Shown here: positions 1 through 64,000 of the stretch, piece by piece
Numbering within the stretch: the stretch's first letter is position 1
Layout of the letters: each line of letters starts with the position of its first letter
The notes under the pieces: generated by a model
What the model saw: only the letters and a program-made list of their open reading frames with translations
Database searches by the model: none
Told to the model about the DNA's origin: nothing
Program-made: the position numbers and the translations under genes
Assembly: GCA_973895155.1 (NCBI GenBank)
Contig: OZ316896.1
Span: 5,942,166-6,006,165, forward strand
DNA length: 64,000 nucleotides
From: Marsupella aquatica
Taxonomy: Eukaryota > Plantae > Marchantiophyta
Direction of reading: 5' to 3'

Positions 1-678
1 GAGCTCGTCAATCCAATCTTCTCCATATAGGACAGCCCCTACAAAATTATGACTGATTGCTTGTAAAACAATTAAACAAACGAGCGAAGATAATTTAGTG
101 AAGACCATAACTCTTGTCGTAGCCTTTCTCGGGGTGCGAGCCTGTGAACTTTTGCTTGCATGAACTTTTGGTTGGATAGGGGAGGGAGTGTGGAACAGAT
201 AGGATATTATCCACTCCATAGCTTCTATCCATCTATCGTCCTTTCTCTCATTTGAGGATGAGGCGTTTCTCGAAAGTGATTACAATCTGTGTAGCTCTGC
301 ATGAGCGAAAGGTGTCATGTTCACGTCCAGGTATTCATCCCTACGCACAGTACGAGTTATCTGGTTTGAGTCATATGGTTCTCAGTAAGTTTGGACTTTT
401 TAGTCCAGATTGAATTACTCCCAGCCTCTTGAATCCTCTATCTATGATCCATGTACAGCCACAAATTCTCCAATATCCAGTATCTGACATGTCAATGGAC
501 TCTACAGCACTCATTAAGTGTCAAAAGAGTACGACAATAATGTCCAGAAACAATAAATTAAAAGATGAAATGTGTGTCAGTCTATGGCCCCGAAGCTATG
601 ACACTTTCGCGCTGCTTTAATATAGTTTTTAATATATATAATTAAATGACACCGTTTGGCTCGTACCAGTATCGTAGA

Positions 679-1050
679 AGCTCCAATGGAACACAATGTT
701 TGACAAGATGATTGAAAAGACCCCATTAGTGTGGTAACTTTTGAATGTGTACTTAATTTCAATAGCACTTTTTGACCAGCATCAGACAAGCTCCCAGTGG
801 ACAACAATGCAAAACACGATGCTCGAATAAACTCTATGACATTCCAGTATCCTAATATCATAAAAATTATCCAATGATATTATTTGACCAAAATAACAAA
901 AGCTCCCAAAGACCACAATGTTAGACAAGATGCTCACATAGACCTTAGAACACTTTGGCAAATGTCTATTATAAATTCTAATTTTATCAAATAGGAGTGC
1001 TTGATAGATTGAAACACCCATAAACCACAATGTTTGGCAAAATGCTCCTA
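679..1050. repeat. Degenerate ~111-bp tandem repeat, 4 units
   Basis: Core ACAATG(T)TTGACAAGATG(C)T recurs with CAATG at 694, 805, 916 and 1028 (spacing 111, 111, 112); AGCTCC precedes three of them. Confidence 0.5.
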
Positions 1051-1289
1051 TGTACTGCAAACCTTTCATTTGTTTAAATGCTCACCAATTGGAATCTCCA
1101 AACATTCCTTGGTCTAAGTATGGCCTCTTGTGGTCAAAGCTTGTGGTCCATCCAAGCATCAACTTCCTATTTGACCAGGATAACACATCCATCTAATAAA
1201 GAGTGATTGTGATCAATACCTAAAAAAAGTTGTGTTATTGCAATTGACACTGGCTAGACTTTAGGTTGCATTTTCTGTGTCAAGCAAGA

Positions 1290-2260
1290 GTAACTTTGCC
1301 CTTCCATTTGGTGTCATGGAATGTCTGTGGTCTCTACAAGCCGAGCTATGAACTGAACCAAAATAATGTTGCACAAAATTGGATCAGTTCCCTAAAATTT
1401 CAACTACACATTTTGGCCCTACAAGAAGTGAAAAACAATCAATTTGGGCTTCATATTGCGCTGCAAGCTATCCTCCCTTGTTAATAGCACTTCTCATCTG
1501 CTACGGACTTAGGAAATTAAGGTACCACATAACTATTGCACTTGGGTATTAAGTAGAATCCTGTTGTTCCTTAGATCACACTAGTGCGGTCTGGATAAAG
1601 GCTAAATTCAATGAAAGGAAATTTTGGATTATCAATGTCTACTCACCTAACTCCCAACAACAACTGGCACTTCTATGGCATGAGCTTAAGACCATTTTCC
1701 TTCACGGGCAATGATTTCTTTGAGGCAACTTTAACATGACTGAATCCTTGGAGTATTTCTCAAGAAACTTGCCTTGCATAAAAGGTTGGGAGGCTGAATT
1801 TTGGTGATTCTTGAAAATCAAGTTTGACCTTCACAATGCCTTGAGGCTCTCATTTTACTTGGAGGTGTGTTTAACAACCCGCAGTGGATGTTGGATCCAT
1901 TCTACTATAGTGATCAAGCTTGGTGGTTGAACGTACTCTGCTGGCTGCTTGATTCGTGGTGGGGATTGTGCATTATTGGATCATGACCCTTCAAAGAAAA
2001 TCCAGTTTATTGGATCCAGTTTGCAACATCAGTTTGAAATTTCTGAGGCTGCATGGCTTAAAGGAAAATCTGATATTTAGGATCCTCATCTACACTTTGC
2101 TATGGCACATTTGCACTTTTGCCAACTATTTATTGAGCTCCAAGGACACCAAAACACAAAGAAGACAATTTCAAATTCCTTTGTGAAAAGCTTTGGCTTC
2201 TTAAGATTAGGCCCTGTACAATACACTATCAGGGAAGGATCTGAAGAATTTTAATTGCCA
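1290..2260 (+). pseudogene. Decayed L1-type LINE ORF2 AP-endonuclease fragment
   Basis: SWNVCGL and LALQEVK motifs (ORF 1266-1484), a GDFNM-like motif near 1725 and a DHDP motif near 1980. Colinear with the endonucleases at 20398 and 44682, with many stops and frameshifts. Confidence 0.8.
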
Positions 2261-2493
2261 AGCCAAAGATGAGGTATCGTCAGCCAAAGAGCATAGAACA
2301 CAACTTTTTCAAAGACTTTCAAGAATTAAGCAGTTTGGACACAATGAGGAACCTCCGCTTATATGCTAAAATTTTGTCACCATATAGCTTCAAGGACACA
2401 AAGAAGCTATGTGAATGCATGAATCTCATAGTAAGGTGGAGAGGAGAGATACACGTTACCGTACCTCTTGACTATTTAAACTTAATCTCCCAA

Positions 2494-3060
2494 CTAGCCT
2501 GATGCTTGTGTGTTACCTGATGTTGAGTCGGGTGTTGAGTTGAGGAAAAAATGTCAAGGTGAAAAAAGATGTCAAAGTGAAAAAAGATATTGTGCTAAGG
2601 AAAAGAGGTCAAGGTGAGGAAAATATGTCAAGAAGAGAAAAGATGAGAAAAAAATATAACAATGAGGAAAAGGTTGCAAGGAGAGAAAAAAATGTCAAGG
2701 GTAAACAAAAGTTGTTATGATGAAATAAAGATGTCAAGTTGCTAAAAATTGGGAAGATAAGAAAACAATAAGATGTCAAAGTGAGAAAAGATGTCAAGCC
2801 AAGTGACAATTTAAGATCTTGAGAATAGAAAATTATGTCCAAGAGACAAAAGCTCAAAGGTGAAAAAACTATTTTGATGATCTGATTTGAATGTGAAAAA
2901 AAGATAGTGAGTAAAAGATGTCAAGGCAACTTGGTAAAAATGTCAAAGAGAGATAAATATCCCAGAAATATGTAAAGATTAGAAAAACATGTCAAGGCAA
3001 GGCAAAAACATATCAGATTTGCGATGTAGTTGTTGAGGCATATTATATGTGATCCAGGCC
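2494..3060 (-). mobile_element. Non-autonomous Helitron-like remnant with AAAAGATGTC-type internal repeats
   Basis: A|CTAG at 2494 followed by a degenerate hairpin, then many AAAAGATGTCAAG units. Same architecture as the copies at 54925 and 56236. The 5' end is not defined. Confidence 0.45.
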
Positions 3061-3081
3061 ATCTAGTAGTTGTGGTTGTGT

Positions 3082-5270
3082 CACTAGAAGAAACCAAGCC
3101 TTGTTGAGACCAAAAACTGTGACTATTTTTAGCCCTTGTGACACCAACGTGACTTCCTCAACCGTGACCCTAGTTGAGACCGCACGAGTTATCTAAATGG
3201 TGACTAAAATATGGAAAGTCACTAATACTACTGTACATCGTGACATGGATGATATGGGTTTAGACTAAAAAAGAGCATAAAACCACACATCTAATGTGAC
3301 TACACTGTGACTACCATCAGTCATGCCTCTCTTACTACCATGACCTTCGACGAACTGAGATTACTGGTGTTTGCGACTAAGTTGTGACTATGTGTAGTCA
3401 TTTCAGAAGTATCAGTTTTAACATCTCCAAGTTGTCAACACATCCTTTGGATCTGGTGCTAGTAATGTTTATAACTAAGATCGTTTAAGGAAACTACAGG
3501 GCCGAGTAATGAACATGACTTATAGGGCGATTGTTGAGGACTTATGGGTCTTGCGTTAGTATTTGTGGTATAATTGTGAGATACACTCTTGTCTATGACT
3601 ATTTTATTCTAGTCATAGTTTTCAAAGTATCGTGCATTCATGGCAATTGCACGGGTATAATGAAACATATGGTGCATTCAACACATTCGAAGGCATGATA
3701 CGGAATGAGTTGAACACATTTTCAAAATGAAGTATTCATAGCAACAGAATTTATCCAAATTATAGTTCACAATGATACAAGACTAATGCAATCAATTCAT
3801 GATCTTGCAAAATGTCATCAACATCAATGTGTACCAACAAACAATCTTGGGAAGAATTCAAGACAGCCAACTGCTTCTAACCTACATACCTAGTCATTTG
3901 GGAGAACTGAAACCAAAATATTCATATTAACTAATATCATGTCAAAGGTAAGGGTTCTTATGCTTTCTACATACAAAAAGCATGAAACTAAAACTACAAA
4001 CAAATGGTTGTATGCATGACGATACTGTCCATCCTCTATAAACTTGCTTGGCCACAGTATTGTAGAACCTACTGCATCAAGAAGCACTCTTTGAGAAGGA
4101 TCATCATTGGTGTTGGGAAAAGGGAGAGCAGCCTTTGGAACCACAAGTAAGTCTATTAACACTACAGAATAACCAGGTGGAACTTTTCTCCCATGGAAAA
4201 TTGTGGAACCTACTTGCACCTTGCCAAATCCTACACTTGTCCCACTATCATCAATAGCCAACAACTTAGAATGCCCCTCTGCATTTGGTGCCTTCACTGT
4301 TTCCACCTTAGATTTCTCCAACACCACTGACCTTGGAGGTTTGTAGGTTGCCCTTGTTGTGGCTCTGCTTCCAATAGACTTGCTTCTGGTGCGCATGCTC
4401 CCCTTCTTTGAATTCACAATAGTCAAGTCTGTCTCCAGGGGCACTTCACATGGGATGGCCAGAGAAGTAGACTCCTTCCTAGGGATGGCCATAGGAGCAG
4501 ACATCTCTGTTGGCATCATGGGCACACTAGCAGACCCACCTGTTGTTGTCAATTCAGGTAATTTTGGAATGGGACCAAGATCAGGGTCCACATTCCATAA
4601 ACATTCTTCCATATAGCATGTATCTGGCTCAGCATTATCATTGTCAGGGAAAGTATATTGTTCCTCTACCCCAACATTTGAATTGATATCACCTTCAACA
4701 ATGTCAACCTTGAGCAAAGATGGTTCATCATTGCCCTCTGCCAAATCCCAGTTGTCAACAAGCTGCAACTTGGTTTCCTCTAAGTTGCATCGACTCTTCT
4801 TCAAGTGAGCAAATTTGCTTTGCTCAACATCTGCTTCTCTCTCTATGGGATACCACAACAATATATGTCACACTAACAATGTCAAATACTGTAAACACCA
4901 AGTCATCATAATCGTTCTAATTCATCATAACCTAGATTTCTAGCATCATATCCAACAAATATATATAAAGTCTTACCTTGAACTGTAGATACCACTAGAA
5001 TGCCAGAAGAGTGCATAGACTTTGCCACGTCAAGCGGTGATGGTGAGACTCCTCCAGAGCTGCTTTCAATCTTACTTCTCACCGACACTTGTGATAGGAT
5101 CAGTTGTCACTCAAACATCTGGATGCATTTCCATCTCCTCGCATGCCTCCCTAAAATTAGTATCCTTCTCCCCATAAAAATGCTTTATCAAAGCCTTCCC
5201 CACATTTCCCTCTATGTGCATGGGGTCTAAGAGATGGCGGATCTTCAACTCATGTTAAGTAACCTATGCA
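3082..5270 (-). mobile_element. Truncated CACTA (En/Spm) element, 3' end
   Basis: CACTAGAAGAAACC at 3082-3095 matches the TIR at 21284 at 13/14 positions. GTGACTA/TAGTC subterminal repeats at 3100-3620 and a TnpA-like ORF point toward this end. Confidence 0.8.
3890..4861 (-). pseudogene. TnpA-like C-terminal region of the truncated CACTA element
   Basis: GFGKVQVGSTIFHGRKVPPGYSVVLID...LPFPNTNDDPSQRVLLDAVGSTILWP aligns with GTGILRPDHAKFHGKVVSDDHVVVLL...LPFLNRDDDPPQEIIADAVGSLVLWP at 36844-37053. The ORF limits are the six-frame track values; true exon limits are uncertain. Confidence 0.75.
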
Positions 5271-5549
5271 TTGCATATAAAAATAGGAGACCCAAGGTAT
5301 TGATCACTACATCATAGAATCCAAGCACAACCAAGTGATAGGAAAATATCTATTTTCTTCAATTTTAAATTTTTAGAGAACGAAAATCTATTTTTATTTT
5401 ATTTATATTCAAAAAAAATTCAAAATTTTTAAAAGAAAGTTTTTATTTCCAAAATTTTATTTTTTAAAATATAAATCCACTTAATTATTTTAATTAATTA
5501 TTTTTTCTAAGGCAGATGTGAGCAGGTTAAAGGGCATTTGGGCAGCCAT

Positions 5550-8500
5550 TTATTTTAGATGGGCATATGGATAAATTTTTAAAATAATGTTTTGGTGATT
5601 CGAAAGGATCAGGATTGGTTCTTGCTTTTTTATCAGTTTGTAAATGGACTATCCCACCATTTTGGCAGGATTAGATATTACAGTTGTAAGAGGATAGGTC
5701 CAAAACTTGTGAATTCTCTCCCAATGGATCCAATAGGGCATCTCAAAGTTAGCGATTTGATGGACCTTAACTCCCTAGTGAGGGGTTATGGACACAAAAA
5801 GTTAAGGACTACCAATTTCATAGTCCATAGCTTTTTTCTAGAAGCATTGGCCGTATGCCTTTAGTCACTCTCAAGGCTGGTGAAAGAAAAAACAAAAAAA
5901 ACTTTTACAAGTCTTTGTGAAAAAGCTATGATCATTCCTTTATGTCATACGAGTCGTTATGTCATTAAACTCTTTGAATGCCATGACGACAATCCTCTAT
6001 CATCCTTATGTATGGTTTATAGTATGTTGACTTTGATGACATTTGGTTATTATTTATGTTAGAAATCAATGAAAATTCTATTTCCACTTGCTCCAAATCA
6101 CCATGGATACTCCATTTTCAGATCTTCCACCCCACCTCACACCATGCCAGCTCAAATTGGGCCATGTTGGATTCCAAATAATTTTCCTAATCCATAACAA
6201 CCAAATCATAAAGGTAGTCCATCATCATTTTATTAACTTCCCTTACTAGCTAGCTTCAAATTTAATCTTTCCTGGCCCGGGTCCCGGCCCTACCTCGATC
6301 TAAACTATAACCCTTTCCCTTCAAGCAACCTCCTCCACTCACCCTAGTTGCCCATGTAAACTATAAGCCATATGGGTAAATTTTCATGCTAAATTGGCCA
6401 CTATCCTAGAGCTCCTCATGTTCTTAAACATATATTTACCATGCATAATTGTAACTCTAAAGTTAATTAATGAATCATACGTGCAACATATAAAGACAAA
6501 AACATAAGCTGCCATGCATAAATTATTGGTGCCAGCACAAAGAAGTTAGACCTTATTGAATTTCAACTTTGCTCACACTCTCTCCTCTAAATGTGCCCTG
6601 ATCAACCTTCAAGACGTTGCTGCTAAAATATGGGCCCTAGAATGCATATAGGAATCCAATTCCCATGTCTATTCAAGACCATATTCAATAGTTTGGATTG
6701 CCCCTTGCACCAGATCCCAATGACTACCATCATACGTGACATGCAAGCTTGAGAAAGGTCAAATGGCAATGATGTTTGCCCGCTCTGCCTAGCCATAATC
6801 GAGTATATTTGTCTGAGTTGTGTTGCAAAACTCCCGGCAAAACTTGCACTTTGCATAAACATTGGATGTCCAAGATTGTCACACCTGGTACAAGTTTTTG
6901 TCACTAAGTTAGGTTGCGGCGTCCCTCTTTGGTGAGAAGTCTGTGGTGTAGGATAGGGCAGCAGGTCAATGTCACCCTTTTCTCTTGCAAATGTTACCAA
7001 TGAGCTCCAATTTATAAGTGACTAAGCTTGGTTACAATTCAATGTTGCTTGAGAGTAACTATGTAAGGAAGATATAGGAGCTCCAACATTGCCAACAGTG
7101 ATCTTAGTAAAGCTAGTTGCAACCTTACATTACAATTTGTTTGTTGACAAAGATTGGTTGTGTTCTCATTTGGGCTTGGATTCCAAGGAATTGCAACAAG
7201 TGAGCCAGGTAAATGGAAGCCCGGACCTGGATTTATTTGAAGGTGAAACCCGGACATTGAGTGATCAAGTGGATCATGTCCTTGTTGATTGGGCAGAGAT
7301 CCCCTGGAAGTTAGCTTGAGCTGCCAAGTGAACGAGAGGTCTTGACTTGATAGAGGTCCTCATTGACGCGGAGGTCCTCAATGAGCTAGTTAGAGATCTA
7401 CTAGCAACAGAGGCTAGTTGGATGTTATTGAGCTAAGCCATTGAATTGTTGTTCAAGTGAGCAAGAGTTCAGAGGCAGCAGAGCAACTTACGTTGGCTTC
7501 CAAGCTCGTGCAAGGGATTTAAGCTTCCCCCTACCAATCTGTGTGTAAGTTTGCGTCTGTCATGACAACTATTTTAGTGCTTCATTTTGAGTAGTCTAGA
7601 AGGAGTACACCTCGGCAACTCCCTTGGCAATTGTAGTCAAACTACAAAGGAATGGCTTTAGGGTTGTATTGAGTGGTGGACCTTGCCACCCAACGCCCTC
7701 ACCGATCCAGGCTCACTCTTGCCTAAGTACCCTTGGTGCCCAAACACGTACACAAAGCTTCTCGAGCAAGCAAGTGGTGCCTTTATCATCATCGGCAACA
7801 ACTCCCATACAAAGTCGCACTTGCTCCTTAACACAACTATAATTCAATGGTCTTTAATTCTTGCATATGCAATCAAGCACATAATTGGTAAGAACCCATC
7901 ATGATCTAGGATCCCCAAGACCATTGTCTTGCCTCAAGCTCAGCAGTCGTTAGTAACTAGGTCAGAAAATAGAACCTCTTGAGACCGCGGTGTCTTGCCA
8001 TAAACTAAAGCTTAGTAGACATGGTCCACTATTTGTCTAGAATAGCCCCTCTACCAGGTATCGCCTAAGCTTTCCCACTTTCTATCTGTCATTGGCTAAC
8101 CGCCCTGTCTAGAAATTTGGTCAAAGTTGGCCCATTTTCTACTAGTGCCTCCAAGACATGCTCATGGCCCAAATAGCTAGCTTGTCCCAAAGCTTGTCCC
8201 AAACGTCGGGACCAGTTCAACATCGACTCTCTAAGCAATCATCTTTAAGGCTCCAACTCAACTCAAAGTCTAGGGGCAATATACACTTAGACCTCAACAC
8301 CCATTCCTACTCTACATTGCCTCCCCAACGTAAGCTCCCATAGGAAACTGAATGCGGTTTGGCAGTTGTTTTGATATGATTTGGTAAGCGAGTAAGATAG
8401 CCCTTGAAACCCTCAAAAAACAAAGGCACCCCAAGACCCAGATAATCCCAAGAGGATGTGGTCCTCCTTGAGAGATTTCCAATGCATCCAAGAAGTCCTC

Positions 8501-8600
8501 CAATGGACTTTCTATTGAGAAGTTATCATTATTTTTGTTTAACATGTCCCCTTAGTAGCGAGACCGCCACACTTCACAACTTGGGCTCTTGGGCTTGCCC
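5550..8600 (-). mobile_element. Highly degraded Ty3/Gypsy-like LTR retrotransposon internal region
   Basis: Partial gag zinc knuckle CTRCDNLGH (ORF 6623-7000) and RNase H-like (A)SRK/EKSY remnants near 5820-5860 on the minus strand. No LTR pair found. Confidence 0.4.
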
Positions 8601-10170
8601 CCCAAGGAGACACAACTCTCCTCATATATGCTTCTAGACACCTGCCACCCCCGGATCAACTTTGGTCCCCTATGCTTGGCCTCCAACCTAGACTCCAACC
8701 TGATTGACTTGGCCCCTGACTCGACCCATAACTTTCTAGTTAGACGTTTGTAGGTGAATTGCCTTAGCCCATTATGATTGGGCCCTGGGCCCTTAGCTTA
8801 CGTAATCCCAGAAACACATGCGCCCGCTTGAAGGGTATTTTTAATCCATTTCTGGCTAATAATTATAATTCAATTAGAACAAACCAACCCGCAACTTTAT
8901 ACAAATTTGGGTTTATAAGGAAGAAGGGTATTTCCAAAACCGTGGCATATTAACTCAGCCGAAGGGGTCCTATAATGTATGTGACACGCGTCATTGTATA
9001 AGGGGCCATGTGGCAAGGTCTCAATCATTGGAACATAGTGTCCCAAGTGAGTCACTCTATTAGTACCTAGACCCATATGGCCTATTGCAAGTTACAAGGG
9101 GTATAAAAAGTACCTAACAACCTCACAATTACTTATAGAGTCGGGGATGACTACTTTACTCAAGAAGGAACCCTCAAAGGCTAGGATTAAATCTCAAGAA
9201 TCAAAGGAATGGAGGGAGGAGATTAACTTGTGATTATGAGACTAAGTAGGTGTGATTATGAGACTAAGTAGGTGACCTTTAGTAGGTAGTGTAATAATTA
9301 GACAAAGTAGTGGGGACACCGACTTATGCCTCGTTTGAAATAGTAAGGCTTCTGTTTGGAAAATGTCCCGTCGTTTGAAAGCGGGAGAGTCTTGCATCGT
9401 TCCTCAAAATATTCTTTGCTGATCAAGAGCACACGAGTGTCTACCTTCAAGTTCACTGCCTCACTTACAATCGGGACATCAGTTCTATAGAGCAAACATA
9501 TGTGCACGTCCCCGTCAATCTCATCGGCAGTAATCGCTACATTGCGGGATGACAAGGCAAAATCACTGCATTGCGATAGACTGCTCATTCCGGACCGTAG
9601 AGAGAGCGGAAGGTCTGGACAAAGATTGATTGACAAGGTGCGAGCGTGAGTATGAGGCCAATGTCTTGGGAAGCAGAGAAATGTGACAGTGATTGCTCAC
9701 AATTGAGGAATCTCTGTCGACGGCAAGAAGACTCAGACAAGGTTGGTCGGGTCGATGTTGGGGGTGTCGACTAGGAATGTCGGCCCAAATGCGATGTTGT
9801 TCTGTTCCAAAGCTTGAGTGAGGGTGCCAGCAATCGATCACTTTGCGGAGGAGGATTCGGAGCTCCAAACCACACCAGGCCTTTTCCCACTCATCGTGCT
9901 CTTTGCTTTGCCGGTCGAATGAGCCTGTCTGCGTAGTTGTATTTTTGTGACGGCAAGACCAGAAATCCTGTGGGCAGGTGGTGTGGACCACCCTGGTTGT
10001 TGTCCTAATGCTGGAGACCTGATCAAGATGGCATGGAGGCTGCTACAGTGGTACCTCTACAAACAAGCTACGTACCTGGAAGCAAGCTAGTGCGAAGTGG
10101 GAGGGCTTTGGCTTCGGGCTCTTCGGGATCTTTGAGATCTTGATTGACCTCCCATTCACTTGCTGTCGGG

Positions 10171-13100
10171 ATGGATGTTATCAATCAGAAAAGAGAACAT
10201 AGGAATTTCTTGAAGAGGAGACGCTTAGCTGAGAAGTCTCGCCTGCTCGATGAAATTGCAGAAATCAAGAAGGAAGCCCTAGCAGAAATTGAGGAAAGAA
10301 AGAACAACGCTATAAAAGAAGCCGAAAGCATTCTAAAGAAAGCGAGGGAGGAGGCAAAGGCCCTTGTAGATGCAGCTGAGGTCTCTAAAGCAGTAATTGA
10401 TAGTTGTATAGCTTCTACCACAGAGAGATGGCGTCTGATTGAGAGCGACATTGCAGGGCATAGACCTGCAGTTATAGATGTGCGGCCAACTAGTGTCAAT
10501 TCAGAACAAATTTGAGCACGGAATGCTGAAAGGGCTAGAAGATATTACTGGAAGCAAAAAGTCTTGCAATAGCAACAGAGCGTAGCAACGCCCGAATGTG
10601 AGGACTCAGGTTTGGATCAACCAAACAGAGGAGCAAGAAGGGTGAAAGCAATAGCAAGCAATTTGTTCAAAGTATTTCATGAGAGCACCAAGTTCCACAA
10701 CTTAGCGAGCAAGAAGTTAGCGCTTCAAAAGTTCTGGCATAATCCTGGTTTGAAAGACCTACACCCTTCCAAAACTGGTTGCCCTAAGATGGACGCCTCA
10801 ATGAAAGCGAGTTTAATTTGAAGACTTGAAGTCAGCCCTACAAGTAATAAAAGGGGCACATAGGGGCCAAGCAATCAGTGTTGATTGGGCTGACTGGTAT
10901 GTTCCTTACTTAACGTTGTTGCTGAAGTCAGATTATTGCTTCAGTGGATGGTATTTGTTATGAACATTGCTGTATTTAGACTTCAATGTGTTGCTGTATG
11001 TAGACTTAATTATGATCTCGTGTTCATTGCCGGATATGCTAGGTTCAAAGATCATGAAAGACAGGAGAAGAGCTAGTATTGCCAAAGCTCTAGATATCAA
11101 AAAGGCCTGCAATCACCAGAGCATGACTTGATGCTGATAAATCAGTCAAATTTCCAATGGGTGTCCAAAAGACGAGGTCAGACAAAATCTCTCAAGAAAT
11201 CAGGGAATCTGTGAAGCTTTATTGGGAGGAAAATACTAGAGTTTCACCAAACCAATCTAACCAAGCAAGGCTCAGGTTGAGTCCGAAGGTGTATGAGGTA
11301 CATCAAGTCCATTGGCTAGAGGAAACTGAGGTACGTTGTGTCACTCAATCTCTATAGGTTTCCAATTCTCATAGTTACGCCCTCATTGTATTTTCAGGTA
11401 CTGAACATGCTGTCCACTCGGCCAGAAATGTCCTCTCTTCTTACTAGTAATTATACTAATTAAAGTAGTCGTGTTTGTGATGGCCCAGGTCGATTTTTAC
11501 TTGATCTTCACAGAATGGTGCAAAAACAAAGGAGAGGAAGTTCCTGTTGGATTAAGGACCTTCCAGTACTTGAAGCCCTATTTCATTCGGGTCCTAAAAG
11601 ACAGGAATGTTTGCTGTTGTAAGCAACACGTGGAGATGAATTTGTTGAAAGAGGCTTTGAATAAATTTTGACTTCACAAACATCCTACGACGACATGCTG
11701 TTGTGATTGTGCAATTTGTCACTCCTCATCAACTATTGGACCAGGAGCAGGTTGTTTAGCTGGGAAATGCACAATGAAGTCGGTGAGAGATTGGTGTGAT
11801 GAGATATTGTGTCCTAAACCAGAAGGTAAATCGTGGCACAAGAAGGAATGCATCATGGGTGCATGCCAAGATTGTGGTGTGGAACATTTACTCACATGCA
11901 ACGCTGAGTTACAATCAGGTGACTCCTTGCCTATTGTCTGGGAAACTTTTCAGTATGTTAGCTTGCAACAGAAGTCTACTAAGAAGAAGGCTGGTGAGGA
12001 AGACGAGGCAACAGGAAAGAGGTTAAGAATGATCTACATGGAAACTCCATTTGCAGAATTTCTGGATAAGGTAAAGCTGAAGATGCCTGCATCTGTTATA
12101 CACAACTTCCGTGCTCGATGGCAAGCAGAGCAATACAAGAGGTCTCAAGCAATATTTCCCAAGGGGACCATGCTTTCTTCTATAGATTTCAGTGAGAACT
12201 ATACTTTTTTGGTTCAAGATGAAGTGCAAAGTATGCATTGGGATAACAAGCAGATTAGCATCTTGGTTCACGCTACGTTTAGGCACAAGGAAGATCATGA
12301 CTACATAGATGGAGAATACAGACCTGACCCCTCAGATCCAGACGATTGCCACATCATTGGAGACTATCACTTCTACATAAATGATGATATCCAGCATGAC
12401 AGTTTATTTGTCCAACATTATTTGGATAAACACATCAAGTGGGTACAAGATCAAAATTTGTCAATTGGCAATCATTGGGTGTGGAGCGATGGGTGTGCGG
12501 CACAGTTTAAGAGCAGAGGGCCATTCTATTTTGTAAGTAGGTACTACAATACTTACGGAGTAGAAATGCAGTGGAATTTCCATGGAAGCGGTCATGGCAA
12601 AAATGTTGTTGTGAGTATTTCATCGTCCCGTCCAACCTTCTTCCAGCTTCTTGATTTCCAATTGTGGTTTTGTGACTATGAGTGAGCCAAGATTTTGAAT
12701 AGACTAGTAGGTGACAGCACTGTGGATGATCAGTCTTCTCTAATGTGAACTGGCTTCTTGACTAGATGAAGGTTACTTGCTGACATCAGAATCCACAAAT
12801 GTCATCTGATACCTAATTTGTATGTTAGGATGGCGAAGGTGGTACACAGAAGAGGGCTCTGGCCAAAGAACAACTCTTAAGTTCAACAAGAGGTCATAAA
12901 CTACAGAATGCTCAGGATGCTGTGACACTCCTAATATCCAGATTTGCATTAGGGAAGGAGACAGGACCTGGAAAAGTTCAAATGATTCGACGCCATCATT
13001 GGGAAATCAAGGAGGGAGATGTGAATAGGAGAAAAGCTTGGGATTGTGAGCCAATTCTGGGAACCAGATCCCTTCATTGCTTTTGCGGCTTCAGTAAAGA

Positions 13101-13690
13101 TGTTCCTACTTGATCTGTTAAAGGTGAGAGAGATGTGTTGCTTCTGTCCTGCCTGTGTCGATGGGGCTGAGAAATTAGCTTGCCCAAATGTGGAGCATGC
13201 TGGAAAGTGGGAGCTTGAAACCATTCACCCAAAGCAACCATCAGATGTTGCAGCAATTGTGCATAGCATGGGTGTTGGACTAGGAGCCGGGGAGTTGGAA
13301 AATGGAGATTTAGCTGACACCATAGAGGTTGGTACATTTTTTGCTGTTGAGGCTTCAGCTGACGACCTGTTTGGTGCTGATTTCTATATCCTGCAATGTG
13401 AGGTGGAAGCACATGATTGCCAAGAGAGTTTTGTGGATGCATGACAGAGTATTACAAGGCAGATGGTACCAACAAGTAGGAAAAACGGTTACCCATTATG
13501 TATACACACGAAAGTCGCCCACAAGTTGGGTGCATGCAAAGGATGTCATCCATGTTGGCTTCTTACTTCAGCCTGCTGGGAAATCAGGACGGGACCAACT
13601 ACCTCGATCCACTTTGATTCTTGCTTTCAAATCTTTGAAAGTTGTTCACATTGCAATTACACAGAACAACGATGACCAAGGTAGTGGTAT
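10171..13690 (+). pseudogene. Spliced DDD transposase, Sola2-like, disrupted
   Basis: Motifs VCCCKQHVEM, IDFSENY...QDEVQSMHW and WSDGCAAQFKS, plus HGKNVV|DGEGG joined across a GT-AG intron at 12611-12828. Further introns near 11331-11488. Several in-frame stops (for example 10513). Confidence 0.7.
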
Positions 13691-13899
13691 GTTTTTTGTG
13701 TGGCAGTGTGTCTTCAAGTGATTACTGAAGTCTGTCAAATTGTGGACAGAGCGCCACAAAGTCTCAAGTAAGGACCTATACCAACATAATTCTTGTCTAC
13801 TACTGAGAATATCATGTTATCCTTGTATGATCATTACACTTTTTCATTACTTTTACTTACTCGGAGTACTTTTCTTTTTGTAAGTGCTTGAGGGTTGCT

Positions 13900-14900
13900 T
13901 TGCAATACATATCTTACTTGTCATTGTACTTAAAGTACTTATTGTTACTTCATGTACTTAACATTACTTGAAGTACATACTCTCAATTTACTTTTAAGTT
14001 AGTACATCAACTAAGTTACTTCAAGTACTTCAAGTTACTTCAAGTTGCTTCAAGTTACTTCAAGTTACTTCTAGTACTTCGAGTTACTTCAAGTACTTCA
14101 AGTACTTCAAGTTACTTCAAGTTACTTCAAGTACTTCAAGTACTTCAAGTACAATAAGTACTTCTTCAAGTACTTCAAGTTCTCTAGTCTTACTTGAAAT
14201 ACTTAGTTCTACTTGAAGTAGTTTAAGACTGGACGACTACTTAAGTACTCAAACAGTACTTGAAGTACATACTCTCAATTTACTTTTAAGTTAGTACATC
14301 AACTAAGTTACTTCAAGTACTTCAAGTTACTTCAAGTTGCTTCAAGTTACTTCAAGTTACTTCTAGTACTTCGAGTTACTTCAAGTACTTCAAGTACTTC
14401 AAGTTACTTCAAGTTACTTCAAGTACTTCAAGTACTTCAAGTTACTTCAAGTACAATAAGTACTTCTTCAAGTACTTCAAGTTCTCTAGTCTTACTTGAA
14501 ATACTTAGTTCTACTTGAAGTAGTTTAAGACTGGACGACTACTTAAGTACTCAAACAGTACTTGAAGTACATACTCTCAATTTACTTTTAAGTTAGTACA
14601 TCAACTAAGTTACTTCAAGTACTTCAAGTTACTTCAAGTTACTTCAAGTTACTTCTAGTACTTCGAGTTACTTCAAGTACTTCAAGTTACTTCAAGTTAC
14701 TTCAAGTACAATAAGTACTTCTTCAAGTACTTCAAGTTCTCTAGTCTTACTTGAAATACTTAGTTCTACTTGAAGTAGTTTAAGACTGGACGACTACTTA
14801 AGTACTCAAACAGTACTTGAAGTACTTGGACCATCTTTCTTGACAAGCGCTTACTTCAAGTACTTAACTGCAGCTAAGGTAGTTTGAAGTACTTTAGTTC
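13900..14900. repeat. Higher-order tandem repeat built from 9/10-bp AAG(T)TACTTC units
   Basis: Three near-identical blocks start TACTTGAAGTACATAC at 13965, 14257 and 14559 (292, 302 and 255 bp) and differ mainly in sub-repeat copy number. Confidence 0.95.
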
Positions 14901-15222
14901 TTTAGGCATTGGTAGTACTTAACACTAACCTACAAGTGTTGTAGTTTATTTGTTGCCAAGGTAACTGTTGTACTTATGGGTGAACTTAGAATCCAACTAA
15001 ACTTAACAGTTGAATTCAAATGATGTGAGGTTGGTTGTGGGTTACATATGGGTTGAAAGCACAATGCATGACAATTATCCGATTTCTCCTGGACTCTCAC
15101 AACTTTACTTATTGATCTTGCGTATTTGTTGATTGTGCAGCTTCAGGAGATACGTGGGTCTGGTTGGAAGCTTAGGTCTGAGTATAGATGTAATGGACAT
15201 TTGGATCTATGGATTGCTTGGA

Positions 15223-15915
15223 CAAGAAGGAGGATTCATATGATATCAAGGCGCCCTCAACCTTCACGCAGCGGAGCCTGGGCAAGACTCTTGTGACCAG
15301 AACACAAGGAACAAACATCGCTGCTGATGGCCTGAAAGGTGTGTTTGAGGTCTCACTCGCTGATCTTCAGCAGACGAAGACCAGGCTTTAGGAAGATGAA
15401 GCCAAGGGCTAAGGATGTGCAAGGGTGCAATGTTCTTACCAACTTTTGGGGTATGGATTTCACTACAGACAAGCTTTGGTCCCTTGTCCGCAAGTGGTAG
15501 TCTCTTATTGTTGCCTATGTTGATGTCAAGACAACAAACAATTATATTGTTTTGTACTAGCTTCACAAAGAAGAGGCCGAACAAGATAAAGAGGATTTGT
15601 AGGCTTAGTCCAGTCAGATCAGAACTATTTGCAGAAAGATGAGAGAGATAATGACTAAGGCCCACAAATGTGACCTCAAGGAACTGGTTTCCAAGTTCAT
15701 TCCTGAGGTTATCGGAAAGGAAATTGAGAAGGCTACCGTAGGTATCTACCCTGTACAGAACACAATTGTGCGCAAGGTGAAGATTTTGAAGGCTCCTGGG
15801 CAAGTTTTGCAAGGTGAAGATTTTGAAGGCTCCCAAGTTTGATCTGACAAAACTTATGGAGGTACATGGGGACTACAGCGAGGAGGTCAGTACTAAGATT
15901 GAGAGGCATGTAGGC
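15223..15915 (+). pseudogene. RPS3A: Processed, 5'-truncated 40S ribosomal protein S3a (eS1) retrocopy
   Basis: [91 protein letters not shown]. No introns, multiple frameshifts, and a 25-bp duplication (15772-15796 / 15809-15833). Confidence 0.95.
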
Positions 15916-18559
15916 AACCCGGTCAAAGGCTATGGAAGTTCCAGGCGCTCAGTTGGCTTTTATGTAGGCTTACAAATTTTGTCCCCTTCCACTTCATGGC
16001 ATTAGAGAGTATTGATAAAGTTATGGTGGATTCTCCTATAATTCATATGCGACTCTGTTACATAAGTGCTTGCAGCCTTAATTCCCACATTACATAGTGT
16101 CGCTATAGGACCTCATTGGCTTTGAAGATCTTGTTTGTGTCAAAAGTTCTCGCATTTCAAACCCTTTACGTATGAATTAAATGATGTGACACCCAGGTAA
16201 AATTACAACTTTTGGAAATGAACCAACTTCTGGGCTGGAGTTTTAATTTTAAAGTTGCTGGCTGTCCACAACGGTTTGGTTTTAACATTGAACATTAAAA
16301 TGCTAGGCTTACACACGGAAGTCTGCTTCTCCCAGTTACGAGTGTATGGCCGTAGAGTCTCGACTCGACCAAAGCTACTAAAATGCTCACAAATTCGATA
16401 ATGGAGTACTACCGCGCTGGAGTTACATGTCACTACGTGCACGTCTATTCAAATAATGGCGCAAAGAAGCCTCCCGAGTTACCAAGGAGCACCTATTGTA
16501 AAAGATCCATAGTGGGGAGCCTTCCAAATTAGTCGAAGCTTTGATCTGGCTTGAATGGGATTAACTAAAGTACTGAAGTTCTCTGTAGATCTAATGTCTA
16601 ATATTTGTTTCTTCATCCTTTGAAACGAAGCTGTAGATCGATGGAGAATACCGATTCTTTGCCTAGCTAGTACTATCTGACTCTGATAGGTGATGGTCAC
16701 TCTTAGCAGTGACGAACCTGTAGGTAGTCCTGCTGTTCACCAGTTAGCTCTTCTTCTTTTTTCAAAAATGGTGTGAAATCCCAAAGATTGACTATCAAAG
16801 TAGACTGCTGATTGACCATCCACCAACACCAGCGTTTGAAAGCAAGGTCTGCATCAAATACAAGCCATACTACATACTACCCAGAAATACTTTGCTAAGG
16901 GTGTATTCACACCCAAAGTTAGGGAGAATTACCAAAAACTAGCCATCAAATGGTTTTCAACCAGATCGTTCATACATTTGTTGCCTGAATGAAGTTCACT
17001 TGTCATGTGAATTCAAGTTCAAAATTTTACAACTTTTAATGTGCATTTTCTTGAGATCTCACAACCATGAGAATTCATCCATGAGGGGCCACAACTTAAA
17101 TTTGCCACAAATTCTAGCTCAAAAGTCAGTTAATCATGCAGCAGACCGCATTCTCTAGGGGCCCACTGCCATCGCCAACCAGTTTACATTTTAGGGATGA
17201 CCACAGCTAATGTATTTTCAGCTCAAATTTGAGCCCAATGGTTCAAGAACGAGCTCAATCACAAGTACACTATTATAACAGGTTTTCCTTTCTTGATTTC
17301 CAACAAAATTTACATCAACAAGTTTTACATGGTATAGCTTCTCTTGTCATCTTACTATCTCTTGAGCTTGGTGCCTGGTGCCTGGGAGCAACTGGAACAC
17401 CCTAGTTGTCTAATTCTGGAATGAATCCGCCATACTAAGATGTAACCCCTGCTCACAAGGTAGGAGGTCTGCTTTGCCTTACATGGGTGGGGAATCCTAG
17501 TTTACATGCCAAATCTTATCTCATATTTTCCAGGGCCTCTATCATCACTGCACTACTCCCTAGCATGACCTGTAAAACATGATTACGACAATCTGATCAA
17601 CCTCAGAAACAAAGAGTGAAGCAATGTTACCAAATACAGGAGCACACAAAAACTTTAACGCCCAGGGGAAAGCAAGGTTCTAGCCTAGTGAACTTGACCA
17701 GTAGAAGAAAGCAACACAAGAAACTACTGGAGTGCACAGGAATGAAGTGCGAGTATACAGAAAATCTGTTGTCCGACATGATACGGGAGAGGGACCATGA
17801 GAACATGCAGAGCTAGAGAAAACTCAGCACCTTGCTGATCTCATTTTTCTCATTACCATTGATCTCCGCAGTGTTGTCCAACACAAGCTTCAACTAGTCA
17901 AAAGCCCACAGAACACTAACCACCCTTCGATTGACATTGAGTTTGACTGCAAGATGACAATCAGGGAGAACTTAACAACAATTATACTCGCAGCCAAAAC
18001 CAAGCGGAAGTCAATGTCGACTTAAAAGCGTAGTCCAATGGGCTGTAAAATAAACGTTTCTATGGCAAATGGTATAGTCCAAAACAAAGAGAAGTTCAAA
18101 TAGTAGGTGCCACGAACTTACTGTTCAGCTTTCTGTCCATGTACCTGGAAAGGAAAAACCACCAGGACGAGACGATATTAGTCCAGGACGAGACAATATC
18201 TAAAGTACTAAAGAGCCCATATTCTACCAGACCAGTACCATAATTCAGTTGCAATTAAAATAAGTACCAAAACTGGGCCAAATAAGTAAAAAGCATTCTA
18301 CATAACAAATACAACCCATTCAGTACAAAACAGGGAAAGTTACTTACTCTGAGTTAGTAGTATTAAGTATTTCTAAGCTGCCGCAACCAATCCTCTATTT
18401 CAGTACAGTAGCAAGTAATATAAGTAACAAGTATCAATTATAAAACCAAACAAAGCAAACTCCTGAAAATTCATTCCATCCTGAAGGTAAAGTAACCAAT
18501 TCAATAACAAGTAATACAAGTAGAAGTATCAATATGTACCTAACAATTATGACATCTAG

Positions 18560-18983
18560 TACTATCAGTAACAATTCAAGGTGTGGATGGTCAAGTAATA
18601 CTAGTGCTTGATTCAGTAACAACTACTATTAAATAATTGTACCAGTAATAAGGTAAGTAAAGGTCTGAACCAAAACATACAAAGAACCAGTGCTCTATTC
18701 ACTAACAAGTACTACTAAGTACTACAATAACAAGTAAAGGTCTAGCCCAAGTAATAGTCTCCAGTGCTCTTAATTTTCAGTAAGAAGTAGTATCAATAAC
18801 AAGTAAATGTCTGGCCCAATTAATAACATTGCTCTCTTCAGTAAGAAGTAATATCAAGTACAATCAGACTTAACAAGTAAAGGTTTGGCCCAAGTAATAC
18901 CAGTGCTCTCTTCAGTAACAAGTACTGTTAAGTACTAGTAGCAACAAGTAACTTAGATCTAGCCCAAGTAATACCAGCGCTGT
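18560..18983. repeat. ~70-74-bp AGTACT-rich tandem array, left segment
   Basis: Repeated AACAAGTAAAGGTCTGGCCCAAGTAATACCAG units; the array continues at 41338 and 48888. Confidence 0.9.
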
Positions 18984-18990
18984 TACCCAA

Positions 18991-20132
18991 GTGAAATGCG
19001 TGGGGAAAATTTTCTATATGGTTGTCTTTCAGCACCCAAAACACCGTGAATTGGCGCTGGCTGGCGCCCCTAGTTCCTGGACCGTAAATTTGTTTTCTCT
19101 TTTCCTTGGGATTCATCTTTTGATGTGCAAAATGAATCTTATACGGTGCTCCCTGTGTGGATCGAAATACCATTTAGAGCCCTGGTGCTTGAACCTTGTC
19201 GAAGGAAGTTGGCTTCTTCCCTCGGTGACATTCTTCACTACATTCAGGGCGACATGCTGAGCTCCTACCCACATGATTGGGCGTGTATAGTCTGGGATAC
19301 CCAGAGAGAGGTGCCTTGGAGTGTTGAGGTACAGATCAAGGCGGGTCTTTCAATTTGGCAGCCGGTTGTTTTCAAGAACATCCCTTTTCACTGTTTCTGG
19401 TGTCATAAAAAGGGGCACCTTGCACGGGATTTCCATCTGCACGAGACTCCTGTTGCTGCTGCCGTGGAGGAGGCAGTGCTGGTCCCGTCCAATCCTAATG
19501 ATTCTGACCCTACCTCTCAGCATGAATTGGTTTCTCAGAAGATCTCCAAGGACAAGGGATTGGAAGCAGATACCTCTCATCTCCAGATTCCTAATGACGC
19601 CTCTACCTCTGATCCACTTCCGGGCCCCAGTGATCCACTTGACAATGAGATAGTGCTTTTTGGGACTACTCCTCTGCAAGCTGGACCTGCCCACCCAGTG
19701 GTGGTCACCCGAGCAATTGATGAATCATCTGTCGCACTTGGGCTGGACGTGACAGCTACCCAATTTCTGTCAGATCCAGATGAAATACCTAGAATTCCTA
19801 CATGAATTACAACAGCTGAGCAATGATGCCCCCCCTGTGCTTCTGGAGGCTCCAGATGGGACTGATGTCGAACGTTGGCGTTGGCCCTGGTGATACTACC
19901 AGAGACTCACTTTGAACCTGATAAGGGAGTCTCAGATGACATGGAAGAAGGTGACAAGGAGCTCTCAGCTTTTGATATACCCTCTGACATGGAGTTATCA
20001 GAATACGAGGGATTCATTTCACGCACTGCGATAAAGAAGGACTGGGCCAGGAAGCTGGCTCGGCGCTCACCACCTGATGAAAAAAAGAAAGAGAATGGTA
20101 AAAAGAAAGCAAAAAATCAACGTTCCTTATAG
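18991..20132 (+). pseudogene. LINE A ORF1 3' part (gag-like, zinc knuckle)
   Basis: LPVWIEIP, HCFWCHKKGHLARD knuckle; colinear with LINE B ORF1 at 43259-44372; frameshifted. Confidence 0.85.
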
Positions 20133-20397
20133 TTCTCATCCGGATCTCATCATGTGCAGGATGCTGAGGGATGGGTGACGCCTGGGCGCAGGCTCTCCAG
20201 GGAGATGAAAAAGAAATCAATGGGGTCTCCTCTGGGTTCAGTGGATCCTCAACTGTCTATGGCACTGCCCTACTCCCCCCATATTGTGCACATCCCTGTC
20301 GGTCCTTTGCGGGACTCTGTGGGTGGAGGACTCTAACAGCCTCCGGTGATTTCTCCCCCTTGTTAGTGATCTCTTGTAGGGGAGGGAGGATAGGTTG

Positions 20398-21185
20398 ATG
20401 AAGGTTTTTTGTTTTGCCTCGTGGAATGTATGTGGTTTGTGTGACCCCAATCGCAAACTAGTGGTGGTCAAATGGATTTCTTCCCTACGCACTCCTCTTG
20501 ATGCCCTCGCGTTGCAAGAAGTTAAAGCTGATGATTTTTGTCTGGATACTGCTCTTTGAACTATTTTGCCTTCCTACCATCACCTCTACTCTGCTCCTGA
20601 GGATGGTCGGGGAGGGGTGGCCCTCCTCCTTCATCCTTTTTTTACTATTACTTCTACTAGCTTGCTTGATAAGGGCCGTGCTGTTTGGGCTCTGCTGGCG
20701 CATGCAGAAGGGAATTCTGGCTTTTTATCAGTGTATGCACCAAATAATACTGGGGAACGGACCTTGTTGTGGAATGATCTTCGGGATGAACTCCATTGCA
20801 ACCGTTGGGTTGTTTGTGGGGATTTCAACATGACGGAATTTTGGTGTGACTCCATGGGCATTTCACCTCTACTCGCTGGATGAGAATTAGAGTTTTGGAG
20901 GTTTCTGAAGACCTGCCTCGACTTACAAGATGCAATTACCATTCTGAACGAGGTGACAGGTTTCAGGTTCACTTGGCGTAGGGTGCGGAATGGTATACTT
21001 ATTCAGTCCTGCCTTGATCGATTTTACTTCAGTGAGAAAGGTAGATGGACTAACGAGATTGTTGATCTCATTCATGACGGGACTTCTACGTTGTCTGACC
21101 ATGATCCAGTGATTATTTCTTTCTGAATGGGTTCCATTGCATTGGTTGAATCACAAAAGCGACGAGGCACATACTTTAAGGCTAA
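20398..21185 (+). pseudogene. LINE A ORF2, AP-endonuclease part
   Basis: SWNVCGL, LALQEVK, SVYAPN, CGDFNM, LDRFY, SDHDP; in-frame stops. Confidence 0.9.
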
Positions 21186-21283
21186 TTGAATCACAAGCTC
21201 CGTCAATTGTAGAGCTAGGTCAACCAAGCTTTGAAGAGGGAGGCTCTTCAATCAACGGAGTAGAGATTGCAGCTACGATCAGG
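21186..21283 (+). other. 98-bp templated filler between the left TSD and the CACTA TIR
   Basis: 21186-21196 equals 21146-21156 (TTGAATCACAA). 21193-21283 is an exact 91-bp copy of 22742-22832. The two pieces overlap by ACAA. Confidence 0.9.
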
Positions 21284-24107
21284 CACTAGTAGAAACCGGG
21301 GCCATTTAGACCATACCTTATAGGACTAAGCCCACTAAGTCCTTTTTCCATACTTGAAACGACTCGCTCTCATTGTGCCGGTTTTGTTGAAAACTACAAA
21401 AGACTATTAGTGTTATATGGTTCTCTAAATGACTATGAGAAGGGTCCTTGCTACTTTGTGAACGGTGAATAGTCTAGCACTACATGGGTAATGATCACTT
21501 ATGTTGAAGAGGGTTAATTCTATAAAGATGGTGATAGCAAGGGGCATAACTCATTAGATGGCCTTATTTGTGACCAAAAAGGTTCATGGTTCCAATTACT
21601 CCATTGGCCTACTTTCTCCATGGTCCCTTAAATACTAAATTTCACAAAGTTCACATGAGGAGTTACATTATAATAACAGACCATGGAACCCCCAACAACA
21701 TGCAATGTGGGTGAAATGAAAACATTTAGGCTCTTAATGAACATGGTTGGGCACAAGTGACTACATTGGGCCTAAGTTGTTAGGAGTTGTTTTGTACTTG
21801 GGGTAGGAGAGTGGATGTTATGTGCACGACATCCAAGTTTAGGGATGAGGGTAAATATGCCAACCCTTCAAAAATGTCTTGTCCTCTGGTGTCTCATATA
21901 GTACCCAACTATGTCCATGTGGATTTTGAATGAGTGATGCTTGACTTAATTACATTGGCCCCCTCTTCTCCATGGTCCCTTTACTTCTGATTATCTTTCA
22001 ACTCTCAAAACAGGTCCATGTAACGGGTACTTTTCATAACTTAGGGTACTTTTGATAGAGGTAATTCCATGAGGGGGGCCCGGAGGGGGGGGGGGGGTTA
22101 GGGTGGGGCACAACTGATTAAGTGGCCTCATCTTTGTCACCAAAGGGATTTATTTAAAGTTATCCTTTACCCTCACCCAAATGTACTCATTTGTTGCCTA
22201 ATTAAGTCCACATTGTTCCCCTACATCAAGACTCTGGCCATGACTTATCAAGCATAACGGCTCAACTCAACGGAAACGGGCCCTGGATTAGCGTTTAGGG
22301 TCCTGTTTGCACTAAGTCTTGGGTTAGGGTGAGTATGCTTTGGTCATCGTATGAAACTGGGTTTTTGTGAAGGGAAGTATCGAGTGTCCGCGCCCCATGC
22401 GTTTGGGCCCCATCATTTGTGCTTTGCGACAGAACGACCTGCGGAATGTTTGTGAGTTTAGCATACGAGCAGAGTTTAGGGTAAGCATTTTGCGAGGGAA
22501 GGTCGGAGCTCATTCACTTCACATTGCTGCGTCCACTACTGCGAGCGCTTTTGACAGTTCTGCCTCTGTTTGGACACAGTGTATTAGATTGCAAGGGGTT
22601 TGCATTGGTTTGGGAGAGCCTTGAGAGTCGTTAGGTGGTAAGGACATTGTTACGAGGCATCCCCGAGAAGCGCTTGGTGGTAAGGAGCTTCCTGAAGTAC
22701 GCGGAAGGTCGGGTGGTGGAGGGTTTTTGATGCAAAGGATGACAAGCTCCGTCAATTGTAGAGCTAGGTCAACCAAGCTTTGAAGAGGGAGGCTCTTCAA
22801 TCAACGGAGTAGAGATTGCAGCTACGATCAGGGTTTGCGGAGCTGCCAGCCGGGTGCTTGGACTGCAGAGAAGAGCAGCCACAATCATTCAGTTCTTCTC
22901 CTAGCTCAGCTGCACATTGTCAACCATCGAACGCTTGGTTGGTGGAATTAGAGACAAAGGATTTGGTGTGCCAGGGATGCTACGGTAACAACGTGAACCG
23001 GTCATTTTTTACAGTCCTGCAATGTTAGTGAGCTGTGAAGGTTGCGCTTGAGAGCTGACAGTCCCGTCGCCGCCTGCTCCCATTGCTGTGACTTCATTCA
23101 AGTTGCTCGAGCATAGGTGATTTCTACTGCTACGGAAGGCAAGCTGCTTGAAGGGAGGCGACATTGTCTGCAAACATTGCAGAAGGCCATCAAAGGCTGG
23201 GCCTAGCAGCTGCAAGAGCTGTGGTCGAGGAGGACCTCAATGCGGGGAGAAGCTGCGATCAGGGAGCGAGCTGCGGTGGGGACGAGCTGCGGGCGGGGAC
23301 GAGCTGCGATCAGGGAGGATACATTGGGTCATCACTTACATTTTAGGTGTTGACGTGAGGGAGACCTTGAGGTCGGAGGTGGTCTGCAATTGACAAGAAG
23401 GTTGACATTCCCTCCCGCTGCGGATTGGTACTTCATTCAGGTGATTCCTATTGCTGCCTCCCACCGCCATTGCCGATTGCCGCTATCATCATTGATTGCT
23501 TGCTTGCCACTGCCTTTGCTAGTTGCCACCGCCTGTGCTTGTCACTGCCTTTTGTATTGTCTGTGGCTTTTGGTACCCTATTGAGAAATACTGGTCAGCT
23601 TAGTCAAGCATTGCACTGAAGATTTCTGCCAGGTCTACGCATGTAATCCTTTGTCTATTGGTCGCTGTCATCTGCATTTTTTTAGGGACCGTCCACAGTT
23701 GCGGTGGGAGTGGATAGTGCTGGTCACCTGTTCAGGAGGTGCAAGGTGAGAGGGTGGAGAGGACCTGCGCTGCTCAGAATAGAAGTGGCGAGGTTGAGGG
23801 GAGCACCCGGGGGAGCAGCTGCAAGCTTACCATCTTCAGAGTGGGGATTTTCTTGGGGATTTCTGCTAAACTACTCTGGCTTTCTTCTCGGAGGTAAGCT
23901 ACTCCGGACTGTCACTTAGCGAGTTGGTCGCGCTACTAGAAGTACTACCACTTTTACTATAACGCCAACCTCAGTGCTTTTTATAGAATGCTTTGTTGTT
24001 CTTCTACTCGGCATGGCATCATCCTAATTTCCCGTCGCGCTGTGACCAGCAATGGAAAGCGTAGACTATCTCCCTTTGCTAGTCAAAAGGCTGCGAGGTC
24101 TGATTTA

Positions 24108-24348
24108 TGTCTTGCTGGAGTTTTGCTCCTCTATGTGCTTTGTTGTGTTAGCTTCGTTTGTTGTGATCTGTCTTACCCTACTGAGTACTAGTTTTACACT
24201 CTGTGATCCGACTTCATTCCCTACAAATAAATGGACACGACACTGTCTTGCTGGAGTTTTGGTGGTCTAGCTCCGTGCTTTGTTTGCTGTGATCGGTCTT
24301 ACCCTGTTGAGTACTAGTTTCGCACCCTGTGATCCGACTTCATTGCCC
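24108..24348 (+). repeat. Two-copy diverged direct repeat inside the CACTA element
   Basis: TGTCTTGCTGGAGTTTTG...TGTGATC(T/G)GTCTTACCCT...GAGTACTAGTTT...CTGTGATCCGACTTCATT at about 24108 and 24245. Confidence 0.8.
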
Positions 24349-25726
24349 CGGTGATTTTCTCTGTCTCTATCCTCTACATTCAGCTTGCGGGTGGGTTTTG
24401 TTATGATTTGATTGGATGACTGATTGTTTTGGAGTTGTAGCCGTGGTCAAACGCACGTCTATTAAAAACAAGTTCATGGAGCTCAGGTTGCTGCTGTATA
24501 TAAAGTGCAGCAGGATCTAGAACTGCTTGCAGTCCCAGTGAATCATACATGCTACAATCACAGGATATGACTTCAATAAGTCTTCATAGTTTCTCATTTT
24601 TGTAGAATCTGAGATGTTGCTGGCCCAGGAGATGAGTTTCCCTTAAGAGTCAGGGACATCAGCAGTGTGGGCCATGTAATACAGTTGAGAATGATGGCAA
24701 GTATAATTTGTTAATGGGTCCAATGCCATGTTTGTGAGCTATTGAGTTGGGTAGGAGAAAATTACCAAAACATTGTCACAATTGCTTCCAGAACAATCAT
24801 TCGTGGTTAGACTAAGCTCGGCTGAACACCCCTCGCTTGCATGGGACGGACACAATGCGGAATAGGCTATCATGGAGTTGTTGAATGGATCTTCAATTTT
24901 CATGAGAAATGTCCTGGGTTTCCATCCTATGTGTAGATTTCAGAATTAGAACGAAACTACTATTAAGAATACTGTACTTAGCGATTCTTCTTTTCCTGTG
25001 AAGACATTGCCACAAATGTTTCCTTGAGTTCCTGTCATACTAGTGTATTGCGGAACAACTGTCCAAGTATGCTGCAATGGTCGGTCTTGCGCAGCTTAAT
25101 GAGCCAATTTCATTTTCCCTGTGCACTTCTATTTCTCAGAGAATTCCCTGGTCATGCTCATTTCCCCCAGAGTTAGAAAACAAAGAAGAAGAGCTGACTA
25201 ATTGTAATTCCAATCCATATCCTGATCGGTCAAGGATTGTTCACTACATTGGCCTTGTCATTGGCCGAGGTCACCAAATTTTGCTTGGTTTCATTCCTGT
25301 GGAGCACTGCTATGATGGATTTGTCGTAGCATTCTGCAAACTCTCACGGTTTGCTTATGGCCATTATTTGCAATTTGCTGCTACTAATATGTCTTCTTCT
25401 GAGCAGCATACACCAGAAGTAAGCAATAGTGGAGGTTTAACTGCACATCAACACATCTAGTGAACTACCTCTCTGCTGCTCACTGGAGGGTGAGACTTTC
25501 ACTCTTTCTGGATATTGTAGTTTGTAAGCAAGTTGATTAGGAGTGTTTCATGCTATGTTTACACTGTGACCCCTAGCTGGAACCAATGGAATGACACAGT
25601 GAGTGGGAACTGATAATTTAAGGTTGGTTGCTGTTGGTGAGGCAAGTACAGCTCCTGCTCACCTTGCTGATCGAAGGTGCTTATCAGAGGACGTGAACAC
25701 ACGACATCTCCACAAAAGCAACACTT

Positions 25727-26176
25727 ATGGTGAGGACCCGCAACGCTGAACATGTGCGGCTTGCACACAAGGCAGAGATGTTGCGCCTTGAGTATGTCAG
25801 ACTTGGGATCCTTCCAGCCCAGTCTGCATGGTACTTTGAGTACCCAGTTGTTGCCAGGAACAACTACAGCCGGCCTGTACCTGCTTCTCCACCCTTCCCA
25901 ACATCCTTGGTATTTCTGTCTCTTGTACATGACCCGCCACAAATTAGGGCCCAAGGGTGTGTGCACAGTTGCCAATATGACTGTCCTGCCTGTAGGGCTT
26001 CTGGCCTAGAGTTGGATGACCGTTCTCTTGGATGTCGGTTTTTTCACAGAGCACAATGTATCATCTGGAACCACTCGCCATCCTGCAGTGTGCCTGGCGA
26101 TGTCACTTGTCCTGCCCTCCCAGACCCCACCACCGGTCACTTTGGTGTCTACACATGTTTGGATCACACGCTCTAG
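25727..26176 (+). CDS. Orphan 149-aa Cys/His-rich ORF (possible CACTA cargo)
   Basis: Open ATG-to-TAG frame, basic N-terminus MVRTR, CVHSCQYDCPAC...CRFFHRAQC. No family recognised. Confidence 0.35.
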   Translation: MVRTRNAEHVRLAHKAEMLRLEYVRLGILPAQSAWYFEYPVVARNNYSRPVPASPPFPTSLVFLSLVHDPPQIRAQGCVHSCQYDCPACRASGLELDDRSLGCRFFHRAQCIIWNHSPSCSVPGDVTCPALPDPTTGHFGVYTCLDHTL

Positions 26177-26845
26177 AGGACCACTTGTCACACCGCATGC
26201 ACAAACCAGAGACCATTGACCTATAACTTAACACTTTGACTTGAACAGAGAGGATATTTACTTAAGATTTTGAATTATGACCAATTTTGGGTCCAGGGTT
26301 TAGGGTCAACAGTACATAACTTATCCTATTATGGCTGCACTAAGTACAATATCCTAATTTAAGAGGCTAGCACGCTCACTTAAAAGTCTCCTTTCAAAGA
26401 CTGGAATTAATGGGCCATATGATAACCTGGAAAAAGTGATTTATGCCTAACTTATTTGTCTCATTCACTATCATAGCCTATTTAGGATGTATAAATTACA
26501 ACCCTGATCACACTGCTTGATACCAATCCTGTTCAAAAAATGCCTGTTTTACATGTCACGACTGTTATATGTGATTCAAATGCATTAAATCTTGTTGCAG
26601 ATCTCCTTTGGTGAATCATAGCCACAAAATTGAGGTGTAGGTGGAGCTATTGTACGAGGGGATCAGTTTTTAGTGTGGGCTCAACAAACCAAAAAGTATG
26701 TCTACTCTGCACATGTGTGTGAACATTTCATTGCAGTAGCAATTGCCACTCTAGTCTATATGCTACACTGTACTTTTTGTACACTGCACTAAATTGTATT
26801 GTCCGTGCACTCTGCTAAATTGTACTATCTGTCTCATGCGTAGGC

Positions 26846-27526
26846 ATGGCACGCCCTAAAATCCGAGCCAAGAAGCGGGGGACAGAGGTGAGCAACACAG
26901 GTGTAGTTGGGCCAGATGGTAGTAACTTCTCCGCAAGTCAGATTTTCCAGAAGGCAGCTCATTGTTGTGCCATTTGTAACGATGGTGGTGGCTTAGCCAT
27001 ATGTGAGGGCCCTTGCATGAGGCATTTCCACCTCAACCCGGAGTCTGACCTTGCTGCAGAAAACAACTGTCCAGGGGTGGGCCTCCCGTCAGCACACCAG
27101 GGAGGCTGGATGTGCACTGATTGTTTGGAGAAGTAGGCTAAGTGTGCACAGTGTGGGAAGTTGGGGTCTTATGAGGGCTCTGTTGATGCTCCACCACTTG
27201 TTAGGAAATGCCCTGACAGATATTGTGTGAGGTTCTTTTGTTTTTCATGTTTGCCCGATCTTGCCACAGCTTGCCCACTTCATAAGTGCAAGGCATGTGG
27301 TCAGCACGATGAAGATTTCTGGGTGGACATAGTCCACTGTGTTAGGTGTCCCACCATGTGGCACTTTCATTGTTTGAAGGAGCGTCAAGCAGAAGGCTAT
27401 GCTTGTGACAGACACATCTATGATCACTCTGCACATGGTGTTGATCGATGGATCTTCTATTGTCATCGCCATGCCATAGATCCTACTTTGCACACTCCCA
27501 TGAGAGATCACATTTCTTGGCTTTGA
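26846..27526 (+). pseudogene. EDM2/NSD-type tandem PHD-finger protein (one premature stop)
   Basis: CAICNDGGGLAICEGPCMRHFHL, CTDCLEK*AKCAQCGKLGS, CPLHKCKAC, CVRCPTMWHFHC and IFYCHRHAIDPTLHTPMRDHI follow the order of the plant EDM2 PHD region as I recall it. A single TAG at 27134-27136 joins two in-frame ORFs. Confidence 0.8.
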
Positions 27527-28124
27527 ACCTGAATAATATACATGCATAGTGCACCTGATGTGGATACCTTGGAGATTGCAGACATTCCAATTTTGAGAAG
27601 AAGGACCTCTGTAGGAGAGGATGCTTAGGCAACAAGTACCCTAAGTTCATTACTTGTTCCTGGGTACATGCCTTCAAAAACTGCCCTTAAGCCTTCTAGG
27701 AACTTTTTTAACTCTGCAATCATTTTGATCACGACTTACATGACACTGCTTAAATTAAATCAGGACTTCTCATTATGAGCATATAAGTTACAAGGCTATT
27801 TAATTTGCGAGAATTCCCTTAAAGTGTACCAACATTTTGTATTCTCATTGAATGTATGCCCATTTACAACATCTGTATGTGGCATCACAAAACAATTGCA
27901 CTTGTCACCTTCAATATTGTGAAGGCACATATTCAAACTATGAGGTGCATGCTTGCAGGTGTCTAGTACGTTTGTCCCAATATTTCTCCCGTTTGGAATC
28001 GGAGCAGAGACTCACCAGACGACTGGACTGGACCAAGTTATAAACGCAGCATTTTAAGGGCCCTCCGATTATCAGGTGAACGCATTATCTTCTGGTCTGC
28101 AGTGATTAGGTGGCCCGTGTGTAC

Positions 28125-28972
28125 ATGGCCTCTAGGAAACGTACAAAGGTTGACCACCCGCCTCTGTTGGCTGGAATCAAAGCCATTTTGATTCCTGGCC
28201 ACTATGGGTTCACCCAAGTGAGTTGGCCAATCGTACAAAAACGATTCTCAGAGTTCCATGGGACTGAAGTCAAGGACATCACTCCACAGACTACACATGT
28301 TGTTGCGGGGACATGGCTGGATGTGATGAACAAGTGGTCATGGTCCTTCATTGATTCTGCCATTACCAACCAAGGTCTAAAAGTAGTTGAAGTCTCTTGG
28401 CTGACCGATTCTGTTAAACATAGGTGTGTACAGAGTACTGAGCAATATGAGTTGTGGGAGAGTGAGGAGGCCACTGCAGAGGCTTTGGCTGAAAAGGAAG
28501 CCTATGAAGCAGCGGCAGAGAAACCCAACTTTGCTTCTGTCCAATATGGACCTGTTGTCAACATAGGACACCATCCTATGCGTGCAGATGCTATATTGAA
28601 TGAGCATGCAAGGAGAGAAATACCATTATGAAGGGGTTCAGTGTGGTATTTGCAGAAGAAGGTATTGGGGAGACTAAGTGCAGACTGTACAAGTCTATAG
28701 TTGTTGAGCTAGGTGGGACAGTGGAGGAGAGTCTAACAGAAACCTCCACTCATGTTGTAGGTCTGTCATACATGAAAATATGCAGAAAATTCTTTAAGAC
28801 AACAGTGCGTGATTTTGTCATGAACAACAATCTTTGGGTGCTTTCCCCTGATTGGCTTCTGGAATCAGCAGCTAGAGGGAAGCGACAGAATGCTTGGGAC
28901 TTTGATATTTTTGAGGCCTGGCCCTCCAAGATTCAGCGGAGATGTATGCTTAGCAAAGGTGGGAGAGAGTGA
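28125..28972 (+). CDS. Tandem BRCT-domain protein (two ORFs overlapping at ATGA 28628-28631; probable frameshift)
   Basis: BRCT1: GTEVKDITPQTTHVV...VVEVSWLTDSV...EQYEL. BRCT2: KGFSVVF...LGGTVEESLTETSTHVV...VLSPDWLLES. N-terminal RKRTK is NLS-like. Confidence 0.75.
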
Positions 28973-29148
28973 GGAGTAGGAGTCCCTCATATTTTTGTAT
29001 AAAACACAATTTTGTAATAAATGTGATCCTTGAACTAACTCATCTTGTCATGGTTGGTCGCAGTTGAAGTGATTGTTGTTTCCTGCTGCGTGGGGTGTGA
29101 CTGTGAATCTACTTGTTGGGCTCTATTTGGCTGAAGACTTTGGTGGGT

Positions 29149-29655
29149 ATGCTGCCTCTTCCAGACCGTCAGGCCCTATGTAGGGTCCTTCTACGGGTTG
29201 CATCGTGCATGGCTACTGCTTGGGCTTACTTGTGTGGATTGGTAACCAGACAAAGTGTAGCTCCATCCGAGATAATGCCTGCAGACCTTGGATGTGTTGT
29301 GAATGCTGTGGTGAATGAGGATGCACAGTCGGAAGAGGACATTTACTTTTCAGCAGATGAGTTAGACAAGCACGATGCTGTAGGTGGTTCCTTGTTGCCT
29401 GATTTGGCAGATGATATAGTTCTTACACATGTCTGGCCGAGGGTTCTTGTGGTGTCTGGCGCACAAGATATCTGCAAATATAGACTAATTAGTACCCAGT
29501 GGAGGGACTTGGTAGCAACATGTGCACCATGGAGGGCACTGCTGCCACTGCTTGTAGGCACGGATCGAAGACCACCATGGCATGAGCAGGGTTTAGACCT
29601 TGATGACTTAATGTACATGCCTGAGTACCTCAGGGCTGAGTGGCATCGACAATAG
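29149..29655 (+). CDS. F-box-like small protein
   Basis: LLPDLADDIVLTHVWPRV...YRLISTQWRDLV matches the plant F-box pattern LLPGLPDDI...RLVSRxWRxLV. Open frame. Confidence 0.65.
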   Translation: MLPLPDRQALCRVLLRVASCMATAWAYLCGLVTRQSVAPSEIMPADLGCVVNAVVNEDAQSEEDIYFSADELDKHDAVGGSLLPDLADDIVLTHVWPRVLVVSGAQDICKYRLISTQWRDLVATCAPWRALLPLLVGTDRRPPWHEQGLDLDDLMYMPEYLRAEWHRQ

Positions 29656-30008
29656 GATTGGTATCCGTATTTGATGTGGTAGTAAGATGAGGACATCTCA
29701 CACCGGTCTCGCACCTGGCACCTGTGTCTATGACTATACATGATTGGACTCTGATATGGTCATGGATGTACGTGCAGAGGCAGTACATGTGAGGACAGCG
29801 GAGGAGTTGACACCCTCAAACATTTAGGAATTTTGTCTCATTCACTTGAGAATAGGTACATGACTCAGGCACCTATATTTTTTGTTTTTTTGTTTTTTTG
29901 GAACGTTACGTATTTTGGCAAGTACAGTCGGGGGTGAAATCCTTAACAGGAAGTGTATTTTTCACTTGCATAATAAAATGACAGGGTGCTAAGTGCGTGT
30001 GTATAGTG

Positions 30009-33000
30009 ATGGCTCCAAGGTTGCCTCTTCACAACCCATTTAGGATTAGGCATCATGATTCTAAATTGTGGATGCGTGAACAAGCCCGGGCCGCCCAAGG
30101 TAGGAGTAGGAGGATGAGATGCCCATGCACACAGTGCCAAGGATTCAAGTCGTTGAGTTTGAACACTATGCACCTTCACCTGCTGCGGCATGAAAGGCAC
30201 CCTCGGTGGAGGGTTTGGAATGTACCAGCAGAAGAAGACTCCTCTGATGAAGAGTGGAGAGCTGACTTTGTGGATTCTTATACAGCTAGGCGTAGAGACT
30301 ACGTAGAGCAGGACATAGACTGTGCAGAGGATGGTCCTGGGGTCCAACATGAGAACGTGGATGACCAAGATGGAGATGCAGAGGCAGTCACTGAGGACGG
30401 TGGGATGGATGTCCCAAGAATGGTTCAAGAGATTTTTGAAGACCTTGATGCTTTTTACGACACAGTGGAATCAGAAGAGGACAATGAACCGCAGCCACAC
30501 ATTGGCGACGGCCAAGCTCAACCTGACTTTGACATTGGGGAAGGTGCAGCAGAGAGGGAGTGGGTGTTTGGGGGCCCAAAACACATCAAAGAAGCTTGCA
30601 TTCCTATCTACGAGGGGTCGAACTGCTCCAAGCTGGGTTTTGTCGTGTTGTTGTTGAACATCTGTGGCAATCACAATGTTCCCAATATATTTGTGACAGA
30701 GTTGTTGACCTTCTTGCACCGAAATGTGTTACCAGATGGTAATTCAATTCCAAAAAATATGTACGAGGCTAGGAAATTGATGTCTAACCTTGGGCTGAAC
30801 TATGTGTCTATTGACGCATGCCCTGATGGGTGTGTTCTCTTTCGCAAAGAGCATGCAGATAAATTGACATGCCCTCATTGTGGTAAGCACAGGTACAAGA
30901 ATGTAGGGAAATGTACACACCCTGCCAAGGTTCTTCGTCATTTTCCTCTCATTCCTAGACTACAACGTCTGTTTAGATGCCCTGCCATTTCCAAGCTGAT
31001 GACATGGACTCCTGATAACAAGAGCAGTGATGGCCTGCAGCGTCACATTGGAGATTCCAACCATTGGAAATTTGTTGATGAGAGGTGGCCACAGTTTGCT
31101 TCAGAGAAGCGGAACTTTCGATTTGGTCTATCACTGGATGGAGTAAACCCATTTGGAGACAAAAACAACCGTTATTCATGTTGGCCGGTTACGCTGCTAA
31201 ATTACAACCTTCCCCCATGGATGACTACAAAGAGGTTTTTTGTCATGATGGTGCTGTTAATCCCTGGACCAGCTTCTGTGACCGAGCAATTCATAGATAT
31301 CATGTTGGCTCCAGCAGTGGAAGAGTGGAAGACTTTGTGGATAGAAGGGGTGTTAACCCATGATGTTCTGAAGGGGCTTCTTCGACCCAGCCCCTTTAGA
31401 CTGCATGCAATTTGTTTGCTGGATATAGCAGATTACCCAGGCCATGGCATCTGGACGAGTGACAAAGGGCTATGTGGGGTGCACACCATGTGGGAAAAAT
31501 GTGACAAGTGAGTGGTCGCATGCCCTGCACAGTATGAAATTTCAGGGGCATAGAAGGTATCTGCCTGTTGATCATCCTTATAGGCACACACGGTCTCAAA
31601 TTGCACACTTCAACAACAAAACAGAGCTTCGTGGCCCACCACAGAGGGTCACCAGAGAGCAAGTCCTGAGGTGGGCAGCCAGGAAGGCTGATTGGGACAA
31701 GAGAAGTGCCACTGATCGAGAACCTGAGGATCCAGTGGTGAAACACGGTGTGAAAAGACAGACCTTGATGGACTTGGAGTTGGAGTACTGGAGGGTAATG
31801 TACTTAGCCTCCAGCCCCTGTATGATTGCAATTTTAGATTGGAGCAATGGTGGATTGATGTTGGTTACAATCCTCCTATGTGGTTAATTAGTGTTTCTGT
31901 TGTTGAATTCTTTGCTTTGTGGAGTGCAGGAATTCGAGCCCAGCAAACACAATGTGGACGTCATGCACATTGAGAAAAATATTTGTGAGAGCTTGCTGAA
32001 GTTCTTGTCGGGTGAGAAAGATACAGGAGCAGTTCGAGCTGATATGCAACAGAAGGGGATTCGCCCTCACCTTTGGTTGAAGCCCCATGCAAGCAATCCC
32101 AATGTACTTCTCAAGTTCCAAGCTCCCTATGTGTGCACACAGGATGAATGGAAGACATTCTTGTATAGATTGAGCTGTCTGAAAGTGCCCTCTGGCTATG
32201 CTGGTGCCTTCAAGAAGCATATTACAAAGAATAAACTTGGCAGTATGAAAACACATGACTACCATGTGTTGATGCAACACATTCTGCCCCTATGCCTCAG
32301 AGGTCTCATGCAGAAACTAGTCCGTAATGTCATTCTTCGACTGTGCAATGTATTTCGCCGTATATGTGTGAAAGTGTGGGATCCCCAAGGATTGGAGCAG
32401 TTGAAGCAGGATGCTGCTTATGTCCTCTGTGACTTGGAGATATACTTCCCCCCTGCTTTCTTTGATGTTATGACTCATCTCCTAATCCATGTGGTAGAAG
32501 AGCTAGGGCAGTATGGGCCAGTCAGTACCAGATGGATGTACCCTATGGAGCGATACATGAAGTTGTTGAAAGGTCATGTGAGAACATACTACAGGCCAGA
32601 GGCTTCCATGGCATTGGGGTACATTAAGGATGAGACGTTGGGATTCCTAACAGAGTACATGGCTGGGTCTGGTGAAGCTATGACAAGAGTTTGGAAATCT
32701 GGTGAAGATGATGGAGTGAGTGGCGAGGTTGTTGAAGGTGTGGGACATGCTGTTCAGCTGCCTGTTGCAATTCGAGACAAGGCTCATTCATATGTGCTGG
32801 CAAACACAGAGCCTATGCAACCATGGTGGAGGTGAGTGATTGAATTGACTTGCCTTTGTTGTGATGCTTCTTGTCTGTTCCAAGGGTGATCTTAGGTTGT
32901 CATGTGTTGTTTAGACCTAACTATGCCTGTACCTCATAATGCAGGGAATATGATATGCAAAAAGCTGCACACTCTGGGCAGCAGGATCCCTTCCCACAGT

Positions 33001-33704
33001 TCGAGCAGTGGATTCGGGTGACAATTCGAGAGCATAGTAGACATCACCCAGATATGGAGAAGGATTTGTATCTTCTATCTGTGCCACCACGATTGTCTAT
33101 TCTGACCTACAAACGGATGAGAGCTTATGGAAATCATTATCGAGTGAGGGATGAGCAGGGTGACCATTGTGTATCATATGATTGTGGTTTGATTTCTGTG
33201 TTTGAGCAGAGAACCTCTGAAGAACAGAGGGGGTGGATGAAGATGGGTTACGTGGGGGAGTTGACCGACATTTGGGTGTTGAATTATGGTAACACAAGTG
33301 TCCCAGTGATATTGATGAAGGGATCATGGGTGAAATCAGAGTGGCAGAGACCAAGGGCCACCATGAAGCGTGATCATGATGGGTTCTTGTTGGCCAATTT
33401 TAGGTCCAGAGTACTAGAATGGTATGAGCCTTTTGTTTTCCCTAGCCAAGTTGAACAGGCTTTCTTTGCAGATGTGGAGGAGTCACATGGTTGGAGGGTG
33501 GTATGCCATAGCCAAGCACGGAACAGGCGGATGGATGGAAGTAAAGTAGAGTTCAGTTTGGATGACCATGCTGCATTCGAGCATCCTAGTCATGAGACTG
33601 TACTTCCAACTCGAGCAGGGACTGACTACATCCCCTTAACATTGAGAGAGACATATGATGAACCTGGGCAAATGGAATATGATGAGGTTGATGATTTGCA
33701 ATAG
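30009..33704 (+). pseudogene. CACTA transposase TnpD (Tnp2/Transposase_21 + DUF4218 + DUF4216-type), one frameshift
   Basis: RCPCTQC, IDACPDGCVLF, LRHFPLIPRLQRLF, LSLDGVNPF, YNLPPW, DYPG, HNVDVMHIEKN, KTHDYHVLM, FPPAFFDVMTHL, WMYPMER, EPFVFPSQVEQAFF. Introns 31795-31929 and 32832-32944; frameshift near 31442. Confidence 0.95.
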
Positions 33705-33881
33705 GCAACAGCTGGCGATTGGCAAGTATGAGGTTGAGGATGACTACCTGCACAGAGTCACATAACGGGAATTGCTGCCTGGAATGATGTTTAGGATAGT
33801 TGGATATGCATGAAATTGATTGATACTTTGAATTTAGTGTGTTGATTCTCCCTGTTTGGTTGTGGGTGCTGTGCAGAAGCT

Positions 33882-36800
33882 ATGGGGGAAGAGGGTGATG
33901 ACATGGAGACAGACATGGGGCTTGGAGAGTGGGGTGAAGAGGAAAGATTGGATATGGATGGAGACCCAGATGCAGGGGGCTCACAGAAAAATGCACCTGT
34001 GCAAGATGCACAGGGCCCTCATCAAGTCCCAGGTAGGTGGGCAGCTAGAGAGAAATCACATAATCCATACCCTAGAAGGAGCCAGAGTTATTGGCAAGGG
34101 ACGCCTGATAATTATGATGATGACTATGATGGAGCAGAAGATGGATGGGATGAATATGAACACCCAGAGCGTGGTAGAGACGGGTACAGAGGGCAATGGA
34201 AAGGTGAGGAGGATGATTGGACAAGTAAGTGCCTTGTGCTAGTGATTTTGTGATGGTAGTAGAGATTTAGCTCAATATGCACTTATCTGATGTGTAGCTA
34301 GGGCAAAGAGTTTATCTTACAGGTCCATGAGTGTGGCATGTACCTGTTGGTATGCAGACTCTGATTGGGACAATCACGAAAACAACAAAGGCCATCCACG
34401 TTCAGATAGGAGGCAATCATTCACAGGCGGGAGAAACGCCCCTAATTCATCAAGACAAAGCAATAGGACAGGTGGTCCAGAACCATCTATGCGCCAAGGG
34501 AGAGGTAACTTGGTCATTGCAGAATTGCTCTGAAGTCCACTGTATATTTGGCAGCGGGATTTATGATTCATACTTACCTAATGTAAGTGACTGTAAATGG
34601 ATCCTGTAAATGTGCAGGGACTCCAGGGAGGTTTGGACAATGCAATCCAGGCCGTGGGGGGAGATCAGGCCGTGGAGGGACCCCAGGCCGTGGGGGGACA
34701 CCAGGCCATGGAGGGACACCTAGTAGCGCTTCAGGGAGTACCAAGGCAGGAGACAGTAACAAATTTGGTAAAGTAGAAGTGAATTCCGAAGGTTGGATAA
34801 CTCCCACATGTGATGGTAAGAACCGTTGGCATTCTGACCTAAGAGGAGAAGTATTGCGTTGGTTAGATTTGAGCATTACAGAGTTTAGGAGTCAGAACAA
34901 AGCTGATTGGGCTGCTATCTGCAAGGACATTCTTGAACGGTGGGAGTATGTTGGTAATGATGGTAAGGGCCCAGTTGAAGATTGCATATCAGATTATGCA
35001 ATGAGGATTTTGAAACAAGAGAGGCATAGGTTGAAAAGGATGTGGATAGACAATGGTTCTAACAGGAGAATGCCACCACCCCCATCATTGGAACTGGATC
35101 AATGGACACGGTTAATCAAAGGGTTCATGTCGGAGGCTGGACAGAGCAAGAGTGAACTGATGTCAAATGCTCGAGGCAAAGTGAAACACCTTTCACAGGC
35201 TGGGAGAGGAAGTTATGCTCCAGTGAAAGAACAATTGGTAAGGCAGTGACATGCCTGATAGTAAGCCTCAAACTTATCATCTTGCTACCATTATTACATT
35301 TTCATTGACAATCAACACTTGGTTTCATTCATATGTATGTTGATGTGGACTGCAGAAGAAATTGACAGGTGAAGAACCATCAGCACAAGAAGTGAGAGAG
35401 GAGTTCATGAAACAAAGGAGTGAGGTGACAAGTGTAACTTCCAAACAGGTGATTATGTTGTAATTCTGTATGTTCTGTGACTATTTGGCCTTGAGCATCA
35501 GAAAAAAATGTAGTAGGAAGTAAGCAACCAGTTCTTGGGGACAGTTATCTGAGATATGTAAGCTGTGTTATGACAGGGAACTGTTACAACTCTCACAGAG
35601 ATGTGTGAACGGTTGAAGTCATTAGAGTGTGGACTCCCTCGAGTGGAAAGTAAATTGGCTGATCATTTGGATATTGTGGAGGCATCTGTAGCGAACCTTC
35701 TTGCATCAGTGGAATCTAATTTCAAGCTTGTGATTGAAAAATTGGGTGGTTCCCAACCAAACAATGAGGGCAACATTGTACAAAGTGTGCCCTTGTTAAC
35801 AAAAAAGGGAATTGGCAAATCTGACACAGGTATGGAAATGACACCGGCCCATTGTTCATTGTGTCCTATGTTCAAATGTTAGAAGTAAGTTTTCATGAAT
35901 TGAGTGAATGGTTTGAATGCAGGAAGAGTGGAGGCAGAGAAGGACCCTGTAATCAGTAAGCAGAAGGGCAAGAAGGTTGCTGAGACAGGTAACCTGCTAT
36001 GATCCAGTACATTACATTTGAAAAGTGCATGGAGTTTTGTGAAGCTTAAGCCGGTTGGAGGTAATCTTTTCTGTAAGAACTGGTTGGATGAACTGGGATC
36101 TGAAGTGACATCATGATTGATGTATCAGGTGATTCAAAGAGCAATAATGAAGAAGATGTGCCCAGTGCCTCAGTGACCATAGCCAAGGAGGTATCAGGTA
36201 AGCTGATGCTTTAAATTCCTCTATATGAATGTTGAGCAACAATTCAGTGGTTAATAGATTCAACCTGAATATTGTGGTGTGTTTATTGATCAACAGAAGC
36301 AGACATGGAGCATATGGCAATGGCAAAGAAGGGGAAGAAGGCTGTTCATAATGGTAAGGAGATAGTGACAACTTTGTGGTTGGTGACATGTACATTTAGC
36401 ACATGTGATGAGTGATTGACTTATGTTGGACATGACACTGAATTGTAGTTGATGCAGAGTTGACAGACTCTCAACCAAGTGGGAGTAGGGTGAAGCGACG
36501 TCGAAACTTGGGAGCAACATTGGATGCAAGTAAGATTGTAGATGCTTCAATTGAAGCAAGTACAATGTTGGCAGATACTGAGATGATGTCGCAGGGAAAT
36601 CCTGCTACACAATCAGAAGTGTCAAATATGGATGCAGATTCTTTGAAGAAGAGTGTAGCCAATTCTCGATCACCAGCACAAAACACTCGTGCCAAAGTCA
36701 TGACTCGCAACCAAGGTATGAATAATGTCATGTATAAGCCACCCAGGAAAGCCAAGAAAAACAGCCAGGGTAAGGTGGAGGTGATAGCCACAGCAGAGCC

Positions 36801-37053
36801 AGTCCATAATCTTCTATCATGGGAGGATGACTCGTAGGTATGTGTGGGTACAGGCATTTTGCGACCGGATCATGCAAAATTCCATGGCAAAGTGGTCTCG
36901 GATGACCATGTAGTAGTGTTGTTGACTACAATGATTGTATCTGATTGTAATTTGCCATTTCTGAATAGAGACGATGATCCACCTCAGGAAATAATTGCAG
37001 ATGCAGTAGGATCTCTTGTGCTCTGGCCATCAGAGTGTGTTAGTCTGCAGTGA
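33882..37053 (+). pseudogene. CACTA TnpA-like multi-exon gene
   Basis: Transposase_24-like block (QWTRLIKGFMSEAGQSKSELMSNARGKVKHLSQAGRGSY), RGGTPG repeats, C-terminal FHG...DAVGSLVLWP domain, GT-AG introns, in-frame TAG at 36835. Confidence 0.8.
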
Positions 37054-37882
37054 CTGAATGCAAGTGTAGATAGCATCATGTGAATTGTGTCACATTTTGA
37101 CATTGCCTTGGAAAGATCCAAGAAATATCTGTACCAATTTTTCCATTTGGTAAAGAGGATGAAGGAGACGTTGTGTGTGACATTGATATTTCTGAATTCT
37201 GTATGTATGAAACAAGTGATTGATGTCAAACTATGGCTCTATGGTGATTGTCTATGATACTTGAATCTATTTTATCATTTCAGTATTAGTGTGTATGGTA
37301 TAGAGGAATACTTTGTGACTTTCTTTGTAGTCTATGAAGTTTGAATCTGTGAATTCATATTAGTGTACATGGTATAGAAGATGGCTTTCTGAAACTATGT
37401 ATTCTAATGTTAACATGATGAATGGTGAACTTATAGAGTGAGTTCATTCCAAGTACACAATAAAACATGAATGCAATATGTTATTTGTGCACAAGAGTGG
37501 GTTCATTCCAAGTAGTATAGTGGGGTCTTCATCACTCATATCCAGTTGACATAAAAGACTTATACATACCCCACAAAGTATATTTAAAGACTACCCTCCA
37601 TAACCTTTTTAGTCGTTCCCAACGACTCATCATCGCAGCCCATAAAAGACTAAAAACGACTCACCAAAGCTACCCACACAAAGACTAAAATAGACTGAAA
37701 ATCCAGTCTATTAAACGACTTATAAACCAGTTCTATAAAGGACTCAGTTGATTATAGTAACAAAACATACGACTCGCAGTCCTATAAAGGACTAGAGTCC
37801 TTCCCAGTCGTTTCCAAGTCCTATACGGTACTGAATAGTCGTTTAATGGGGTCTAAATACCCCCCGGTTTCTACTAGTGTAA

Positions 37883-40800
37883 TCCGACTGTGCTCAGGGA
37901 CTCCGCGAATCTGGAACGACTTAAATTGGCATGGACAGACGGAACTGAGGACCTTGTTGACCCCCACCTGAAATTAGATCGGGCCTTCCATAGGTTTCAT
38001 TTCTGCTTCATGGATCTTCAGTCCTTGAAACGACCTCAAGAGGTCGAATTGGCTCAACTTAAAGACAAGCTACTCTATAGACAGCATTAGGGATTTCTCC
38101 TCTACCAAAGACTATGTTTGGACGTTGGATCTAGAGGAGGCACATCACAACCGCAGGCTCTCCCGGATTAAATGGCTTGGCCAAGGGGACGAGCCCTCTA
38201 AGTTCTATTTTTCCTTAGTGAAAGCTAAACGTCAGAGGGAGAAAATGGAGGTGCTACTAGTAGAAGGCGGTGAGATGATTCTGGAGGAAATACTAATTGT
38301 AGAGGAAGTGCAAAGATACTGCGAGGAATTATATTCATCGCCTGAGATGAGTGCTACACTCGTGAGCGAGAGGATAGCTGCCCGCATGAGACTGAGCAGC
38401 CACACTCATTTTGCCCCTTTTGTGTTTGAGATCTGGAAACTTGCAGCTCTTCCATCCATAAAGGAATTACATGAAACATTGATGCTGCTGCCCGCTGACA
38501 AAGCCCCAGGAGTGGACGGGTTGACAGCAGAGGTTTTCAAGTGCTACTGGGAATTTATGAAGGTTGATATTCACAATATGGTCCGTGAGTTTTGGCGGAC
38601 TGGAGAACTGGCACACTGCATCAAAGATGGGGTGATTCGATTCATCCCCAAGAAAACTGACAAGAGGAAACTGAGTGATTGGCGTCCTTTAACTATGCTG
38701 ACCACTATGTACAAAATCTTGGCTAAACTGTTGGCTGTGAGACTGAAGGTGCTTCTCCCTAAGATAATCAATCCTCAGCAGACAGGATTTATCCCAGGTC
38801 GACATATCTTAGAAAACATTTCCCTTACTTGGTTAATGAACGATTGGCTGAGCTACACTGGAACTCCTGCTCTCTTCCTTAAACTAGATTTTGAAAAGGC
38901 TTTTGATCGAGTGGACCACTCGTACATCTGGGACACAATGCACCTTCTAGGACTTGGCCCACATTTTATCTTCCTAGTTAAATCGCTCCTCAGTAATGCA
39001 AGCTTTAAGGTTCTTGTCAATGGGCTCTGGACTGCTGATGTCCGGATGCTTTGGGGTGTGCGACAGGGCTGCCCCTTGTCCCCCCTTCTCTTTGCCATTT
39101 CGACACAGCCGTTGATGGATTTTTTCAGTGCAGAAATCAATGTTGGCAGGCTCCAAGGCATCCAAGTTTTTCAGTTTTTGAATATCTGCTTTCGACTTTT
39201 TGCGGATGATTTAGGACTTTTTATCCTTGCTACGGAAGTAGCTTTCAATCAAGCCCAGGATGCTATCCATTGCTATGAGATGGCTATGGGAGCTAAGCTC
39301 AATCTGAAGAAATCTATTGTTATTCCTTTTTCTGTTGATGTGATCCCAGATTGGTTGGAGGACACAGGGTGTTTTATCAGTGAACCCGACATGGTGCAAA
39401 AGTACCTGGGTGCACCCTTCGGGAATGGATTATCTGAGAGCCAACTCCATTGCTTCTGTCTCGATCATATTGGGGCTAGGCTCTATTCATGGTCTACACG
39501 GTTCTTATCATTTACTGGCAGATTGCTCCTGGTGAAACATGTCCTCCAGGCCATTCCGGTATACCACATGATGTTCCTGCGGTCACCAAAGGTTTTGACC
39601 AAGAAACCGATTGCTCTGAGCAGAATCTTTCTATGGGGCACTAATGTGCTGGGGAGCAGGCGTGTCCCGTTGGTGGCATGGGAGAAGCTTACTCGTCCCA
39701 AGCTGGATGGGGGCCTTGGTCGGAAAGAGTTCCAAAGCCATTTGGATGCTATTTTGAGCAAGTGGTTCACTGAGGCTCTTGACCATCCGTCATCTAAATG
39801 GGCTTCTTTGTATGTTGAGAATCTTACTCTAATCAAATGGAGGAACTACAAGACGATCCGCAGGAATAGGTACTCAATGTCGGACAAGATGCTGCTTAGC
39901 ACCCCACGTTCTTTTGGGAAATTTATTTACACTGGTCAACTGTGGGCTGCTTGGGAACTTGTGCGAGCCAACCTTATTTTTATTCCGGGAGTTTTTGCTA
40001 TCCCTGGTCACTGGGGTATGGAGGACCAGCTATGTAGTATGATTGACTTTTATGATCTCCCTGAGTCTAACATACTTGCAATAGTGAAGATCTGTGGTTG
40101 TCTGGGATCCCGCATTGTTGTGGATCTATGGTCTCAAGCTGACGGGGAGTGGAAACCCGTGACTGATCTCGTCTTACGGTTAAGGGAATTTTCTTGGGAG
40201 GCGAAGCAAGGGACACTTGCTTTTATTCGGGATATTCACCAATCTGTTTTCCGGGGATGTGCTTTTGACTCAATGGCTAGGCAATGGAGATGGTTAGATA
40301 AGGCCACTATTCCCCATTGCTTTGAGCTATCTCACAGCCGGGTGTATGAAATGCTCCGCCCCAAGGGCTCTGATTTCTGCTGGCTCAACCGGATCTGGAA
40401 TGAAACCCTGACTGAGGCTGCCTGGTGTAGATTTTGGACAATGGTGTGGATGGCTGATCTCTCTACTAAGGCTATAACTTTTGTATGGAGGATATTGGCA
40501 CAAGGGCTTTTCTCTAGTTCTAGGGCGTTGAGGATGTCTAAATCAGATGGAACTTGTACTCTTTGTGTGGACACTGTGGAAACTACCCCCCACATTTTCC
40601 TTTATTGCAAACATGCGCTCTGTTGTTGGAGGGTGATCAGAGGCTTGGTGCTTTAGACCTTGGCCTTTTGTCTATCGTTGGTTTGCTTCACTCCACTACG
40701 GGGAAGGAACCTCTGACTACATTACGTCTTTTCCTATTGTATCAATCCCTATGGAGCTTATGGCTTGCGCGGAACTCTCAGACTTTTGACCGATCCAAGT

Positions 40801-40980
40801 TGAGGGTGTTCGATCAACTGTACGTTGATCTTCTCAGAGACCCTTGATAACCTGAATGCAGTAGCTGCGTCCTCAGCCCTGGGCAAGAAGCACAAAAGAC
40901 TTACTCAAGCTATCTCAATCTTAACTGTAGAACATAATAGGATTCTCCGGAGTGGTGTACGTCGCACTGGTACTCACTGA
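37883..40980 (+). pseudogene. LINE A ORF2, reverse transcriptase and zf-RVT part
   Basis: KAPGVDG, WRPLTML, KLDFEKAFDRV, GVRQGCPLSPLLF, LFADD, KYLG, CTLC...ETTPHIFLYC. The 843-aa frame 38125-40656 is still open. Confidence 0.95.
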
Positions 40981-41337
40981 CTTGTGTTCTTTTTGGAGAT
41001 GCAACATATGAGATGCCCGATGAGATGGTTAACTAGGAATTTGTTCTATGCTTGATAGTATACTGTTGGTCAGAGGTTTCTTCATAGTAAAAGGGATTGT
41101 ACTAGGATAATCTAAGCACTGTTGGATCCCACTCTGTGCAGTATCTAGTCTGGACACTGAGCTATGTTGCTCTGTTACTCAGATGGGAATCCCTAGGCTT
41201 GTATACTGCTTTGTTGTTGCTGCGGCATAGCTTTGTTTTTCTTTCCGCCCTGGATGGCCTGCCGCCTTTTGGCCTGCTTGGTTCCCCCATCCGTGGGGTT
41301 CACACAAAATAAAAGTTAAAATTAAAAAAATTAAAAT

Positions 41338-41457
41338 TACCAGCGTTGTCTTTACTAATAGTACTATTAAGTACTATCACTAACAAGTAAAGGTCTAGCC
41401 CAAGTAATACCAATGCTATGTTTACTAATAGTACTATTTAAGTACTATCAGTAACAA
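41338..41457. repeat. 74-bp array, middle segment between the two LINEs
   Basis: About 1.6 units matching the units at 18900-18983 and from 48888 onward. Confidence 0.9.
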
Positions 41458-42518
41458 AACTCCTCAGAAAACTTTGAGCAGAGTGAGCTTGGAAAGCGCA
41501 TGGGCGGAGCTGAGAAGTGCTCTCCCTTTTGTGGTTTCGTTCTGATCCCTATGGGATCAGGAGGGACCTTGAATATCCGACTGGAATCGTGAAGAGGGTT
41601 TTGAAGGAATTCCAGTGAAGTTGCTAGTGCTGTTAACAGGTTGGAATCGGAATTGCTATAGCTGCAAACGAGTTCGAGCAAAGTCGTGGCTGAGTATTAG
41701 GGCACACGGTGTGCATTCAGTTTTGGCATCGGAGGGAACAAAGCATGTGAAGGTTGTTTTACGACGAGGTATGCGGGGGAGAGAAGACCGGGAAGCCAAA
41801 CAGGATTGGAAAAGGCAAGGCTGAATCGAGTCTGCGGCTCTGGCTGTGTATACACATAAGGACTTACTGAGTGATCCTCCGCGGTGGTTTTTGGGGGAGG
41901 GGAGGAGACGGAGTGTGACGGCACATATGGGCAGGAAGATGAGGTCGGAGGAGGGGACTTGTTTAAGTAACTTGTGGCGGGCTCTCTTGTGACCCCTTCA
42001 GCTTTTGGTCGCAAGAGATTGTAAGCAAGGATCGCTCTGAGTCAAGCATTGGAGGTTCGGGTGCCTGGGCAGCTATTGGTTGACGGACACTTTGAAGACC
42101 GTGTGACATTTGGGGGGTCGTAAGAGTTGGACCTCGTTGCATTTGAGATAGGAGGGTGAGGAGGAAGGAGTTAGCAGAGAAGTTCTGGTACCTTCGTTGC
42201 TCGACCTCGGAGTGTTGATGTAGGAGTGGCAATTTTCACTAGGATCTCTTTGGGGTACCACGGTGTGCCACGGAGATCGTGGGAAAAAGGCCATCCTTGA
42301 TGAGGAGACTATAAACTCGGAGATTGCTGGAATATGTAAGGAGTAATCAGGAAGTGAATTGTCCAAGCACTGCCGGAGTGAAGAATGGTGATTCGGGCGT
42401 TGTGTGCTGCGGGAGGCTGTGGACTGTTGACTAAATCATGGGTAAGTAAGAGAAGACTTTGACTCTTTGCTTCCTTAGTGGATGACACTACAATCGATTA
42501 ATATAAGAAGTTAGTAAG

Positions 42519-44372
42519 ATGGGGGAACAGGGGATAGACTATTATGGATCCTCAGGACGTAGATTCTCTCATGGGGGGCGTCTTGCTGGTGGACGAGTTG
42601 CGAGGATGATGCAAATGCACCCTAGTGCTTGTAACGAGGTAGCGGTGGAGAGAACACCGGGTCTAGGGTGTGAGGGCAGGGGACCTCCTGTGGAATTCTC
42701 TACGCAAGATGCGTGTTTGGGGTGGATTGATCCGGTCTTGACTACACCAACCGCGGCCCGGGACTCATTGAGTGATAATCTGATGGACATTGAGAGTCAT
42801 GCTATGGAAACCAGGCCTGAGCTCAACGCGGAGAGGGGAACTGGACTACGAAGGACCCTGGAGGAGACGGCGGGAACTGGAATGAAAAGAGATACTTTTC
42901 AGACCAGGGACAGTGGAGATGCGAGGCGAGGCGCTGCTGAGGGCATCGGTGGCGCATCGATGGGGAGAATGGGGCCATGGGAGAATGCGGAGAGGCGTGC
43001 GGTTTCTCTAGAGGAAGAAGAACCAGAAGACTGCATTAGGATCCTGTGTGAAATTGCGATTAGATCAAAAGGTGATTTGGACAAACGTTTGTATACAGAG
43101 GTGGAATGGAACCTATCGGAAGTAGCACGGAATGTGAGGCAGCTTTATAATTGTGCGTTGATCTGTTACTTTACAAAAAGAACGCCGCTCCTCACTGACT
43201 TCAGAGCATGGGTTGATGAGGTGATGACAAATCAAGATCTAATTGGCCTGTCTTACAGGTGAAATTTGTAGGGAAGAATTTCTACATGATTGTCTTTGAA
43301 AACCCGGACCATAGAGATCTAGCTCTCAATTACGCGCCCTGGTTCATGGAGAGACGATTTGTATACACTTTCCCATGGGAGCCATCATTTGATGTAAAAT
43401 GTGAGAACTTTACTAAACTTCCTGTATGGATCGAGATCCTGTTTTGTGACCTGGCTTTGGAGGGCTGCAGAAGAAAGATAGCTAGCTCTTTAGGCACTCT
43501 GCTTTACTATATCCAGGGACACAAATTCAGCTCATACCCTCACGATCGGGCCTATATACTCTGGGATACGGATAGAGAAGTGCTTGCCAGCATTAAGATT
43601 CGGATTCGAGAAGATATAGTAATTTGGCAACCTGTAACTTTTAAAAACATTCCTTATCACTGCTATCGATGTAACCAAAGAGGTCACCTCGCCAAGAACT
43701 GTAAAGAAGATGTGGAGGCTGTTGGAGCACGGAGAACTGTTGTGGACCCCCCGGAGGAGAAAGACGATGAAAGACACTCGGAGGCAGACCATAGGAGGTG
43801 CTTCATGCGGAAGCCAATGCTGAAGCAAGGGCTTGATTTTGGGAGGCTAATGTGCCTCCTCCCGAGGTTTTTCCCTTCGTGGTGGTGGTGGATTGTGCTC
43901 AGGTGGAGCAACTTTTGGAACGCCCTGAGCCCAGGGGGGTTGGGCTGCTGGCCCCTGTGGGATTGCAGAAGGAGAACAATGACAATTGGGTTGAGACCGC
44001 TCAATTGGGAAGGAGTGAAGGAGAGGTGGATTTGCCTCCGTCTTTGGGAGCTGCTGGCTGCATTACTGACTCACATGAGTGGCTGCGACCCTGTGTCCTC
44101 CGCTTGATACCATCGCCCCTGCACTGGGGCCCATTTATACCCCTAGTTATGCAACGGGCAGAATACTTGAGGTCCCCTTGGCTGACATTTTGCGTGCTGG
44201 GAACGATGAGACCTTCTCATTTCATGCGGAATCTGATGCTGAGATGTCAGAATACGAGGCTTATATCTCACACAGTAAATTCAAGGCTAGAGCCCGCAAA
44301 CAGGAGCTTCGCACACCGCCGTCCAAAAGACCAAGAAGGCCAAAGGAGAGGCCAAAAAGCAAAGATCACTAA
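42519..44372 (+). pseudogene. LINE B ORF1 (RRM/DUF4283-like + CCHC knuckle), frameshifted
   Basis: YAPWFMERRFVYTFPWEPSFD, LPVWIEI, CYRCNQRGHLAKNC. Confidence 0.85.
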
Positions 44373-44681
44373 GATTCTCACAAGGTGTTATGTCTGATGC
44401 AGGCGGAGCAGAGGACCTGGAGAGGGAAGGCGGGAGGGTAGTGCGACCTCCAAGGAAGGCGAGTGAATTCAACTATGGGCCTGGGGAGTGCTCCCCTCTG
44501 CGTTGGGACGGTTGATATTGCCTCCCCCATGCGGGTCTCTCCTGCGGGATCAATCAGTGGATACATGAGTGGACCTATTGGCCGGGAGCTGACAGGGTGG
44601 TCGCCGGGTGGACGCACCAGGATCTGAGAGACGGAGAAGGTGGTTGGCTATGCTATGCACTAACAAGGGCACAGTGGGAGG

Positions 44682-47600
44682 ATGGATGGAAGAATCAGAG
44701 TGGCGTCATGGAATGTCTGCGGATTGTGTGAGCCCAACCGCAAGCATGTTGTTAAAAATTGGGTTAGATCACTGAAAGTGGCACTAGCCCTGTTGGCTTT
44801 ACAAGAAGTTAAAGCTGACAAATTTTGGCTTGATATGGCGTTGTGGGCTATTCTCCCCTTGTATCAGCACTTTTCCTCTGAGCCTGACGAGGGTAGGGGA
44901 GGAACCGCATTACTGGTACACCCTGAGTTGAAGGTGATTTGCTCGGGAGCACTGGATTTGGGAAGGGCGGTATGGGCCGTCGTCAAGAAGGAAGATGTGA
45001 CATTTGGGATTGCTTGTATTTATGCCCCCAATTCGAATAGATTAAGGTCACTTCTATGGCATGATTTAAAGATGATGCTGCCACACAATGATTGGCTGTT
45101 GTGTGGTGACTTCAACATGATGGAACACAGAAATGACTCAACGGGACAGTCTCCTTTAATCTGAGGCAGGGAGGCTGAGTTCTGGAGATTTTTGAAGATG
45201 AGATTGAACCTGACAGATGCGTGGGACCTTAGAGGTGGAGCGACTGGCCCGAATTTCACATGGAGGAGGAAGCGTAATGGAGTGCTGATACAGTCCAGAC
45301 TTGACAGGTTTTATGTAAGTGAAATGGGTGGATGGCTTAGCGAGGTGGAACTCATTCACGATGGGGGATCGGCTCTTTCTGATCACGACCCTATCCGGCT
45401 GAATGTGAGGATTGCAGGATTGACTGAGACTGTGGAGCGAGGGAAAGTGAGACTTTTTATGGCCAACTCGTCTGTACTTTGGAAGAGAGAGGACATGCTA
45501 CTACTCAAAGAAGCTTGGAGGGTGGGAAGAGAGAACTGTGTGGACCCGCGTATTTGATTTACTAATGGAAGCCGGAGACTGAGACAAACTCTTAAGGAGA
45601 TACAAGCCAAGCCAAGGACAATGGAGGTGGAGATGGCTTTTTAGAGAGCTCAATTGAGGACACTTAAGATGGCCATTCTAGAAAATCATTCGAAGGAGGA
45701 CATTGCTGATTTCATGGATGCTGAGGACACGTTGCATGTTGCGGAACTGGAGGAAGCTCACAGAGGACGCAGGCTAGCCAGAGTTAAGTGGTTGGGAAGG
45801 AGATGAATCCACTAAATTTTTCTTTGCCACAGTGAAAGCCAAGAGAGCCAGGGAGGCTATGTCTTCTTTGAGCAGGGTGGATGGGAGTACAATCTCTGAC
45901 CCGGGAATGATTGTGAAGGAGGTTGAAGAGTTTTGTGAAACACTGTACTCACCTGAGCCTTTTTCCGAAGCGTGCGGAGGCTGAAGAGAGACGTCTGGCT
46001 TGCGATAGACTGCTCATTAACACAAGGTTTGCCCTTTCAAGAGAGGACATTTTAAAGATGGAGAAGCTCCCGACATACCAAGAGGTGAAGGATGTGTTGT
46101 GGCTCTTGCCAAGTGATAAAACACCGGGGCTTGATGGTATGACAGCTGAGGTTTATAGCATGTTGGGGTTTTATTGGTCAGGATTTAGTGGATATGATAC
46201 AAGAATTTTGGCTTACAGGTGCCCTCGATGCTGGTATTTGTGAAGGGATTGTTAAATTCATACCAAAGAAACCGGACAAGCGCTTCTTACGTGACTGGCG
46301 CCCATTGACAATGCTAAATACGATATACAAACTAATAGCCAAGATCCTTGCCTTGCGATTAAAACCTATCCTACACTTGATAATCAGTTCGCAACAAACT
46401 GGATTTATCCCTAGACGCCACATATTAGAAAACATTTCCCTTGCTTGGCTTGCCTGTGATTGGGTTCACAAAAGGAGACGAGAGGCATTGTTTCTAAAAC
46501 TAGACTTTGAGAAGGCTTTTGACCGTGTTTTGCATGAATATATATGGGAATGTATGCAGCTGCTAGGGATAAGCGGACGTTTCATCACTCTGGTAAGAGC
46601 GTTGTTGGCTCAGGCATCCTCACGTGCCTTGGTGAATGGCTTACTAACAAACATGTTTGAGCTCAAGCGTGGGGTAAGACAGGGCTGCCCTTATCACCAT
46701 TGCTGTTTGTGATTTCCATGCATCCACTCATGGATTTTCTTGATGCAGAGCTGGCAGCGGGTAGACTGTGTGGCTTGCAGATCTCGCTTGATCTCACTAT
46801 TTGTTACAGACTGTTTGCGGATGATGTGGGGATGTTTATCCCTGCATCTGAGAATGCTTTTGAAGAAGCAACAACTGCTCTTGAATGTTACAAGAAGGCT
46901 AGCGGTGCTCGACTGCATTTGAAGAAATCAGTTGTGATCCCATTGGCAATGGAGGAGGTCCCGGCTTGGCTGAATAACACGGGCTGTCATATCAGTCAAA
47001 GGGGAGAGATGCAAAAATATCTTGGTGCACCATTTGGTGTGGGCTTGAGCATGGAACAACTGCACAAATTCTGCCTTGACAAAATTTGTGCCAGGCTTGC
47101 GGTTTGGTCCAACAAGCTGCTTTCCTTTACTGCTGGTCGATCATTACTAGTTAAACAGGTACTGCTTGCTATTCCGATCTACCATGTAATGTATTGCAAG
47201 GCGTCTGCTGGTCTTGCCAAGAAGATTATTGCTCTCAGTAGGGATTTTCTATGGGGATACAACGACTCAGGAGGGAAGAAGGTTCCGTTGGTGGCTTGGG
47301 ACAGGATGACACTGCCACGGGTGGAGGGGGGACTGGGATTTCAGGATTTCCGTAGTCACTCTGATGCCCTGCTCTCGCAATGGTTCACTAAAGCACTGAA
47401 CTCGCCTGAATTGGAATGGTCCAAGATGTTGGCGGCCAATCTAGGACTGTTGGGGTGGATGAACTACAAGGTTATTAGGAGAAATGGTTACTCCTTCCAA
47501 GACCAGCTGCTTTTATGTACACCTCATACTTTTAGTGGGCTCCCCTACACTACGGGTCTCTGGCGATGCTGGGAGCTTGTGAGAGCCCATCTATCCTTTG

Positions 47601-48600
47601 AGCCTGGCCGGGGGGGGCCGCCTGCCCGGTGGAGCATCACCGACACACTCAGATGCATGGTGGGGTTTCATTCTCTTCCTAACTCGGCCATTATGGACAT
47701 TGCAAGGATCTGTGGCCGGCTGGGAATGAGATCGATTGGTGATGGTTGGTCGGCGGAGGAAGGATGTTGGAAGGACCTCCCACTTAGATGGAGAAATATG
47801 CGGGCTTCTCTGCGGAGCATCGATTGCTTGCACGGAAGTTCTTGGAAAGTAGGAGCGCTTCACACTGCCGGTCAGAGTACTTCCTGTATGCCAAACAGTG
47901 GAGGTGGACAGATAGACCTGAACCATTGAAGGATTTCAGAATTGAGAATTGCAGAGTGTATGACTTCCTGAGGCCCAAGACCTCAAATCACGAATGCCTG
48001 AATAGGATCTGGTCTCTTACCCGAGAGGAGAGAGGTTGGAATGAGAGCTGGTACAGACTGTGGAGATCGGATTTACCAACCAGAGGCAAGACCTTTATTT
48101 GGAGGATCATTGTGGGGGGCTTGTTCACTGGGGCCCGTGCGCTTCGATTAGAGGTGAGCAACGGTGACTGTAAGTTGTGCGACGGACGGCTGGAAACCAT
48201 CCCTCACCTTTTTTTCCATTGTGCACATGCTGTCTGCTGCTGGCGTATCTGTTTGACCTCATTGAGTGCACTGGATATGCCAATTGGACAAGGGCTGATG
48301 GCCCTTTTAGATGCTGCCTGTGGGAGGGAGCCTGTGGGAGTGGCGCAGCTTTTTGTCTTGCACTAGATTCTCTGGAGGCTCTGGATTGGGAGAAACACTC
48401 ACATGTTTCAGACGGGGGGGAGACGGGTGTTTGACTTGGGACTTGTCCTGTCTGAGGCAGTGGAGAACTTATTTGCTGCTGGTCGGCGTTGCCCCCAAGG
48501 GAGGAAGTGCATGCGCCTGCTACGGGCCAAATCATGTATTGATGGGCTTCGCAGGAGCTGGCTTGGCGGTGGAGGGACCAGTTTCACTTCCGCTGGTTGA
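44682..48600 (+). pseudogene. LINE B ORF2 (endonuclease + RT + zf-RVT), disrupted
   Basis: SWNVCGL, CGDFNM, SRLDRFY, SDHDP, KTPGLDG, KLDFEKAFD, GVRQGCP, LFADD, CKLC...ETIPHLFFHC; several stops and frameshifts. Confidence 0.95.
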
Positions 48601-48887
48601 CTCTGATTTTGCTGTGAGGTTGGAACGTTGAGACCGTTGAATGTAGATGGTTTGGGGGGCATGGATGCCCTCTAGATGGTTATTAGGTTGTGTGGTCGTC
48701 CTCTTTTGCTGTTAGGTGTCGTCGGGGAGATTAATTCCCTGCCTGATGTGGGTTTGAGGTAGTCTTTTGTGGTTTGGTCCTCTATTTTGTCTGGGCTGTC
48801 TCTCGGGAATATGTTATGTTTGTGCGCCCTCCCCGTGGGGCTTTTCACGGGGGGACTGAGATATATAAAATGGCTATGATTCCAAGG

Positions 48888-49660
48888 AAGTACTATCAGT
48901 AACAAGTAAAGGTCTAGCCCAAGTAATACCAGCGCTATGTTTACTAATAGTACTATTAATAAAGTACTACTAGTAACAAGTAAAGGTCTGGCCCAAGTAA
49001 TACCAGCGCTATCTTTACTAATAGTACTATTAATTAAGTACTACCAATAACAAGTAAAGGTCTGGCCCAAGTAATACCAGCGCTATCTTTAGTAATAGTA
49101 CTATTAATTAAGTACTACCAGTAACAAGTAAAGGTCTGGCCCAAGTAATACCAGCGCTATGTTTACTAATAGTACTATTAATTAAGTACTATCAGTAACA
49201 AGTAAAGGTCTAGCTGGCCCTAGTAATACCAACGCTATCTTTACTAATAGTACTATTAATTAAGTACTAAGTAACAGGTAAAGGTCTGGCCCAAGTAATA
49301 CCAGCTGCGCTATCTTACTAATATTATTATTAAGTACTATCAGTAACAGGTAAAGGTCTGGCCCAATGAATACCAACACTATCTTCAATAACAAGTACTG
49401 CTAAGTACTATCAGTAACAAGTAACTGGAGGTCTGGCCCAAGTAATACCATTGCTCTCATCAGTAACAAGTACTATAAAGTACTATCAGTAACAAATTAA
49501 TGTCTGGCCCAAGTAGTACTAGTGCTCTTCAGTGACAAGTAGTCTAAGCGGTATTAAGCACTATCAGTACTAAGTAGGTACTATTAAGTATTATCAAAAA
49601 ATAGAGAATACCAATATTGCATAATATTAAGTACGTACTACCAGTAACAAGTAAATGACC
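48888..49660. repeat. 74-bp AGTACT-rich tandem array, right segment
   Basis: AACAAG at 48901, 48975, 49049, 49123 and 49197 (period 74). The unit contains the palindrome TAATAGTACTATTA. Confidence 0.95.
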
Positions 49661-50169
49661 AAGTAATTAATACAAGTTTAAACCAGTTTTATTGTACAAA
49701 GCAGTCTTGGTAACAAAGTAGTCCACATGAAAAATAGTCTATATAGCAAGTAGCAACATTACCCACATTCAAAGACCGGTGTGTACTCAAAACTATAAAC
49801 CAAACTACCAAGTAGAGAAAGTATCCCTTAGCCAAAACTCCTGGTAGTCGTTATCTTGCAACTTAGTGGCTTCCTGCACAGACAAATAAACAGTCAACAA
49901 AATTTCATGGATTCTCAATGAGAACCCGTATCACTATACCGCAACCTAGAGAACTGAAACCTGAAATCTGAAACCTGGAAAAGAAAACACTTACATGCAA
50001 CACCAAAGAAATGATCTGAGAAATACACCTGCATGAAGGCAGTCTATAAACCTACTTGCTGGCTTCCATATCCCGTAATCCAAAACTTGTAAAATATGTA
50101 ACACAGCCTGTATTTAGGCATCTTTGCCAACTACGGCAGGAACCACATTACTAGAGTCTCAAACTCGTA

Positions 50170-52873
50170 TCAAGTTAAACCGAGTTTCTTCTTAGACTCT
50201 TTTGCGTTTGGCCTTCCTTTCCCTTTTGCACTACATATAGGTGGTGATACCACATCAGACAAATTCATCACTACTAGCCTATCGTTCATACTAGCAGGGC
50301 TATCGTCCACAGTTGCTCTCTTTGCTAATGAAAGGGAGTCATGACGAGTGACAACTTTCCTTTGGGCAAAGTCCCTAGTAATAAGATCTTGACTCTTCCT
50401 CTTTCTGCCTGAGGCTTTCTTCTCGGGAGTTCCCTCCTTTGATTGGCTATCCACCGATGCCACCACACTCCCGGGCTCCACCTTCACTACGGGATTTGAC
50501 TGCCCTAAACTTCCAATGGACTTCCCTCTCCACATGGTAGATCCAGAGAATCTAGATCTATTACATATTTAGCTGTGGAAGACAATTGAATCAACTGTGC
50601 CTTTTGCTTGATGTCTTCAAATGCAACTTGACTATCCCCCTCCTCCTACAAACACCACATAGAAAACCACTTGGTCACAACAATACATACCTTGATGCTA
50701 TACATGTGGCACACTAGCAAGCCAAGACATACAAAGTAAAACCATACCACACTAGCTAAAGTACCTTGGAATATTTTACAGTCAGTCTTCTCCCGGTCTC
50801 TCTCCTTATCTTGCCTGGCCTTCAGCTTTTCACCCCCCTCTCTGTACAAGTCCCGCAATTGTTTCTCAAAAGACTTTGTCTAACCTCCCAACCCCAACGT
50901 TACCTCCAATGCAATCAATTCTGGAGATGAATGCGCCAAGCCCCAACTTTGCAACCAATGAGGGTGAAAAATTTCATCACAAGCTACACATCGTGGAGTT
51001 TCACAGTCAGATTTTGATACTACAGGCACAAAGACACGCTGGATGGTAACAATGCCCACATGAGGTGGGAATAAAATTTTGGCAGTGAAATCCTAGGAAA
51101 CACACGGCACATGGAGACATCTTGAACAAATGTTGTCGTAATTGCAGAGCCATTGGAATGAATTGATGTTTCAAGGAATGAAACTCCCCCTGAAAATGGT
51201 CTATAAGTGATTTCTTCTCAGCCTCGCAACATTCCAAACTCTGATCATAGCCCTATTGCCTAGTTGTCAGATCCTTGAGTCTTTGCACTCCTTTCTCCTT
51301 CTCTGTACTTGCCCAACTTGCCGAAACTCCCAAGGCCTTTTATGAGTTAGCATCAGCGACGCCCTTTTGCAACATTTGAACCTGTGCCAAAATTAATCGT
51401 CATAGTTTAGAACAAATCATGGTAATATTCACAACTAACCTTGATGGCAATGTGGGAGTAAAGACTCCTAAATACGATATCATTCCGGCAAAAATCAAGA
51501 TATCTCCTCAACTATGATTTACATCCACAAAAATACCTACTACCAAAATGTAAGGAATGGTACCTCAGACTCAAGTTTGACCAGTTCTTCTGTGAGATCA
51601 TTGTCCTGTTGCTCTAATTCCTGCACCTGCTCCTGAGCATCATGGTCCTACACATTCCCAAAATCAAGTTGTTAGTATCTACTATAATTACAACAAAAAC
51701 AAATTGTAACAATTGTGAAAGAAATTCACAATGCAACACTATTATCTACCTGTTCATCCATGTCTGCTTTGCAGTTGTCAAGCTCCATTGCGACGGCCTC
51801 CTTCTTGTCCAAAACAATTTGCAGCTCTCTTTCCCTCGCATCTCATTTGGCCTGCTGAGTAGAATATGAGCTTCAACCTGCTCGATATTCTTCTGATTTT
51901 CTTCCACCAACTGTGCATGCTTCTCAACCACCCGGGTGACCTCTTTGATACTTTCCAAAACTTTCAGAGGATGAACTTTCAGGGATTCGATTTCACTATC
52001 CAAGCAATCCAACATGACACAAACAAAAGTTCCTTGCTGAAGTTCATACTTCTCAGTAGTTTCTGGAGGGACCTTGGCGGTACATACATATGAGAAAATA
52101 GTACTTCTCAGGGATGCGATAGATGTGGTTGCTGGAGCAGATGGGGGCTCCTCTGTTGTCATTGCAGGAGAAATCTTCTCGTCATCCTGCCCAGCTGTAG
52201 CTTCAACGCGTTCCAAAATACATTGACTCGGCTGCTTGTAAATAATATCTGGCCTTACAATCGGTGGACCAAATGGTTTTGGTTTCTTGTCCGTGAAGGC
52301 TTTGTGAATCTGATTCTTATGCTTGATATCAGCAAAAGAAGCCCAATTCACAGGTTTCCGGAGAACAAAATGAGCATATAGACCCTTTATTAAAGTCTTG
52401 CCCAACATCCCATTCAAAGGGCTGCTTTCGTGCCCATCCAAAACCTGCATCAAATGCACTATTTCCTCCTGCGGAATGCCTGTGCAAGTACTCAGGTGAG
52501 CGCCGTTATGGAATAACGCTCCAAAACACTTTTGTAGCATAGCCTTGGAGACAAGAGAATCTGGGATTGCACCAGGTTTCAGCCCGTGGTCAGGAAGACA
52601 ACATACTTTGGTCCAGTAATCTTTAGGTTTCCTGAAGTCTTCCTCCCGCCAAGGAATCCACTCGTCATTGGAAGGATCAGCAACGGCCTTTCCTTTTTGG
52701 AGTGGTACAAGCTTTGCAGATTTCTCGCTCTCTGTCTTCACAAAACTACTACTGCTCATAGAGCACTTCCGTGACCGGTCTGCCTTACCGCTATTGCTGC
52801 TCACCTTAACTTGAGCCTCCCTTGCCTCTTCTGCCACTACTACCTCTATCAGTTCCTGCCCTTTGGATGCCAT
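50170..52873 (-). pseudogene. Multi-exon coiled-coil + RING-finger gene of unknown family, disrupted
   Basis: CAVC...SCGHCYHPAC followed, after a frameshift, by PRCVAC (about 50980-51115). Long ORF 51746-52882 and E/K-rich coiled-coil-like exons at about 51200-51650. Confidence 0.6.
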
Positions 52874-54924
52874 CGCTCCCACCTTCCCACCTCCAATGCC
52901 CCCGACCTCAACGAGCGACCTCTTCTACCAATGTTGAAGCAAAACATTCAGCCTCAAACTTTTGAGAACATTTGAGCAAGCAATGAAAGAATGAGCCGAA
53001 AGCAAGCCTCAAGCTTCCGCAGCCTCAAACGTCCAAAGCCTTGAATGTCCGCAACCCCACAGCCTCAAACTTTCGCAGCCTCACAGCCTTGAACTTCCAC
53101 ATCCCTGCAGCTTGGAGCCTCAAAGGCCTCAAACAAATGGCTTCGACAAAATCTTCTCGTCGTCTTATTTCCTTCACACATTCAGGCCTCGGGGCATTCC
53201 CTTCACATTGCGCCTTGAGCATTTCCTTTCACATCGCCGCATCACACTATGTTCAAAGTTGGGCATTCGATTCTCCCGCACTTTTGCAATGGCGTACCTC
53301 ATACATGATCACCGTTAGATCTCATCTAACGTTGCAATGTATTTTCTAACTCAAGGTACAAGTTTGGAAACGCTGCTCACACCTCAACCGATGGATGAGT
53401 AAACATCAATGGTGCTTGCATTATTTTGATTATCCTTTAACCTTAGTTATGAGGGTTGGTAACCAGAGTTTATTACTTGGAGACCCATAAACACTTACTT
53501 ATTGATACTTAGTCCACTACTAAAAGGTGCCAAAACTTGCACCCTTTGGACCCCCTCTAACTTGCAAAAGGCCATATCTTAGTTTGATTATCTGGTTTGT
53601 AATCCCGTTTGTAATAGTCTCTCCAATGTAGAGTGCACGTTTGGTACAGGCAGTGCCCATGCTTGTGGGGATGTTGCCACTGCCCACCTATTGCCTACCA
53701 ATCCATGTCTTGTCCATAGTCTTGCCTATATTAGTTTATCCAAACTGGTAAAACATATCTAAACTGTGTGAGTGATTGTATGCCCCACTAGGGCGCTGTA
53801 TGCATCATTTTTTTCCAGAAAATTTGTGTATCTCAAATTGGATCTTTATGTTAGCCCTATCTTGGGTTTTCCTTATTATAATTCCACAATGGGTTTTCAA
53901 ATATAGATTTTATCAGTTTTATAAGGCACCTAAGGGTATAAAAAATTATCAAAAACTAATTTTTTACATGGAACAAGGGTAATGTATATGAAAGAAAAAT
54001 ACTAAGAAGGGGTAGGTAAGGAGGGTTCGAGCGCAGGGGGTACACTTAGTATACATAGAGTGAGGGTCCATGGTGATTGGGCTGACGCGGTACTCATGCT
54101 TGGACCCTCATAATTCACTGTCAATCAAGGGTCTTGGATGACTACACACCTGAGTCGCATCATATCTGATGCGCCAAGCATTCGTTGCAAATGAAGTAAA
54201 TTTCTTTGGCCTTGGGCCCAATAAGAGGTCTCATTCAAGCTCTCAGAACTCAAAGTCCGTCTAGGGGTGCAAACGGTCCCCTTGAGCTTGGCCCTCCGCA
54301 TGATCTGACCAACTCCCAATGCCAATCTAAGTTTGTTGTGCGCGCCACTAGCTCAACGCATTACCTTTGCTAGACAGTGCAATTTCTCCCCATACTTAGG
54401 CCCCATTGGATGGCCGTCCGTAGGCCTAGACCATAAAGGAGCTTGGGGTCAAAATCGCAATGCCGAAGCTAAGTGGTAGAGCAGTCAAGTTTCACGACTT
54501 ATTTCAACACAATTTAGAAAAATCAATGAACAAAATCATGATTTGATGTTACAAATGGTGCACAATATAACTTGGGCACAACTTAATCATGATTAAGGGT
54601 TGTTAAGGTTAGATTGGTGGAGAGGGGCTATATACTTGGAGGAGCGCTTCATTGTCCTCATACTTACTTGAGATCAATTTTAGGAGTTGGAGACTTGTAA
54701 GGGATAGAAGAGGAACACTCATAGAGTAGCTTGTTAGTTTGTTAGGCTATGACAGATGTACAATGTTAACATATAGTGATTTCTTCTCTTGCAAGACCAT
54801 GATTTTATTAAAGGAAAACATATTGAGCTATGTTGGACAATGTTGATTATTCGGGTTGAATTATGTTGTTCTGGTTCCATCATGTGACATCATGTCACGC
54901 ATGTACATTGTCAAATATACCATA

Positions 54925-55622
54925 CTAGCTCAATACCTGTGCATTGCACAAAAGATGTCGTTGCGCAAAAATTATCAATGTGTAAAACATCTCGTATGCA
55001 AAAAAGATGTCGTTGCGGAAAGATGTTGTACGCTAAAAAGATGCCATTGCACAAAAGGTGTCATTTGCCAAAAAAATAATGTTGCAAGAAAGCTATTGTT
55101 TACGAAAAAGATGTCGTTTGGCAAAATATGTCATTTGCAAAAAATAACTTGTTCCAAAAATGTTGTTGTGTAAATGATTTCATTGTTGAAAATATGTTGT
55201 TGCAAAAAAGATGTCAATGCAAAAGCAATATTGTTTGCCAAAAAGTTGAAATTGAGCAAAGTACATCCTTGTGTAAAAAATGTCATTGCGGAAAAGATGT
55301 TTTGTGAAAGATTTTTGTTGTAGAGAAGATGTCATTGTGCAAAGACTATATTGTGTAAAAGATGATGTTTGTGGAAAAGGTACCATCTACAATAAAGAAA
55401 CTCCTTGTACTCCTTCATCCTTTGTCAAGGCATCTTATTATCATCATTTGTATTCGTATGCCTATGTTCTTTGATATCTAATGCTAATGGTCTCTTTTCC
55501 ATGATCGAACGGTATTAAAAAACTTGCAAAAGATCTAATGGTTCTGGATGATTCCCGCCCAAACACATTTTGTAATGGGACAAAGGACAAAAAATGGTGG
55601 TATTAGATATTATAGTTGTAGA
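54925..55622 (-). mobile_element. Non-autonomous Helitron-like element with AAAAGATGTC repeats
   Basis: The minus strand ends in the TGTGCAATGCACA hairpin (54938-54950), then 9 nt, then CTAG|T (54925-54928). Tandem AAAAGATGTCG/TTG units at 54950-55380. The 5' end at 55622 is tentative. Confidence 0.55.
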
Positions 55623-56235
55623 TAGTGTATTCAAAGCTTAGAAAAAATAATTACTCCTTGTCACCTATTTATCAAAACATTTTAACCAAAGATCTCATAT
55701 TTTCTCTACAAAGATTGTTCATGGCATATCACGTAGGAATGAGAATATTTGTTTTCGCTCCCTAGAATATAAATGTTGATCAAGTCTACCGACTACTCCA
55801 CTCCACAGGATTTTATTGAGTCTTGCAATCTATCGCACACATTCTCTTGGTCCCTGGTCTATGGGTGAACGCTATCACCAATGTTCTCCCTCAGGCCTTT
55901 GTCTACACAATCAACCCACCATACATAAATTATCAAATTGGAGTAATAGTGAGATTTAGTAGCCACAAAAATACACTAGGGAAGGAAATATCAAACTATC
56001 ACCAAAAAATAAACCACACAAAGTTTTAACCCATAATAATTGGTTATATATAGTAATTATTCTTTAATTTTGATTCTTAATTCTTAATATAATCAAAAGA
56101 TAGATAGAGTCAGTAGAGATTTTACAAAATTGAACGTTGAAACTGTAAATATTTCTTTGATTATTGATAATATTATTCTAGAAGTTTTGTTAGATCTTAA
56201 ATATATATTTAAAAAAATTGTGGATCTATCAAGTA

Positions 56236-56380
56236 CTAGCCCAGTGTACGACGTGTGTTGCACAAAAGATGTCGAGTCAACAAAAGATGTCACTTAGGTG
56301 ATACATAAATGTCAAATGAGAAAAAGATGTTGTGATAAACATATATCGAGGTGATAAAAAGATGTCGAGTGATAAAACAC
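56236..56380 (-). mobile_element. Short Helitron-like 3' end fragment of the same family
   Basis: A|CTAG at 56236, degenerate GTGTGTTGCAC hairpin, AAAAGATGTC units. Confidence 0.45.
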
Positions 56381-58003
56381 CACACCATTGCAAGAGACTA
56401 TTAAACTATGACGTTCTTCTCAATGATAAGACCATGACTCATCCCATGCACATGTAGTTGACACAATCAAAATACATGGTTCACCTCTTTGCCACTTGAT
56501 GCTACATTCACACAAACACAAAAGCTTTACTATGGAGTCTCAACAACACAAGAGTTATCTCTCTCTCCCAAGTAGCTTTGTTACAATGAGCAAGCACATA
56601 TCACCCAGTGGCATACACTAGCCCTGATATATTTAAGGTCACACACAACTAACCTAACCTTAAGTAGCTAAGTCCCTAATTGTGGTTAGCCTAGTTACCA
56701 TAACCTATGAGCACAAGACTACTCTAAGCAATACCTAACAAAGTCCCCTTTGACTCTAGTCTTGGGGACTACAATTTCTGTTATCCATATGAGATATTCA
56801 GAATTCTTGACAATCACCTAAAACCATAGATGTCCCCCTAAACACCATTTAAGGTTAACTAAGGGTTAACTAGAATTAAGTCAACAGCAAGAGGGTTGCG
56901 AGGGATACGTGTTTGCATCGAGTATCGACCATCAAGGTCAGGAGCCGCATGTGGACCAAGTGAGGGCAAAATTGTGTTGTGAAACAATATTTCATGAGGG
57001 TCTCAAAGTTCCATTGAATGGCCCTGAAGAACCTTCTTTCTGTTGAATACTGGTCTTCTTCTCATTCATGTGGGTAATACATACATGGAGGTAGTTAGAT
57101 AAGTGGTGGTTGTAGTAACTACCTATGGTTACTATGGTCTAAGGTACGTAGACTTATCCTTGGGTTATAACACTCCCCCTTGGATGTAGCATTTAAAGTT
57201 AAATGTTGCAGCCAGTTAAGTCTACTATAAGGGAAAGTTTAATTGTCTTCTAGTGGGGTAATTGTAATGTGCGAGCAAACAGTAGAATTTTTGCTCGCAC
57301 GGGCAAGATGTCACCTTGTATTGGGGCCCAAAAAAGGTCTGGAATATTCCTCGCTAGCATGGAGACCCTGTTCGATCAATAAATATAGACGGCTACCCAT
57401 GGACGATTCTAGTCCCGTGAACGCAATAGATCAAAATGACATATCTTCAGGCCAGAAAAATCGCTAGTCTAATGATGCCAACACATTGAGCCACTCAAAC
57501 GAGGTACGGTCTCCACGTAAAGGCTTCCACATGTCAAAATTCCCACCCAAGGAAGAGTAATAACGAAAAAGTATTGCGCTATTCCCGCGTGAAAAGAATC
57601 AACGTGTCATTACTGCCGAGGAAAGGAGGATTAAGGCCGTTTGGACACTAATTAAGTCACTTGCAAGTGAACGGGACACTTACCGTTCGAACCAGAGGCA
57701 AATCCAAGGTGGCGAACCGTCCACTTAAACAAATCCGCTATCCCAAAAACCACCAGTCTTCCGAATCATTCTTCCGATCACTTCCACCGCGTCCAACTTG
57801 AGATCTTTCATTCGGAATTGCTATCAGTGTTCCAAGTACTCCAGATCCAGATCAGGTTAGCGCGGGTCTATGGTTCTGAGCTATTTTAAGAGAATCACTC
57901 TTTGACAAGGCATGACATTCATCGTATTTCATCGTGAATAGTGTTTCCATTTGTTGAATGTCGTTCTCCTTAATCACTGTTTGGGTTTTGTAAGTGCAGA
58001 GAA

Positions 58004-58432
58004 ATGTCTGGTGTTCCAAGCAATCCTCCTTAGGGGAAATGGCGACTTGAGATCCGTCGTTACAACCCGGCGACAGATGGCCCGCTTGAAGATGACTCTC
58101 CTCCGAAGCAGAAACCCGATGCAGCGACTATGAAGGTCTCCGCAAGCAGTAGTGTCCCAACTGAACTTGGTCAATCTGTTGGATCGTCATCATCATTGAG
58201 GAGAACACCTACTCCTCCAAAGTTAATTCCAGCAGCGAAGTCTCCACCGAAGCCAAAGGTGGATACCACACAGCACGAGGTTGTATCGAAGAGGAAGAGG
58301 CTCACAGAAGAGGAGCAGTATTGGATTGAGAGGGAGATCTATGACTACTGGACCGAGGAACGCCTCGCCTCTTCGGATTACGATTCTGAGTCAGACACTG
58401 ACTCCGATGCATGGAAGGCGTCCAGCCCCTGA
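58004..58432 (+). pseudogene. Small Pro/Ser-rich, acidic-tailed ORF (one TAG at 58031)
   Basis: ATG 58004 is in frame with ORF 58130-58432. Putative 5' UTR intron at about 57857-57999. SKRKR is NLS-like; EIYDYWTEERL motif; acidic tail. Confidence 0.45.
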
Positions 58433-58681
58433 GGGGAGAGTCAGGTTGTGGATTTTCGTAGTTACAAGCGAACCACATGTCCTCATGTACTTTCAATATG
58501 TATGAGAAGTAAAGTTTGGGTGGTCCTTTCCATTCTATGTGTTGCTCTGGAATGTCATTTTGTACATTGTACGTTTATTTGGAAGTCACAGTTGGACCCT
58601 TCCCAGACTAGCGATATCGCTAGTATCGAACTGTGTTCATCTTCGATAATCAACTCAATAGAGTATTACCACAACAACTTC

Positions 58682-58706
58682 AGGGTTTAGGGTTTAGGGT
58701 TTAGGG
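58682..58706 (+). repeat. Interstitial plant telomeric repeat (TTTAGGG) x ~3.5
   Basis: AGGGTTTAGGGTTTAGGGTTTAGGG read directly. Confidence 0.9.
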
Positions 58707-59024
58707 TCCTAAATTCCGTTGATCAGACTAGCAATCTCGCTAGCCAAAAACTGGAGTCATTTTAATGATCAAACCGTGAACTCTATAGAAACTTGTCGAT
58801 AGGTTAACACGTCTGAAAGTCAAATGTTTATGTCATGATGTAGCAGACTTCCTAAGACTAGAGATATCGCTAACCATAAACAACGAACTCAAACACCATA
58901 AAAGTAACCATTATGGACCTCGCTAACATTATGATTCACTCGGTGAAAACAGATTGATATTTGTGAAATCACAAACTCGAGTAATCCATCCCACCACCCT
59001 ATAATTAGCATCTCCAATAAACGA

Positions 59025-62000
59025 CTAGTCCCCTATCTGTAACGGAATTAAACTCCTCACTTCCCCAACAGTCAGAATTGGCTGTTTGACAAGGTCGTCC
59101 TTCTCCAGGTTGAGTGAAAACTTGTTTAAATACACCCACAACAGATGTTTACAAGACATGAATGGTTTCCCTCGTGTATGCCTCTTATAAAAGTTTTCAC
59201 AAGAACACGAAGGGAAACAACAGATTTGCACCCAATATGTGTGCGGAACTTGTGAATCAGTCTCGTGAGTGGCGATCAAGTATCTCCAACCCCATCCATT
59301 TCCGGTAGTTACCTTCTCATTTCCGACAACTCTCATGTATTCTTGTGTAGTGGAAACGATGCGCTTGAGCAACTCTGGAGTATTGCTGAAACGCTATCGT
59401 GCACCCTTACCATTTCGGGTTTTCAACCGACGGTCCACATTAGTTAGATCAATTCGTTCAGGGAATGAGTTAACATCAATTCGTAGGTTGACCCGATTGG
59501 GGGACGGGAACTCTCCAACTTGATTTCATCCACATAGGAGAGTCCACTGATCTGGAATCCTAATCCCAGCAGAAACTCTATCTCGGGATGGGAGAGGCAA
59601 GTCCCACGCTGAACCTTGAGCGACTCGGGTGGGGGGGGTAGTTGAGCTAGAGTTCTGCGTCCTCGGCTCTTGTGACACTTATTGTTAGGACAGAAGTACA
59701 ACAACTGGCGATGTGGAGACGATAATCGCAACCCGTGAATGGCGACTCCAACAATTCCCCCTTGCGCGGACTTACATCCAATCTCCTTGATGAGATTTCT
59801 ACATTCATCTCTTCCAAAAACGCTTCGGTCAATCAACCCGTTGCAAACAGGTCCAGCACCTCTACCGCTCCGCCTGAGATGCCAGGTCCCATAAGGAACA
59901 TCAACCTCTTGGATGGAAGGGATCCTTTGGGGGGCATCCGAATGGTCATCCCCGACATCACACGAAGGTTGAGTCCCCATCTTCACGGTATCATTGACAT
60001 TACGACTTGCATCATCACCATCGTCATCTGAAATATGGATAACTCCAGAAGAACAACCTCGGACAGGTGTTGCCGAAGTTGTATTATTTACTATTTCTGG
60101 GTCCGCAGAAGTCTCCGAAACATTGATGAAGCAAAATTCAGGATAGAGATTACGCCTTTTTAGTCCTGAAGGAGAAGCAGTTGTGCACACCTTATCATGT
60201 CTGTGGGAGTCATTCTCGTGGATTACAGCTGAAGCTTCCCCTTTCCTCTTTGTGGATGTTGTTCGGAGATCGCCATGTAATGGAACTGTTCTATAGAATT
60301 CATACTTAGCTGAAGACTCGAGCAAAAGATTTGCTGCCTTTTCGTAAGCATCCATGGATCCCATAGCATCGGCGTTCCTATATGCTAATTCAAAAATGGT
60401 CGGCCCCTGGCCTCTGTGAACACCTTCACTGTAGGCAGTAAAAACAGCAATTTGCCCCGCAGCACAATTCTGGTCCACCTCACATGCTTCAATCAATCCC
60501 ACTAGTTTCTTCATTTGGCAGGATCTCATGGATGCATGGACTGATTCTGCTCCAGTACAATTTGGCATCAAGGCTGACTCCATTGCGGTTTGCGTCTGCA
60601 AAAAAGTAGTCCCCAGTCAGACCTGATATGCTAGCGAGGTCGCTAGCAAAAACAATGACGTCAAATAGAAATGAAATTGGACACTTACAACGCGGATGAA
60701 GTTCCCCCACTGCCTCCACCTCACGACCCACCAAGATAACCATCCTTGGAGAGACTTCAATTTCCCAGCATAGCAGTTTCCTTCCTTCCACCAACGATGG
60801 ATTTCGTCAGAAACACGGTAGGCCTGAACATATGTTGGTGTTGTTCTCAGCCTTTCCCACAGTTTATAGTGCTCTCGATGGCAATCTTCCCGAATACCCT
60901 CCAATGTGTGACGACAAAGAGATTGAGCAAAGTGAAAGGCGTCACTGTGCTCCTTCTGTGGGTGTCGGACACCTCAAAAAAAAACATTCCGAATGGCGAT
61001 CCATCCAGCCTCGGCATTATCGGCAATAAATCCTCCAATGAGTGGGTCATGCACATCATGATTAGAGGCAACTTCAATCATATATCTCCATGCGGTTTCA
61101 AGAGATAAGGAGTCCTCCGCACGGAGCTCACAAGTGAAGATGGTACAAAGGGACCTATAATTATGGTCGTACACATGGGCGCTGAAAGTCAGCCACCCAG
61201 TGCTTATTCTCCGCATTACATCGGAACTGACCCATGCTCCTTCCAGCTCACCTCCACTCTTCATCTGCCTGAGAATATCGACACCAGAACCGGGGCCATT
61301 TGTACTCATTTTGAAGACATGAGCCCTATCGGTCTTGCTCCCCTGCCCAGGGAAAAGGTACCTTTGAATGTAAGGAAAATTATTCCGTGCTTGCATCTCA
61401 CGAAGAGAATCCAACTCACCTTTTTTTGGGTTATCCATTTTCACGCTCCAAAATATGGCCTGGAATTTCTCAATAGTGGACACAACCTTCATCGATTCCC
61501 AAATCTCTCTCTCTTCTTCTTTTGATAGTTCTGAAGAAGACTCTGGATGCAAAAGAGAAACCAGGTTTCCTATAGACTTGTTAAGAACACGCCCTGGCGT
61601 ACACACGGGATTCGCTTTATGAACACCAGAAACTATCTCCTCCGCCTGCTTTTTTGCCAATCGAGATTTCCCCTTCCAAACAACGTGGTCATGGAAACCC
61701 ATGTGAACAGCCAATCGAGACATATGTTTTGCAACATTTGACTCAAGAGACGGCTTAGGATAGACGTACAAAAGCTTAGCCGGACATTCATGGATGCAGA
61801 GAGGCCTCTCCTCACAGAATCCGCACACCAGCCCTCCTTCCTCCACAAGCTCACCAAGATGAAACGGCTCAGTAAATTGTCCCTTTCCTCGGAAAGAAGA
61901 GTCATTTTTTGAACCGGTGTGCTTCAACTTTCTACAGACCAGATTTTGACATTCAAGTACACCGGCACATCTGACTTTTGACATAGACCAGTGATTGCGA

Positions 62001-62734
62001 GGTTTGAGATTAGCTAAAGTTGTTAGAAGTCTCGTCCATGGATAGCCGTCATTATCCCTATCCATGTCCTGAAGACCATATCCTCGATGAAATTGACCTT
62101 TGACCGGAGGAAGCTCAAAAACGCAGTTTCCGTTGTATGAAGTGGGCAAAGTTTGCACTTGAATCTCCTTCCAATCGTTTCCCCTGCGGAAATTTGCCAA
62201 CTCGCTTGACCCAGTAATATTGAGGAAGGCATCATATGCACTAACACGATAAAGAACTGGCTGAGATTGAAACTCATTTTGACTCACTGCTTCAAAAATG
62301 GATTTCTCAGAAGACTTTGTCGACACAGAAGAGAGATCCCTACCCACACTCTTAGGGGAGATGTCAATAATTTCTGGTACTGCAACTGAGGGGCGAGTCG
62401 GGGATTCTGGATCGGAAACATTGATATGTGCAATGTCATCCTTACATGAGACTAGCTCTACATCTGAACCACACTTCAGGTCCCAAGCTCTTTCTGGCAA
62501 TATTCCTGAACCATTATCCGACACCTCGTGACTTCTGGATCCATCCCGAGAGTAAAGAATGAACAACTTCCAGATGAAATCATCTTTCAAAAGCCCAAAC
62601 CTCGATGAGAGAAAAGACTCCTTGACAGAGATAATAGTATTCTCCGGAACATCCAGAACAACAACATCACCCGTCTTCTTTCTCTCGATCACAACCTTCG
62701 ATCCCAATGACGACATGCTGGAAGTTTTGGACAT
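59025..62734 (-). pseudogene. Mutator-like (MULE) transposase with GCM-like Zn domain and C-terminal SWIM
   Basis: CAGVLECQNLVC...CGFC...CPAK...HMGFHDH (GCM/WRKY-like). DDE candidates SSDVM, IADNA and GAESVH, plus an FHFAQ motif. SWIM CSCENF...CKHLLWV. Intron 60596-60688; frameshifts at the A-run near 60975 and near 59480. Confidence 0.8.
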
Positions 62735-63410
62735 TACAGTCTACAACAATCCTCAAATGTGAGATACTTTTCTCTCTTCTTTCTTCAAATACATATGAGG
62801 AAACGTGCTTGTGTAGGTGTTGGACTCAACGTATTTATTTAATAAATGCCTCTCATTCCCGTTATCTGACCGTTATTTTGTCTTATATGACACTATTTAC
62901 GGAATGATAAAGCTAGCGATCTCGCTAGCTCAATGAACCAAGTAAAATTGTTCAAATCCTTACAAAACACCCTTCACGAGTTCATGTATTTAGTGATCAA
63001 TTTTTGGCTAGCGATGTCGCTAGCAAAAATAGTTTCTCATAAGAGACCATTATGACCGTTTATATCCGTTGGAATTGGTCAACGGGTACCTATATGTCAA
63101 CGGTATGGTACAGTACCGGACACCTGTCTCTTTGTCATTCGATACTTTTCTTTCAGTCATGAGTTCGGTGGTTCGTATTTCCGGAAGTACATGTATACCT
63201 GACGGTGTCTGAAAAATGATTGCGAGGAGAGTCGTACAGAATATCTGTATCTCTTTTCACGACCGGGCGCTGCATTCAGGTGAAAGCAACAGACGAGGGT
63301 ATGATTCTGTCTTTGATTGGAAGATTGATTCTCGGGTTTCTTTATGTTCGCAAAGCGTGTCACCCTCGACCTTGACCTGTTCATACCCTTATCACTTCAC
63401 GGACCCCCTG

Positions 63411-64000
63411 ATGGAGCCATTGTCTTCACCAGAGAGCTTGTCATCAATAGGATCTTTCAAGTCAGTCGAGTCAAGCCAAAGGGAGACAAGGTCTACAGTG
63501 AACAAGAAGGCACTCCAGGCGGGATTGAAAACACCGAGGAGGCCCAAGATGGTGAACCAAGTAGATGTTGTGAATCCAACGTTTCAACCTGGAGCTTCAG
63601 AACCCTATTCTGTTGTCATCAATCGCCATCTTTTCCCTTTTGGAAATGACGAATTTGGATTCCCGCTCGCTCCTCCGAGGATTCCCCTTTGCAGAATGCG
63701 AAACATGCAGATCGTTCGGTCCTTGCAAACAAACTCGATTGTGATCGAGACACTCAAGAATGAATTCCGGACGCAGGGATACATCGAAGATGCTCCTTGA
63801 TTTTACGTCCAAATGACCGGCGAAGATGGCCTTGTCCAGATGTGCGAGGATGTGATTCGGGAGTCATGGGATGACATGTGGATTCTTCAAAATGAAGAAT
63901 TCGAGAGGGAATGTGATTCTCACGAAGCTTTCAAAATTTTGAAAGATAAAATGTTCTGTGTTTTCGATGGAAATCATCGTCTGTACTCATGGATGCAGCT
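63411..64000 (+). pseudogene. ParB/Sulfiredoxin-like domain ORF (runs off the window; one TGA at 63798)
   Basis: IVRSL...IETLKNEFRTQGY, then reading through the TGA in frame, ...FCVFDGNHRL (DGNHR at 63966-63980), which is the ParB/Srx GxxR signature. Confidence 0.7.

Follow-up and report, generated by a model that had tools for sequence, protein, structure and literature searches.

A dead Mutator-like transposon copy in the liverwort Marsupella aquatica carries a ParB-like gene and 16-bp palindromes: a possible VANC-like anti-silencing system

The parS sites of bacteria are 16-bp palindromes with a 7+2+7 layout. Bacterial ParB proteins are described as bearing the CTP boxes ELXXSIXXXGXXXP and GERRXRA, and the same family includes VirB, a CTP-dependent anti-silencer (PMC7333895, PMC10653881). 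ParB-like proteins have also been reported in eukaryotic transposons. In the brown alga Ectocarpus, the element Sola1-1_Ec32 possesses an accessory gene combining ParB-like and N4C/N6A methyltransferase domains in one ~1100 aa protein, which its authors propose to bind and modify its own element (PMC12477816). In red algae, Plavaka and Chondrus Mutator elements carry a ParB-like accessory gene, PAG3, with neighbouring inverted repeats (10.1101/2025.02.11.637652). More broadly, phage ParB-linked amino-methyltransferases are described as having entered eukaryotes, with chlorophytes, chytrids and haptophytes named and a ParB-type HTH mentioned (PMC4738411). In Arabidopsis, VANC binds short motifs located in the introns and spacers of the VANDAL family that encodes it, leading to hypomethylation (PMC5735166).

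For transposons of red and brown algae, a ParB cargo accompanied by inverted repeats has already been proposed, and the novelty implied by an earlier note on this DNA is reduced by these printed reports (PMC12477816, 10.1101/2025.02.11.637652). No description of a land-plant ParB-transposon system was found in the openly accessible literature. Here, we analysed a 64-kb stretch of the M. aquatica genome (hereafter the window), in which a Mutator-like transposase, a ParB-like gene and six sites of the palindrome CTAGCGAnnTCGCTAG form one repeated unit. Our main reading, to which we give a probability of roughly 0.45 from sequence patterns and a structure model, is that the ParB-fold protein would bind the element's own 16-bp palindromes and shield family members from the host's CG/CHG methylation. 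We infer that the whole is best read as a VANC-like system of self-recognition and anti-silencing made from ParB.

The region from 57256 to past the window edge is a dead, high-copy Mutator-like DNA transposon copy (Table 1), starting at about 57256 and not at 57700 as previously given. Before 57256, nine contigs of run X3 bear unrelated letters (agreement 0.45), after 57306 nine contigs of this run depart into one common other sequence, and contig depth is maximal in the bin of this left end. Many dispersed copies were apparent as thousands of diverged contigs with many differing left flanks in four runs, the 57.2-64 kb stretch being deep throughout in all four and 55568-56376 corresponding to one low-depth contig. 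The right end falls beyond the window edge, as does the target-site duplication, which measures 8-11 bp in MULEs.

Table 1. Positions of the element's features within the window.
Feature	Position	Strand	Evidence or location
Left end and candidate terminal inverted repeat, ~50 bp, internal hairpin	57256..57306	+	contig break-points, depth peak
Two half-sites TCGCTAG, subterminal region	57351..57467 (starts 57351, 57461)		
Third small gene, ~140 codons	58004..58432	+	ORF list, sequence; 3' part in diverged copies
Palindrome 1, exact	58608..58623		small gene / transposase 3' end interval
Palindrome 2, 1 mismatch	58728..58743		small gene / transposase 3' end interval
Palindrome 3, 2 mismatches	58858..58873		small gene / transposase 3' end interval
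Mutator-like transposase pseudogene	59025..62734	-	motifs, 17 homologues, intron mapping
Palindrome 4, exact	60631..60646		within 66-nt transposase intron
Divergent spacer, 676 bp, CpG o/e 1.09	62735..63410		between transposase and ParB-like gene
Palindrome 5, exact	62913..62928		divergent spacer
Palindrome 6, exact	63008..63023		divergent spacer
Accessory gene of predicted ParB/Srx fold, 5' part (exon 1)	63411..64000	+	184 homologues, fold of P0020; cut by window edge

The gene layout of the earlier note held for coordinates and orientation, but it mentioned neither the stops and frameshift nor the third small gene. In-frame stops interrupt the transposase (60974-6 and 60617-9, with a frameshift near 59526) and the ParB-like ORF (63798-63800), and the window copy is therefore dead. 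The small gene, low-complexity with an acidic and Trp/Tyr-rich end, is itself stopped at 58031-58033; its 3' part is common to diverged copies in 4/4 runs, and no homologue was found in Pfam, Atlas or a local search. A Pfam search with the window's eight ORF pieces gave at best a single match at E 0.1. No RNA data set containing the sequence was listed, a result that says nothing about expression.

In MULE-type DDE transposases, the second Asp is followed by a C/D-x-x-H motif. The window transposase displays DDE-type motifs (read by eye as SDVM, ADNA and DAFH/CLFH), a Cys/His-rich N-terminal part and a SWIM-like CxC..CxH end, in agreement with its earlier description as a GCM-like/DDE/SWIM enzyme, but 'GCM-like' and 'SWIM' are by-eye labels that no Pfam family backs: none passes for the window pieces or for 11 homologues (no MULE match in 12/12 proteins). 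As a lead, homologue P0002 has its best Atlas matches among MULE clusters (0.86), 10/10 sharing family or clan. Exon 1 (60689-62734) encodes the Cys/His-rich part and the first two acidic residues, and is followed by a 66-nt GT..AG intron (60623-60688), whose donor lies where 11/11 aligned database homologues stop matching, and by an exon 2 with the region of the third acidic residue, a spacer and the SWIM-like end. The named homologues come from the liverworts Calypogeia fissa and Riccia sorocarpa; no relative was found in viral contigs, and the transposase profile had no meaningful match among solved structures.

With at most two mismatches allowed, the palindrome occurs six times in the 64 kb (four exact sites, one with 1 and one with 2 mismatches), always within 58608-63023, against an expectation of 0.05 and with 0/100 shuffles attaining six. 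Their confinement to non-coding parts, claimed earlier, was borne out: the interval separating the small plus-strand ORF from the 3' end of the transposase holds three, the divergent spacer (676 bp, as against the about 680 bp first reported between the two genes) two, and the transposase intron one. The 2-nt centre differs in each of the four exact sites with the arms kept, and the flanks of neighbouring sites are partly similar (families D7 and D12).

Among relatives, a transposase of this family faces the ParB gene at 4/14 loci with at least 4 kb upstream, representing 3/9 distinct places, all head-to-head; none was seen at the other 6/9 long ParB-gene places. The co-occurrence of transposase, ParB gene and palindromes in other copies, to which the earlier note had looked, recurs in the distant loci L041 and L073/L074, where palindromes sit between and inside the genes (17 in L041, six in L073). 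Repeated 7+2/3+7 palindromes were detected in 10/66 loci vs 1/330 shuffles and 0/22 control pieces, and none of 86 sites fell in exon-like DNA, where 31.8 were expected. Distant loci show a different palindrome for each ParB subfamily, and the window palindrome was present in 0/80 loci. Palindrome type tracks clades in a quick tree, a pattern that kinship alone could yield. Telomere-type repeats beside the sites were found in 0/80 loci and are therefore no part of the system.

The ParB/Srx motif FDGNHRL, noted before on the plus-strand ORF, is located at 63963-63983. A full HMMER search with the window piece retrieved 184 homologues, and a word-index search with the same piece among longer proteins gave 0/63 candidates. 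The fold was tested on a model of homologue P0020 (49% identical, pLDDT 91): among 48,161 chains, its best eight VIA matches all belong to the ParB/Srx superfamily, with Z-scores of 7.5 for KorB (rmsd 2.7, 92 aligned), 6.4 for SerK, 6.2 for PadC and 6.2 for Srx, the best unrelated match reaching 2.6. The first ten Foldseek rows were Noc, KorB, ParB and Srx, none at E<=0.001, and VIA Z-scores all stayed below 8. The structural match called for by the earlier note was thereby found (Z at most 7.5), and the accessory protein is predicted, through this close homologue's model, to adopt a ParB/Srx-type fold. The motif's G, N, H and R are found in 51/55, 55/55, 52/55 and 49/55 rows, respectively, a conserved R upstream of it in 45/53 and a conserved N downstream in 37/43; the conserved GNHRxxxW and LxxxFxxxGY only partly match the bacterial CTP boxes. 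No Pfam HTH was matched in the central part of P0171 or in other long homologues, no ParA was present in that portion of the element lying inside the window, and a sequence search of the ParB profile against solved structures gave no meaningful match. The ParB domain had no relative in viral contigs, nor P0020 a close one in prokaryotic genomes. In a quick tree, the window domain clusters with Riccia proteins bearing a methyltransferase-like domain, in a group of 20 rows (support 88).

This C-terminal N4C/N6A-methyltransferase-like domain, a downstream feature correctly guessed before, occurs, with an altered catalytic motif, in full-length relatives encoded by liverworts and by plant-like metagenome contigs, the corresponding region lying outside the window for this subfamily. 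N6_N4_Mtase matches were obtained for P0171 (E 5e-5), L005 (E 0.004) and L019 (E 0.02), all Pfam scores being under the curated cut-off. The relatives show the beta-class order, motif IV preceding X and I, with a conserved SAM-binding motif. Instead of the catalytic (D/N/S)PP(Y/F/W), 14/17 read D-[LMVF]-P-[TSFI], none DPPY, and three have no pattern match; motif IV retains its Asp and its second Pro, L005 reading DYPE and L019 DIPE. The domain model is poor (pLDDT 38), with weak fold matches to M1.HpyAVI, METTL3, MboIIA and CcrM, and a sequence search of this piece against solved structures gave no meaningful match. No further ParB-methyltransferase gene pieces occur elsewhere in the window.

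The element has a CpG o/e of 0.77 vs 0.42 nearby, at most 0.57 in 102 equal-size upstream windows, 0.32 in a CACTA element and 0.44-0.54 in LINEs (Fisher p 2e-11, 1e-9). This excess could alternatively reflect a younger or faster-copying family, and several long relatives are CpG-poor (L054, L058, L061, L067-L079 at 0.16-0.37). Compared with other copies, 17/22 C-to-T/G-to-A differences of the window copy lie at CG or CHG (34% expected, p 3.6e-5), and this decay at methylatable sites means that its protection is partial, old or absent.

In the proposed mechanism, the full protein, seen in relatives and presumed here, would join the ParB domain, a long helical part and a beta-class amino-methyltransferase-like domain whose SAM motif would be intact and whose DPPY motif altered. 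It would be supplied in trans by intact copies, because the window copy cannot make it. Quite probably, a dimer would read the two-fold symmetric 7+2+7 site, each subfamily having its own, and sites would be kept in introns and spacers, where they have no coding cost. At roughly even odds, loading at the sites and spreading over the element would hinder host methylases or recruit demethylation, so that active copies would stay transcribable like VANDAL under VANC. That the spreading would use a nucleotide-closed ParB clamp, by analogy with ParB, KorB and the anti-silencer VirB, is a speculative and doubtful step. Unlikely as a whole is the boldest version, in which transposons of seed-free land plants would have a eukaryotic counterpart of ParB/parS, with a nucleotide-gated clamp that loads on subfamily-specific 16-bp palindromes, slides over kilobases and holds a disarmed bacterial methyltransferase fold on CG sites, such that host 5mC silencing fails and protein and site change together.

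It is improbable, in our view, that the protein is an active amino-methyltransferase, its ParB part loading at palindromes and its C-terminal domain writing 4mC/6mA as a self mark or a block to 5mC. Such activity is suggested by the N6_N4_Mtase-like domain with its SAM motif, Asp and second Pro, by fern proteins that retain an aromatic or large residue after the motif IV Pro (DVPF, DFPI), by weak phage matches, of which 19/20 listed are annotated DNA methyltransferases, and by the DNA modification already proposed for the Ectocarpus protein (PMC12477816). A liverwort host enzyme also deposits 4mC at CG (10.1101/2021.02.12.428880), and the palindrome site contains two CG. The missing DPPY, including the DYPE and DIPE variants, the sub-threshold Pfam scores and the poorly modelled domain nevertheless weigh against it. 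More improbable is that the palindromes serve the transposase or a host factor in end pairing or transcription timing, the ParB-like gene being cargo or a transposition helper that leaves methylation untouched. The Cys/His-rich N-terminal part could bind DNA, half-sites lie near the left end and two sites occupy the common promoter spacer, but the full sites are internal, not terminal, and the CpG excess would be left unexplained. Furthermore, palindromes in relatives crowd around and inside the ParB gene, even in L024, L044 and L069, where no transposase of this family was seen, and in red algae inverted-repeat arrays adjoin a ParB gene that accompanies a transposase of an unrelated class (10.1101/2025.02.11.637652).

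Very unlikely is a functionless origin of the palindromes, as remnants either of local tandem duplication or of a very small mobile unit, exon avoidance then being due to lethal insertions. Periodic arrays in some relatives (~138 bp in L041, ~74 bp in L044) and the partly alike flanks in the window fit this origin, whereas arms kept around four centres in four exact sites, a lone site within a 66-nt intron, and the same symmetry with a TCGGnnCCGA core in 23/80 loci across ParB subfamilies vs 0-2/80 in shuffles do not. As for a chance neighbourhood of two separate repeats, it is barely credible: even though no aligned contig spans both genes, the right end is outside the window and 6/9 long ParB places lack this transposase, a single palindrome family covers both genes, intron included, the 5' end of the transposase is joined to the spacer in a diverged copy (joint 62716-62856, X2 and X4), no terminus-type end lies between the genes among the listed loose ends, and the head-to-head pair was found again in three distant places.

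If protection of the family by a palindrome-binding ParB-fold protein is true, it would represent a second, unrelated anti-silencing solution built from bacterial ParB and methyltransferase folds, and hence a repeated invention. Its occurrence in liverworts, ferns and plant-like metagenome contigs could bear on the DNA transposon load of seed-free plants. The algal proposals come without a defined site; here each subfamily has one 16-bp word, so that binding, nucleotide dependence and methylation effects are directly testable, and matched protein-site pairs are possible tools for local epigenetic change. The window copy contributes an extra subfamily site, the mapping of a left end and evidence from CpG content; being dead and cut, it is not the best one for bench work.

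Compared with known systems, the locus resembles, through its full-length relatives, the ParB-linked amino-methyltransferases of phage fusions and eukaryotic N6A-MTase clades, which the available description presents without land-plant transposons (PMC4738411); no close viral or prokaryotic relative was found here. With ParB/parS, KorB, Noc and VirB it has in common the predicted ParB/Srx N-terminal fold and the 7+2+7 palindrome layout, but it differs from bacterial ParB by GNHR in place of GERR, a partly matched Box I, no detected HTH, no ParA within the window, a large insertion in the fold, a C-terminal methyltransferase-like domain in relatives, and introns. As in the algal elements, compared here by description of their proteins, a DNA transposon carries a ParB-like gene with nearby inverted repeats. 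For green algae, the Ectocarpus paper cites Iyer et al. 2011. Sola1-1_Ec32 likewise unites ParB and methyltransferase-type domains in one protein encoded opposite to the transposase, but it is a brown algal element with a Sola transposase, palindromic sites go unmentioned in the available description, and its methyltransferase is considered active, in contrast with the altered motif IV of the plant relatives (PMC12477816). For PAG3, too, own-element binding is proposed and the cassette moves between transposon classes including Mutator; its ParB is however fused to a 2OG-oxygenase, the methylase being a separate gene (PAG2), and its repeats form tandem arrays, in contrast to the dispersed sites in introns and spacers and the methyltransferase-like partner found here (10.1101/2025.02.11.637652). 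VANC motifs are 8-9-nt non-palindromic words in one orientation, and VANC, described in the consulted text without a ParB or methyltransferase domain, has an experimentally established function, whereas that of the present protein is predicted. VANDAL/VANC nonetheless resembles this locus in being a Mutator-like element with accessory genes and family-specific motifs in introns, spacers and ends, which change along with the protein (PMC5735166).

The transposase gene and the diverging ORF with its FDGNHRL motif lie where an earlier note had placed them; both are interrupted by in-frame stops in this copy, and the transposase carries an additional frameshift near 59526. Contigs of four public sequencing runs (X1 to X4) were aligned on 54000-64000, giving a depth that is not equivalent to copy number. 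Summed depth ranged from hundreds to tens of thousands throughout 57.2-64 kb, in many diverged contigs, and 55568-56376 was represented by a single low-depth contig (depth 79 in X1, 16 in X3 and 30 in X4). Since nine contigs had unrelated flanks upstream of 57256 and nine diverged after 57306 into one common other sequence, 57256 marks the left end of the element, with a candidate terminal repeat of ~50 bp. The insertion point seems, from the sequence, to lie inside an LTR retrotransposon, ~80 bp from its polypurine tract, so that the continuation of this retrotransposon should mark the right end of the element. The third small gene has an acidic Trp/Tyr-rich end common to diverged copies in the four runs, and a search for its homologues found none. 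Small plus-strand genes, resembling each other by eye, also precede the ParB gene at metagenome loci L041 (1123-1548) and L025 (527-1006). Farther upstream, a sharp repeat end at 54924 with 42-108 different flanks per run points to another high-copy element.

Features located in the window
Feature	Position	Strand	Remarks
Degenerate tandem arrays, 17-18 bp	54924-55380; also 2545-2645, 56264-56377		
Long ORF	3893-4867	-	No Pfam family
Long ORF	11672-12682	+	No Pfam family; Cys-rich, transposase-like by eye
Long ORF	51749-52924	-	No Pfam family
Satellite-like arrays	13923-14865, 18797-18981, 48888-49526		10/19/29-bp units; 74-bp unit at two places
LINE remnants, two or three	38029-47926 and 19074-19802	+	RVT_1, zf-RVT, DUF4283
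CACTA element	28110-35246	+	Transposase_21, DUF4218, DUF4216; strongly CpG-depleted
BRCT-like ORF	28110-28628	+	Upstream in CACTA element
LTR retrotransposon remnant	about 56625-57182	-	With polypurine tract, read from sequence; very deep in all runs
Hairpin, 11-12 bp arms	57269-57299		Within candidate terminal repeat
Palindrome half-sites, two	57351 and 57461		
Third small gene of the element	58004-58432	+	Convergent with transposase
Transposase	59025-62734	-	
ParB-like ORF	ATG at 63411	+	

No Pfam family was assigned to any of 12 aligned transposase proteins, and the named species among 17 homologues were Calypogeia fissa and Riccia sorocarpa. A D..D-(C/D)xxH..E pattern and a SWIM-like end recognized by eye, together with an Atlas search that, at the level of a lead, places homologue P0002 beside MULE clusters (0.86), make Mutator-like the best label for this enzyme rather than a proven one. 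Using the 142-residue conserved part of the ParB-like protein, read through its in-frame stop, 184 homologues were recovered at E<=0.001; ten were looked up, originating from Riccia sorocarpa (four), Adiantum (two) and unnamed sources (four). The ParB/Srx fold proposed earlier is borne out by the predicted structure of a close homologue, P0020 (49% identical to the window ORF, complete first exon, 55-row alignment, pLDDT 91), whose eight best matches among 48,161 chains all belong to the ParB/Srx superfamily: KorB (Z 7.5, rmsd 2.7, 92 aligned), SerK (6.4), PadC (6.2), Srx (6.2), ParB-N (5.6), SbnI (5.5), Atu1540 (5.4) and Srx (4.6), the best unrelated chain scoring 2.6. Noc, KorB, ParB and Srx also led the Foldseek search (best E 0.019), in which no match reached E 0.001. 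The GNHR motif is strongly conserved (G 51/55, N 55/55, H 52/55, R 49/55), with a conserved R upstream and N downstream. Because the family only partially matches the bacterial CTP boxes as given in PMC10653881 and PMC7333895, nucleotide binding is plausible, with CTP a possible ligand.

In full-length relatives, a long middle part without any Pfam family precedes a domain resembling N6_N4_Mtase, scored at E 5e-5 in the 1207-aa Riccia protein P0171, at 0.004 in locus L005 and at 0.02 in L019, in each case below the curated cut-off. The downstream methyltransferase anticipated in the earlier note is thus found in these relatives, and we infer such a C-terminal domain for the window's subfamily. 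DNA methyltransferases made up 19 of the 20 weak phage matches listed, and the domain model, of poor quality (pLDDT 38), matched beta-class enzymes. In a quick tree, the window ParB domain grouped with methyltransferase-bearing Riccia proteins (support 88). P0140 of Adiantum capillus-veneris, which may be a fused gene model, is a ParB-family protein that has a stretch of methyltransferase motif I and, at its C-terminus, a domain resembling NIF/FCP1 phosphatases (E 2e-12).

Allowing up to two mismatches, the palindrome CTAGCGAnnTCGCTAG occurs six times in the 64-kb window, always inside 58608-63023 (0.05 expected; 0/100 shuffles reached six) and, as first described, only in non-coding parts: three in the gap separating the small plus-strand ORF from the transposase 3' end, two within the 676-bp divergent spacer and one within a 66-nt GT..AG transposase intron (60623-60688), whose donor is the point where the alignment ends in 11 of 11 aligned homologues. 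A plant telomere repeat (3.7 copies, 58682-58707), flanked by palindromes 1 and 2, is also present on one X4 contig, at the joint 58280-62475, and in 0 of 80 related ParB loci.

CpG o/e is 0.77 over 57255-64000 (0.76 minus the palindromic sites), whereas 102 upstream windows of the same size have a median of 0.42 and reach 0.57 at most; the corresponding CG/GC values are 1.07 and <=0.61. The CACTA (0.32) and LINE (0.44-0.54) remnants differ from the element (Fisher p 2e-11 and 1e-9). Pointing the other way, among 42 hand-picked, best-supported differences between this copy and others, 17 of 22 C-to-T/G-to-A changes fell in CG or CHG contexts, which hold 34% of the cytosines (p 3.6e-5), so that this copy was methylated during part of its history. 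Several long distant loci are also CpG-poor.

Eighty metagenome loci (the best 80 of 143 with a ParB-family match), whose genes have introns and which we take to be plant DNA, place this copy in a broader context. Fourteen, or ~9 distinct places by shared coordinates, had at least 4 kb upstream; the window's transposase family occurred in four of them (three places: L041, L054 and L073/L074), head-to-head with the ParB gene in all, and was absent from six of the ~9 places. Transposase, ParB gene and palindromes recur together, a co-occurrence that the earlier note had proposed to test, with six palindromes in L073 and, in L041, 17 sites of a different word between and inside genes; that the two genes are chance neighbours is very improbable. 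The L041 transposase-ParB interval holds a palindrome array (1754-3941) with a period of ~138 bp, near nucleosome-core length. Palindromes of 7+2+7 or 7+3+7 layout occurred at least twice in 10 of the 66 loci no longer than 7 kb (14 longer ones excluded), versus 1/330 shuffles and 0/22 window control pieces, and a TCGGnnCCGA core in 23/80 loci versus 0-2 over ten shuffle rounds. The window's own word occurred in 0/80. Site sequence tracks ParB clades in the tree, a pattern explicable by kinship. In 14 non-independent loci chosen for repeated sites, with exons mapped by similarity, 0 of 86 sites fell in exon-like stretches (31.8 expected). From linkage, palindromes and exon avoidance, a ParB gene with a private symmetric site outside exons is a general rule, of which the window represents one subfamily.

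The likeliest reading, still tentative (probability roughly 0.45), is that intact copies would supply a ParB-like protein that binds the family palindrome as a dimer, perhaps spreading along DNA as with ParB, KorB or VirB, and impedes CG/CHG methylation by the host in the manner of VANC. The data fit a transposing lineage less methylated than its neighbours, with old insertions losing cover; the CpG excess may alternatively reflect the youth of the family. It is unlikely that the protein is instead an active 4mC/6mA writer: although the SAM motif is conserved in methyltransferase-like relatives, motif IV takes the form D-[LMVF]-P-[TSFI] in 14 of the 17 proteins inspected and DPPY in none. Slightly less probable again, the palindromes could serve the transposase or a host factor; that they are functionless repeats is more improbable still.

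For this putative anti-methylation role, the closest functional parallels are VirB, a CTP-dependent anti-silencer (PMC10653881/PMC7333895), and VANC, which acts via non-palindromic motifs in VANDAL introns and spacers (PMC5735166), whereas the sites here, also in introns and spacers, are palindromic. Phage-derived ParB-linked methyltransferases are described in algae and chytrids (PMC4738411), and a literature search not extending to Iyer et al. 2011 found no land-plant report of such ParB-bearing transposons. In Ectocarpus, Sola1-1_Ec32 carries a gene for a 1104-aa ParB-like and N4C/N6A methyltransferase protein opposite its transposase, with self-binding proposed for this accessory protein (PMC12477816), and a Bostrychia preprint describes a ParB-2OG protein, PAG3, with adjoining inverted-repeat arrays, carried by Chondrus Mutator elements too (10.1101/2025.02.11.637652). 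Relative to these algal proposals, what sets the present variant apart is the land-plant host, the Mutator-like carrier, the dispersed subfamily-specific sites and the altered catalytic motif.
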